From: Squalus acanthias
Lineage: Eukaryota
Direction of reading: 5' to 3'
NCBI GenBank assembly: GCA_030390025.1
Contig: CM059432.1
Coordinates: forward strand, 31,932,001-31,996,000
DNA: 64,000 nt
Shown here: positions 1 to 64,000 of the stretch, piece by piece
Numbering within the stretch: position 1 is the first letter of the stretch
How the letters are laid out: the number at the start of each line of letters is the position of its first letter
Notes under the pieces: generated by a model
The model's database searches: none
Told to the model about the DNA's origin: nothing
What the model saw: only the letters and a program-made list of their open reading frames with translations
Made by a program: the position numbers and the translations under genes

Positions 1-301
1 TTTTTAAAAAAAAAAGTTAACTACTTTAAGCTGCCAAAAAGAACATAAAATGCTGGCAATGAACAGCATATGATAAAGATGTGTTAATATTTTGGGTATA
101 AGCCTTTATAAGAGACCTGTGTCTCTTTAATCCCTTCTAAGATGTAAGGTTGGCACCACTTATTTAACCTAATACCAGTGGCTTTTTTTATTTTATGTTT
201 GTATCTGTATAATCTTTTACAGTTATCTTGTTGATGTTGAATTTATAAATGTACTTGTGCATTTAATTCATTTACTTTTTTCCCCCCCTCTTTCTCAACA
301 G

Positions 302-337
302 TCCCCCCGAGTGAAAGAGTCTCCACAGGGTCCAGAT
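302..337 (+). CDS. OXSR1: OXSR1 internal coding exon (SPRVKESPQGPD)
   Basis: Pyrimidine tract + AG at 300-301; GTGAGT donor at 338; phase 0/0; matches the SPRVKES motif of vertebrate OXSR1 as recalled. Confidence 0.88.
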
Positions 338-349
338 GTGAGTCTGAGA

Positions 350-790
350 TTTTTTTTTTTCTACTTGTTCTTGGGATGTGGATAACGTTGGCAAGGCTGT
401 GTTTATTGCCCATTCCTAGTTGACCTGAAAGATGGTGATGGGCCTTCTCCTTGATCTGTTCCAGTCCTTGTGGTGATGGACACTCTCAATGGTGTTAGGG
501 AGGGAATGTCAGGGTTTTGAGCCAGTGATGAAAGAACGCTGATATGTCTAAATTATGTCAGTACGTCACTTGGAGGGGAATTTGGAGATGATGGTATCCC
601 CACAACATTGCTGCTATTGCCCTTCTCTGATAGAGGTTACGGGATGGAAGTTCTGTTGAAGTAAACTTGGTGAGTTGCTGCAGTGCACCCTGTAGATTGT
701 ACATACTGCAGCCACAGTGCACCAGTGGTGGAGGGAGTTCACATCAAGTCCAGTGGCAGGGATGTCGATCAAGCGAACTGCACTATCAGT
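350..790 (-). mobile_element. Decayed 3' end of a poly(A)-tailed non-LTR retrotransposon, same family as 49349-50232
   Basis: Poly-T at 350-360, then the reverse complement of the 3' end seen at 50160-50232. Confidence 0.7.
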
Positions 791-976
791 ATCTGTGTTT
801 AATATTTGGAAGGAATTGTTAAAAACTAGTTAACTTTTTTCAGTGTGATAATTAAAAAAATTTATTAATGTAAAAAGATTACTGATGACATTGTTGAGGA
901 AACTGGCTAGGAGAGAGGGTGTCTGAGTTCTACTTTTCATAAGAATGTCTATAGTGAGAAAAGACTGTTCGGCCCA

Positions 977-1046
977 TCAAACTTGCTCCATTCTGAGTCT
1001 CTGTATCTCAAACTTGCTCCATCCTGAGTCTCTGTATCTCAAACTT
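977..1046. repeat. 31-bp tandem duplication (~2.3 units)
   Basis: TCAAACTTGCTCCAT(T/C)CTGAGTCTCTGTATC at 977 and 1008, partial at 1039. Confidence 0.9.
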
Positions 1047-1563
1047 CCCCCAAGATTAAACAGTGCTGTTAATATCTCTAAGCTTTGATTCCCTTTCTCA
1101 ACAGAAGTTTTGAAGTAGCTATCTTGACTTGTGTATTTGTTGTAATGACTAATCAGTAAGGAAGTATATAATCAGCTCTTTTATACTGTGGTGTTGAATT
1201 ATTCTTCCCAGCCAATTCTCTTCATGTTACAAACCCTCCCTGTTTAATGTCCCGTGTGTATTGCTTTATAAATCATGGTCTTGCTTAAAACCACGACCAA
1301 TCATTATGGAGCAGCAATGAACAAAGCAAACATAAAACACTCTGAGCTATATTGCTAAATCAATAGAGTGCAAGTTGGCGGATATTATGCTCAAACTGCA
1401 CAGTTCTCCGATCAGACTGTGCCTTGAGTACTGTGTTCATTTTTGGTCACTGGTGCACAAGAGAGCCATTCAAGCCAAGGAGATGGTACAGAGAAGAATC
1501 ACAAGGCTGATCCCCAGGGTCAGACTACTGTTTTATGAGGAAATATTACATAGGATTGCTTAG

Positions 1564-4500
1564 GGTATACGGCACAGAAACAGGCCATTCGGCCCAGCCA
1601 GTCCATGCCGGCGTTTATGCTCCACTCTAGCTTCCTCCTGTCTTTCCTCTACTAAATCTATCAGCGTAACCCTCTATTCCCTTCTCCCTCATATGCTTGT
1701 CTAGCCTCCCCTTAAATGCATCTATACTTTTCGCTTCAACCACTCCCTGTGGTAGCAAGTTCCACATTCTCGCCACTCTGGGTAAAGAATTCCCTATTGG
1801 ATTTCTTGGTGACTATCTTATATTGATGGCCTCTAGTTATGCTCTTCCCCACAAGTGGAAACATTCTCTCTGTATCCACTCTATCAAAACCTTTCATAAT
1901 TTAAAGACCTCTATTAGGTCACCGCTCAGTCCTTTTTCAAGAGAAAAGAGGACCAGCCTGTTCATCCTTTCCTGATATGTATACCTTTGCATTTCTGCTG
2001 GTATCCTTGTAAATCTTCTCTGCACCCTCTCCAGTGTCTCTCTATCCTTTTTATAATATGGCGACCAGAACTGTATGCAGTTCTCTAAGTGTGCTCTAAC
2101 CAAGGTTCGATACAGGTTTAGCATAACTTCCCTACTTTTCAATTCTATACCTCCTAGAAATAAACCCTAGTGTTTGGTTTGCTTTTTTATGGCCTTGCTA
2201 ACCTGTGCCGCAACTTTTAGTGATTTGTGTATTTGTACTCCGAGATCCCTTTATTCCTCTACCCCACCTAGACTCGCACCCTCCAAGTAATAAGTGACTT
2301 CCCTATTCTTCCTACCAAAATGTAATACCTCACATTTATCTGTGTTGAACTTCATTTGTCAATTATCTGCCCATTCTGCAAGTTTATTAATGTCCTCCTG
2401 TAATTTGTTGCAGTCCTCCTCAGTATTGACTATCCCCCCTCCCCTGCAATTTGGTGTCATCTGCAAATTCAGAAATTGTGCTTTTAATTCCAAGGTCTAA
2501 ATCGTTAATATAAATTGTGAACAACAGTGGTCCCAGCACTGATCCTTGTGGAACACCACTACCCACCTTCTACCACTGTGAATAGCTACCTTTTACCCCT
2601 ATTTTCTGTCTTGAAGCCAGCTAGCTATCCATTCTGCTACTTGTCCCCTGACTCTGCATTCTCTGACCTTGTTCATCAGTCTATTATGGGGTACCTTATC
2701 GAAGGCCTTTTGAAAATCTAGATAAATTTCATCTACTGCATTACCATTGTCTACTCTCTCTGTACCTCTTCAAAAATTCAATGAGGTTAGTCAAGCAAGA
2801 CTTTCCCTTTTGAAATCCATGCTGACTGTTCCTTATTATGTTTTTGGTTTCTAGATGTTCTTCTGTTTTTTCTTTTAGTAGGGATTCCATTATTTTCCTA
2901 CCACCGATGTTAAGCTGACTGGTCTATAATTCCCTGGACATGTTCTATCCCCCTTCTTAAATATAGGTATTAAGTTAGTCCTCTGGCACTACACCTTTTT
3001 CTAATGAATTATTAAATATGTGTAGTAATGCCTCTGCTATCTCTTCCCTAGATTCTTTTAAAATGCGTGGATGCAATCCATCCGGACCAGGGGTTTTATC
3101 CTGAGTTTGATTAGTTTATTTAATATATCCCGTCTTTTTATTTTAAATGCACTTATCTCATTACTAATCTCATCATCCAATGTCATGTCCACCTGTTCTA
3201 TCTCCCTGGTAAATACTGAAGCGAAATAATGATTTAATATTTCTACCATCTCCCTATCGTTACCTGTCTATCCCTTAATGGCCCTAGTCCCATCCCAACC
3301 TACCTTTTTTTTTTTTTATTGATGTGCCTGTAAAATATTTTACTATTTTGTTTTATGTTCCTTGATAATTTAATTTCATAGTTCCTCTTTGCCTTCCTAA
3401 TTGTTTTTTGACTTCTCTCCTAATCTCTTTGTATTCTCCCTTATCATGCCCTCCCCTGCTTTCTATGTACTTAATGTATGCCTCTTTCCTTACCCCCAAT
3501 TGTTCCCTTATGGCTTTATTCATCCATGGAGTCTCATTAGTGTTTAGTTTGTTCTTTCCTTTTAGTGGAATATATTGTTCCTGCACTCTGTTGAACACCG
3601 TTTTAAATGTTTCCCATTGCTCTTCTACTTCGTTGTTTGTCAATATTGTTGCCCATTTTATTTTCCCAAGTTCTATTCTCAGCCCCTTAAAATCAACTTT
3701 TCTCCAATCTATTACCTTAGTTTTCATCATACTTATGTCCTTCTCAATTATCATAAAGCGTATTATATTGTGGTCACTATTGCCTAGATGTTCCCCTACT
3801 TTTACTTCTCTTATCTGCTCTGGTTCATTCCCCATAACTAGATCCAATAGCGAATCCTTCCTTGTCGGGCTTTTTACATATTGGGTTAGAAAGGAGTCCT
3901 GTACACATTGTAGGAACTCTATTCCCTTATCCCCTTTTCCTACCTCTTCTGTCCAATTAATATCGGGGTAGTTGAAATCCCCCATGATGATTATTCTATG
4001 TTTTTTCATTTCCCTAATTTGTCTGCATATTTCTTCCTCTACCTCCCTTCCACTATTAGGTGGTCTGTAAACTACACCTATTAGTGTGATTGATCCTTTA
4101 TTATCTTTTATCTCTCTCCATATGGATTCTATTTTTCTCTCGTTGATAGATGCGTCACTTTTTTCTACTGCCATTATGTTATCCCTAATAAGTACAGCTA
4201 CTTCACCTTCCCTTTTTCCCTCTATCTTTTCTAAATATGTTTTGCCCTGCAATGTTTAATTCCCAGTCCTGATTTTTCGGTAGTCATGTCTCAGTAATCC
4301 CTGCTTTGTCTGGTTCCTCGCAACACATGATTGACTCCAGCTCCCCTGTTTTATTACGGACACTGTGTGCATTGCTGTACAGTTGAACTCATTTTTAATC
4401 GGATTTCCTCTCACTTTATGTTTAACCATCTGTTTAGACTCCTGTTCTAGAAGTCTATTTATTCCCTGACCATCAGTGTCCTCTCTTTATTCTTTCCTTT

Positions 4501-4890
4501 GCTCTCTTTTCCTGTTTTGTTTACAATTAGGCTGGTTGTGTTTCTTGTAGATCCCTCGCCGGAGAGATTTGAGATGGAGACATCTCCTGCAGACGTGTTC
4601 ACTCGGGACGGTCTCACTGTCCACAAACTCCCACATACTGTAGTCCAGACACACCAACCTGCCCTGCCATATCTTAGTCTAGCCTTATTTTATTTATTTA
4701 ATTAGTTAAAGTCTTTATTCAACAATTATTTATAGTTATATTAATTAGTTTTACTAGTTAAGCTATAAATTTAATACAGTACTTTGTATTTCCTGCACCT
4801 AGTTTAAACCACTGTCCTACGTAAGAAAGATTTTAAAAAACCGTAATACTCACCAACCAATCACCTACCTGCTGTCCTGTGACGTCACTC
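1564..4890 (-). mobile_element. CR1/HER1-type LINE: 5' UTR, internally deleted ORF1, frameshifted ORF2 (APE+RT)
   Basis: APE motifs GVVYRPPN, MGDFNYPDI, SDHN; RT C-terminus YRTLVRAHLE.C.QFWSP; remnant of the ORF1 Cys-rich N-terminus near 4560-4670. Confidence 0.92.
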
Positions 4891-4893
4891 CTT

Positions 4894-5797
4894 GGTCCTG
4901 AAATTACGATCCCTACGGGTGTGTACGCGCTGTGTACTCGCCTGTAGGGACATCGGAAATGCCGGTTTTAGGCATGCACTGCACATGCGCTGGAAACCGG
5001 CATTTCCGATCTGTCAAGAAAGCTCTTGACAGATCCTCTGGCTGCGCTGGAGCAGGGCCTCTGCGGGTGGAGAGTTCCATTTTTTGGAGACCCTCCGCCC
5101 GCAGAAAACACTTACAATTCTTGCGCCGGTAAAAGCAGGTGTGAGGCCTGCTTTTACCAGGATAAGAGTTGAAAAAAAGTGTTAAAAAAAAAAAAAATTT
5201 CACTGATTTTCGTTTAAAAATACTTTAAAGAAAGGTAAGTTTATTTTTAGCCCCGTTAAAAACTAATTTTTTTTCAAAAAGTAAAATTTTTCTTTAAAAT
5301 ACTTAATTGTAATTTAAAGTCATTTTAAAAATGTGATTTTTAAAAAAAAATTATTTAATGTTTTCCTATGTTTTGGGGGTGATCTCTTCATATATTTGAC
5401 AGGTCTTCCTGTCAAATGTATGAAGGGAGATTCCCTTCTCTGATTGGCTCCCCATGGCCCACGTGGTCCCAGGGACGCTGCGAACAGCCTGCGCCTCTGG
5501 GATACATGGGCCCTGCACACCGGCAGTTTGAAGAGGCTCAGCAACGGAACTCTGCGCCTCTCGGGAGCCCTCCGGTCCAGGCGCAGATTTTTCAGGATCG
5601 CAGCCCTCTGCCCGCGGGAGGCCTGCCAACGGAATTTCTGGGCCAATGTTTTTTTGGAAATCGTCGAAGGTTCGGCCGCTGCTGATGCCGCCTCCAATTA
5701 GGTCGGCGTTTTCTGGTCTCCCACTGTTTTAAGTATCACCGCCGCTGATACCACCTCCAATTAGGCGGTATCAGCCAAATATTAGAGAAATTTGGGC
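4894..5797. mobile_element. Non-autonomous DNA-transposon (MITE)-like element with internal hairpins
   Basis: Imperfect ends GGTCCTGAAATT / AAATTTGGGCTC; hairpin GGTAAAAGCAGG..CCTGCTTTTACC at 5128-5158, shared with 25013-25477. Confidence 0.55.
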
Positions 5798-6548
5798 TCT
5801 TCAACCTTGAAAGGAGGTAAATATGTGGGAACCAGATGGAGGTATAGAAGAGATAAGTGGGAAAGGTAAATCTGGAACATTACTACAAATTAAACCATGA
5901 AAGTAGGACAAAAGGCATAGGTTAGAAACATAGAATCTAGGAGCAGGAGTAGGCCATTCGGCCCGTCGAGCCTGCTCCACCATTCAATACGATCATGGCT
6001 GATCATCCAAATCCAGTACCCTGTCCCTGCTTTAATCCCCACAGTACACATATCCCACCCTACCCCCGTATTCAAAGTAATGAAAGGCAAATATGGGACT
6101 GACTTCAGGAAGCTGTCCTTCACAGTGATCAACATGTGGAAAGAAGCTCCAGGAGCATCAATGACGGCAAAAATCTTAGATTGGTTTAAGAATCGGTGGA
6201 TGCAGCATTAAAACGTGGGTGAGGGGCAGCCTGTACATTTTTCTAGATGAATGTTCCAAGTTGGACTGCGGCATTCCTCGTCCATGTTTATCCTGTTATT
6301 TTTTTTTTATATAGGTGCTTAGACTGGATGGTGTCAGCTTTTGTCTGACTTAAAAACTGGACGGTGGAATGAGACAGTGGGCAGGCTGCATTTTAAAAAC
6401 ACTGCTATGCAGAGTTTATTTTTTTTAAAGCCAAGATCAAAAAAATTTTGCTGAAAACTACCGGGCGTACTCCTCGGAAACTGTACAGATCAAACCTCAA
6501 CGGGTAGCTGCAGTGGGTGAGGCTCCCTCTGTTTTTGAGTGTAGTGCC

Positions 6549-7495
6549 CGTTCCCCATGCCCCTATAAATTCTTCCTTTTCAAATATCCATCCACTTCCT
6601 CTTGGATTCTGCTTCCACCACTGCTCCTATTGAGGCATTCCATGCCCTACCAGGATTGAACCTGGGACTTTAGTGTTGTAAAATATACCCAACTGAGCCA
6701 CTTCACACTCGAGCAGCGCCCCTACATATGCTTGAAGATCCTTGCCAATCTTTGCATTGAAAAGAAAGATTTTATTTTGACCCAAAAGTGGCCATATTTG
6801 TGAAAGTTGCTGTTAGGCAGCATATAAACCCAGTCAGCCCTGGCTCTCTCCAGATCAGGACATGTTAGCCACCCCAGATTCTCATCAGAGAAGTACTGCA
6901 GACCTACCCAGATCAGCAACAATACATACAGTAATTCTTAATTACAATAACTACATAAATTTCAAAATGCCGCATTAAAGAATAGCCACTTAAGTGCAAA
7001 ACTTCAATAGCATGAAAATGCTGCTTGTTAGCACCTTAATGCTCCTTATTTCTAAAATGAACCATGATTTAACGTGATGTTTCTAGTGCAAATTAACCAT
7101 GAGCATAAAAAAGTTACAATATGTTTAATTAGCAAATTAGCACCACTATTAGTATTTCAGTGGGGTGGCTAACACATCCTGATCTGGAGAGAGGCAGGAT
7201 TGGCTGGGTTTATGCTGCCTAACAGCAACTTTCACAAATGTGACCACCTTTGCATTGAAATTTTTTTTTATTTTGACCCAAAGATTGGCAAGGACCTCCA
7301 AGCATATGTAGGGCCACTGCTTGGGTGTGAAGTGGCTCAGTTGGGTATATTTTGCAACACTGAAGTCCCAGGTTCAATCCTGGTAGGACAAGGAATGCCT
7401 CAATAGGAACAGTGGTGGAAGCAGAATCCATAATAACTTCTGAAAAGGAAATGGATGGATATTTGAAAAAGAAAGATTTAAAGGGGTAGGGAAAA
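6549..7495. repeat. Inverted duplication (arms ~6549-6876 and ~7160-7495, spacer ~285 bp)
   Basis: Arms are diverged reverse complements, e.g. TGTGAAAGTTGCTGTTAGGCAGCAT vs ATGCTGCCTAACAGCAACTTTCACA. Confidence 0.9.
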
Positions 7496-7914
7496 GGACA
7501 ATAAAATGGGGCAAAATTGGTAGATCTTTCAGAGAGTCACAACAGGCATGTTGGGCCAAGTGGCCTTTTGTGCTATAAAATTCTATGAATCCCTGATCTC
7601 TGCTGAAATAGCTGATCTCAGCCAAGATGGTAGTTTGGGGGAAGTGTACAATTAGTGTTGGCACCCCTGGGCTTGGGAATGACAGAATTAATTAAAATGT
7701 CCTCTTTTGACTGGAAAGTGCTTGTGTGTAGACGATGGGTAAGGTTAGGATCGGGCTTGACTAGGATGTGCACTGGTGGAACAGCCTGTCTACACTCACT
7801 GTCTAGGCTCATATGTGAAGAATCCAATAGGGAATTCAGGAGAAACTTCTTTATGCAGAGTGTGGATAGAATATGGAACTTGCTACCACAAGGCTCATGG
7901 GGTTGGGGGTAATA

Positions 7915-8566
7915 TATTAGCATGGCTAGAGGATTGATTAACTGACAGTAGAGAGTAGGGATAAACAGGCCATTTTCAGGTTGGCAATCTGTAACTAGTG
8001 AGGTGCCGCAAGCATCAGTGCTTGGGTTTCGGCTATTTACAATCTATATTAATGACTTCGATGAAGGGACTGAATGCAATGTAACCAAGTTTGCTGACTA
8101 TACAAAGCTAGGTGGGAAAGTAAGCTGTGAGAAGGACACAAAGGGATATAGACCGGTTAAGTGAGTGGGCAATAAAGGTGGCAGGTGGAGCATAATCTGA
8201 AGTAATGTGAGGTTATTCACTTTGATAGGAAGAATAGAAAAACAATATTTTTTAAAATGTAGAGAAACTATTAAATGTTGGTGTTCAGAGAGATTTAAGT
8301 GTCCTCGTACAGGAAACACAAAGTTAGCACGCAGGTACAGCAAGCAATTAAGGCAAATGGCAGGTTGGCCTTTATTGCAAGGGGGTTGGAGTACAAGAGT
8401 AAGGAAGTCTTACTACAATTGTACAGGGCTTTGGTGAGACCACACCTGGAGTACTGTACACAGTTTTGGTCTCCTTATCTGAGAAAGGACATACATGTCT
8501 TAGAGGCTTGCAACGAAGGTTCACTAGATTGATCCCTGGGATGAGCGGGTTGTCCTATGAGGAGAA
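7915..8566 (+). mobile_element. CR1-type LINE RT fragment
   Basis: Degenerate RT motifs; LYRALVRPHLEYCTQFWSP. Confidence 0.85.
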
Positions 8567-9780
8567 ATCATAGAATGGTTACAGCACGGAAGAAGGCCAT
8601 TCAGCCCGTCGAGCCCATGCCGGCTCTCTGTAAGAGCACTTCAGCTAGTCCCACTCCCCCGCCCTTTCCCCGTAGCCTTGCAAATTTCTTTCCTTCAGAT
8701 ACTTATCCAACTCCCTTTTGAAAGCCGTGATTGAATTTGCCCCCACCACCCTTTCAGGCAGTACATTCCAGATCTTAACCACTCACTGCATGTAAAAAGT
8801 ATTTTCTTGCGTCGCCTTTGGTTCTTTTGTCAATCACCTTAAATCTGTGTCCTCTGGCTCTCCACCCTTCTGCCAATGGGAACAGTTTCTCTCTATCTAC
8901 TCTGTTCAGACCCCTCATGATTTTGAACACCTCTATCAAATCTCCTCTCAATCTTCTCTGCTCCAAGGAGAACAACCCCAGTTTCTCCAGTCTATCAACG
9001 TAACTGAAGTCCCTCATTCCTGGAATCATTCTCGCAAATTTGTTCTGCACCCTCTCTAAGGCTTTCACATCCTTCCTAAAGTGTGGTGCCCAGAATTGGA
9101 CACAGTACTCCAGTTGGGGCCGAACCAGTGTTTTATACAGGTTCCTCATAATTTCCACACTTTTGTATTCTATTTATGAAACCCAGGATCCCATAAGCCT
9201 TTTTAACTGCTTTCTCAACCTGCCCTGCCACCTTCAACAATTTGTGCACACATACCCCCGGGTCTCTGTTCGTGCACCCCCTTCAGGATTGTACCATTTA
9301 GTTTATATGTCCTCTCCTCATTCTTTCTACCAAAATGTATCACTTCACACTTTTCTGTGTTAAATTTCATCTGCCACATGTCCGCCCATTTCACCAGCCT
9401 GTCTGTCTTCATGAAGTCTATCACTATTCGCTATATTTCCAAGTTTTGTGTCATCTGCAAATTTTGGAATTGTGCCCTGTACACCCAAGTCCAAGTTATA
9501 AATATATATCAAGAAAAGCAGTGGTCCTAGTACCGACCCCGGGGTACACCATTGTATGCCTTCCTCCAGTCCGAAAAACAACCATTCACCACTATCTGTT
9601 TCCGGTCACTTAGCCAATTTCATATCCATGCTGCCACTGTCCCTTTTATTCCCTCGGCTTCAACTTTGCTGGCAAGCCTATTATGTGGCACTTTATCAAA
9701 CGCCTTTTGGAAGTCCATCGCCCTCATCAACCCTTTCTGTTACCTCATCAAAAAACTCGATCAAGTTAGTTAAACACAAT
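8567..9780 (-). mobile_element. CR1-type LINE 3' fragment
   Basis: [13 protein letters not shown] and LYKTLVRPQLEYCVQFW motifs; tail near 8567. Confidence 0.9.
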
Positions 9781-10225
9781 TACGTGGATAGACTAGAGAA
9801 GCTGGGGTTGTTTTCCTTGGAGCAGAGAAGGTTGAGAGGAGATTTGATAGAGGTATTCAAAATCATGATGGGTCTAAACAGAGTTGATAGAGAGAAACTG
9901 TCCCCATTGGCAGAAGGGTCGAGAACCAGAGGACACAGATTTAAGGTGATTGGCAAAAGAACCAAGGGCGACATGAGGAAAAACTTTTTTCGGCAGCGAG
10001 TGGTTAGGATCTGGAATGCACTGCCTGAAAGGGTGGTGGAGGCAGACTCAATTGTGGCTTTCAAAAGGGAATTGGATAAGTACCTGAAGGGAAAAAAAAT
10101 TGCAGGGCTCCAGGGAAAGGGCGAGGTAGTGGGACTAGCTGAAGTGCTCTTGCAGAGAGCCAGCATGGGCTCAATGGGCCAAATGGCTTCCTTCTGTGCT
10201 GTAAACGTTGTATGTTTCTATGATT
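9781..10225 (+). mobile_element. CR1-type LINE 3' end, same subfamily as 8567-9780, head-to-head with it
   Basis: YVDRLEKLGLFSLEQRRLRGDLIEVFKIM...WNALPE followed by the 3' UTR. Confidence 0.9.
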
Positions 10226-11655
10226 CCAAGATGAAGGACCAATATTCATGGTGCAGAACATCGCCCAGGTTGAAAACAGTAAATGGGAACACGAGGCAAA
10301 TCAGGAAGTAATGATTGGTTTGTTATATAGAATCACAAAAGTATAGTTGACTGTTGCCTGGTATGCTGTTGCTGTTTCCCCTCACCTGTGTTGTAGAATT
10401 CACTCCCTCTCTGGTGGAAGAAGGCGGGACAGGCATTGTTGGAAGCAAAGTTATCTCACTGAAAAGGTTTTGTTAATACTGTGCTTTGAAAGTTGCAATA
10501 AATGTGCTTTCTATTACTAAAGAGGTCAGGCAGGGTTTAGTTGGGATCGAGAATAGAAATCATTCAGAGAGAAGGTAATTTCTTGCTGGATGTCCTCTCC
10601 TCCCTCCCCATCTGTTGTAATCGTCCACACTTCAGAAGCCCAGTTAAGCACTGCAGTTGCTGTAATTTTTCTGTTCGGACAAAGCAGTCCTGCATACTAC
10701 TATTAGAAAACCCTGCAGCATGCAACAGAGTCTTTGGCATGTAGTGAAGTACCTTGAAGGGGGGCAGGTAGAGAATTTTTCAGATCTCCTCCCAACCCCC
10801 AGATGCATGTTGCTGAGCAGCAGGAAATCAGTCCTGAATTAGGAAAGAGCTAGCATCGATTCCTGACCGGGATCAGAAAGGAGGGAGCTGTACATTCAGT
10901 AGCCAGTGCTGGTTGTGATGGTGAAGGGAGGAGTTGGAGCATGAACACAGTGGCTGGGTGGTGGATTAGGTCTCTAGCCAGCAGGTTGATTCATTTACCT
11001 ACACAAAGGAAAAGGTTAAATGTCCATGCTACTGTACATAATGAAATAACCGCCACCACCATCCGTCTCCATAACCTTTCTCCCCTGCATCCTCCAACGA
11101 GTGCATGGGGCACATGGACCTTTTGTCACAAAGATTGAGAACTATCCTTTCAGCTGTCTCTGCTGAATACAGCCCCCTCCCTTGGCTCACCAAGCCAAGT
11201 CACCCCCAAGGTTCTCCACTGCCCTAGCCCTGAACCTAATATTTTTTCCTCTAGCTTCTCTCCTATCTCACCCTCCTGCCCTCTCTGAGTTCATCTTGTT
11301 CATGAGACCCACTTCCTGCTCTCTTGACCCCCATTCCCACTAAAATGCTCACCACCCAACTTCCCTTCCTGGTCTCCATGCTAGCTGACATTGTAAATGG
11401 TTCACTCTTCTCCGGTACTGTTTCCCCTCCGATTCAAAACTTCCATCATCACCCTCCCTCAAAAACCTACCATTGACCCCTCTACTTCCCCATCTCTAAC
11501 ATTCCTTTTCCCTCAAGTCCTTGAACGTGTTGTCACCTCACACATCTGTGCCCATCTATCCTGCAATGTTTGAATTTCTCCAACCAGGTTTCCGCCCCTG
11601 CTACAGCACAAACGGCACTAATCAAAGTCACACATAACATCCTCTGTGCTTGTGA

Positions 11656-14655
11656 CATAAGAACATAAGAACATAAGAAATAGGAGCAGGAGTAGGCCAA
11701 TCGGCCCCTCGAGCCTGCTCCGCCATTCAATAAGATCATGGCTGATCTGATCCTAACCGCCAATCTACTATCTATCACAGAACCATCTCCTGCATCTAAC
11801 AGAATTGCACACACGAAATAGGAGCAGAATCAGGCTACACAGTCCCTGGGCCCGCTCCACTACCCACAGGGCCATGACCGATCCGAACCTAGACTCATGT
11901 CCAAATTCCTGCCCGCTCCCCGTAACCCTTAATGCCCTTTACTTCTAGGAAACTGTCTATTTCTGTTTTAAATTTAATTAATGTTGTAGCTTCTACAGCT
12001 TTTTGTGGCAGCATATTCCATGGACCTACCACCCTCTGAGTGAAGTAGTTCCTCCTCATCTCAGTTTTGAAAGAGCAGCCCCTTATTCTAAGACTATGTC
12101 CCCTAGTTCTCGTCTCACCCGTCATCGGGAACATCCTCCCCGCATCCACCCGATCCAACCCCTTCACAATCTTATATGTTTCAATAAGATCGCCTCTCAT
12201 TCTTCTGAACTCCAATGAGTAGAGTCCCAATCTACCCAACCTCTCCTCATATGACCACCCCCTCATCCCCGGGATTAACCGAGTGAACCTTTTTTGCACT
12301 GCCTCGAGAGCAAGGATGTCTTTCCTTAAGTAAGGACACCAAAACTGTATGCAGTATTCCAGGTGCGGTCTCACCAATACCTTGTACAACTGAAGCAATA
12401 CCTCCCTATTTTTATATTCTATCCCCCTAGCAATGAAAGCCAACATTCCATTTGCCTTCTTAATCACTTGCTGCACCTGCATACTAACCTTTTGAGTTTC
12501 GTGCACCAGGACCCCCAGATCCCTTTGCACTTCAGTACTCTCCAGTTTCTTGCCATTAAGATAATAAATTGCTCTAGGATTTTTCCTGCCAAAGTGCATC
12601 ACCTCACACTTTCCAGTGTTGTATTCCATCTGCCAAATCTCTGCCCACTTACTTAGCCTGTCTATGTCCCCTTGCAGGTTTTTTATGTCCTCCTCACTCA
12701 CTACTTTCCCTCCCATCTTTGTATCATCTGCAAATTTTGATATGTTACACTTGGTCCCTTCCTCCAAATCGTTAATATAGATTGTGAAGAGTTGGGGACC
12801 CAGCACTGACCCCTGTGGAACACCACTAGTTACTGATTGCCAGTCTGAGAATGAACCATTTATCCCAACTCTTTGCTTTCTGTTAGATAGCCAATCCTCT
12901 ATCCATGCCAGAATATTACCCCCAATCCCGTGATTTTTTACCTTAAGCAATAATCTTTTGTGTGGCACCTTGTCAAATGCCTTTTGGAAGTCTAAATACA
13001 CTACGTCCACTGGTTCCCCTTTATCCACTCTATATGTTACTTCCTCAAAGAACTCCAGCAAATTTGTCAAACATGACTTCCCCTTCGTAAAACCATGCTG
13101 ACTTTGTCCTATTAAATTATGATTATCCAAATGTCCTGTTACTGTTTCCTTAATAATGGACTCCAAAATTTTACCTACCACAGATGTTAGGCTAACCGGT
13201 CTATAGTTACCAGCCTTCTGTCTACTGCCCTTTTTAAATAAGGGTGTTACATTAGCAGTTTTCCAGTCTGCCGGGACCTTAGCGGAATCCAGGGAGTTTT
13301 GAAAAATTATTACCAATGCATCTACAATCCCTACCGCCACTTCCTTCAAGACTCTAGGATGTAAGCCATCAGGTCCAGGTGATTTATCCGCCTTGAGTCC
13401 CATTATTTTACCGAGTACCACTTCCTTAGTGATTTTGATCGTGTTTAGCTCCTCTCCCCCTATAGCCCCCTGTTTGTCCAGTGTTGGGATATTCTTAGTG
13501 TCCTCTACTGTAAAGACTGATACAAAATATTCATTCAGTGTTTTTGCCATCTCCATATTTCCCACCATTAATTTCCCGGTCTCATCCTCTAAGGGACCAA
13601 CATTTACTTTAGCCACCCTTTTTCTTTTTATATAACTATAAAAACTCTTACTATCTGTTTTTATATTTTTTGCTAATTTACTTTCATAATCTATCTTCCC
13701 TTTCTTAATCAATCTTTTTGTTATTTTTTGCTGCCTTTTAAAGTTTTCCCAATCCTCTGTCCTCCCACTAGATTTCGCTACCTTATATGCCCTTGTTTTT
13801 AGTCGAATACTATCCTTAATTTCTTTACTTAGCCACGGATGACTGTCCTTTCTTTTACACCCTTTTCTTTTCAGTGGAATATATTTTTTTTGGAAGTTGT
13901 AAAATAACTCCTTGAATGTACACCACTGATCATGTGTCGTCTTACCCTTTAATCTATTTTCCCAATCCACTCTACTCAATTCCGCTCGCATACCTTCATA
14001 GTCTCCTTTATTCAAGCTTAGCACGCTTGTTTGAGATCCAACCTTCTCACCCTCTAATTGAATATGGAATTCAACCATGTTATGGTCACTCATTCCAAGG
14101 GGATCCTTTACTAGGACATTTTTAATTAATCCTGTCTCGTTACACAGGACCAGATCTAAGGTTGCTTGCCCCCTGGTCGGTTCAGTTACATACTGCTCAA
14201 GAAACCCATCCCTAATACACTCAATGAACTCATCCTCAAGGCAGCCCTGCCCCATTTGATTTGTCCAATTAATATGATAGTTAAAATCCCCCATAATTAT
14301 AGATGTTCCCTTATTACATGCCTCAACTATTTCCTGATTGATACTCCGTCCAATAGAGTTGCAACTGTTCGGAGGCCTATAGACTACGCCCACTAATGTT
14401 TTTTTCCCCTTATTATTCCTTATCTCCACCCAAACTGTTTCATTATCATGATTTTTTGACCCAATATCATTACTCTGTATTACAGTGATTCCTTCCTTTA
14501 TTAACATAGCCACCCCACCTCCCCTTCCTTCCTGCCTGTCCTTCCTGATCGTTAAATAACCTGGTATGTTTAATTCCCAGGCATTGTCACCCTGCAGCCA
14601 TGTTTCTGTAATGGCCACAATATCATAACCATATGTAGTTATTTGTGCCATTAAG
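11656..14655 (-). mobile_element. Young, 5'-truncated CR1-type LINE
   Basis: (CATAAGAA)x3 tail at 11656-11680; 3' UTR; uninterrupted ORF2. Confidence 0.95.
11895..14651 (-). CDS. LINE ORF2: AP endonuclease + reverse transcriptase (~918 aa open, extreme N-terminus missing)
   Basis: AITETWL, GDFN and SDHN (APE); [25 protein letters not shown] and FADD (RT); no stops; the GTG start at 14663 lies in host L2 sequence. Confidence 0.95.
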   Translation of the reverse strand: MAQITTYGYDIVAITETWLQGDNAWELNIPGYLTIRKDRQEGRGGGVAMLIKEGITVIQSNDIGSKNHDNETVWVEIRNNKGKKTLVGVVYRPPNSCNSIGRSINQEIVEACNKGTSIIMGDFNYHINWTNQMGQGCLEDEFIECIRDGFLEQYVTEPTRGQATLDLVLCNETGLIKNVLVKDPLGMSDHNMVEFHIQLEGEKVGSQTSVLSLNKGDYEGMRAELSRVDWENRLKGKTTHDQWCTFKELFYNFQKKYIPLKRKGCKRKDSHPWLSKEIKDSIRLKTRAYKVAKSSGRTEDWENFKRQQKITKRLIKKGKIDYESKLAKNIKTDSKSFYSYIKRKRVAKVNVGPLEDETGKLMVGNMEMAKTLNEYFVSVFTVEDTKNIPTLDKQGAIGGEELNTIKITKEVVLGKIMGLKADKSPGPDGLHPRVLKEVAVGIVDALVIIFQNSLDSAKVPADWKTANVTPLFKKGSRQKAGNYRPVSLTSVVGKILESIIKETVTGHLDNHNLIGQSQHGFTKGKSCLTNLLEFFEEVTYRVDKGEPVDVVYLDFQKAFDKVPHKRLLLKVKNHGIGGNILAWIEDWLSNRKQRVGINGSFSDWQSVTSGVPQGSVLGPQLFTIYINDLEEGTKCNISKFADDTKMGGKVVSEEDIKNLQGDIDRLSKWAEIWQMEYNTGKCEVMHFGRKNPRAIYYLNGKKLESTEVQRDLGVLVHETQKVSMQVQQVIKKANGMLAFIARGIEYKNREVLLQLYKVLVRPHLEYCIQFWCPYLRKDILALEAVQKRFTRLIPGMRGWSYEERLGRLGLYSLEFRRMRGDLIETYKIVKGLDRVDAGRMFPMTGETRTRGHSLRIRGCSFKTEMRRNYFTQRVVGPWNMLPQKAVEATTLIKFKTEIDSFLEVKGIKGYGERAGIWT

Positions 14656-15030
14656 TGGTGCACGATGCCTCCTCATTTTCTCGACCTCTCTGCAGCCTTT
14701 TTACGGTTGACCACACCGCCCTCCTCCGTTGTCTAACTCAGTGGGACTGCTTTCACTTGGTTCCATTCTTGCCTATCCAACCATAGCCATGGCATCCCCA
14801 GCAATTGCTTCTCCGCCTGTCTCTAAACTGTTACCAATGGAGTCCCCCAGTGATCTGTCCTTGCCCTCTCCTTTTCTTATCTACATGTTGCCCCCCTGGC
14901 GATACAGCCGGCACAGGCTCGACGGGCCGAATAGCCACCTTCTGTGCTGTAACGATTCTGTGATATCATCTGAAGATTGAGGTCAGGGTCCACATGTACG
15001 CTGATGACATCCAGTTCAACCACACCACAA

Positions 15031-15477
15031 GAAAAGAAAGACTTGCATTGATATAGCGCCTTTCACGACCACCGGACGTCTCAAAGCGCTTTACAGCCAA
15101 TTAAGTACTTTTTGAAGTGGAGTCACTGTTGTAATGTGGGAAACGCGGCAACCAATTTGCGCACAGCAAGCTCCCACAAACAGCAATGTGATAATGACCA
15201 GATAATCTGTTTTTGTGATGTTGATTGAGGGATAAATATTGGCCAGGACTCCGGGGATAACTCCCCTGCTCTTCAAAATATTTCCATGGGATCTTTTACG
15301 TCCACCTGAGAGAACAGACGGGGCCTCGGTTTAACGTCTCATCCAAAGACTGCACCTCCGACAGTGCACTGGAGTGTCAGCCTAGCTTTATGTGCTCAAG
15401 TCCTTAGAGTGGGATTTGAACCCACAACCTTCTGACTCAGAGGCGAGTGTGCTACTAACTGAGCCACAGCTGACACT
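15031..15477 (-). mobile_element. tRNA-derived Deu-domain SINE (SacSINE1-like)
   Basis: A/B-box head on the minus strand; GACGTTAAACCGAGG...AAAAGATCCCATGG...GTCCTGGCCAA core. Confidence 0.85.
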
Positions 15478-16994
15478 ACTCTCGTGATCACCACACTGCC
15501 TCTGTTGTCAGACTGCTTGTCAGGCATTAAGTCCTGGATGAGCTGCAATTCCCTCCAGTTAAAATTGGTAAGACTAAGCCATCATCTTTGGCCTCCATCA
15601 CAAGTCCTTGTTGCAATTTACCCACGTCACAATTTACATCCCTCTCCCCGGCCACTGTCTCAGGTTGAACTAGACTGTTCTTAACCACACCGTCCTATTT
15701 AACTCATACCTGGCCTCTTGTCCAACCCCAAGCCCTTTGCCCCACCATTGGTGGCCGTGCCTTCAGCACTTTGGAATTCCCTCCCTAAACCTCTTTGCCT
15801 CTCCACCTCCTTCTCCTCCTTTAAGACCCTCCATAAACTCCACCTTTTTGACCAAACTTTGTCAGCCGTCCTAATATATCCTCCTTTGGCTCAGTATCAG
15901 ATTTTGTATGATTACACTACACTTCTGTGAAATGAATTGGAATGATTTTCTACGTTAAGTTGTTGTTGTGCAAGTTATAATTAACAGTGTGACATCCCAC
16001 GATAGATCCTGCAACTTTTTATGGTTGCCGACTATTGTACGATTTGCTGCCCAAGTACCACAGTTTTCCATGAAAAGCCACAGAGGCAGTGGAAATGCTG
16101 GTATGGAAGTGATAACAAATCACTCCCCCTAGATGGGAGTAATTGTGTCAGAGATTTCCACATCTGAGTGCACAAAATGCAGCCCTTCCAGCTCACTTGT
16201 GTGCGCATCAGAAGATGATACTGGGTATCCAGAATTTGCTAAAGAACAGCAGTCTTAATCGAGAGTTTAGATGATTATTGTAAACCACGCAGTGTCATGC
16301 TAGATGTCGGAAGAAACCCTCTGTTTAGATTTCAGCACTTAGCTCCTATTATTATTTGCGTTTCATGAAGCTTATTAGCACGCGAGTGCACGGTGTGCAG
16401 GATAATTATATCACAGGTTCCAAGCAGCTCATGATTACTGTTTAAGTCGACGGTTACTTGATATTTTGAAATGGGAAAATTCCCAGTTGTACCTATTAAT
16501 GTAACCCTGCACTGCATACCTGCAATTTATGTTTGAGCTTTATAGTCTGGGCCATGACATTTTATCACATCATGTTTTCCATTTATGAATTATCTACGCA
16601 GCATATTTGACTACATAACAGATAAAAATAGAACATTCTGGAAGTACACAGCAGATCCATCAGCATCTGAAAAGAGATGTCACATGAGAAAAAACTATTG
16701 ATTTTTCTTTAGAGACTCTTCATCCTAGTTATTTAAGAGTGTACTTGAAATGTTGAAGCCATCTTTTTTTCTCTGCAAGGCTTTTTTGCAGCCTTTTCTG
16801 TTTTAATTTCAGATTTCCAACATTTGCAAGTTTATTTTTTGTCTCCATCACTTAAGTATGTTTTAAAAGGGCTACCCTCATTCTGTAATAGTGAGGGAGA
16901 GCACATAAATTTTGTTTGCATGAAAATGAAGTAAGGATGGAAGAATATTTGATTTTGTGGTTAGTTCAGATATAAACATAATCATTAATTATCA

Positions 16995-18540
16995 GCAAAA
17001 GAGGAGGCAGCAGCAATGTTGAATAGGATAAAATGAGATAAAGAGGAGGTACTTAAAAGATTGGCAGTCCTCAAAGTAGAAAAGTCACCTGGTCCGGATT
17101 AGGTTACTGAGGGTAGTAGGGGTGAAATTGCGGAAGTTCTGCCCACAGGCTTCCAATCCTCCTTGGATATGGGGGTGGCGCCAGAGGACTGGAGGATTGT
17201 AAATGTTACAAAAGGGGCGAGGGATAAACCCGGTAAATACAGGCCAGCCAGCCTAATGTCGGCGGTGCGGAAACTTTGAGACAATAATCCAGGACAAATT
17301 TAATTGACATTTGGAAAAGTATGGGCTAATAAATGAAAGTCAGCAAATAGTGTTTGACTGACTTGATTGTGTTCTTTGATAAAGTAACGGAGAAGGTTGA
17401 TGAGGGTTAGTGTGGTTGATGTTGTGTATATGGACTTTCAAAAGGTGTTTGACAAAGTACCACATAGTAGACTTATTAGCAAATTTAAAGCCCATGGGAT
17501 TAAAGGGACAGTGGCAGCATGGATACAAAATTGGCTAAGGGATAGAAAGCAGTGAGTAGTGGTGAGTGGTTGTTTTTCAGACTGGAGGCAAGTATACAGT
17601 GGTGTTCCCCAGGGGTCAGTGTTGGGGCTACTGCTCTTTTTGATGTATATTAAAGACCTGGACTTGGGTATACAGGGCATAATTTCAAAGTTTGCAGATG
17701 ACGTGAAACTCTGAACTGTAGTAAACAATGAGCAGGGTAGTAACAGACTTCAGGAGGGCATAGTGAAATGAGCAGACACAAGGCAGATGAAATTTAACGC
17801 AGAGAAATATGAAGTGATGCATTTTGGTGGGAAGAATGAGAGGCAATATGAATTAAATGGTACATATTTTAAAGGGGGTGCAGGAACAGAGAGGCCTGGG
17901 GTGTATGTACACAAATTATTATTAAGAGGAATAGGGTACAAAAGCAAGGAAGTTATGCTAAACCTTTATAAAACACTGGTTAGGCCTCAGCTGGAGTATT
18001 GTGTTCAGTTCAGGGCACCACACTTTAGGAAAGATGTCAAGGCCTTGGAGAGGGTGCAGAAGAGATTTACTGAAATGATACCACAGATGTGGGACTTCGG
18101 TTATGTGGAGAGACTGGAGAAGCTGGAGTTGTTCTCCTTCGAGCAGAGAAGGTAAAGGAGATATTTGATAGAGGTGTTCAAAATCATGAACAATTTTGAG
18201 AGAGTAAATAGGGAGAAACAGTTTCCAGTGGCATAAGGGTCAGTAACTAGATGAGACAGATTTAAGGTAAGTGGCAAGAGGACCAGAGGTGACATGAGAC
18301 AACATATTTTTACACAGCGAGTTAAGTTGTGGTGGTCTGGAATGCACTGCCTGAAAGGGTGGTGGAAGCAAATTCAATAGTAACTTTCAAGAGAGAATTG
18401 GATAAATACTTGAAGGGAAAAAATTTACAGGGCATGGGGAAAGAGCGGGGGAGTGGGATTGATTGGATAGCTCTACTAAAGAGCTGGCACAGGTACGATG
18501 GGCTGAATGGCCTCCTGTGTTGTATCATTCTATGATTCTA
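16995..18540 (+). mobile_element. CR1-type LINE RT/3' fragment, frameshifted
   Basis: RT motifs; LYKTLVRPQLEYCVQF; TCTATGATTCTA tail. Confidence 0.9.
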
Positions 18541-18711
18541 AAGCTGCCTCGCTGAAATTAATCTCTTGCTCTATACATGCCACAGACACCACCTAGAGGA
18601 CATTTCCAGTACTACTGAAATTTTGTGGCCTACTGAATGTATTAATGTTTTAGAAAATCTAAGGTGAAAAAAAAGTTTATCATTTTTATGCAGTTTTTTT
18701 TTAATTTGTAG

Positions 18712-18927
18712 CTTTTTGTATCAGCGGAAACACCTGGCTCAAATATTCAAGCTCCTGGACAAGTCCAGCAACTGCTACCTCAGCCAACACCAAAAGTACC
18801 TGCTGCTGCTGCTCAAGCTAATCAGATGCCTACTATTCAGCCTTCAGTAATACCAGTCCCGATACCAGTGGCAGCGCCAGACCCCAGCCAGCAAGCTGCA
18901 GCTCAGCATCAACTACCTGCATCCCAG
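18712..18927 (+). CDS. OXSR1: OXSR1 internal coding exon, Pro/Gln/Ala-rich linker (LFVSAETPG...HQLPASQ, 72 aa)
   Basis: T-rich tract + AG at 18710-18711; CAG|GTATG donor; 216 nt open, phase 0/0; begins LF like the equivalent human exon. Confidence 0.85.
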
Positions 18928-19639
18928 GTATGCTACATTTTAGAAATAGCTTAAATAGTGAGAGCATTTATCTCTTTGCTTCATAAGCTCCTAAAAACAG
19001 TAATTTGACTGTAATTCCCAGATTTTGTATTTCAGTGGTAGGAGCTATAACAGCACTTGTCTTAACTGTTGAAAGCGCTTTGTTAATTATGAATGCTGCA
19101 ACTTGTCTGTGATGCTACTGTTTTGAACAAGTTAAAATGAGAACAAATATTTGAGTTTATGTTGAAGTTTGGATCCCACAAAAATGTTTCTACAGCCTCC
19201 CTTTCATTTAGAAATGAAGCACATCCTTGAGCATGTCTCCAGTAATTCATGATGGATTGTACTTCACTCTTTGTAGCAGTGAATTAATGCAAAGACCAAT
19301 CCAGTTTTAAATTGTCTAATGTAAAATATAGATTTTTTTTGTTTGCTTTTTATCCCTTTGGTGTGGTAATCTAGATCATTCCTGTTGAGAAATTATGTGA
19401 TGTGCATGATTTAAAAGCGACCTTGGCCCCTCAACACAACTGAAGCTGTGCCAGTTTTTGTAGAGCTTTTGTTTTCTTTGTTTCCCCTGCCCAGAAATTC
19501 CCTGCACCAAATACACCCTGTCTAGATGAGCAGGGAGACAAACAGCCGACTCCCAACCCTCTAATCTTGTCACTTAGTAACCATCTCTTAGGAAAGGGCA
19601 CATGTTCAGGGTTGTGAAAAGCAGTTTTAGGACTTGTGT

Positions 19640-19858
19640 CAACAACACCCCTTTTGTTCTTTTATTCCTCCCCCCAGCCTCCCCCTTGCTTTTTTTATCT
19701 TTCATTTCCTGCTTTTTTTCTCCGTTCTGACGAAGGGTTTCGACCTGAAACGTTAACTCTGTTTCTCTCTCCACGGATGTTGCCTGGCCTGCTGAGTTTT
19801 TCCAGCGTTTTCTGTTTCAGTTTTCCAGCATCTGCAGTATTTTGCTATTGTATTAGTG
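19640..19858 (+). mobile_element. Short Penelope-like insertion with a minimal hammerhead ribozyme core
   Basis: 14-bp TSD TTTAGGACTTGTGT (19626-19639, 19859-19872); GTT-CTGACGA-A-GGGT(TTCG)ACCT-GAAA-CGT-T-AAC at 19724-19757. Confidence 0.8.
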
Positions 19859-21139
19859 TTTAGGACTTGTGTTCTTTACACAGGGCATCATCAGTTGGAA
19901 AGGGTTGATGGGAAGCATGGTTGAGACCAGGGCATTTAAAAATTGATTAGATGCTACAATGGGAAGATGGTAGGGGTCGGTACTCTGGAAGGATGAGATC
20001 AAATAGGTCGAACCTTGCAGTGTGTGTCCTGGGAGAATTGCCCTCCTATTACTGTCTCTCCAAATTCAGAATTTTCTTTTATGTTTCCACATTGATGAAC
20101 ATTCTTGCAGTATTTGAGAGAAGCATCTGTTGTATATTGCAGTGTTGCTAGCCTTTGGAATGTTTCATATTTGAGCTTTTAAGTATTTTTGTATCAAATA
20201 TAAATAGTGTTTGGACAACAAAACCCATAGGTGAAGTTTTAAGAGTTAAAATTCATATGGCTTTGGTATCCGAAACAGGCAAACTATAATGATTTGAATT
20301 TTCAGAATTGAAATCCCACCTCTCTCCCCTCCTCTTGTTAAATCAAAACCCGTGCACATATATGAACTTTCCAGTAGGGTCACTGGATATCAACCGAGAG
20401 TGGAAACCGTGGTACATTTCCTCTACCCCACCCCCTTCTCCCTATATTGTGGCCAATTAGAAGACCCCTAACTACTGCCCTAGCTCCTATCAGCGAATTC
20501 CTCACAGATTAGGGTTGGAATCTTGCTTGGCTTCGGTGATTCCATAATCTGACATTCTCTCAGAGCAGTGGTCGTAGGGAGCAGTCATTCTTGTCTCTTA
20601 ATCACTGGTGCAATAAGAATAGGAAGTTCAAAGGCAAGGTCAGTTTGCAAAAGAGGCCTCACCGTTATCTGGTGTGGTTTAGGTTCTCTGATTCTAAATT
20701 GGAGTATGCGCAAGTTTGGAAACTTCTCCAGCTTCTCTTCAAATTTGATCTGCAGTTGGAGCATTTCACAACTATGTGCCAAAGTTTGTCATATGGCAGT
20801 GATACTCATAAACATTGCCTAAGACCGCTTTCCCCTTCACTTATGGCCTTTGGCAAATCTGCCGCTCTGTGCATATCTAGGCAACTATTCATTGCTTGTG
20901 AAGCTGTGGGATATCATCGGAGGTGGGATTCAATTTAGTTTCTTCTCCTTACTCTACTGTCCAGTAAGCGAATTCTATTAGAAAGCAGAGCTGTCCCAGC
21001 ATTCATAGAAGTGAAATGGTCCTATTAAAACAATAGCACTTGCAATCTTAATGGAACTATTTGCTGTGGGGTTTATTTCCCTGCTGATGGAAGCACCTGG
21101 CCCTCACTGTACAGTATGTGGATCATTGTTAAGGGTGGT

Positions 21140-21430
21140 CCTTGAACAAGATAAGAGGGCATAATCTTAAAATTAGAGCTCGGCCATTCAGGAGTAAAAT
21201 CAGGAAGCACATTTTCAAACAGAGTAGTGGCTATCTGGAACTCTCCCCAAAGGCTGTGGATGTTGGGTCAGTTGACATTTGCAAACTTGATATCAAGATT
21301 TTTGTTGGGTAAGAGTATCCAGAGATATGGAGCAAAGGCAGGTAAATGGGGTTGAGGTAAAGATTAGCTATGATCTAATTTAATGGCAGAACAGGCTTGA
21401 GGGGCTGAATGGCCTACACACATTCCTGTG
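21140..21430 (+). mobile_element. Old CR1 3' end fragment
   Basis: Degenerate RGH..L/WNSLP region plus 3' UTR GGGCTGAATGGCCT. Confidence 0.7.
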
Positions 21431-21661
21431 TAAGACACACCACTTAGATCTTTAACAAAAAAGATATTGAATAACAAAACTGGCATATGTGGGTTTACTG
21501 TTGCTTTAAATGGTCGACTTTGAATCTGCAATTTTGAGCTGGTATTGCTGTGATCTTTTCATAGGCTTGCGCAGCCTGCAGAATATTGATGCAGGTAGTG
21601 CTTTATCTTCCCCTTCCTCTTTCTTATATCCTTCTGCTGATTTGATTCTTGTTGCTTTCAG

Positions 21662-21726
21662 TTTGCTCCTGGTTCTGCTGCTCCAGATTCGCACCAGACA
21701 CCCATCAGCCTTGTGTTAAGATTGCG
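21662..21726 (+). CDS. OXSR1: OXSR1 exon (FAPGSAAPDSHQTPISLVLRLR), start of the CCT domain
   Basis: TTTCAG acceptor; CG|GTAAGT donor; PISLVLRLR motif; phase 0/2, joining the next exon in frame. Confidence 0.93.
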
Positions 21727-21915
21727 GTAAGTGAAATCTGATCAGAACATCAGGCTGACTTGTCCTGTCTAAAGTAGTCATTAGAGATCTTCCAAGTTCA
21801 TGGTATACACTAAGATATATGAAAGAACTGTTGTAATGGTGCTTTTTTAAATATATTTATTTAACATTTTCTGCAGAATCCTATTTCAAAAACAGTTGAA
21901 GAACTGCTACATTGT

Positions 21916-22570
21916 TTGTGTGACGAGCTGAGCTTCCGACCCCATATCCTCTCCATCACCAAGACTTCCACCTTCATAATATCGCCCATCTCCGCCCCTG
22001 CCTCAGCTCATCTGCTGCTGAAACCCTCGTTCATGCTTTTGTTACCTCCAGCCTCAACTATTCTAATGCTCTCCTGGCCGGCCTCCCATCTTCTACCCTC
22101 TGTAAACTTGAGCTCATCCAAAACTCTGCTGCCCGTATCCCAAATCAGACCGTCCCGTTCTCTCAGCACCCCTGTGCTCGCTGACTGACCAGGGCGACCG
22201 GTCCAACAATGCCTCAAATTTAAAATGCTCATCCTTGTGTTCAAGCCCCTCCCTATCTCTGTAACCTCCTACAACCCTCGAGAATTCTGCATTCCTCCAA
22301 TTCTGGACTCTTGTGCATCACCGATTTCCTTCACCCCACCATTGGTGGCTACGCCTTCAGCTGCTTAGGCTGCAAGCAATGACATTCCCTCCCTACACCT
22401 TTCTCTCCTCCTGAAAGACGTTCCTTAAAACCTACCTCTTTGACCAAGCTTTTGGTCATCTGACCTAACATCTCCTTATGTGGCTCGGTGTCAAATTTTG
22501 TCTGATAACTCTCCTATGAAGCATATTGGGATGTTTTACTACATTAAAGCCGCTATATATTTGCAAGTTG
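21916..22570 (+). mobile_element. L2-type LINE 3' fragment
   Basis: HAFVTS.L.YSNALL.G-like remnant and an L2-like tail. Confidence 0.75.
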
Positions 22571-22950
22571 TTTCGATTTTGTTTAGACGATATTAATTAT
22601 TGCAGTTATCCACTAAATGAGGGTCCATTTTCAGATATCTGGGGCTGTTAATCATTAATGGCATAAACAATCTGAAAAATATACAGCTTCCCCAGTGGTT
22701 TGCTGTATAAATGCATTGTGTGGTGCAGAGCTCTACGGACCAGTAGATCCCTTGTTCGATTTGTAGTATGTGCTGAGTTTGCTGATGTTTTACTGACTGT
22801 TAACCCTTGGCTAAGGAGAAAAAAAATAAAGTTTCCTACTCATCATCACTATCGAGTGACTCCTGCTGAAAATTTTGTGTCCAGATAGTAGATACAGGGA
22901 GAGAGACTCTCACAAATGGGGGAAAAAAAATATATAAAATTTATATAATA

Positions 22951-23314
22951 CTAGTCGATCTCCTGTGGCATTGCACAGGGGGAGTTGACACCAAGTGTAG
23001 TGTTCAGGTGAAGTGGGTTAATTGGACCAGGTTGCAGTCCCCATTTTAAAGTCATATTCTTTCCTTATTTTTTTAATTTCCGTTATAAATTCTTATGTTC
23101 ACATTTATAATGGAAATTGCCCATGTTAGCTTGTTTTTGCTGTAATTACACCCTTCTTGTAGTGGTGAGACCACAGTTTCTCCAATGGAGGGAAGGTATA
23201 GTTGCAGCATGACAAGTTTACATAAGCTGTTTCCATTATAAATACGCTCAAGAATTTATAATAGAAAAAGTTGGCGGGTGCACACAGACATTGTATATAT
23301 TTTATACGTATACA
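22951..23314 (-). mobile_element. Short non-autonomous Helitron-like element
   Basis: On the minus strand: hairpin CCTGTG-CAATGC-CACAGG, 7 nt, then CTAG|T; degenerate 5' end A|TGTATACGTATAAAA; no TSD. Confidence 0.65.
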
Positions 23315-25012
23315 TACACACTAATATGTTTGAAATGCACACCAATATGTATGAGAGAGAACTGGATTGATTGACTAATGTCAGATTGCTCCTGATGTTC
23401 ACTGTCTACGTTCACTCATGAAGAATGGCCAGTTGGGTGGGTAACACCGACATTTGTCACTTGTGGAACTGGCCCCCAGCATAAACCAGCACCTTCAGGA
23501 GTGGAGTGTAAAATGTGAACAAAAAATTACAACAAAGAAAAAAAATCAGTCACATCACAACTGTTGTGATGTAAGATTTTATCGAAGTAGCCCAGAAAAA
23601 AAGTACTATTGTTTTCAGTCTACAAAGTGGTGATGTGCATTTTACAGTAATTGAAGGAGTAGGAGTGGCTTTTCAGTACCTGGAAGAAGCAAAATACAGT
23701 AAAGAAATAATAAAGAACCTAGAGTGCTTGTATACTCAAAAGATGAGATGGAACACATCCAAGAATAATTACCAAGTAGGTGTGGCTGAACCATTTCACT
23801 ATGTAAGCAGAGGTAGTACCAGGAGGTTGAACTGTAACTTCAAAGTCAGAAGCACGATACCCTAAATTACAGACCTGTTAACTTGGTCTATAGTAGGAAC
23901 CGCAAACTATTATAAAGGATGCCCTTCAAGCACATCCAAAATGAACAAGGATAGTAGTTGATGAATGATTGATAATAGCTAGATCTTCAGAAGGCATTTG
24001 ATGGAGTGCATCACAGAGACTTGGGCCAACCTGAAAGCTCTTGAGAGGCGAAAGGAGGAAGTAGTAAATTGACTGAATATAACCAACAAAGGAGAATGAT
24101 CAATGGTGGTACATCTAATTGGATGGCTGTGTCCAATCGAATACTCCAGGGATTCGTCCTGGGACATCTGCTGTTCACAGTATTTATAAAAAGTATTTAT
24201 AATATCAATGATATTAGACAGGCAGTTTTTTTAAGTATGTAGATGAGAATGAATAAATTCAGATAATGGAATGTTGAAAGGAAAGGGGAAAAATTTAGAC
24301 ATCTAGAGTGACTTAGCAATGGAACAGATGAATTTTAAATGGAACTTAAATATTGAAAAATGTTTGATATGGTAAGTAATGCATATGATAAAATAAAGGA
24401 TGTCATTAAATAGATCAGTTGAGAACAGAATAAATCTCGAACAGATGACCAAACATCGAGAGTACTGTCAGTGTAGGATAATGGGTACAAAGGTACATGA
24501 AATTAAAAACTCTGAAGACTAGAATTCTGAAATAAAATATAAAATCCTGGAAATGCACAGTAGGCCAATCAGCATCTAATAAAGATAGAAGATGAGTTAA
24601 GATTTTGGCTGGGAATATAGCTGGTGAGTTTAGTAAAATGTTGGGACATCCTAGTAGATGCAAATCATGTCAGTGCAACGAACAGATAATGTTCAGTAAT
24701 ACATTGCATGGACTATTCAATGGAGCATTGTATCGCAATGTGGTCAGTAGTTTTGCGAAGATGCAGAAACAAATCAAAATAATTCAGAGAAGAACAACGA
24801 AGATCAATGAGCAGTGAAGAGAGCCCGAGGAACCGAAAGGACTGGTGCAGCATGAGATCCAAGCTTCAATATATGTATACAGTTTTCATGCACATCAAGG
24901 GTATAAAACAAAGATACCATTATAGGTTTAAGCAGGAATTAGTTGAACTCAGCTCTTTCACGGTTGAAGTCCTTACCATCTCGCAAAGCGTGCCAGCTGT
25001 TAGAGTAAATAA

Positions 25013-25477
25013 AGGCCCTGAAGTCGCGGTCTCAGTGACGGCGTATGCACAGCGTAAGCCTTGTAAACGATCCACAAGTTCCGGGTTTCCGCATGCGCTG
25101 CGTGTGCACGAAAACCCAGAACTTGCCATCGGTCAAGGTTCGCCTTGACAGATCGTCCTCCTGCGACCCAAAACCACTTTCGCTGACGCGGAGTTATTTG
25201 CCCAGCAAATGCCCACAAAACCCTTATGCCTGGTAAAAGCAGGTATTGGGCCTGCTTTTTACCAGCGTAAGGGTTAATATAAAAGTTAAATTAGAAAATT
25301 TTAAATAAAAAAAAAATACACAAACACTTAAAATTAGTTTATGTAAATTTTGGTCCGGATTAAAATGTTCAAAATTATTTCTCAAATTACATTTTTATTT
25401 TAAATGCTTCATTAAAGGGACTTTGAATTAATTTTAAAAATGGGAGCATTTATACGCTTCCGACTGCAAATTTCGGC
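25013..25477. mobile_element. MITE-like element related to 4894-5797
   Basis: Ends GGCCCTGAAGT / AAATTTCGGCCC; same CTGGTAAAAGCAGG..CCTGCTTTTTACCAG hairpin at 25230-25265. Confidence 0.55.
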
Positions 25478-25801
25478 CCAATAACTTTAGATTAAACATT
25501 CAAAGGGGAAAAAATCATTTCCTGATTCAGCAAAGGAGTAGAGGGATATTGGTAAGAGAAATGCATATTTTTTTAATGTTTCAGATCTTGAAAAATACTG
25601 TTCCTAAAAATTGGGTTGGTACCTTGAACAAAAAGTAGTCCCCCCAAGACTTGACTTCACGTTTTAAGGTTAGCTGTGAGATTTCTTTCTTTATAGGAGT
25701 CTTCCTGCTCCTTTTCTCCACCAATCACCTGGCACCATTCTTGGCTGAGGGGGAGTGGTTTGCCCACTCCCAGGCATCTCTCTCTACAGCCATTTTTGAA
25801 C

Positions 25802-26222
25802 TGTCAGCTTAGCTCAGTTAGTAGCACACACTCCTCTGAGCCAGAAAGTTATGGGCTTAAGCTTTACTCCAGGCCTTAAGCACATAATTTACGCTGATAC
25901 TCCAGTACAGTACTGCGGGATTGTTGCATTGTCAACGGTGCTTTTCCTTTGGATGACATGTTAAGGAAAAGGCCCCATCTGTCTGTTCAGGTGTAATGTT
26001 AAAGTTCCCATGATATTACTCCAAAGAAGAGCAGGGAATTCTTCGAGTCCTGCTAACATCTTTCTCTTAACTGACAAACAGATTAACTGATCACTCATTT
26101 GTTGGACATTGCTGTGTGCGAAATGGCTACTTCATTTGCATATATAGCAGTGACTGTGATTCATTGTATTTGAAGCACTCTCATTTCTGAGTGACACAAA
26201 TTCGCCATGTAAATGCAAGTTT
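25802..26222 (+). mobile_element. Decayed Deu-domain SINE
   Basis: AGCTCAGTTAG head; core similar to 44621-45078. Confidence 0.7.
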
Positions 26223-26754
26223 TTTTTGAAAAGGGAAATGTGCAAACTGATTAGAATGACTCTCCTTTGTTTGGCAGTTTGCATACAACACTGCTGAGTT
26301 CAGTAGAGATGGTCCCACAGTACTGCGATGCCATATTTACGTGTTTCAAAGTGCTGCACATGTTTGTATTTTAAAGTGAATCTTTGCTGTCTGAATGTGC
26401 CTTATATTGTGGAACACTGATAGCAATATCCTCTGCTCTTTTCAGAGTGTAACTACAGCTACATTTTGGCTAAAAGAAAAGATCATCACTGAGAACATGC
26501 AAAACTGCTTTCTAGCAAATCCAGAGCGTGCAAACTAAGCTGTAATTTGCTGCATTTCTGCACAATTACTGTATTATTGCTGCTCGATTCCCAGATCCTA
26601 TGCATGCTGTGTTCATTGGTTGTTCTTGGATACTCTTCTGTCTGATCTCTTCATTGCTAAATTCTTGGCCCCATTTTCTTACTCTTCATTGCTCAGTCTA
26701 CATTCCCATTTTACAAATGCTAATAAGTGGGTTGTGTGTTGCATTATAGTTTAA

Positions 26755-27186
26755 AAGAAAAGAACTTGCATTTATAGTGAATTTTGTGAGCTCATTGTCC
26801 CAAAGCACTTCCCTGTCAATTATGTACTTTTTGGAGTGTAGTCACTCGTAAAGTAGGAAAACAGGGCGGCCAATTTGCGCACAGCAATATCCCGCAAACC
26901 ACCATGAGCTAGATAACCAGATAATCTGTTTAGTGATTTTATTGAGAGAAATATTAGCCAGAACTCTCAGACAACTTCCATGCTGTTCTTCAAATGTTGT
27001 CATGGGACCTTTTATGTCCAGCTGAGAGGGCAGGCAGGACCTCGGTTTAACGTCTGCTCCGACAGTGCAGCCTTCACTCAGTACGTAACTGAAGTGTCAA
27101 CCTAAAATATGTGCTAACGTCTCTGGAGTGGGGCTTAAACCCACGATCTTATGACTTTGAGGCGAGGTTGCTATCACTGAGCCGAG
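26755..27186 (-). mobile_element. Deu-domain SINE
   Basis: Collinear with 15031-15477. Confidence 0.8.
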
Positions 27187-27278
27187 GAAAGCACCTCTTT
27201 CATGTTGGTTAGTTTCACGATGGAGCTATTTCCAAATTTCTCTCTGGCAGAAACAATTTATACTTGTCTTTATACTAG

Positions 27279-29935
27279 ATAGAGAGGGGAAAAGGGGAGG
27301 TGGAGTAGCTGTACTTATTAGTACATAATTAGAGCAGATAAGAGAAGTAAATGACAGTAGAAAAAAGGGACGTAGATATCAGCAAGACAAAAATAGAATC
27401 CATATGGATAGAGATAAAAGATAATAAAGGATCAATCACACTAATAGGGGTAGTCTACAGGCCACCCAATAGTGGAAGGCAGGTGGAGGAGGAAATATGT
27501 AGAGAAATGAGTAAAAAACATAGAATAATAATCATGGGGGATTTCAACTACCCTGATATTAATTGGACAGAAGAGGTAGGTAAAGGGGATAAGGGAATGG
27601 AGTTCCTACAATGTCTACAGGACTCCTTTCTAACCCAGTATGTAAAAAGCCCTACAAGGGAGGATTCACTATTGGATCTAGTTTTGGGGAATGAGCCAGA
27701 GCAGATAAGAGAAGTAAATTTAGGGGAACATCTAGGCAATGGTGACTATAATATAATACGCTTTAAGATGATAATGGAGAAGGACATAAGTATGACAAAA
27801 ACCAGGTTAATAGATTGGAGAAAAGCTGATTTTGAGGGGCTGAGAATAGAGCTGGAAGATAAAATGAGCAACAATATTGGCAAACAACGATGTAGAACGA
27901 CAATGGGAAACATTTAAAACGATGTTCAACAGAGTGCAGGAAAAATATATTCTGCTAAAAGGAAAGAACAAACTAAACACTAATGAGACTCCATGGATGA
28001 ATAAAGACATAAGTGAACAATTGAGGGTAAGGAAAGAGGCATACATTAAGTACAGAGACAGCAGAGGAGTGTATGATAAGAGAGAATACAAAGGGATTAG
28101 GAGAGAAGTCAAAAAAACAATTAGGAAGGCAAAGAGGAACTATGAAATTAAATTATCAAGGAACATAAAACAAAATAGTAAAATATTTTACAGGCACATC
28201 AATTAAAAAAAATAAAGTTGGATGGGAATAGGGCTATTAAGGGATAGACAGGACAATGCCACAGGTAACGATAGAGTGATGGCAGAAATAGTAAATCATT
28301 ATTTTGCTTCGGTATTTACCAGGGAGATAGAACAGGTGGATATGACATTGGATGAGATGAGTAATGAGATAAGTGCGTTTTAAAATTTTTTTTAAAGGGG
28401 ATATATTAAGTAAACTAATCAAACTCAGGATAAAACCCCTGGTCTGGATGGATTGCATCCACGCATTTTTAAAGAATCTAGGGAAGAGATAGCAGAGGCA
28501 TTACTACACATTTAATAATTCGTTAGAAAAAGGTGTAGTGCCAGAGGACTGGCAGATAGCTAATTTAATACCTATATTTAAGAAGGGGGATAGAACATGT
28601 CCAGGGGATTATAGACCAGTCAGCTTAACGTCGGTGGAATCCCTACTAAAGGAGAAAATAGAAGAACATCTAGAAATGAAAAGTATAATAATGAATAGTC
28701 ACCATGGATTTCAAAAGGGAAAATCTTGCTTGACCAACCTCCTTGAATTTTTTGAAGAGGTAAGAGACAGTAGACAATGATAATGCAGTAGATGTAATTT
28801 ATCTAGATTTTCAAAAGGCCTTCGATGAGGTACCCCATAATAGACTAATGAATAAGGTCAGAGAATGCAGAGTCGGGACAAGTAGCAGAATGGATTGCTA
28901 GCTGGCTTCAAGACAGAAAGCAGAGAGTGGAAGTAAAGGGGTAGCTATTCAGTGGCAGAAGGTGGGTAGTGGTATTCCACAAGGATCAGTGCTGGGACCA
29001 CTGCTGTTCACAATTTACATTAACGATTTAGACTTTGGAATCAAAAACACAATTTCAAAATTTACGGATGATACCAAATTGGGGGGGGATGTCAATACTG
29101 AGGAGGACTGCAACAAATTACAGGAGGACATTAATAAACTTGCAGAGTGGGCATACAATTGGCAAATGAAGCTCAACATGGATAAATGTGAGAGACTACA
29201 TTTTGGTAGGAAGAATAGGGAGGTCACTTATTACTTGGAGGGTGCGAGTCTAGGTGGGGTAGAGGAACAAAGGGATCTCGGAGTATAAATACACTCATCA
29301 CTAAAAGTTGCGACACAGGTTAGCAAGTCCTTAAAAAAGCAAACCAAGCACTAGGGTTTATTTCTAGAGGTAGTTGAAAAGTAGGGAATTTATGCTAAAC
29401 CTGTATCGAACCTTGGTTGGACCACGCTTGGACTACTGCGTACAGTTCTGGTCGCAATATAAAACGGATATAGAGGCACTGGAGAGGATGCGAAGAAGAT
29501 TTACAAGGATGATACCAGAAATGAGAGGGTATACATATCAGGAAAGGATGAACAGGCTGGGTCTCTTTTTGCTTGAAAAAAGAAGGGTGACCCAGAGTGG
29601 ATACAGAGAGAATGTTTCCACTTGTGGGGAAGAGCATAACTACAGGCCATCAATATAAGATAGTCACCAAGAAATCCAAAAGAGAATTCAGAAGAAACTT
29701 CCTACCCCAAAGAGTGGTGAGAATGTGGAATTCGCTACCACGGAGTGGTTGAAGCGAATAGTATAGATGCATTTAAGAGGAGGCTAGACAAACATATGAG
29801 GGAGAAGGGAATAGAGGGTTACGCTGAAAGATTTAGATGAGGAAAGGCGGGAGGTGGCTCAAGTGGAGCATAAATACCGGCATGGACTGGTTGGGCCGAA
29901 TGGCCTGTTTCTGTGCCGTATATCACATGTAATAC
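27279..29935 (+). mobile_element. CR1/HER1-type LINE ORF2, 5'-truncated and frameshifted; same subfamily as 1564-4890, opposite orientation
   Basis: Near-identical APE peptide (KDNKGSITLIGVVYRPPNSGR...) and 3' UTR. Confidence 0.93.
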
Positions 29936-30918
29936 TACTTGGTCCTGCGACCCATTAATGTCATGTCATCATCTTCAAGTAGGTCAGTTTATTAGCTTGT
30001 TAAACAAGATCTCGAATTTAAGGAGATGGATTATTCGCAGTTGAAGTTATTTATCCTTTGGTTACATCATAAGCAATGGATATAACTGACTAAAACACAT
30101 TACATTTATCCATGCAGTATTGCACATATAACTGTAGCCTGTGTAAAACTTAGCTGAACCTATTGACTTAATTACAGATGCCCCTTAAATTATCAGCAAA
30201 TTAGCCATACAGGATGATGTGCTCCTGAATTTCTACGTCTTTGCATTCAAAGATAAATTGATATAGATCAGGAGTTGCATGTTTTTTTATTGAGAACGCA
30301 AGGTTGAAGACCAAGGCCCAAAATTCAGAACACCAAGATTCAAATGGGTAAGAAAGAAGATGTGAATCAGGAAATGATGATCAGGTATATTAAACTTGCA
30401 TTGAAAAGCCTGAAGATTGTTGGAGAAAGATGAAGGAGAAGGGAATTAAGGAGTTGCACAGTTTGAGGTCTTGGGAGAGAATGAGTTAAAACTGAGGGAT
30501 GATTCTTAATTCCATCAAAGGTCATTTTGGCAGAAGTGGTTTTGCATTCTAGCCCAAGGCAGCTGGTGCTGTGGAATCTGCCCCTTGTACATTGCAGGGT
30601 TGATTCTACGAAAGAGATTAACAACTGCACATAAAGCTTAGTTGGAACATCATTGTTCGTGACTTTGCTTTAATTCTTTGTTGTTTAGCAATAAACACTG
30701 GAAACATTTTAGCATCTAGGTAATGAATTTCTGAAGCAAAGTTTTAGTTTAACTGCAATCTAATTCCCTGTTAATGAGTATCCAGCAGTACAAAGATTGG
30801 GCTGATGCAATTTTATTCAATAATTTTGCTCTTTCAGGATCAGAGGGAGCTGCGATTTTAAAAACTCCAATCTTTTCAAAATGGGATCATTTGTATTTAT
30901 GAATTAAATATCACACTG

Positions 30919-31085
30919 AGGTAGATTTTTCTCTCCAGGTCCCAAGCATAAGCGCTTACCTCAAATTTAGACAGAACCTCTACATGAGGTACTGAAGTTA
31001 TTAGGAGGAAAATTGTTGTGTCCAAATTTGCGCTTAATGCTTACACCCTGCTAAACTTGAGTGCTGAGGTGAAAATTTCCACCCC
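30919..31085. repeat. Imperfect palindromic MITE-like element
   Basis: AGGTAGATTTT...AAAATTTCCACCCC ends; internal CAAATTTAGACA / TGTCCAAATTTG. Confidence 0.5.
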
Positions 31086-32810
31086 GTTTTCTTTTGTGCT
31101 CCTACTGTTATCTCAAACCATTCAATTTAAGAAATAACACTTAACAAAATCATTAGTAGCCCTTTAAATTGCTCACTCTGTAAGTGCCCTGCTTGCTAAT
31201 GGTATCCAGGTTTGATTCCCAGTCTGTGCTGAGTTAGCTATTCAAAGCTAAGGGTTGTTACATTTAGGGTCAAAGGCTTAACATTAGGGAGGAGATGAAT
31301 CAGCCAGAGTTCCCAATGCAGATCACCAGCCAGTGACTCCAGACGGCGACTGAGGACAGATGCGACTTTGTTGTGATGCATATCCCCCGCCTCCTCCTTA
31401 TACACGCGCGCGCACATTCAAATATCATCCCAGCATAATCTAATATATGATATGATGGATGGCTATTTGAGTGATGTTGTTGCATCTGTGGAACCATAAA
31501 CCCAAGAAGGAGGTAGTACTTTCAAAAGGAGAGGGGGAAAAAAATTCAGGGGGTGGGGGAGCAGGGGAGAAATTAACATTCCAAATTTGTCTCAACTTCT
31601 AGCTTAACTTGGGGAACCCATTTATACATAAAAGCTTTAAACAATTCAATCTAAGCACCACAGCCTCGGTTGATTGTAAGATAACGTAACGAAAAGAGGG
31701 CCATATAGCCCATTTCTTCCAGCAGTTCGTACAGTTTGAGCTGTAGGCTTCAGCCAGCACATTAATCACTGAAGAACGAAGAAGAAACACAGTTGAAACT
31801 TGCAGAAAGAATTTTCTCCATAATCCCTAAAGGAATCTATTTGCCATTTCAATCTGCCATTAAACCCAGACCACTTGCATTCCTCGGCTTTAATTTCCAT
31901 GGCCCAACAGAACCAGAACCACGGTGTTATTTGGAGCATTTTTGCCAAATTTCACCCAATTTAAAAAAAATCACCGAACCACTACTTGGAGAACTGGAAA
32001 AGACCTAGTTCCAGTGACTAGGAAATTATATATACCATGATACCTGTCATACCCCTCTGTCAAATTTTTCTCCAAGTACTTCTAGTCTCTTTTATTCCTT
32101 GTGTCTAACCTATTGCACAACCCAGTCTCCACGTCGCCTTCATATCTTGCTGAGTTGTTTTGTTTCTTTCTTCATCCTTCTTTGTGTACACAATGGGTAC
32201 TGCATGATGCCGAGGAGCACATTGGAAGAGAAATATGTGTTGGGGAATATTAGTAATTCTGTCATTTAATGATGAAAATAAAGCTGGAGTAGTTCATCAG
32301 CATAACCCTAACTGCTTTAAGCTGACTTCCAGTTACTATATTTTAACATATAATCTGTAAATAATAGTGAAACATATCATTGTTTTTACACTTATGTGGT
32401 GGATAGAGAGGTGTTATAGGGGACTTATAGAGCTATACAAGGTAATTAACTGCATAGGAAAGATGCATTGTGGCACAGTATATGGAAGCCCTGGTGTTTG
32501 GTGTTGGAGCATGTTGGGGTCCTGGTGTGTGGCACCACATCAACTCATCTATGATGAGCTACTTTGGGGGGATGTGTAATGTAGAGGCCTGGTGTCCTTG
32601 TGCAGGGTGGGAAAGAAAAATCTAACACTGCTGAGTGCCCCCCAAGCATTATGAGCTGATGACTGACAGTGAATGACCTGCCCTCAGCTGTGCATGGCAC
32701 ATACTGAAAGGGAAAGAAATAAGAGGATTTGTGCTCTCTCTAAAAAGCTTTAACGAAATGAACCAGAAAAATACCACGCCTTTTATAAAATAAATAATGA
32801 GTTAATTATA

Positions 32811-33699
32811 TGTATAAGATCCCAGAGGGACCCTGGTTCTAAATGGTTAGATTTATTAAGCATAAGCAAGACTTAATACATTACAGTATTCGAGCAGCAG
32901 TTTACAGAGTGTAATTGAGACTTGTATTACCCCGTTATAATCTGGGTAGAAGCGCAACCGCAACCATGAGTAAGCTGCACCCGGTTCTCGTCTCTGTTTC
33001 CCTGGTGTCTCCTTGATTCTTCCTGAAATCTTCTAAACTTTGTGGCTGTTAAGATCCCCTTCTTATACCCTTGCTCTCATTCAAAACCTATGGAGTCTTA
33101 CTGAACCAATCACTGGCTTACATCCAAATTCCAATCATAAGATACCACGTCTGCAGCTCCTTGGCTTACGCAGGTTTCTAGTCTCATGACACCCTGTTCT
33201 GCTTTTTGACCATCAAGACTCATATTTGGGGTAGTTATGGCAACACAAAAGGAACATGTCTCCATAGTGTAGAGATATGGTGTCCTTGCTGTTTTTAATT
33301 CATTGCAGACATCATAACATTCCAACACCGTGGCAGCTACACCTGACCTTGCTTCCTAGGTTAGCTGCACTCATCCTTACTATTGGCCAATATCCAACTT
33401 TCACCCAGAGCCTCCCTATTAGACTATAGCAATCCCCTTTCTTACCCCAGACTGTCTGGTTACAGCTTACTCACAGACTTTTAATTATAAGCAAAAGGGT
33501 TACAAATCAAATATAATCCAGGTTATCATTGCATACAATTGATGATTACAGACTTCTACATTTAATTCTTACACACAATTATAAATCCATTATTGATGAT
33601 TATAAGATATTGAGCATTATAAGATATTAAAACAAGTACTCTTTTTAAAAAAAAAAAAAAAAAATTTTTAAAAATCAAATAATCCATGATAATCTTACA
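32811..33699 (-). mobile_element. Solo LTR (889 bp) of an endogenous retrovirus or LTR retrotransposon
   Basis: TG...CA ends with imperfect inverted termini (TGTATAAGAT / ATCTTACA); 4-bp TSD TATA; minus-strand TATA-like GTATAAG near 33065 and AATAAA at 32852-32857. Confidence 0.8.
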
Positions 33700-33869
33700 T
33701 ATATGTTCAATAAATAAGTTAAGATTCAGAGTGAGTGATTACAATGTTATCTGAATCCTTCACTAAATTACTATATTATGCCTTTCATCTAGCATATATA
33801 ACTGACCTCTAACACTTAGATGTTTTGAGCAGTAGTTGATGTTAATTGGAAAATTTCCTTTTTTCACAG

Positions 33870-33922
33870 GAATTTGAAGAAGGAGCTGAATGACATAAGA
33901 TTTGAATTTACTCCAGGTAGAG
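33870..33922 (+). CDS. OXSR1: OXSR1 exon (NLKKELNDIRFEFTPGR), CCT domain
   Basis: CACAG acceptor; G|GTAAG donor; ELNDIRFEFTPGR motif; phase 2/1. Confidence 0.96.
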
Positions 33923-35377
33923 GTAAGATGTTCCTTCATTTTTGCTGGCCCATATTTTTGATTTCATGCTCCAGGTGAGGGATGTCAATGTTGGGAACCT
34001 GCTGCCACTATTGAACATTTATGGATCAGCTATACCACAGTCAGATATAAAGTAAAACTCCCTTTACTCTACCCCATTAAGGTGTCTTAACCCCAACCAC
34101 AGGAAAAATACCCACATTTCCATTTCCCACGGTCAGCCCTCTGACTGCAGCTATTGATTTGTGTCGAATAGTGCACAGGTTTGTGGTGTGAGCCAGCACG
34201 CACTTGGAACTGGGAAGTCCCTAACACCAATAGAAAGGCCAGGGTTCTCAGGAGTTTGGATGACTCGGTGATTTTTTTTCCTCCTCCTTTCATTTTGTAA
34301 TCGCCTTGCACGACGGAAAACAATGTACTATTGATCTGCTCCATGAATGCTACTGTATAGCTGGGCATCAGGAATACAGATAAAAGTAACTAAACTGACC
34401 TGTCTGTTTAATACCTCCATAGAACTATGACTAAGATTGGAAACCACTATGTGAATAGCTGAGTGCATAACTTTCTGGTACTCTCTGCTGACTGTGCAGA
34501 GATTCCGAATGTTGTCTGAATGTCCCTGAATTGTGAAACCGCTTTGTAAAATGTACTGAGCCAGCTGTTCTGCCGTCTTCCACATCCTTTTAAATCAGTT
34601 TTGTTTTGATGATCAAAAGTTCACCCATGAATGGAATTAATCAGTGGATATACTTCGTCACCACACACTGATCTTTCAAACCAAAAGCACAAATTATTAA
34701 AAAGGGTTTACCTTTGAGTGCTGGATTTTGAAAAATGGTGGGACCCTGCTTTCCAGTTAATTCCAATTTAATGCAGTTGTTTTGTAAGTGAGCTGATTAT
34801 GTGACATTTAGTACTCGTGTTATTTTTCAGAACTCTACTTATCCCCCTCCCCCCACTTCAGTTTTCTCCAAGTCTTTCCTGAATAGCTCATGCTGTGGAG
34901 TATGATTTCATGAGTGCCAGCAGCCCCCCAGTATTCCAGCCAAGTGACCATTCATCACATGGACAACAAGTGTCAGCAGGTTATTTGACCAGTGAAGGCA
35001 GCAAAGCCAAGCACAATCCTGTCCTCACCCTACATGCACTTCCCAGCAAGCATCATTGGGTAGGCAGCAGGAGGCCTCGCTGATCTTTCTCTTATTCCCT
35101 TACGTAGTGTTCCAGCATCCTAATTGTCGTCATGGGTGAGATCCGCTAACTCAGCACAGATAGGATTGAACCTGGGACCTTCACGGTCTGTATGTCTGAG
35201 TTCCACACTGAGCAGTGCCAACTTGGCTATTGAGAGAGCCAAAAATGTCTTTTTTTTAAAACATAATGTAGGAGTTCAGATTAAAGACGAATTGTTAAAA
35301 TTTTTAAATAGGTATAACATATTGGTCGGCCTTCGACTAACTGTGTAATTAACGAGTACATACATTTGTTCTGACAG

Positions 35378-35446
35378 ATACAGCAGATGGTGTTTCCCAA
35401 GAACTTGTCTCTGCAGGCCTGGTTGATGGAAAAGATGTAGTAATAG
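35378..35446 (+). CDS. OXSR1: OXSR1 exon (DTADGVSQELVSAGLVDGKDVVI), CCT domain
   Basis: GACAG acceptor; G|GTAAC donor; phase 1/1; conserved GVSQEL.SAGLVDG motif. Confidence 0.96.
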
Positions 35447-36552
35447 GTAACTATTGCCAGGACTGCACTGTATAGTATCTAAATTTGAGGATTTCTTTTT
35501 CTTGGAAGATATTCTATCACTCTCACACTGGATACGGTAGTGCAGTGGATATATTACTGGACTAGTAATCCAGAGGCCTGGAATAATAATGCTGAGAACG
35601 TGAGCTCAAATCCCACATGGCACTTTGAGAATTTAGTTTTTTTTTAAATTGGAAGTAAAAAGTTAGTATTAGTAAATGTAATTGTGAAGCTATTGGATTG
35701 TCATTAAAAACCCACCACTACCTTCTCAAGGGCGACTAGGGATGGGCAATAAATGCTGACCTTGCCAGCCGAGAATGAACTTTAAAATAATTTGACTTTG
35801 GTTTTTTTCCCCCCATCTCTTGGGTGAACGCGAGGATGGAATATTCTTGTGGGCGGTGACATGCTCAGCGGCTCTGGATGAGATGAGACAGTTTTGGTGC
35901 TGCAGGGGCATGCTGCCTATAGGTCAATCACTGTGATTGATGGCAGCTCATTTACAGTTAGGTCAGCAACGCAAAACATCCCGCTTTCCCAGCTGTAAGA
36001 ACTGTGCTGGAAGGAGGAAACAATGAGAGGAGATGGAAATTAAAAGATACTAGTTAACCTTTCGCCTGAAAGATCTTGAAATCCAATTTGAATATAAAAA
36101 TCTATAAGGTTTAAAAAGGCTAAGAGGTTTTTAAAAAAATATTTAAATGTACGATGCTGTGCATTGGTACTTCAATGCGTCAAGTGATGGACTCTGCTGT
36201 TCCTCTTAAGTTCCCACTGTCCACCTGGGAGGAATATTGTGAAGGCCAGCTGTCTCCCTATTCGACTAACCAGTTGTGTAGCTTTTAGCAGACAGTGTTG
36301 GTAGCAGAGGCTGGGGAGTTAGTTGCCAGCACACTGAGGAAGAGGGAGGGAGCATTGGTTGAAAATTAGCTGCTACTTTGGGGTGGAAATTAAATGCAAA
36401 AGAGTTTGAACTGTGCCGACTCTGTCTGATCTGCCTTGATTGTGTTGGTCCTTTCTGATCAAGACTACTTCTGGTGTGGTAATATGCATGAAAAAATGGA
36501 CAATTTAATTTCAGCAGAAATAAATTCAATGATAAGTACGTTTAATATTATT

Positions 36553-36716
36553 GAGTGGAAATTAGTCTTGGTAGCATAAAACAGGCGGTCTCGCTTCAGC
36601 AGCCAGTTATACATTCCACCCGATATTCAGTTCCATTGATTTCAATGTCGGGCGTATAACTGGCAGACAAAGCGAGACTGCCAGTTCTGCACTACTGCCC
36701 AAGACTAATTTCTATC
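36553..36716. repeat. Palindromic MITE-like element
   Basis: GAAATTAGTCTTGG / CCAAGACTAATTTC; GTCTCGCTT / AAGCGAGAC; GCCAGTTATAC / GTATAACTGGC. Confidence 0.8.
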
Positions 36717-38100
36717 ATTAGTTATTTTCTATTTTATTGGCCTTAGCCCTCGCCCCAGCCAGATTTCCTCATTGATGGGACTTTGAGGGGTCGACCTTTT
36801 TAATGGGAGCTAGGATACATCCAATTTGGCTCCGGATAACTCTGTAACCCAATGCCCCATTTGGTAGGATGTTCCTAGTTTGACAAGCAGCAAGTAGAAA
36901 CCTAGGAGTGCACAGGTCCAGAATAAAACCACAGCCTCTCTTCCATCTCTCATTTTCCACTCACCAATGTCATCACTATACTTATTTTGTTGAAGTTCAC
37001 CCTTGATCCCTTCCCAACTCGTGAGCATCCAACTTCACCCTCCGCCCCATTACCACAGACGACATCAACCTGTCCCTATCCTCTGGTTCATTCCCTACAC
37101 TTTTCAAAACTGCTGTCATCACTCCCCACCTCCCCCTCGAAAAGCTGCACTCAATGCCTCCATCCTTTCTCCAGCTACCATCCAATCTTCAACCTTCCCT
37201 TCTTTCTAAAGTTCTCGCATATGTCTCACATCAATGCTCCCACCTCTCGCACTACTCCCTCATTGAAGCCCTCTAGTCAGATTCTGCCATGCCCACAGCA
37301 CCAAAGCTACACTATTCAAAGCCACCCCTGTTCCCTCGCGACCTCTTCGATGCCTGTTGCAGTATAGTTATTTGTTCTCTGGATGCAGGCAGTGCTGGTA
37401 AGGTCACTAGTTCCCCTGAGAAGGTGGCGGTGTGCCATCTCCTTGAACTGCTTTCAGTCTTTGTGATGCTGCTTCCATGATGGTGTTGGGTTTGGAATTC
37501 CAGGATTTTGACTCGGCGACGATAAAGGAACGGTAGTATATGTCATTCAGGGTGGTATGAGATTGGGCGGGAAACTTAGAGGTAATGGTGTTCCCACGAT
37601 CTTGCTGTTCTTGTCATTCTTGGTACTAGAGGTTCTCAGTTGGTCGCAGTCTCTTGATGCAGAAAATTGTGGGATTGATCCAAAGCCCAGAGCATATTCT
37701 AGACTGCCACTGAGGGAGTGCTGCATGTCAGAAGTGCCATCTTTTGGATGCTAAACCAAGTTCTGGTGTCACTGTTGAAGAAAAAGCAGCAACTTCTCCT
37801 GGCCTCTTGGCTAACATTCCTCCCTCAATCAACGCAGCCATTTATCTGATTGCTGTTTGTGTAACATTGCTGGCTGTCACTCCCAAGAAAAAAAGTAATT
37901 AATTCTTTGTGAAGCACTTTGTGACACTTTTGATAATGGTAGATAAATATTTGCCACTGGAAAAGTGCAATCTGGAAACATACTCAGTAAACCAGGATGG
38001 ATTCAATTTGGGTAGGAAGCAGGGGTTTAACTTTTTGAATGTATTTTAACAAACAAAAATGATTAACATAAATATTTAACTTTTTTTTTAATGAAATTAG

Positions 38101-38165
38101 TTGCAGCAAATCTACAGAAAATAGTGGATGAACCAGCTGTAAATAGATCTGTCACTTTCAAATTG
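38101..38165 (+). CDS. OXSR1: OXSR1 exon (VAANLQKIVDEPAVNRSVTFKL)
   Basis: AG at 38099-38100; GTGAGT donor; phase 1/0; NRSVTFKL resembles OXSR1 more than STK39 as recalled. Confidence 0.96.
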
Positions 38166-41100
38166 GTGAGTATAAGATTTCCATACTGATGTTTACACTG
38201 CAGTCAGGATGTCGTTCTCAAAAATGTCATGATATTGTAACTAGTTTGAGTCACTGCTGTGCACTGACTGTTAGGTTCAGGAAAGGATATGGGTGATGTC
38301 CATTGCGGGACTTAAATCAGAGGCAGGCGCATTAATGCTTGGGAGTCATAGTAGGCCTGTTCCTTGCATCTCTGAGCTGCTATGCATCGCTCACCTCCTG
38401 TGGGATTCACTGAGATGGGGGAGAGGTAGAGAGAGAGAGACTAAAAGAAACCGTGCTTTAGAAAAGACGAACCAATGGGTTTAGTGAAGGCGTAAGATTT
38501 GCAAGGGAGGTGGGCTCTGCAAGAGGGTTCTGTAAAACTGGTCTTGGAGGAATTCATTGCTCAGGAATGTGACTCTCGACGCAGTCATTGAGTGACCCAT
38601 AATTGAATTGTGTCCAGAAACAGTTTTTTGTATTATCATAGTTCAATTTCCGAGTTTTAACCTCCCCCCGAAAAGTAACAAAACCGAAGCATCGTAAACC
38701 TACAGTTTGCTGAATAAGTGCTCGTAAGGATTAGCTGGATCCGCGGTTTTGAAAAGTGGGGAGCTCCGTGTCGGTGCAAGTAAATTAAGTGCAGGGAGAG
38801 AGGGGGCTTGTAATATTGTACGTAGCTTACTGTCAGTGTGGTTATAAGTGCAAAAGCTGATTTGCAGTTGAGTATATAGTACTGGTTAAACAATTGACTA
38901 TATTGAGTAACTTTGCAGAGAGGTAATTCCGCCAATAAGTTTTTTTCCCCTTCCTCCCTCTTCTAAAGGCACTGCTTGTTGCTGGCATATAGTTCCATTA
39001 TTGCTTTCTCATCCCGCACCCCCACACTTCACCCAAATGGTAGCCAGTGTTCATGTGTAAAACTCGAGACTGAAAGATTTATAAATTATTTGAGTGGGGT
39101 GGGGGAAGAGAGGGAGAGGAGAGACTTCACAACTGAGCCCAATCATGTCCTTGCCCAGCATCTATTTTTGCGCACACTCCTGTAAGAGAATCCAGGCTGA
39201 TTTTTCCTCATCCGAGATAGTGCCGCAGAGACCAGTGCAGTGCCCTATTGCTACGCTGGCTGAAACCAGCTAACTCAGTCATATCAGGGACTTCCTGGTC
39301 TGTCTGGCTCAGTGTTAGCCTTGGCAGTATACTTAGTAACAGCTCGGGGCAGAAAACCAGGTTTTGTTGCAGAGAAGGATTTTTTTGTGTGTTTTTGGAT
39401 ATATTTTTACTAGTTGGTGATCGTGCTATGGGATTTCTGTTGTATTGGGGGTTTTCACAAGTAAATTTGAGGGGCGGGTACATGGAAAGAGTAGGCACAT
39501 TGGATTAGAGTAGGTAGTCCCACTGTGGGCTAGCATTGGGCGAGACATGATGGGCATCCTGTTGTGCCAATTTCTGTCATTGGTTAATTATCCATTTTTT
39601 GCTGATTTTTGTTTTTTCCAATTAAATTGCTGCTTGCTATGTTCTTGTCCTTATGCATGTACATTCTTGCAGCAGAATCCTGCCTGATGTTTACCCAGAG
39701 CAACATAGGGCAGTGAGACCACTTGGGACTTGTTGATCACAGTCAGCAGCTGCTGACAGTAACTTCAGCCCAGGTGCTGAATGATCTGTTTTGCTGTTGG
39801 GTGTTTGGCAGTTTTCTCGATGAGGTGGCACTGGCCTCATTTCATTGCTCAGTCTGAACGTGCACAGGTCTGTGTTTCCATGCTACCAGTTCAAGATAGA
39901 AGGATTGTTGAATTTGGGGCTTTATACGATTTGTAGTGAAAGTCAGAGAGCAACATTTTCGCAGACAGCGGAACAGACTTTCTCTTCCAACCTCGGCATT
40001 CCAACCATTTGTTCATAAATGTTCAAAAACGTTTCCTAATTAGAAGTAAGATCATTTCATCCCTAACTTGCCATTACCTTTATTTGCCTTCTCTTTGGGA
40101 TCTTCCTGCATCATGCGCTTTCCCCTAATAGATGGACTGTCATCTTGCTAAGATGCCAAGTGTTGATAGAAGACGAGTCTAACCATTCTACGTGGGGCGA
40201 GTTTGGCTTTTATTTGGGAGAGATTAGGCCTTCACTATTGTTGAGAATCTGGGCCCCCACACTCTGCCTCATCAGTTTATGAATCTCCAGCAAAACCTGT
40301 GAAATAAAAATTCCTCTCTAGTTTCTTCCCTCCTCGCTCGAAGTGACCGACTCAGGCAGGGCAATGAAACCAATTGTGCTTGTCGATCAGAGTCAGCAGT
40401 TGCTAATGGTGACTTCAGCCCATTTGCTGATCAGCTTTGCAGGGAAAGTTCGATGCTCCTGTCAACTCAACTTCTCTGCTTCCCAAATTGCCCTGTATTT
40501 CTCGGAATGACTGCTGCCATCCAGTACCACACTCCAGTGCTCAAGTGGCCCCTTACCATGTGTAAGCATGGACCGTGAGTGGTTGTATACTATTCGACTC
40601 TCGGAGGCATTGTAGCCAAGCATGCTCCTAAAAAAAAAAAAAAAAATCATAGAATGTTACAACACAACAAAATGGCCATTTGGATCATCAAGTCTGTACC
40701 AGTATTTTTTCACCATCTAGTCTAATTCCACTCTGCGACTTAGTTGAGCTTCATGCACACCCACTTTCCAGCAGGAGTCACTACATAGTAATTGGGAGCT
40801 TGGAACGCTGATATTTTTCCCCTCCCAAGAACGGGGGTGCTGAGACTACTTGGCGCAACCAACTGGAATTAGCTAACTCAACAAAGATCAGGAAATGAAC
40901 CAGGGACCTTTCTGCTCATTATGACTCATGACACTAGTCAATCTCCCATGGCATTGCGCAGAGTCGAGACCAAATGTAGTCTTTAGGTGAAGTGGGATTA
41001 GAGGGCGAGATAATTGGAGCAGGGTGTGCAGAGGTATTGGAGTCCCCATTTTGAAGATGCACCTTCTGCCCTTATTTTTATAATATTTTGATTTTATATC

Positions 41101-41385
41101 ATTACTTATAGTTAAATGACCAAATGCAGTGTGATGTTTTTGGGTTGATCGGAGCGTGGGACTTTCCCTGCAGTACAGGTTGAGGAGCTGGGAGATGCTG
41201 AACTGAGGCGCTACAGCACCACCACTGGTGGGAGGGGGCAATTACAGTGTGAAAGTTTACATAGGCAGTTTCCATTATAAATGTGGAAATAGGAATTTAT
41301 AATGGTAAAAAAAATTGACAGCAAGTCCGTGCATGTAACATTTTTAATGTTATAGATATTAAAACATACTTTTTTTGATCCACAG

Positions 41386-41460
41386 GCTTCCAGTGTTGAA
41401 GAATCAGATATTCCTGATGATATTAAACTCATAGGATTTGCACAACTTACCATTAGTTAA
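41386..41460 (+). CDS. OXSR1: OXSR1 last coding exon (ASSVEESDIPDDIKLIGFAQLTIS*)
   Basis: CACAG acceptor; TAA stop at 41458-41460; C-terminal KLIGFAQL.IS motif; an SLC22A13-like neighbour supports OXSR1 over STK39. Confidence 0.96.
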   Translation, partial: ASSVEESDIPDDIKLIGFAQLTIS

Positions 41461-44400
41461 ATCACACTACAACAAATAAAAACCTGCTGACCCCATCTGT
41501 GAATAGGTATCTCACTGGTGTTGGCCTGAGGAAACTTGTACTGCCAAAGAGTGACGACATTTGCCTGTAGGACTCGCAACATTTACCCCCCCCCCCCCCG
41601 TAACGAGGAATCTGCAAATAGAAAAGTGAATTGAGCATTTGCTTGCCGTACCCTAACAACGGAACAGTCGCCATCAAGAGCTTTCCAGAACATTCCAGCT
41701 TGCAGATTCCCCATATGATGTGGGGTGCCTGATGTAGGCGAACTGCAGAATTGCCAGCTCTCATCTGCTATTCCCCCACCCCACACCTTTTTTAAAATTG
41801 CCTTATTTTTTGACAGTGCTTTACTGATCAGTTTAAAAAAAAATCTTTTCCCCACGGTACTCGATGAGACCTAGTGCAGCAAATTGAAAAATTGTGTGGT
41901 TTCAGTAATTCGTCCTTAACTTGATTAGATTTTTTTTTTTAAACACACACACTTTACAAAGATTAAAACAAAAATAAGAGCAATGCTTATTTTTTTGAAT
42001 TACAATTCATCTAAATTGTACTTTCCAATGGGCTGCAACCCAAAAGCAATGGCCAATGTATTTTTTGTTTTTGTGCGCATACTGCGCATTAGAGCTACCC
42101 AGGCACATCATTAACTGCCTTTTGACGTGATCTAAAAGTAGATTTTTTTGTTTATATGTGGTAAAGGTAAACCAGAATATAAATATTAATGAGAATGAAA
42201 TCACTGAGGTGAAGCCTTTTCTTTTACTTTTTTTTCCATTTATATAATATAAAGTATTAAGGCACGATCTGTAGCCCACCTTTATAATCCACAGACGGAG
42301 TGTACATGTAAAAGGTGACGCAGCAATTGGTTTAATTTTTTCCCGCTGACCCATCCCTGGTGCCTGTGGGAGAATTTGGTATTGAGAGGAAATTTTTTTC
42401 AACTGTCAGATCTTTTAGTACAAAAAAAATTTAAAAGTTGTAACTGTTGAACGGTGAATTGTATCTTGTAATTCTCTTGAAAGGTCGTGAGAGCTGTCCT
42501 GTTCAGGCTTCTGCAGTCTTCTGTAGTTTTGAGTGAGAGCATGTGTTGGTTTGTTAAACTTGCTTCTTGTAACTCATCTTTGGGTCGCAAAATGAAAATA
42601 ACACGAGATGTGCAACATTTTGCAGTATTGTCACTGGGGCTTATTCAATGTATTGGTAGTATCATGCTATACAAAAGATCGCACTTAAGCCAATACACTT
42701 TAAAGTTGCACTAATATTCTGTGGTGTGATCCTCTTAATTCATTACTCCAAACTTCTCCCACAACTATCACCACCACCACTGACAGGTCTGCAGTATGTC
42801 ATCCTGGTGCTAGACAGCGACAAACACTGTCCAAACCAAGTTTGAGCAGAATGTATAATTAAACCACTGGATTTTTTTTTTTAACATTTCAGTTAGACAT
42901 AGCTTGAGAATTTTGTACGCCTACCATTTATGCTTTACTGAACTTATAGTGACAAACACTATCCAGAATGCCTTGTGGTACTATTTGCATAGGAAATGCA
43001 ATAGAGACCCCACGCAGCATCAGTCAGCAGTTATGGGAGAGCGGGTGGGGTGGGGTATATTGCCCTGTAGAACACTTTGGAGATTGGCTGCCTTGTTTTG
43101 CACATTTTGGGCAGGCCATCAGTTTGAGGAGATAGTTGGGGCTTTAGCTTTCCATGCGTGTCACAGTTTGATGTATGTTTGTAAACGCAAAAATAAAAAT
43201 TGTCTTGCCTTGCTGCCTTTAAAAGCAGGTTTCAAACTTTTCCATGTAGCTGCCCCCCCCCCCCCCACCCCCTGAATATTAACCCTTCCCAAGGAGTTCC
43301 TGACCTGACTTCTGCAACTCTGTCAGCTACCAGGAGAATCATGCTACCATTAGGCAAAAGTAATAATGTGCTTGTAACTCACAAGATACTTAAAAGCTGA
43401 GGACGGCCTTTAACCCATCTTAATTCATCCATCTAGAAAGATCCTACAGTTTCCCCCTACCAATTGCTGCATCTAATTGTTTCTTAATTGATTCCAAGGT
43501 ATTCACCACTCTATCTGGAAATCCATTCCAAGTGTTAGTCACTCTGAGAATTATTTCCTGATGCTGATTTTAAATTTACCTTTTACTAGTTTGAACCTGT
43601 GTCCCTTTGTACTACTCTCACAATTTAATTTTAAGCAATATTCCAGACTTGCCTTTTGTATTCCTTCAACTACCTTAGATACTGCTATAAAGTCACCTTT
43701 CTTTCCTGACTGAAAATCAACAAGTAGAGAATAAAACCTAGAACCCAGAATTGTTCATGGGCTGTGGTACGCTCGGCCTCCGGATGGGCACAAATCTGAT
43801 GACCTTGCAGACCCTAGTTTGAAAACCTACGCGTTGAAGGAAAGATTTATGGAGGAGTAACTGGAGCCACATAATCACATAGTTAGATTGATTAGACTTG
43901 TGGTGCTTTTAAAATATTTTTAAAAACAATCAGCTTGATATTTGAAAGAGATGCCTGAAAGCGGCATGTACTTTTTGAAATAACTGCACTTAACCTTGAT
44001 TGACGAATTGTACTACTGTGTAAATACTGCAAATTCGTTTTTTTAATGATTATTTTAAAATTACTGAGTCTTTCACTGTTGACCTTGGTATTTATTTACT
44101 GGCTTTTGAATGATTTGAGAATATGAATTTTGGCTTTAGTAGGGAACCTTTTTCAATTTGTCTTCCAGCACATGGGAATTATAGGATCTTTTACGTGACC
44201 CACCTGCATGATTTTTAACAACTCTTTTTCTAAGTTTGTATAGACCTAGCATTAGTTACTTCATTAATATATACCTATTAACTGGGACTGAGGACTGCTG
44301 TCACTAAGGCTAACTCGCAACTTGGTGTAATACTGATTGTAGCACAACAGAGGTGTAAAATATCATGCTCACTTATTTTTTCAACATGATTATGTTTTGG

Positions 44401-44465
44401 ATTTTATTGCATGGTTTTGCTAATTCCTTTTAATCAATAAACAGCAAACTATCTATTGTTGTGTA
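41461..44465 (+). other. OXSR1: Probable OXSR1 3' UTR (~3 kb)
   Basis: Repeat-poor, AT-rich stretch after the stop; AATAAA at 44436-44441 followed by a GT/T-rich tract; TGTAAATA (Pumilio-type) at 44019-44026. Confidence 0.6.
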
Positions 44466-44620
44466 TTTGAAGGTGAGATTTCAACAGCTCGGTATTTGGT
44501 AACTAAATTAACTTTCGAATGTGCATAAGAAAAGCTTATAACTAGATAAAGGCCATTCAGCTGATCAAGCCCCCTGATTTCAGTCAGAAGAAAGACTTGC
44601 ATTTACATATCATCTTAGTT

Positions 44621-45078
44621 GTTAGCTGTCACTCAGTTGGTAACACTCTCACCTCTAAGTCAGAAGGTCATGGTTTCAAGCCCCACTCCAGAGACGAGCA
44701 CAAAACCTAGGCTGACACTTCAGTGCATACTGAGGAGTGCAGCACTGTTGGAGGTGCCATCTTTTGGATAAGACGTTAAGTCGAGGTCTTGTCTGCCCCC
44801 TCAGGTGAATGTAAAAGATCCCATGGCATTTTTCAAAGAAGCACAGGGGAGATCTCCCCGGTGCCCTGGCCAACATTTATCCCTCAACCAACAGCACTAA
44901 AAACAGATTATCTGGTCACTGTCTCATTGCTGTTTGTGGGATCTCACTGTGTGCAAATTGGCTGCTGTGTTTCCTACATTACAACAGTAGCTGCACTTCA
45001 AAAAATAATTCATTGGCTGTAGAGTGCTTTGGGACGTCCTGAGGTCAAGAAAGGCACCATATAAGTGCAAGTTCTTTT
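44621..45078 (+). mobile_element. Deu-domain SINE, followed tail-to-tail by a partial minus-strand copy (~45104-45290)
   Basis: tRNA-like head (CTCAGTTGG...GGTTTCAAGCCC), Deu core and tail. Confidence 0.85.
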
Positions 45079-47110
45079 AACACATTGTCAAAATGTGTCT
45101 TGACGTTTCAGTGAATTACTTTTGTAGTGCAGCAAAATAATGAACATGCCAACTGTCTACAGCAGCTTCCCACAAACAGCAATGTGATGGATGATCTTTT
45201 GATGTTGGTTGAAGGAGGAATGTTGGCTGGGGCACAGAGTTCTTTGCTCCTCTTCAAATAGTGCCGTGGGATCTCTAACATTTCTTTAAACTTCACTTAT
45301 GGATCTTAGCCCCATCCCAGATCTTTACGCTTTCTTAACCTATGATCTATTAATATCTCTAACCCGTAACATTCTCTGCGACTGACCCAGAATGAACTAC
45401 CATTTTCTGTAGATTTGTTCCACATATCCCCTCCCCAAGGACAAGTGATGAGTGCTTTTAATCTTAAAATGGCTATATAGAATGATTATCTTATACCTTT
45501 CATTAGTCTAAAGACAAATGAATTATTCCTCTAAAGTCCAGTGGCAAATCAAAGCTCAACTATGAGCAGGACTCCACCACTTAAAAAAAATTATGGCTCC
45601 ACGCTGTTGACGTTGGGTCAGCCAAACCATACAATTGGTGACCAGCATAGCACATAAAATGTGAAGCACTAAGGCAGTTTTTTTAAAACCGTGGTTAGCT
45701 GCTTATTTGACGACTAGTTGGCTGTTAAAACTGCAACAGAGTGAGACAAAAAATATTAATCTTTTAATGTTATGGTGTGTGTTGGTTAACATATTCAAGC
45801 ATCAGTAGCTGGTACTATAGAGTGCTGGGTACAAGTTCAGACCATATCTACTCCGCTGTGGGAAGGTGCTGAGTGAGGAGCAGGAAAATCAAAGGAACCG
45901 TCCTTGGCTCCGTATATGCCATACTCCCTCAGGATTAACAGTAGAGTGGTATCGGTGGAGGAACTGGGAACAGGCTGGGACTGAGGAACATTGTGGGGCA
46001 GAGCAGAGGGAGGTGTATTCAGCATCTTGGACTATTGCACATGATGTGGGAGTGCTTGATATCGGCAGTAGGAAAGTGTTCCTTTTCCCAGCGCTAACGT
46101 CCTTCTTGATGAGCACAAAATTCTACCCCCAAAACATGTGGAAAATAGATTAGAATAAAGCCTACTGTGGAAAAGGTGCTCTGGTCACACTATTTGCATC
46201 TGGACCATGCCCTAGAGTCTAGTCTTGATCTCTCCAGTTCCTGTTGAATTGAGAGTGTCCATTTTTCTCGCTGAATGTTTTAATCCAGGGTATCCAAACT
46301 ATAGCTATGGGGCTACTCGAAGCCTTTGACGCCCAGACAAGTGTTATATTTGTGTTGATGGTTCTTACTCGATGTTTGAAACTTGCGATCCTGGAGATTT
46401 GGAAAGGGCCATTTTTAGCACTGATGCCTCATTGGTGTATAAATCGGAACACCCAAGATATTTTTGTATCAGCAGCTTTAGATATGCAAATTAATGGAGC
46501 CATGGATTCAAACTTTACCATGAGGCCCTTGAGGCTCCATGGTATGAATGTAAGTGGCATATGAAATCAAAAGCTTGGTCTCCTTTGCTTTAACGTAATG
46601 TATATAGTGACAAATTATTAATTTTTGATTGTGAAGCAACTTCTACTTAAGTCTTGGTGTGTTTGAGATTTCCTCGGCCTGTAATCCTATCCCTTCACGG
46701 GGTTTGGAGCAAACCACTTGACGAGAGCCTCCACACTGACTCCCTTCAGTAAATGCTGGGATCACACATCCCCTACTTTTGTTTAGAAATCACAGATTTA
46801 GTTTAATTAGCTGCTGTTAGCTTATCGATTTAAGTGTGCCATCACTGTTGCCCTTTGAATTATTGGCAGAGGCTCATTCTTTGCAAACACAATGAACCTG
46901 TAATGTCGGTGTGTACTTAACTCGTCCCAAGTGTACCATATTGATCTGTGCCCTAAGTTGGCATCCTTTCATTCTGTTGCACATCGTAGCAACGATTAAC
47001 TGAGATCGGGAGGCTGTGTGGTTAATTGTAGACATCTGTGATTGAGCATTAATTCAGTCGCTGTTTTTATAGCTTGGACTTTGTACGTTTCCTGCTTTAG
47101 AATTGAGACG

Positions 47111-47506
47111 ATGAAGAGGGGAGACAAGATGAATGACTTTGGAGAAATTCTTAAAGCTGTGGGAGAATTTGGTCTATTTCAAAAACGTTTGATGGTGCTA
47201 ATATGTTTGCCAAATTTGTTCATGGCGTTCCACTTGCTTGCTCAGATTTTTACTGGTGCGAGTGTCCAGCATCACTGTAAGACCAACTGGATCTTAAACA
47301 TCAGTGCTAATTTGTCCGAAGATGATCAGTTGCTCCTGACTCTCCCGAAGGAAAAAGATGGGTCTTACCAGAAATGTAAAATGTACATGCCAAATCGAGA
47401 CAAGAATATCGACTGGATATGGTTACACAGAAACAGGTCCACGGTAGCATGTGACGATGGATGGGTATACAACAAGTCGCAATATAGCTCGACCTTAGTT
47501 ACGGAG
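47111..47506 (+). CDS. SLC22A13: SLC22A13-like organic ion transporter, first coding exon (TM1 and glycosylated extracellular loop)
   Basis: MNDFGEILKAVGEFGLFQKRL...HHC...C...CDDGWVYN...STLVTE; sequons NIS/NLS/NRS/NKS; GAG|GT donor; in-frame ATGs at 47111 and 47129. The paralogue name rests on synteny. Confidence 0.88.
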
Positions 47507-48051
47507 GTTTGTATTCTTGTTTATAATGTATAGAGTTCTGCCTTTGTTTACACTTGTGCGCTGCCGCCCCCGGAAATAGTGAAAAGTACCAAGGCGACCC
47601 CTCATTTGTTGCTTTGCAGGTCACCCACGAGATATTCACACACACGACGGTTAGAATCTGGAATTCTCCCACAGACTGTTGTTGAACCCAAGTTAAATAG
47701 CTTTAAAATGCAATTGGGACAGTTCCTGGAAAAAGAGAAATACTAAAGATATGGGAAGTGAGCAGGAAAGTGGCTCGTGGAGAAAAACACTGTCTTGATG
47801 GCAATATTGCCTGCTTCGATCAATAAAGTGGGTAATTGGGATTGTATACATTAAAACTGTATCCTATCCTTTCGGGACTTAGAACATCATCTGCTAAATG
47901 GTGCTGGTGAATAATGGATAGAGTATAAGCCACTGGAGCAAGCGCAGTTTAGTAGGACAACAGCTTCCTAGGACTGATCTGCTGGGAATGGATTTTGTAA
48001 TGAGTTCTGCTGGTTCAGGGTTGGGTCGATCCTTTCAATCTGGTTAGGCAG

Positions 48052-48330
48052 CATAGAGTCATAGTTATACAGCACAGAAAGAGGCCCATCGTGTCCACAC
48101 CGGCCATCAAGCTCTGTCTATTCTAATCCCATTTTCCAGCACTTGGTCCGTAGCCTTGTATGCTATGGCGTTTCAAGTGCTCATCTAAATGCTTCTTGAA
48201 TGTTGAGGGTTCCTGCCTCTACTGCCCTTTCAGGCAGTGAGTTCCAGATTCCAAGCACCCTCTGGGTATTGACCCTCTACTAAGGGGAACATTTCCTTTC
48301 TATCTACCCTATCTATGCCCCTCATAATTT
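48052..48330 (-). mobile_element. CR1 3' end fragment, same subfamily as 52006-53850
   Basis: CATAGAGTCATAG tail; reverse complement of the 53500-53850 region. Confidence 0.8.
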
Positions 48331-49348
48331 TGCACTTTTGAGAATCCCCGCGAAACCTTTTGTTTGTGATCTATTCGAACACTGGTATTTCATTCCCATG
48401 TTTGCATGTCAGTGGAACAGCTGAGTCTCAGTTGATGTGAAATGAGCTCTTCTAATGTGGGGAAATGGGTCAAGCGACAGGAGAAGTATTCCACTGAAGT
48501 GTTCCGTTTAACCAGCTTGTACTGCATTATAGTGATTGCTGTCCTGGAGCTTTCAATTTCCTTTTGGGAGCTCAGGAAGAGAGATCAATTTCCTTTTCTT
48601 GCATGTTGTTTGCTTTGGGTATTGCCCTCCTTTTGAGAGCTTAAGATGGGGTGATGCCATTTCAAATTGAAGACACGGACTTTCAGTAGGAGTGAGCTTG
48701 GGCCAAACGGAACTTTCCTCATTCCACATGTTATCGATTTACTAGTAAATATCTACTGGTGTTGCCATTGTTCAGTTGATTAATGTAAGTTATTTTTTTT
48801 ATATATGATGGTGATGGAGCTGGCAGCAATACTTCATAACTTGCTCCATATAATCACCTAGTGGCTAGAGCCTGCAACTACATTTTGACCGTTGACCGCA
48901 AACTTAAATTGAAATGTTGATAACAGGAAGTTATCGTTTTTGAATAAGTAGTGCACTAGCTACACAAGTATTTTGATGTGTATATATAATTAAATGATTT
49001 TAAAATTGTGCGAAATAGCCACTAATTTGCTTAACATTCTGGACTTTAACAACTATCCAAAAATAAACGTGAGCATGATATAGGCTGATGGAGGGTTATG
49101 TCTTTGAAGAAAATATTAGCTTTTGTTTCAAACTCTATATCGGACCCAAATGGAAGAAAACACAAAACGCCAGAGACACATTTCATTCAAAATGATGTAT
49201 CCTGGTTAATTGTAAACACATGTCTATTTTACAGTAGATTTTTAATCTTAAAGAAAAAGAAAGTGACACACTAACCAGACCATCACTTCTCCAATAGTAC
49301 GTCGACACTCACTTCTACATCCAAGATCCCACCCAGTTTAGAGACACT

Positions 49349-50232
49349 CTGCCCTTCTTCAGGCCTACATCAGATGACTGCACAGTGTTCAGTTCCATTT
49401 GCTACTCCTCAGATAATGAAGCAGTCCATGCCTGCATGCCGCAAGACCTGGACAACATTCAGGCTTGGGCTGATAAGTGGCAAGCAATATTTGTGCCACA
49501 CAAGTGCTAGGCAATGACTGTCTCCAACAACTGGGAGTCTAGCCACTGCCCCTTGACATTCATTGGCATTACCATAACTGAATCCCCCACCATCAACATT
49601 CTGGGGTTTGCCATTGCCCAGAAACTTAATTGGACCAGCCACAAAAATACTGCGGCAACAAGAGCAGGTCAGAGGCCAAGTATTCTATGACGAGTGTCTC
49701 CCCTCCTGACTCCCCAATTCTACAAGGCACAAGTCAGGAGTGTGATGGGATACTCTCCACTTGCCTGGATGAGTGCAACTCCAACAACACTCGAAGCTCG
49801 ACACCATCCTGGACAAAGCAGCCCGCTTGGTTGATACCCCATCCACCACCGGCGTACCATGGCTGCAGTGTGTAGCATCTACAAGATGCACTGCAGCAAC
49901 TTGCCAAGACTTCTTTGGCAGCACCTCCCAAACCTACAACCTCTACCACCTAAAAGGACAAGGGCAGCAGGCATATGGGAACACCACCAACTCCAAGTTC
50001 CCCTTTCAAGTTACACACCATCTTCACTTGGAAATGTAGTGCCGTTCCTTCATCGTTGCTGGGTCAAAATCCTGGAACTCCCTACCTAACAGCACTGTGG
50101 GAGTACCTTCACCACGCGAACTGCAACGGTTCAAGAAGGTGGCTCACCACCACTTTCTCGAGGGCAAATTGGAATGGGCAATAACTGCTGGACTTACCAG
50201 CGACGCCCACATCCCAGGAATGAATAAAAAAA
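49349..50232 (+). mobile_element. 3' fragment of a poly(A)-tailed CR1/L2-group LINE distinct from the HER1-type copies
   Basis: Degenerate DLDNIQAWADKWQ, YKAQVRSVM and LDTILDKAARL motifs; ends ATGAATAAAAAAAA. Confidence 0.8.
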
Positions 50233-51384
50233 ATATAGCAAGATTGGAGCCTTTATTGCTGGCTGTTACGGTTGGTTTGGAAGAAAAATGGCAGCCGCCT
50301 TGCTTCCACCCGCTTCTGAGGGGTCCACGCAATATTCCCTGTAATTCTTTTTTGGTGCGTGGCCCGTTCAAATTTGTGCACGTGCGGTTTCTCCCATGTA
50401 TTAAATTGTGTCTTATAATACTCCTGTGAAGCACCTTGGGATGTTTTACTACGTTAAAGGTGCTATATAAATACAAGTTATGTAAAAGCCAGTGAGCAGC
50501 CTGCGCGGGACCTGCAGACCACCGTGCGGCAGCGCAGCTTAACGGGAACGTTGGTCCCGCGATAGCCCCCATTTTGGACAGATCGGCAGAGCTGCCATTG
50601 CCCGCACTCTGCAGATATGGAAATGAGGCAGATCGTGACGTCAAAGAGTGTGCAACGCTGATTTGATGCACAATCTGCCATTTTGGACATCGCCGCTCCA
50701 TTTAATGCCCTCTCCGAGTCACAAGCAGCTGACCGTGCACTCAGCAGCAGGAAGGACCCCACACCAGCGCTATTTAAAGGAACCGTCAACAACTTGCAGC
50801 TGACTTGCTTTTTCATTTGTCCTTGCTCTTTGTAAGTTTATGAAATTGTTTGGAGCTTTCTAGAGTGGGTTAAGATAACTAAAGTAACAGGAAGTGTTGC
50901 TGCAAGTGGAGAACACCTTGCTTCTCATTTAAAGGGTTCTGCTCACACCGCTTGCTCCTAGTCATGAGGGCTCTACTTGCAATCCCCCTCACTCTCGAGT
51001 ATGACACGGAGATGGAGCGGAGGCAGCGAAGAGGAGGCCAAGATGCTTGCAAAGGGAGGAGGAGGAGGGGTAGAAGGGCTCTCAGTGGAGGGCTTACCCA
51101 CCTCGGGTCTTCCAAGAGCACTTCTTCTACCTGCACTTAAGCCAGGAGCAGTGTATTAGGAAGCTCCATTTGAACAAGGAGGTGGTCACAAAACTCTGCC
51201 ACCTCCTGCAACCAGCCCAACAGCCTCAGAGCAGGACAACAGGTCTCCTAGTGGCCCTCAAGGTCACCATGGCCCTCAATTTTTTCACCACCGGATCCTT
51301 CCAGTCTAGAGCAGGAGTATTAGCTAACATCTCCCAGTTCGCCGTCCATCACTGCATCCAGGAGGTCACAAAGGCTCTGTACTC

Positions 51385-54300
51385 ATAGAATCATAAACAT
51401 TTATGGCACAGAACTAGGCCATTTGGCCCATTGTGTCTGTGCCGGCCGAAAAAGAGCTATCCAGCCTAATCCACTTTGCAGCTCTTGGTCTGTAGCCCTG
51501 TAGGTTGCAGCACTTCAAGTGCATATCCAAGTACTTTTTAAATGTGATGAGGGTCTCTGCCTCTACCACCCTTTCAGGCAGTGAGTTCCAGACCCCCACC
51601 ACCCTCTGGGTGAAAAAAGTCCCCTCTAATCCTTCTACCAATTACTTTAAATCTATGCCCCCTGGTTATTGACCTCTCTGCTATGGGAAATAGGTCCTTC
51701 CTATCCACTCTATCTAGGCCCCTAATAATTTTATACACCTCAATTAAGTCTCCCCTCAACCTCCTCTGTTCCAAAGATAATAATTCCAGCCTATCTAATC
51801 TTCCCTCATAGCTAAAATTCTCCAGTCCTGGCAACATTCTCAAATCTCCTCTGTACTCTCTCTAGTGCAATCACATCTTTCCTGTAATGGGGTGACCAGA
51901 ACTACATGCAGTACTCTAGCTGTGGCCTAACTAGTGTTTTATACAGTTCAAGCATAACCTCCCTACTCTTGTATTCTATGCCTCGGCTAATAAAGGAAAG
52001 TATCCTGGCGGGCAAAATAAAGGAAAATCCCAAGGTGTTTTATAAGTATATTAAGGGCAAGAGGATAACCAGGGAAAGAGTAGGGCCCATTAGGGACCAA
52101 AGTGGCAATCTGTGTGTAAAGCCAGAAGATGTAGGTGGGGTTTTAAATTAATATTTTGCATCTGTGTTCACTATGGAGAAGGACGATGTAGGCATAGAAA
52201 TCAGGCAGGGGGATTGTGATATACTTGAACAAATTAGTATTGAGAGGGAGGAGGTACTAGTGGTTTTAGCAGGCTTAAAAGTGGATAAATCCCCAGGCCC
52301 AGATGAGATGTATCCCAGGCTGCTGTGTGAGGCAAGGGAGGAGATTGCAGGGGCTCTGACACATTTTCAGAATCTCTCTGGCCACAGGGGAGGTGCCGGA
52401 GGACTGGAGAACAGCTAACGTAGTACCATTATTCAAGAAGGGTAGTAGGGATAAACCAGGGAATTACAGGCCAGTGAGCCTAACATCAGTGGTAGGGAAA
52501 TTATTGGAAAAAATTCTGAGGGACAGAATTAGTCTCCACTTGGAGAGGCAAGGATTAAATCAAGGATAGTCAGCATGGTTTTGTCAGGGGGAGATCATGT
52601 CTGACCAATTTGATTGAATTTTTTGAGGGGGTGACTAGGTGTGTGGATGAGGGTAGTGCAGTTGATGTGGTCTACATAGACTTCAGTAAGGCTTTTGACA
52701 AAGTCCCGCATGGGAGACTGGTCAAGAAGATAAAAGCCCATGGGATCCAGGGCAACTTGGCACATTGGATCCAAAATTGGCTTAGTGGCAGGAGGCAGAG
52801 GGTGATGGTCGAAGGTTGTTTATGGTGACTGGAAGCCTGTGTCCAGTGGTGTACCGCAGGGATCGGTGCTGGGTCCTTTGCTGTTTGTAGTGTACATAAA
52901 TGATTTAGATATGAATGTAGGAGATATGATCAGTAAGTTTGCAGATGACACAAATTGGTGGGGTGGTAAATAGCGAGGAGGGAAGCCTCAGGCTACAGGA
53001 CGATATAGACGGGATGGGCAGAACAGTGGCAAATGGAATTTAACCCTGAAAAGTGTGAGATGATGCATTTTGGAAGGACTAACAAGGCAAGGGAATACAC
53101 AATACATGGTAGGACCCTAGGAAGGACAGAGGATCAGATGGACCTTGGCGTGCATGTACATAGATCCCTGAAGGCAGCAGGACAGGTAGATAAGGTGGTT
53201 AAAAAGGCATATGGGATACTTGCGTTCATTAGCCGAGGCATAGAATATAAGAGCAGGGAGGTTATGATGGAGCTGTACAAAACGCTAGTTAGGCCACAGC
53301 TGGAATACTGTGTGCAGTTCTGGTCGCCACACTATAGGAAGGATGTGATTGCATTGGAGAGGGTGCAGAGGAGATTCACCAGGATGTTACCTGGGCTGCA
53401 GCGCTTCAGCTATGAAGAGAGACTAGACAGGCTGGGGTTGTTTTCCTTAGAGCAGAGAAGGCTGAGGGGGGACCTGATTGAGGTTTACAAAATTATGAGG
53501 GGCATAGATAGGGTAGATAGAAAGGAACTTTTCCCCTTAGTAGAGGGGTCAATAACCAGGGGGCATAGTTTCAAGGTAAGGGGCAGGAGGTTTAGAGGGG
53601 ATTTGAGGAAAACCTTTTTCACCCAGAGGGTGGTTGGAATCTGGAACTCACTGCCTGAAAGGGTGGTAGAGGCAGGAACCCTCACAACATTCAAGAAGCA
53701 TTTAGATGAGTACTTGAAACGCCATAGCATACAAGGCTACGGACCAAGTGCTGGAAAATGGGATTAAAATAGACAGGGCTTGATGGCCCGCGTGGACACG
53801 ATGGGCCGAAGGGCCTCTTTCTGTGCTGTATAACTCTGACTCTATGACTCTATCCCGTATGCCTTCTTAACCATTTTATCTTCCTGTCCTGCTACCTTCA
53901 GGGATCTGTGGACATGCACTCCAAGGTCCCTCTGTTCCTCTACACTTCTCAGTATCCTATCATTTCTTGTGTATTCCCTTGCCTTGTTAGCCCTCCCCAA
54001 ATGTATTACCTCACACTTCTCCGGAATGAATTCCATTTGCCACCTTTCAGCCCACATGACCAGTCCATCTTCTTGCTGTTTACAGCTTTCTTCCTCACTA
54101 TCAATCATCTGCAAACTTCTTAATCATGTCCCCTACATTAAAGTCTAAGTCACTGATATATACCACAAAAAGCAAGGGACCAAGTACTGAGCCCTGTGCA
54201 ACCCCACTGGAAACAGCCTTCCAGTCACAAAAACACCCGTTGACCATTACCCTTTGCTTCCTGTTACTGAGCCAATTTTGGATCCAACTTGCCTCTTTCC

Positions 54301-54589
54301 CTTGGATCCCATGGGCTTTTACTTTTCTGACCAATCTGCCATGTGGGACCTTGTTAAAAGCCTTGCTAAAATCCATGTAGACTACACTAAACGCGCTACC
54401 CTCATCAACCCTCCTTGTTACCACCTCAAAAAATTCAATCAAGTTAGTCAGACACGACCTTCCCTTAATAAATTCATGCTGACTGTCCTTGATTAATCCA
54501 TGCCTTTCTAAATGATGATTAATACTGTCGCTCAGAACGTCGTCAGAGAGGATTGGAAAATGATGACCAGAGCCTCTGCTATTTCCTCC
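51385..54589 (-). mobile_element. CR1-type LINE inserted in the Harbinger transposase
   Basis: 8-bp TSD CTGTACTC (51377-51384, 54590-54597); RT motifs DFSKAF, QGSVLGP, FADD. Confidence 0.92.
52006..53850 (+). mobile_element. CR1-type LINE nested inside the preceding LINE
   Basis: 5-bp TSD TATCC (52001-52005, 53851-53855); 244-aa RT C-terminal ORF; CTCTATGA-type tail. Confidence 0.92.
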
Positions 54590-54956
54590 CTGTACTCTAG
54601 GAGAAGGGAATTCATTGTCTTCTCTCTGAGCAGAGAGAAGCAAGAGGAGCATACATGTGGCTTTGCCAGGATATCAGGGTTCCCCATGGTGCAGGGTGCC
54701 ATCGACTGCACACACGTGGCTTTACAGACACCACATACCAATCCTGAGATGTTCCATAACTGCAAAGGCTACCACTCACTTAATGTGCAGTTGATGAGAG
54801 ACCATGCCCAGTGCATCATGATGGTTAATGCCTGATATCCTGGCAGCTGTCATAATGCCTTCATCCTGTGCCAGTCCAGTGTACCAGCAATCTTCCAGCA
54901 CCACGTCAAACCCGAGGATAGCTGCTCGGAGACTAGGGCTATCCGCTCTACACCTG

Positions 54957-55177
54957 ATGCGGAGATGCCGGCGTTGGACTGGGGTGGACAAAAATGAGAA
55001 GTCGCACAACACCAGGTTATAGTCCAACAGATTTATTTAAAATTACAAGCTTTCGGAGCTGTCGCCCCTTCCTCAGGTAAAGTAACTTTACCTGAGGAAG
55101 GGGCGACAGCTCCGAAAGCTTGTAATTTTAAATAAATCTGTTGGACTATAACCTGGTGTTGTGCGACTTCTCATTTT
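54957..55177. mobile_element. Palindromic Penelope-like insertion with a hammerhead core on each strand
   Basis: 13-bp TSD CGCTC(T/G)ACACCTG; perfect 93-bp inverted arms 54991-55083 and 55085-55177. Confidence 0.85.
55088..55125 (+). ncRNA. Minimal type-I hammerhead ribozyme motif
   Basis: TTAC-CTGAGGA-A-GGGGC(GACA)GCTCC-GAAA-GCT-T-GTAA: stem I, CUGANGA, stem II, GAAA and a palindromic AGCT stem III. Confidence 0.75.
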
Positions 55178-55701
55178 CGCTCGACACCTGGCTGATGTCT
55201 CCCCTCCGCAACCCCACCACGCGTGGCCAGCACTCATATAATGACAGCCATGTTGCCACGAAGAAGCTCATTGAGCAGACCAACGCAGTGCTAAAACAAT
55301 GGTTCCGCTGCCTTGACCACTCAGGAGGAGCCCTCCAGTACACACTGGAGTGGGTGTCCCATTTCGTGTTGGTCTGCTGCACGCTCCACAACTTGGTCAT
55401 CATGAGGGCGCAGCCGTTGGCACTACGGGTTCTGGGACAACCTCAGGAGGAGGAGGAGGAAGAGAAGGAGGAGGTGGAGACAGGTAGCAGATCCCCATTC
55501 CGGACGTGCTGTCCGTGAGTGCCTCATCAGGTTCCAGGTCCAATGAATGAAACCCCAGATTTCCGTTGCTCACCACTTCCCCACTGTCACTGAACATCAC
55601 AGCGTCCTTTTGGGCACACAGCTGAAATGAGAGCCACCCCAAAATAAACATTCCAAATATAATTTATAAATTTATCAAATCAAAATCAAAATAACAGTCA
55701 A

Positions 55702-57528
55702 CTAATCACCCTTGTGCATTTCCTTAGTGTCTGTCTTTCGTGTTGCTTTTCCTACTGTAGTGCCCCTACGAAGTGCTGCCCCACTGGCTGCAGCATGGCT
55801 GGTGGAAGGCTGCTGACTTTCAGTGGGGGAGACTTCAGATGGACTTGCAGGATGACCTCGACTAGCTCGGGGCCTAGAAGGCCCGGCTGTAGACTCCACC
55901 ATCTCGGCCTGGGCAGCAGCTGGTTGGCTGACAGGCAGCAGCAAGGGCACCGGCGGGGTGGGAGTACGAATGCTGTCATCCTGAGAGAGGACAGCAGGTT
56001 CTTGCTCCACAGAGCCACTGCCACTGAGGCGGCACCTCAGCGTTCCGAGACATCTGTTGGGGGACAGATTTCTGGTGTGCTGTGAGACCCTGCAAGCCCC
56101 TTTCCACACTCATAAACCCAGCCACAATGGCAGCAGTCTGAGCTTCCACTGCAGCACTGAGATGTTGGGTTGCTTCCACCTGTGCTGCAATGGAAGCTGC
56201 GACATCGCCCATCACACGCAGCATCATGGCTGGGTCCACAAGGTCTCTCATGGAGTTGCCCATCACTTCCATCCCAGAAATCACAGGCTCCAAGCATAGC
56301 CCCATGCAATTTTGGAGCCGGACTCCTCCATGCTCCTTGACACTGACAAGAGGCTCTCTGGCAGGCTTGCCATTACACCTAACATTACTGTGTGCATGCC
56401 TATCATCCTTCTTCTGAAGGCCGCCCCATCAACATTATCACATGTGTCCTCTGCAGCAGAACACGTGTACGAACCTGCCCTCCAGGTAGCTGGTACCTGA
56501 GCTACCCTTTCCCCCTGGCCCGGCTGCAGCCCACTCGTACCCGGTGACTCACCACATGCAGATCCCGCCTCTATACTACCCTCAAGTCCGCACAGTACCA
56601 TTTTCTGAGCTGGTGCCTGCGAGTGTCAGATGCAGTGAAGGTGTGTCTTCTCCTCCTTCACTGTCCTCCTCCATCACTTCGGGGACTGGCTGGCCAGGTT
56701 GGAGTTTTGGGTATCTGAAAGGAGAAAGGCACAAAGGTCAGGTTGTGCTGAGGGGAGGGGGTAAAGTAAGATATCCATGTGTACACCATCAGCAGCTTGT
56801 GAGAAGAGATTGTGGGATGAGGGGGATGTGAGAAGAAGGATTAGGTATAAGCATACCGTCATCATCAGCAATGCTATCAACTTCCCCACTAGCCACAGAC
56901 TCTGTGACTGCCCCTCCAATGATCTCCAGCACTGCTTCCTCCAGCTCCGTCAGGTTCTGCAGACGGGCTTCCCCTCCACCCTGCTGCTGCTCCTGCTGAT
57001 TATGAGCAACCTCTGCCTGCAATAGAGAAGGAAGTGTGTCAGTGAGTGTGGTGCAATGTATTTGGGTGATGTGCCTGCCATGATTGAATAGCTGGCAGTG
57101 TGTGCAAGGTATGAGATGTGGATGTGAGTGTTGCAGCAGTGGTAAGTGTGTGAGGGTGAAGTGAAGTGATGATTGTGAGGTATGAGTGGTGATTGCTAGA
57201 GATTGTTGGTAGGTGAGTGATGGGGGTGTGGTGCATTGAGCAGTGTGTGAGGCTAGTGATGCAGATGGTGGGATATGGCATTTGATGATTCACTCACCTT
57301 GATCACTTGTGTGAGGTCATTAAACCTTTTGCGGCACTGGATCCAGGTCCTAGGGACAACACTCGTCACACTGCCTGCTTCAGCGATCTCCTCCCTCAGC
57401 CTTCTTCTGTTCTGCCTTGAAGGCCTCTTGCCCCCCTGCGGGTAGAGGACCTGATGGTGTCTTTGAACCCCCAGGACCAAGGCTGCATTTGAAAATGTCC
57501 TTGCCCTTTCCCTTGGCTGTTGGGCCAT
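55702..57528 (-). pseudogene. Harbinger Myb/SANT-like DNA-binding gene, three exons (57528-57298, 57016-56857, 56714-~55702)
   Basis: MAQQPRERARTFS...PRTWIQCRKRFNDL; AAG|GTGAGT, TTGCAG|, G|GTATG and TTTCAG| sites in compatible phase; exon 3 frameshifted. Confidence 0.85.
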
Positions 57529-58215
57529 GGCTCTCTCCACAATAACAATGAGGTGCTTCTGCAACAAATCACCTCCCCTTTAAGTAGTGCAGAGAGCCTA
57601 ATTGGGCCAGTAGACTGCACCCGATATTGGCCACCCTGTTCAGTGCTAAGCAGCGTGTTTAGCGCTGAGATCAGCGCTGCAATCAATATAATGAGCAGGC
57701 AGCACAAATTTTGCATGCTGCCTGCACCACTTTGAACAGGCACGGGCACATAGCACTATGTGCTGCCCGCGCCCATTTTCGGGCCTTATCCAATGTCTAG
57801 GCCACAGTACCATCCAACTCCCCACCATTTGACAAACACACTCTCTTCCTCCAACCCTTCTGGTTCATACTGGTACTCGTCTCCATCTCCCCTTTCAATT
57901 CAACCTGGCCGCCTTCCCCTCCAGCCCAATTCAAACTGGTATTAATCTCCACCCCATCCTTATTTGAGCAGGCACTCTTCTTTGTTGTCATTTCCCCCCC
58001 CCCCCCCCCGAGTTCAAGCTGACACTTTCCTTCATCTGCCATTTCTCACCTACCTTTATAATTGATTCAATCTTCTCAAGTTAATCAATCTCCTTTTTAT
58101 TTGTTACATGCCGAGACCACTTTGTGTCATTAGCACCTTTGATACTATGACAACTACAGACACCCTTTTACCTATCATTCACAAATAGCACATGGTTCAA
58201 AAACAGATAAGAATT

Positions 58216-58645
58216 AAAAAACTTGCATTTATAGCACCTTCCATGACCTTGGGACATCCCAAAGTGCTTTGAAGCCAATGAAGTACTTTTGAAGTGTAGT
58301 CACTGTTGTAATATAGGAATTGTGGCAGCCAATTTGCTTCATCAAGGTCCCACAAACAGCAATGAGATAATAACCAGATAATCTGTTTTAGTGATGTTGG
58401 TTGACGGATAGATATTGGCCAGGACACTGGGGAGAACGCCACTGCTCTTCTTTGAATAGTGACATGGGTTCGTTTACATCCACTTGAGAGGGTTAGCGGG
58501 GCCTAGGTGTAACGTCTCATCCAAAAGAGAGCACCTCCAACAGCAGTGCACTGAAGTGACAGTCTGAATGATGCACCCAAGTCTCTGGAGTGGGGTTTGA
58601 ACTCTCAACTTTGAGTCAAAGGCGAGAGTGCTATCACTGAGCCAA
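58216..58645 (-). mobile_element. Deu-domain SINE
   Basis: Collinear with 15031-15477. Confidence 0.8.
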
Positions 58646-58961
58646 ATCTGACACCTCATCCCTATGGGACTCCACTGGTTACAACTTCCAGGGCACAGCA
58701 CTTCTAACCATTTCATTTCCATTTACTCTGTGTTCTGTTGTTAAGCCAATTCTTAATTCCTTGATCGTCTCACATGAGGAACTTTGTCCGAAGCACTTTT
58801 AAAAATCCATGTGACAGTTTCCTAATGGAGAAGGTTGAGCTGAGTCTTCCAAACTTCTGACAGTACTATTGCATAGTGAGATTACATTGCCTGCAACAAG
58901 ACTTCCCCCAAAACATCTAGTTGGAAATGGAAGCAAAACCATGCCCATACAACTACCATAC

Positions 58962-60478
58962 ATAGAGACATAGAAAAATAGGAGCAGGAGTAGGCCCTTC
59001 GAGCCTGCTCCGCCATTCAATATGATCATTGCTGATCCTCTCTCCCCATACCCCTTGATGCCTTTTGTGTCTAGAAATCGATCTATCTCCTCCTTAAATA
59101 TATTCAGTGACTTGGCCTCTACAGCTTTCTGTGGTAGAGAATTCCACAGGTTCACCACCCTCTGAGTGAAGAAATTTCTCCTCATCTCAGTCCTAAATGT
59201 CCTACCCCGTATCCTGAGACTGTGACCCCTCATTCTAGACCCCCCAGCCAGGGGAAACATCCTCCCTGCATCCAGTCTGTCTAGCCCTGTCAGAACTTTA
59301 TACGTTTCAATGAGATCCCCTCTCATTCTTCTAAACTCTAGTGAATACAGGCCTAGTCGACCCAATCTCTTCTCCTACGACAGTCCTGCCATTCAAGGAT
59401 CAGTCTGGTGAACCTTCGCTGCACTCCCTCTATGGCAAGTATATCCTTTCTTAGGTAAGGAGACCAAAACTGCACACAGTACTCCAGGTGTGGTCTCACC
59501 AAGGCCCTGCATAACTGTAGTAAGACATCTTTGCTCCTGTACTCAAATCCTCTTGCAATGAAAGCCAACATACCATTTGCCTTCCTAACTGCTTGCTGCA
59601 CCTGCATGTTTGCTTTCAGTGACTGGTGTACAAGGACACCCAGGTCCCTCTGTACATCAACATTTCCCAATCTACCACCATTTAAATAATACTCTGCCTT
59701 TCTGTTTTTCCTACCAAAGTGGATAACTTCACATTTATCCATGTTATACTGTATCTGCCATGTATTTGCCCACTTACTCAACTTGTCTAAATCGCCTTGA
59801 AGCCTCTTTGCATCCTCCTCACAACTCACAATCCCACCTAGTTTCGTGTTGTCAGCAAACTTGGAAATATTACATTTGGTTCCCTCATTCAAATCATTGA
59901 TATATATTGTGAATAGCTGGGGCCCAAGCACTGATCCCTGCGGTACTCCACTAGTCACCGCCTGCCACCCTGAAAAAGACCCATTTATTCCTACTCTCTG
60001 TTTCCAGTCTGTTAACCAATTTTTAATCTATGCCAGTATATTACCCCCAATCCCATGTGCTTTAATTTTGCACACCAACCTCTTATGTGGGACTTTATCA
60101 AAGGCCTTCTGAAAATCCAAATACACCACATCCACTGGTTCTCCCTTATCTATTCTACCAGTTACATCCTCAAAAAACTCCAGTAGGTTTGTCAAACACG
60201 ATTTCCCTTTCATAAATCCATGTTGACTTTGTCTAATCCCATTGATATTTTCTAAGTGTCCTGTTATCACATCCTTTATAATAGACTCTAGCATTTCCCT
60301 ACTACTGATGTTAGGCTAACCGGTCTGTAGTTCCCTGTTTTTTCTCTCTCCTTTTTTAAATAGTGGGGTTACATTTGCCACCCTCCAATCTGCAGGAACT
60401 GTTCCATAATCTATAGAATTTTGGAAGATGACAACCAATGCATCCACTATTTCCATGGCTACCTCTTTTAGTACTCTG
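58962..60478 (-). mobile_element. CR1-type LINE RT/3' fragment related to 11656-14655
   Basis: [47 protein letters not shown] tail. Confidence 0.92.
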
Positions 60479-61587
60479 TACATTTAGTACATCCTCCACT
60501 TCTCAGACCAGAGACTGGAAACACATAATACTATTCCTGACCTTGGCAGGCATCAGCATGAAAGTACCCCAGGACCTGTCACTTGCAGCCTTACCCAGTT
60601 CTTGATCCAGGCAGCAAGGTGGGGCATTTGTCAGCTCTGCCACAGAACCCCTCCCACCACAACCAGTATGTGGACAAATAACCTTTGGAACCTGTGCCAA
60701 ACTAAATAAGTAATACGTCTACTGTACATGGAGCTAGGAAAACGATAGGAATTTTGGGCCCATTCTAGCAAGCTGATAATGAACCATTCCAAACTTCCAC
60801 AACAAAAGGAACCCCCAGATGGACCTATGAATCCCACCCTGATCAACCTCCTTACTCCCCACAGATACCAAGCACTGCACCAAATGGGACTTATCAACCC
60901 ACTCCTGTGTGACCTGAAGCCTCACAACCAGTACTGAACACAACCAATAAGTCCACATAAGTATAATTATATTAGACCCTCAACAGAGGTATCTACAAGT
61001 AATTTATGAGAAAGATAGAAATTGCTTTTAAAGTACCTGTCATGACCTCTAGGACAGCAGGCACATTTAAGGGATCTGGCCAGGGCACATGGCACAGGGC
61101 AGCAGTGGAGAAAACTTGGGTAAATTCAGAGAAAAATCAGTAAAAATAAGTTTTATTATGACTAAAACTAAAACTCAAGAAAAGAAGCAGGGGTCTTAAA
61201 ACAGTTAAGGTAAATAACAACCCACAATTATTTATACAGTTCAAAAACTCAATTTTTATGGGGCTCACCATTATACTCTTAACTCCTAAATAGTTAAAGG
61301 TAAAATTTAAGAAACTGTGTTTATTATTGTAGCTCCAGCTACTTACCTCCTCTATAATGGTAGGATAATAAAACTTGTTGGAGATTCTGCACAAGGTAAC
61401 AGTTGTGATCTTTTAGTAAACAATGCCTTGGTGTGTGACCTCAGTCAGTCTTCAGGGGATTATCAGTGTAGTAACTCGGTCAGTGTGCTGCCCCCCTTGC
61501 TCCTTTTCAAACTTGGACTGATGTTTGCTGCAGTATAAAGAATGTGGTCCTCACACCAATACCTAAATATCCAGGTCCCCTTAAAAA

Positions 61588-62020
61588 TGGTACCAGGGAT
61601 GAGGGACTTAATTGTGTGGAGAGACTAGAGAAATTGTAATTGTTCTCCTTAGAGCAGAGAAGGTTAAGGGGAGATTTAATAGAGGTATTCAAAATTATGA
61701 GGGGTTCTGATAGAGTTAATAGGGATAAACTGTTTCCACTGGCAGGAGGGTTGGTAACCAGAGGACACAAATGTAAGGTAATTGACAAAAGAACCAGAGG
61801 GGAAATGAGTTGTTATGATCTGGAATGCACTGCCTGAAAGGGTAGTGAAATCTGCTTCAATAGTAACATTCAAAAGGGAATTGGACAAATACTTGAAGGG
61901 GAATAAATTGTAGGGTTATGAGGAAAGAGTAGGGGAATGGGACTGATTGGATAGCTCTTTCAAAGAGCCAGCACAGGCACAATGGGCCGAATGGCCTCCT
62001 ATGCAGTGCAAGTTCTGTGA
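61588..62020 (+). mobile_element. CR1 3' end fragment
   Basis: FSLEQRRLRGDLIEVFKIM...TRGH plus 3' UTR. Confidence 0.85.
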
Positions 62021-62795
62021 ACTTGCACTGCCTTCATTTCTTTTCCTATTGAAAATCAGACCCATTAACTGATACACATCATATCTGTGAAATCAGAACG
62101 GCATGCAGCGCACGCCAGATGCGTGTTGATACTGTAGGTGTGATGCGCGCACGTATCGAGAGCCTGTTCTTTAGTAAGAAAATAATGGGAACCTTGTTTT
62201 TTCTTCTCTCTATATTCAGGAGGGAATCAGATTTTCCTGATTCACCACCTGAAGAAAATCCGTGAATTTATTGGTAGAAATCGGTAAAACACTATTTTAA
62301 TGATCCTTACTTGTGTGAACAATAATTTGTCAGAGGACATGTTTGATTCGACAAAGCACTTTCCTGGTGCAAAAACACACGAGCACCCTGTGTGACTTCT
62401 CATTTGTCACCATTTTCTAATCCTTTGTCATCATCAGCGTAACACACCATACTCATTTGCATAAGTGAATTGACTGACTTGCATTCCAGAGAAGTAAATT
62501 TATTGGTTTCTCCTAAGACCATAAAGACCACAGAGAGAAAAGGCCATTTGGCTTTACTCAGCTTTACTCCATGCAGAGTCCATGTATGATTATCGATTAT
62601 GGACCCCCAGTCCCCACCACTACCTGATGACCCAACTATTTTAAGGCTGGGAATTTCCTCTAAGGGGCACCCACTCCACTTCTGTAACTTCGCCACCAGT
62701 GTGCCGGGAACCCAATGAATGCAGTGGACCAGGAGAAGCTTCGAGGAAACTTCTGGCCTAAGTTGTATCTGAGTAACTCTCCCTTCTCCATGAAT

Positions 62796-63483
62796 GTGAT
62801 GCGGAGATGCCGGTGTTGGACTGGGGTGGACAAAAATGAGAAGTCGCACAACACCAGGTTATAGTCCAACAGTTTTATTTGAAATCACAAGCTTTCGGAG
62901 CGGCTGCTCCTTCACCTGACGAAGGAGCACAGAATCCACAGAATCCACACAGTGCAGATGGAGGCCATTTCGGCCCATCGAGCCTGCACCGACACATATC
63001 CCACCCTATCCCCGTAACCCCACGTATTTAATCCCCCTAACACTAAGGGTCAATTTATCATAGCCAAATCAACCTAACCCGCACATCTTTGGACTGTGGG
63101 AGGAAACCGGAGCACCCGGAGGAAACCCACGCAGACACGGGGAGAATGTGCAAACTCCACACAGACAGTCACCCGAGGCCGGATTCGAACCCGGGTCCCT
63201 GGCGCTGTGAGGCCACAGTGCTAACCACTATGCCACCGTGTTGCTCCGAAAGCTTGTGATTTCAAATAAAACTGTTGGACTATAACCTTTGTCCACCCCA
63301 GTCCAACACCGGCATCTCCACATCATTCTTAGGGACATAACCTACTTGCCTAAATCCAGTGAGGTTAGGCACAGGTTAGCAACAGACAAGGCTTAGTGAC
63401 CCCAAATGTGCTCAGGGGCACTACTGGGGTTTAACCCACTTAAACTGAACAGAATACTGCTGGTGTTGTGCGACTTCTCATTT
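62796..63483. mobile_element. Second palindromic Penelope-like insertion, with a SINE and an extra segment inside
   Basis: 12-bp TSD TTCTCCA(T/C)GAAT (62784-62795, 63484-63495); left arm nearly identical to 54957-55075. Confidence 0.82.
62930..63241 (-). mobile_element. HE1-like (V-domain) tRNA-derived SINE
   Basis: Minus strand: TGGCATAGTGG A-box, GGTTCGAATCC B-box, GTGTGGAGTTTGCACATTCTCCCCGTG V-domain, CR1-like 3' end and (GGATTCTGT)n tail. Confidence 0.9.
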
Positions 63484-63791
63484 TTCTCCACGAATAGGGA
63501 AGCAACTCCCTTTTAAAGGTGAGGGAAAAAGTTTTGTCCAATCTCTAGCCTTGCTCAAGACTTGTGAATTTTGTACTTGGGCCCTTTAGTTCTATGCTTG
63601 TTGTCCAGGGCAAATAGCTTGTTTGCTTCAATCTTATCCTGCCCTTTAATTTTTTTTTAAACAATCATTCTCTTTTCCCCCCGAGTCTTTTTCAGTGAAC
63701 ATAGGTTTAGTTGATTCGGTCTCCCTTCATTACTTCCCTCTTCTGTTGACTGAGCCCCTGTTTCTAACTGGGATTGCTTTTATCTCTACAG

Positions 63792-63895
63792 TTTGATCTG
63801 GTTTGTGATGACAATTGGTTAAATCAGCTCTCACGGTCGATTTCCATGTTTGGACTTTTGGTTGGAGCCCTGTTGTTCGGTCCCCTATCAGACAG
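63792..63895 (+). CDS. SLC22A13: SLC22A13-like second coding exon ([35 protein letters not shown])
   Basis: TACAG acceptor; AG|GTAAG donor; 104 nt, the typical SLC22 exon-2 size; FDLVC and G.LSDR motifs. Confidence 0.92.
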
Positions 63896-64000
63896 GTAAG
63901 AACCAACAGTTTAGATACTGTACAAGCACTATTGGTCATTTGTAGCCTCAGAATGGAGTACTGTCTTAAACAGGAGGTATAGTTCACTAAATTAGCCTAC

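Follow-up and report, generated by a model that had tools for sequence, protein, structure and literature searches.

Intronic minimal hammerhead motifs in Squalus acanthias as truncated pseudo-LTRs of two Penelope-like element families

Minimal hammerheads are known from the pseudo-LTRs (pLTRs) of metazoan Penelope-like elements (PLEs), as reported by Cervera and de la Pena in 2014 (PMC4209133). According to the available text of that paper, single minimal hammerheads do not cleave, and the accessible sections of PMC11167929 report no cleavage of single motifs without protein. The motifs by which PLE proteins are recognized are taken here from the available part of PMC8557442. To account for the inverted arms of these elements, self-priming on an antisense template is proposed in the sections of PMC3846280 at hand. 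A biochemical system close to these elements is Poseidon of Anolis, studied in vitro by Frangieh et al. (2024; PMC11167929), whose available text describes two reverse transcription initiation sites flanking the tail, the use of uncut RNA as a template, the cutting and extension of both target strands, and a predicted protein dimer.

The window analyzed here, a 64,000-nt stretch of the genome of the shark Squalus acanthias, contains three motifs that a preliminary description had read as minimal type-I hammerhead cores, and both their letters and a descriptor search bear this out. The first occupies exactly 55088..55125 on the + strand and is composed of TTAC, CTGAGGA, an extra A, GGGGC-GACA-GCTCC, GAAA, GCT, T and GTAA, with a predicted cut after 55121. 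It lies in the tail-less arm of a palindrome, and its mirror copy is found in the tail-bearing arm at 55043..55080 on the - strand. The second (19724..19757, +) consists of GTT, CTGACGA, A, GGGT-TTCG-ACCT, GAAA, CGT, T and AAC, with a predicted cut after 19754, and is the only one of the three cores with neither an antisense arm nor an insertion. The third (62912..63259, +) is split in loop II: TCAC, CTGACGA, A and GGAGC (the last at 62924-62928) are followed, beyond a SINE of ~313 bp, by GCTCC, GAAA, GCT, T and GTGA, ending at 63259. The earlier cut positions (~55121 and ~19754) were recovered as the same predicted sites.

The CUGANGA...GAAA core and a NUH cleavage triplet are present throughout, interrupted by the insertion at 62.9 kb, and an extra nucleotide after A9 plus a palindromic remnant of stem III occur in both of the families to which the motifs belong. 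A descriptor of the minimal type-I hammerhead, in which the extra base after A9 was optional, found three motifs in the window (19727 +, 55092 + and 55076 -) and none in 200 dinucleotide-shuffled windows; without the extra A, only the 19.7-kb motif is returned. Rfam applied to the window gave no hammerhead at E <= 5, and only four weak, unrelated matches, as is expected of cores that lack stem III.

All three motifs lie within introns of two + strand genes, as had been proposed. Exons of an OXSR1/SPAK-type kinase are located on the + strand upstream of the window (locus L069), at ~290-338, and from 21662 to ~41460, including 21662-21727 and 33870-33924; the intronic interval at 339..21661 (+), which may still contain short exons, holds the 19.7-kb motif. 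The other two are situated in intron 1 of an SLC22-family gene (47507..63791, +), between an exon 1 that ends at 47506 and an exon 2 that starts at 63792. These host genes were recognized from shorter frames; Pfam, run on 102 of the 170 window ORFs of at least 75 aa, named no host gene. Among other content, the window has an apparently young 925-aa open frame with LINE endonuclease and reverse transcriptase (RT) domains at 11898-14672 (-), and two inverted LINE-like copies inside the OXSR1-like gene (1551-4175 and 27350-29937) that are 87-93% complementary and lie ~23-28 kb apart.

Judged from the sequence, the three motifs are clipped ends of two abundant, protein-coding PLEs. This is at odds with the preliminary description insofar as it had called the families non-coding, since both of them are ends of elements that encode RT and GIY-YIG. 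Its claim of two mobile families is supported, with family A at 55 and 62.9 kb and family B at 19.7 kb, and the suspected link to Penelope is borne out by the RT and GIY-YIG frames to which both families lead.

The family-A insertion at 55 kb is a solo inverted pLTR (54955..55177, -) made up of a ~36-nt tail and a perfect palindrome of 187 bp (54991-55177, centre 55084). The tail is unique within the copy, and in full family-A copies such a tail extends as far as the start codon of the ORF. A 13-bp target-site duplication flanks the insertion at 54944..54956 and 55178..55190, with one mismatch between its left and right copies. The element inserted into a decayed Harbinger-type DDE transposase (54512..55515, +), with PF13359 matched on both sides of the insert. 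A decayed Harbinger-type transposon is visible over ~51074-57579 of the window, with DDE_Tnp_4 pieces on the + strand and a Myb/SANT-like piece on the -. The 55-kb copy is young, as copies 100% identical to it occur elsewhere in the genome. It bears a hammerhead on both strands, and its element-sense, tail-bearing arm is on the - strand. Thus, the earlier statement that the motifs lie on the sense strand of both host pre-mRNAs is true of all three cores and uninformative for the palindrome, where such a position is automatic; the + strand is not the sense of the element itself at 55 or 62.9 kb, as the tail-bearing arm is on the - strand at both.

The 62.9-kb copy belongs to a sister subfamily of family A and is likewise an inverted insertion (62797..63491, -), with a 12-13 bp target duplication (one mismatch). 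Its - strand arm ends inside the hammerhead core. The SINE in loop II (62930..63242, -) is tRNA-headed, with A- and B-box-like motifs read directly on the - strand. In addition, the right arm holds a 176-bp patch of tail and flank (63286..63461, +) that is identical at 175 of 176 positions to a neighboring family-A copy ~1.7 kb downstream (locus L067, ~1015-1190), and that resembles the outcome of templated repair after the palindrome had broken.

Full family-A elements were found at two loci (L063 and L064) and consist of a pLTR with the hammerhead, a tail ending at the ATG, an 892-aa frame and a second pLTR; broken or shortened elements occur at L062 and L065. The hammerhead is ~110 nt upstream of the frame in full copies. 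The 892-aa protein matches RVT_1 of Pfam at E 1e-8, and its GIY-YIG domain is not matched at E <= 0.1. Motifs of the GxKF, DKG, CX4CxxC and CCHH-type GIY-YIG kinds were read by eye in the translation, and the endonuclease call relies on these together with similarity to the protein of locus L031, which matched PF01541. Searched with the Pfam GIY-YIG model, the genome yielded a single match, in a different PLE family. Loci L031 and L193 represent a third PLE family with broken frames, which is ~30% identical to family A and adjoins a family-A palindrome. A single ORF with RT plus, at its C-terminal end, GIY-YIG with CCHH, as found here, is the arrangement by which EN+ PLEs are recognized.

Family A has at least 16,324 copies in the 3.7-Gb genome searched (exact 32-mer matches), and its tail plus start codon has 2,979 matches genome-wide. 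Of the 100 copies listed first, 90 were surveyed for structure; all of them have an exact 32-mer and come from the initial 16.6 Mb of a single contig. In 85 of the 90, the 3' end falls at -3..+6 of the ATG. An inverted arm is present within 600 nt in 49 copies and within 1,400 nt in 54 (about 60%), and in 46 of the 49 it ends 0-10 nt into a U-run at the start of the tail. A target duplication of 12-15 bp was found in 50 of the 54 two-armed copies with one mismatch allowed. Direct or inverted pLTRs with a one-sided tail of 30-40 bp and a target-site duplication are likewise the architecture expected of EN+ PLEs. A variant core, U4C, occurs in 13 of 226 family-A arms, including both pLTRs of the long element at L065, the copy at L088, and others.

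Family B is a separate repeat; all 40 scored candidates match over ~150 nt at 94% identity or more. The window copy is a 5'-truncated pLTR with tail (19647..19858, +) between 14-bp target duplications (19626-19639 and 19859-19872). Before it lies a 7-nt stub (19640-19646) that matches the start of the inverted arms of other copies and is possibly an aborted second priming, the stub being too short for certainty. Inverted arms occur in 7 of 30 family-B loci, and Penelope frames lie upstream of the hammerhead, in the same sense, in 9 of the 30 (L166, L173, L178, L179, L182 and L185, and more weakly in three others). Broken RT and GIY-YIG frames of this family were found at loci L190-L192, and its protein is 31% identical to that of family A over 383 aa. 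The proteins of both families have a CX2-5CxxC between RT and EN, which is a Neptune/Nematis feature. Both are minimal-hammerhead PLEs, probably of Neptune type. Taken together, the motifs of the window are very probably pLTR hammerheads of two EN+ PLEs, left behind as short truncated insertions and likely inert.

How far the hammerhead fold is maintained in the parent elements can be judged from 226 parsed family-A arms, which represent 117 haplotypes. The core is nearly constant and the stem III palindrome AGCT is present in 224 of the 226, although conservation of the core is partly by construction, as the parser permitted one core mismatch; the family-B palindrome, ACGT, was selected for by the search. 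N7 is represented by all four bases, N17 by U or C only, and loop II varies in length and sequence, with these three differing between subfamilies while the core stays constant. Pair 3 of stem I shows the sole broadly two-sided change among the arms (TA 148, CG 52, TG 14). Pair 3 of stem II changes on one side through a wobble (AT 125, GT 98), and pair 4 of stem I is often unpaired (TA in 175 of 226). In an alignment of 35 distinct rows, 34 of them family-A haplotypes seen at least twice and one from family B, 96.4% of cells are paired; none of 500 shuffles was as high, and slid controls reached 28-46%. Seven pairs show two-sided change, five through the single family-B row and one through a single family-A row, which leaves columns 5/45 as the only broadly covarying pair. 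The earlier claim that the stems covary is overstated: within family A it applies essentially to pair 3 of stem I, and it is otherwise mostly a contrast between two unrelated families. Pairing of this kind favors selection for the fold in the parent elements, albeit with less covariation than the heading of the preliminary description suggests, and is silent on function at the window loci.

A series of steps may be proposed by which such palindromes arise. The enzyme of the element would make a staggered cut in target DNA, after which one DNA end would prime reverse transcription at the start codon and the other ~35 nt upstream, at the U-run. Both cDNAs would be copied from uncut RNA back toward its 5' end, likely a start site that follows a TATA box and precedes the hammerhead by ~10 nt. 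Their ends would then be joined head to head through microhomology. By analogy with described systems, the hammerhead in the element RNA would cut only as a dimer via its palindromic stem III, or with the help of protein. As for the template, arms with a start within 2 nt of the cut site are few (3 of 139), and 36 start 30-40 nt upstream. The scarcity of the former suggests uncut templates, as described in vitro in the available text of PMC11167929. Most long-pLTR clusters (e.g., L048, L036, L058 and L072) have a TATA-like box 35-45 nt upstream of the core. Among the 105 arms whose ends fall within 98 nt, 30 terminate 5-11 nt upstream of the core, a pile-up that subfamily differences may inflate. 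Stops ~30 nt behind a TATA-like box suggest run-off at a transcription start on uncut RNA. Priming from both cut ends seems reasonably likely, and the use of two different templates in some insertion events is slightly favored. That the hammerhead acts as a dimer handle is a tentative idea. So is the fuller scheme, in which both ends of the 12-15 nt staggered cut would prime at two sites on two RNAs in a dimeric particle, the stem III palindrome would pair these RNAs in the manner of a retroviral dimer signal rather than mainly cutting, and run-off cDNAs would anneal head to head.

Other origins of the palindrome have to be weighed against this sequence of steps. The 220-bp palindrome might itself be a non-coding, non-autonomous family of a MITE- or retrozyme-like kind, which would be transcribed and then replicated as an intact unit, as might be thought from 30 loci with 93-100% identity over ~220 nt and near-fixed ends. 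This is very unlikely, since the exact 55-kb centre was found only 35 times against at least 16,324 copies of the family, centres are heterogeneous in the 90-copy sample, and no tandem arrays like those of retrozymes were seen at these loci. Moreover, the 35 copies represent 32 independent insertions and several haplotypes, differing in N7 and loop, and have the centre in both orientations (20 GTAAC to 15 GTTAC, or 17 to 14 without four paralogues of one insertion), so that no one fixed centre is inherited with a haplotype; the same centre across haplotypes and orientations points to a palindrome rebuilt by microhomology rather than copied from one master. The four paralogues (L012, L018, L021 and L022) are on unplaced contigs, and the centre of L018 is flipped relative to the other three, which shows that a flipped centre can also arise once the element is in place, or through assembly. 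For this reason, centre flipping was downgraded as proof of two annealed cDNAs, and it gives some room to a second alternative, in which the inverted arm would result from self-priming fold-back of one cDNA, or from priming on an antisense template as proposed in the available text of PMC3846280, with mismatched arms produced by later patch repair. With stem II identical in 25 of 39 arm pairs, as compared with 8% at random and 18% within a class, the two arms of a pair resemble each other much more than chance pairing would give, and the 62.9-kb copy does carry a patch from its neighbor. Stem II haplotypes differ in 8 of the 39 pairs, each haplotype being seen at other loci, and one arm is the commonest haplotype in all eight, as conversion from abundant donors predicts. 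However, there are four multi-site discordant pairs among the 35 young same-centre copies, and in three of these (L202, L207 and L213) the arms represent sister haplotypes of the same age; a rare haplotype, found in 3 of 226 arms, takes part in two of the three. Locus L045 was excluded from this argument as probably two adjacent insertions. Furthermore, it is common for the tail-less arm to extend beyond its tail-bearing partner in the 5' direction (for example, L105, L118, L145 and L152), which fold-back of the first cDNA could not produce. The end of the tail-less arm also lies at a second, fixed site, in agreement with the two initiation sites reported in the accessible part of PMC11167929. 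Fold-back or antisense priming is accordingly a doubtful, if serious, contender to priming from both cut ends.

A different question is whether the motifs do anything in the RNA of their hosts. It might be supposed that the hammerheads in these introns retain activity or have been co-opted, and that they cleave the OXSR1 or SLC22 pre-mRNA. In favor of this, all three + strand cores are on the sense strand of + strand genes, and the 19.7-kb core is complete and has no antisense arm; it may be speculated that family-B RNA from other loci could supply it with a partner in trans. For the 55-kb copy, the palindrome would be sense in either orientation, and the 223 nt of the insert are predicted to form a single hairpin (-179 kcal/mol, z -27.8) in which stem II has a probability of ~1e-22 on either strand, under an equilibrium model that ignores RNA-binding proteins and helicases. 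Whichever side the palindrome is transcribed from, the antisense arm is made first, and in the host pre-mRNA this arm is predicted to sequester the motif by base pairing. This copy is also young and resides within a dead transposon. At 62.9 kb, the + strand core is split by the SINE in loop II and the - arm has no core. Both family-A motifs are thus predicted to be inert in host RNA. The 19.7-kb motif could fold, but it is a lone monomer with a stem I of 3 bp, and the reports on single minimal hammerheads cited above (no cleavage in PMC4209133, none without protein in PMC11167929, both as given in their available text) stand against activity. In free cofolding of two motif copies, the double-hammerhead fold was not the minimum, which is weak evidence either way, and contigs from four sequencing runs of uncertain kind over 14500-34400 consisted mainly of repeats and revealed no exons and no ends. 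Activity or co-option in the hosts is highly improbable, and the three motifs are likely inert passengers in host introns.

The hammerheads and their link to PLEs are already published, and what is new is the addition of two shark families to the known list. A literature search, conducted mostly without subscription papers or supplements, did not find the two-ended model or shark hammerheads. If the reading with two ends and two templates is true, it would account for both the inverted arm and the presence of a tail on one side only, the origin of which is still called undefined in the PLE papers as far as their available text goes. The minimal hammerhead would gain a testable role, and under the fuller dimer scheme the shark genome, in its thousands of stumps, would directly document the insertion process. 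With its intact 892-aa frames and very young copies, family A is suited to the existing in vitro assay.

Compared with the hammerheads in the available text of PMC4209133, helix II is shorter here (4-5 bp, versus 7-8 bp in Schistosoma), and sharks are not named in that text. The shark families resemble the EN+ PLEs described in the accessible sections of PMC3846280, PMC8557442 and PMC8969392 in their head-to-head arms, tail on one arm only, palindromic junction and target-site duplication, and in the TATA and initiator-like motifs of the pLTR. Unlike those elements, family A is present in thousands of copies as stumps that consist of the pLTR alone, and its duplications are longer (12-15 bp, versus 8-10 bp in Adineta, per the same sources). 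The discordant arms argue against pure self-priming of the kind put forward in the available text of PMC3846280. As in Poseidon, two end sites flank the tail of family A, known here from genomic copies; in the sections of PMC11167929 at hand, however, the Poseidon initiation sites are 111-118 nt inside the ORF, whereas the distal site of family A is at the start codon, and the CX2-5CxxC linker of Neptune/Nematis, present in both shark proteins, is absent from Poseidon. Finally, the non-LTR retrozymes described in a bioRxiv preprint (10.64898/2026.07.22.740005) share, according to its available text, a type-I hammerhead, derivation from PLEs and short copies without protein; these form head-to-tail tandem arrays with at least two hammerheads in the same sense, whereas the copies in the window are solo or head-to-head.
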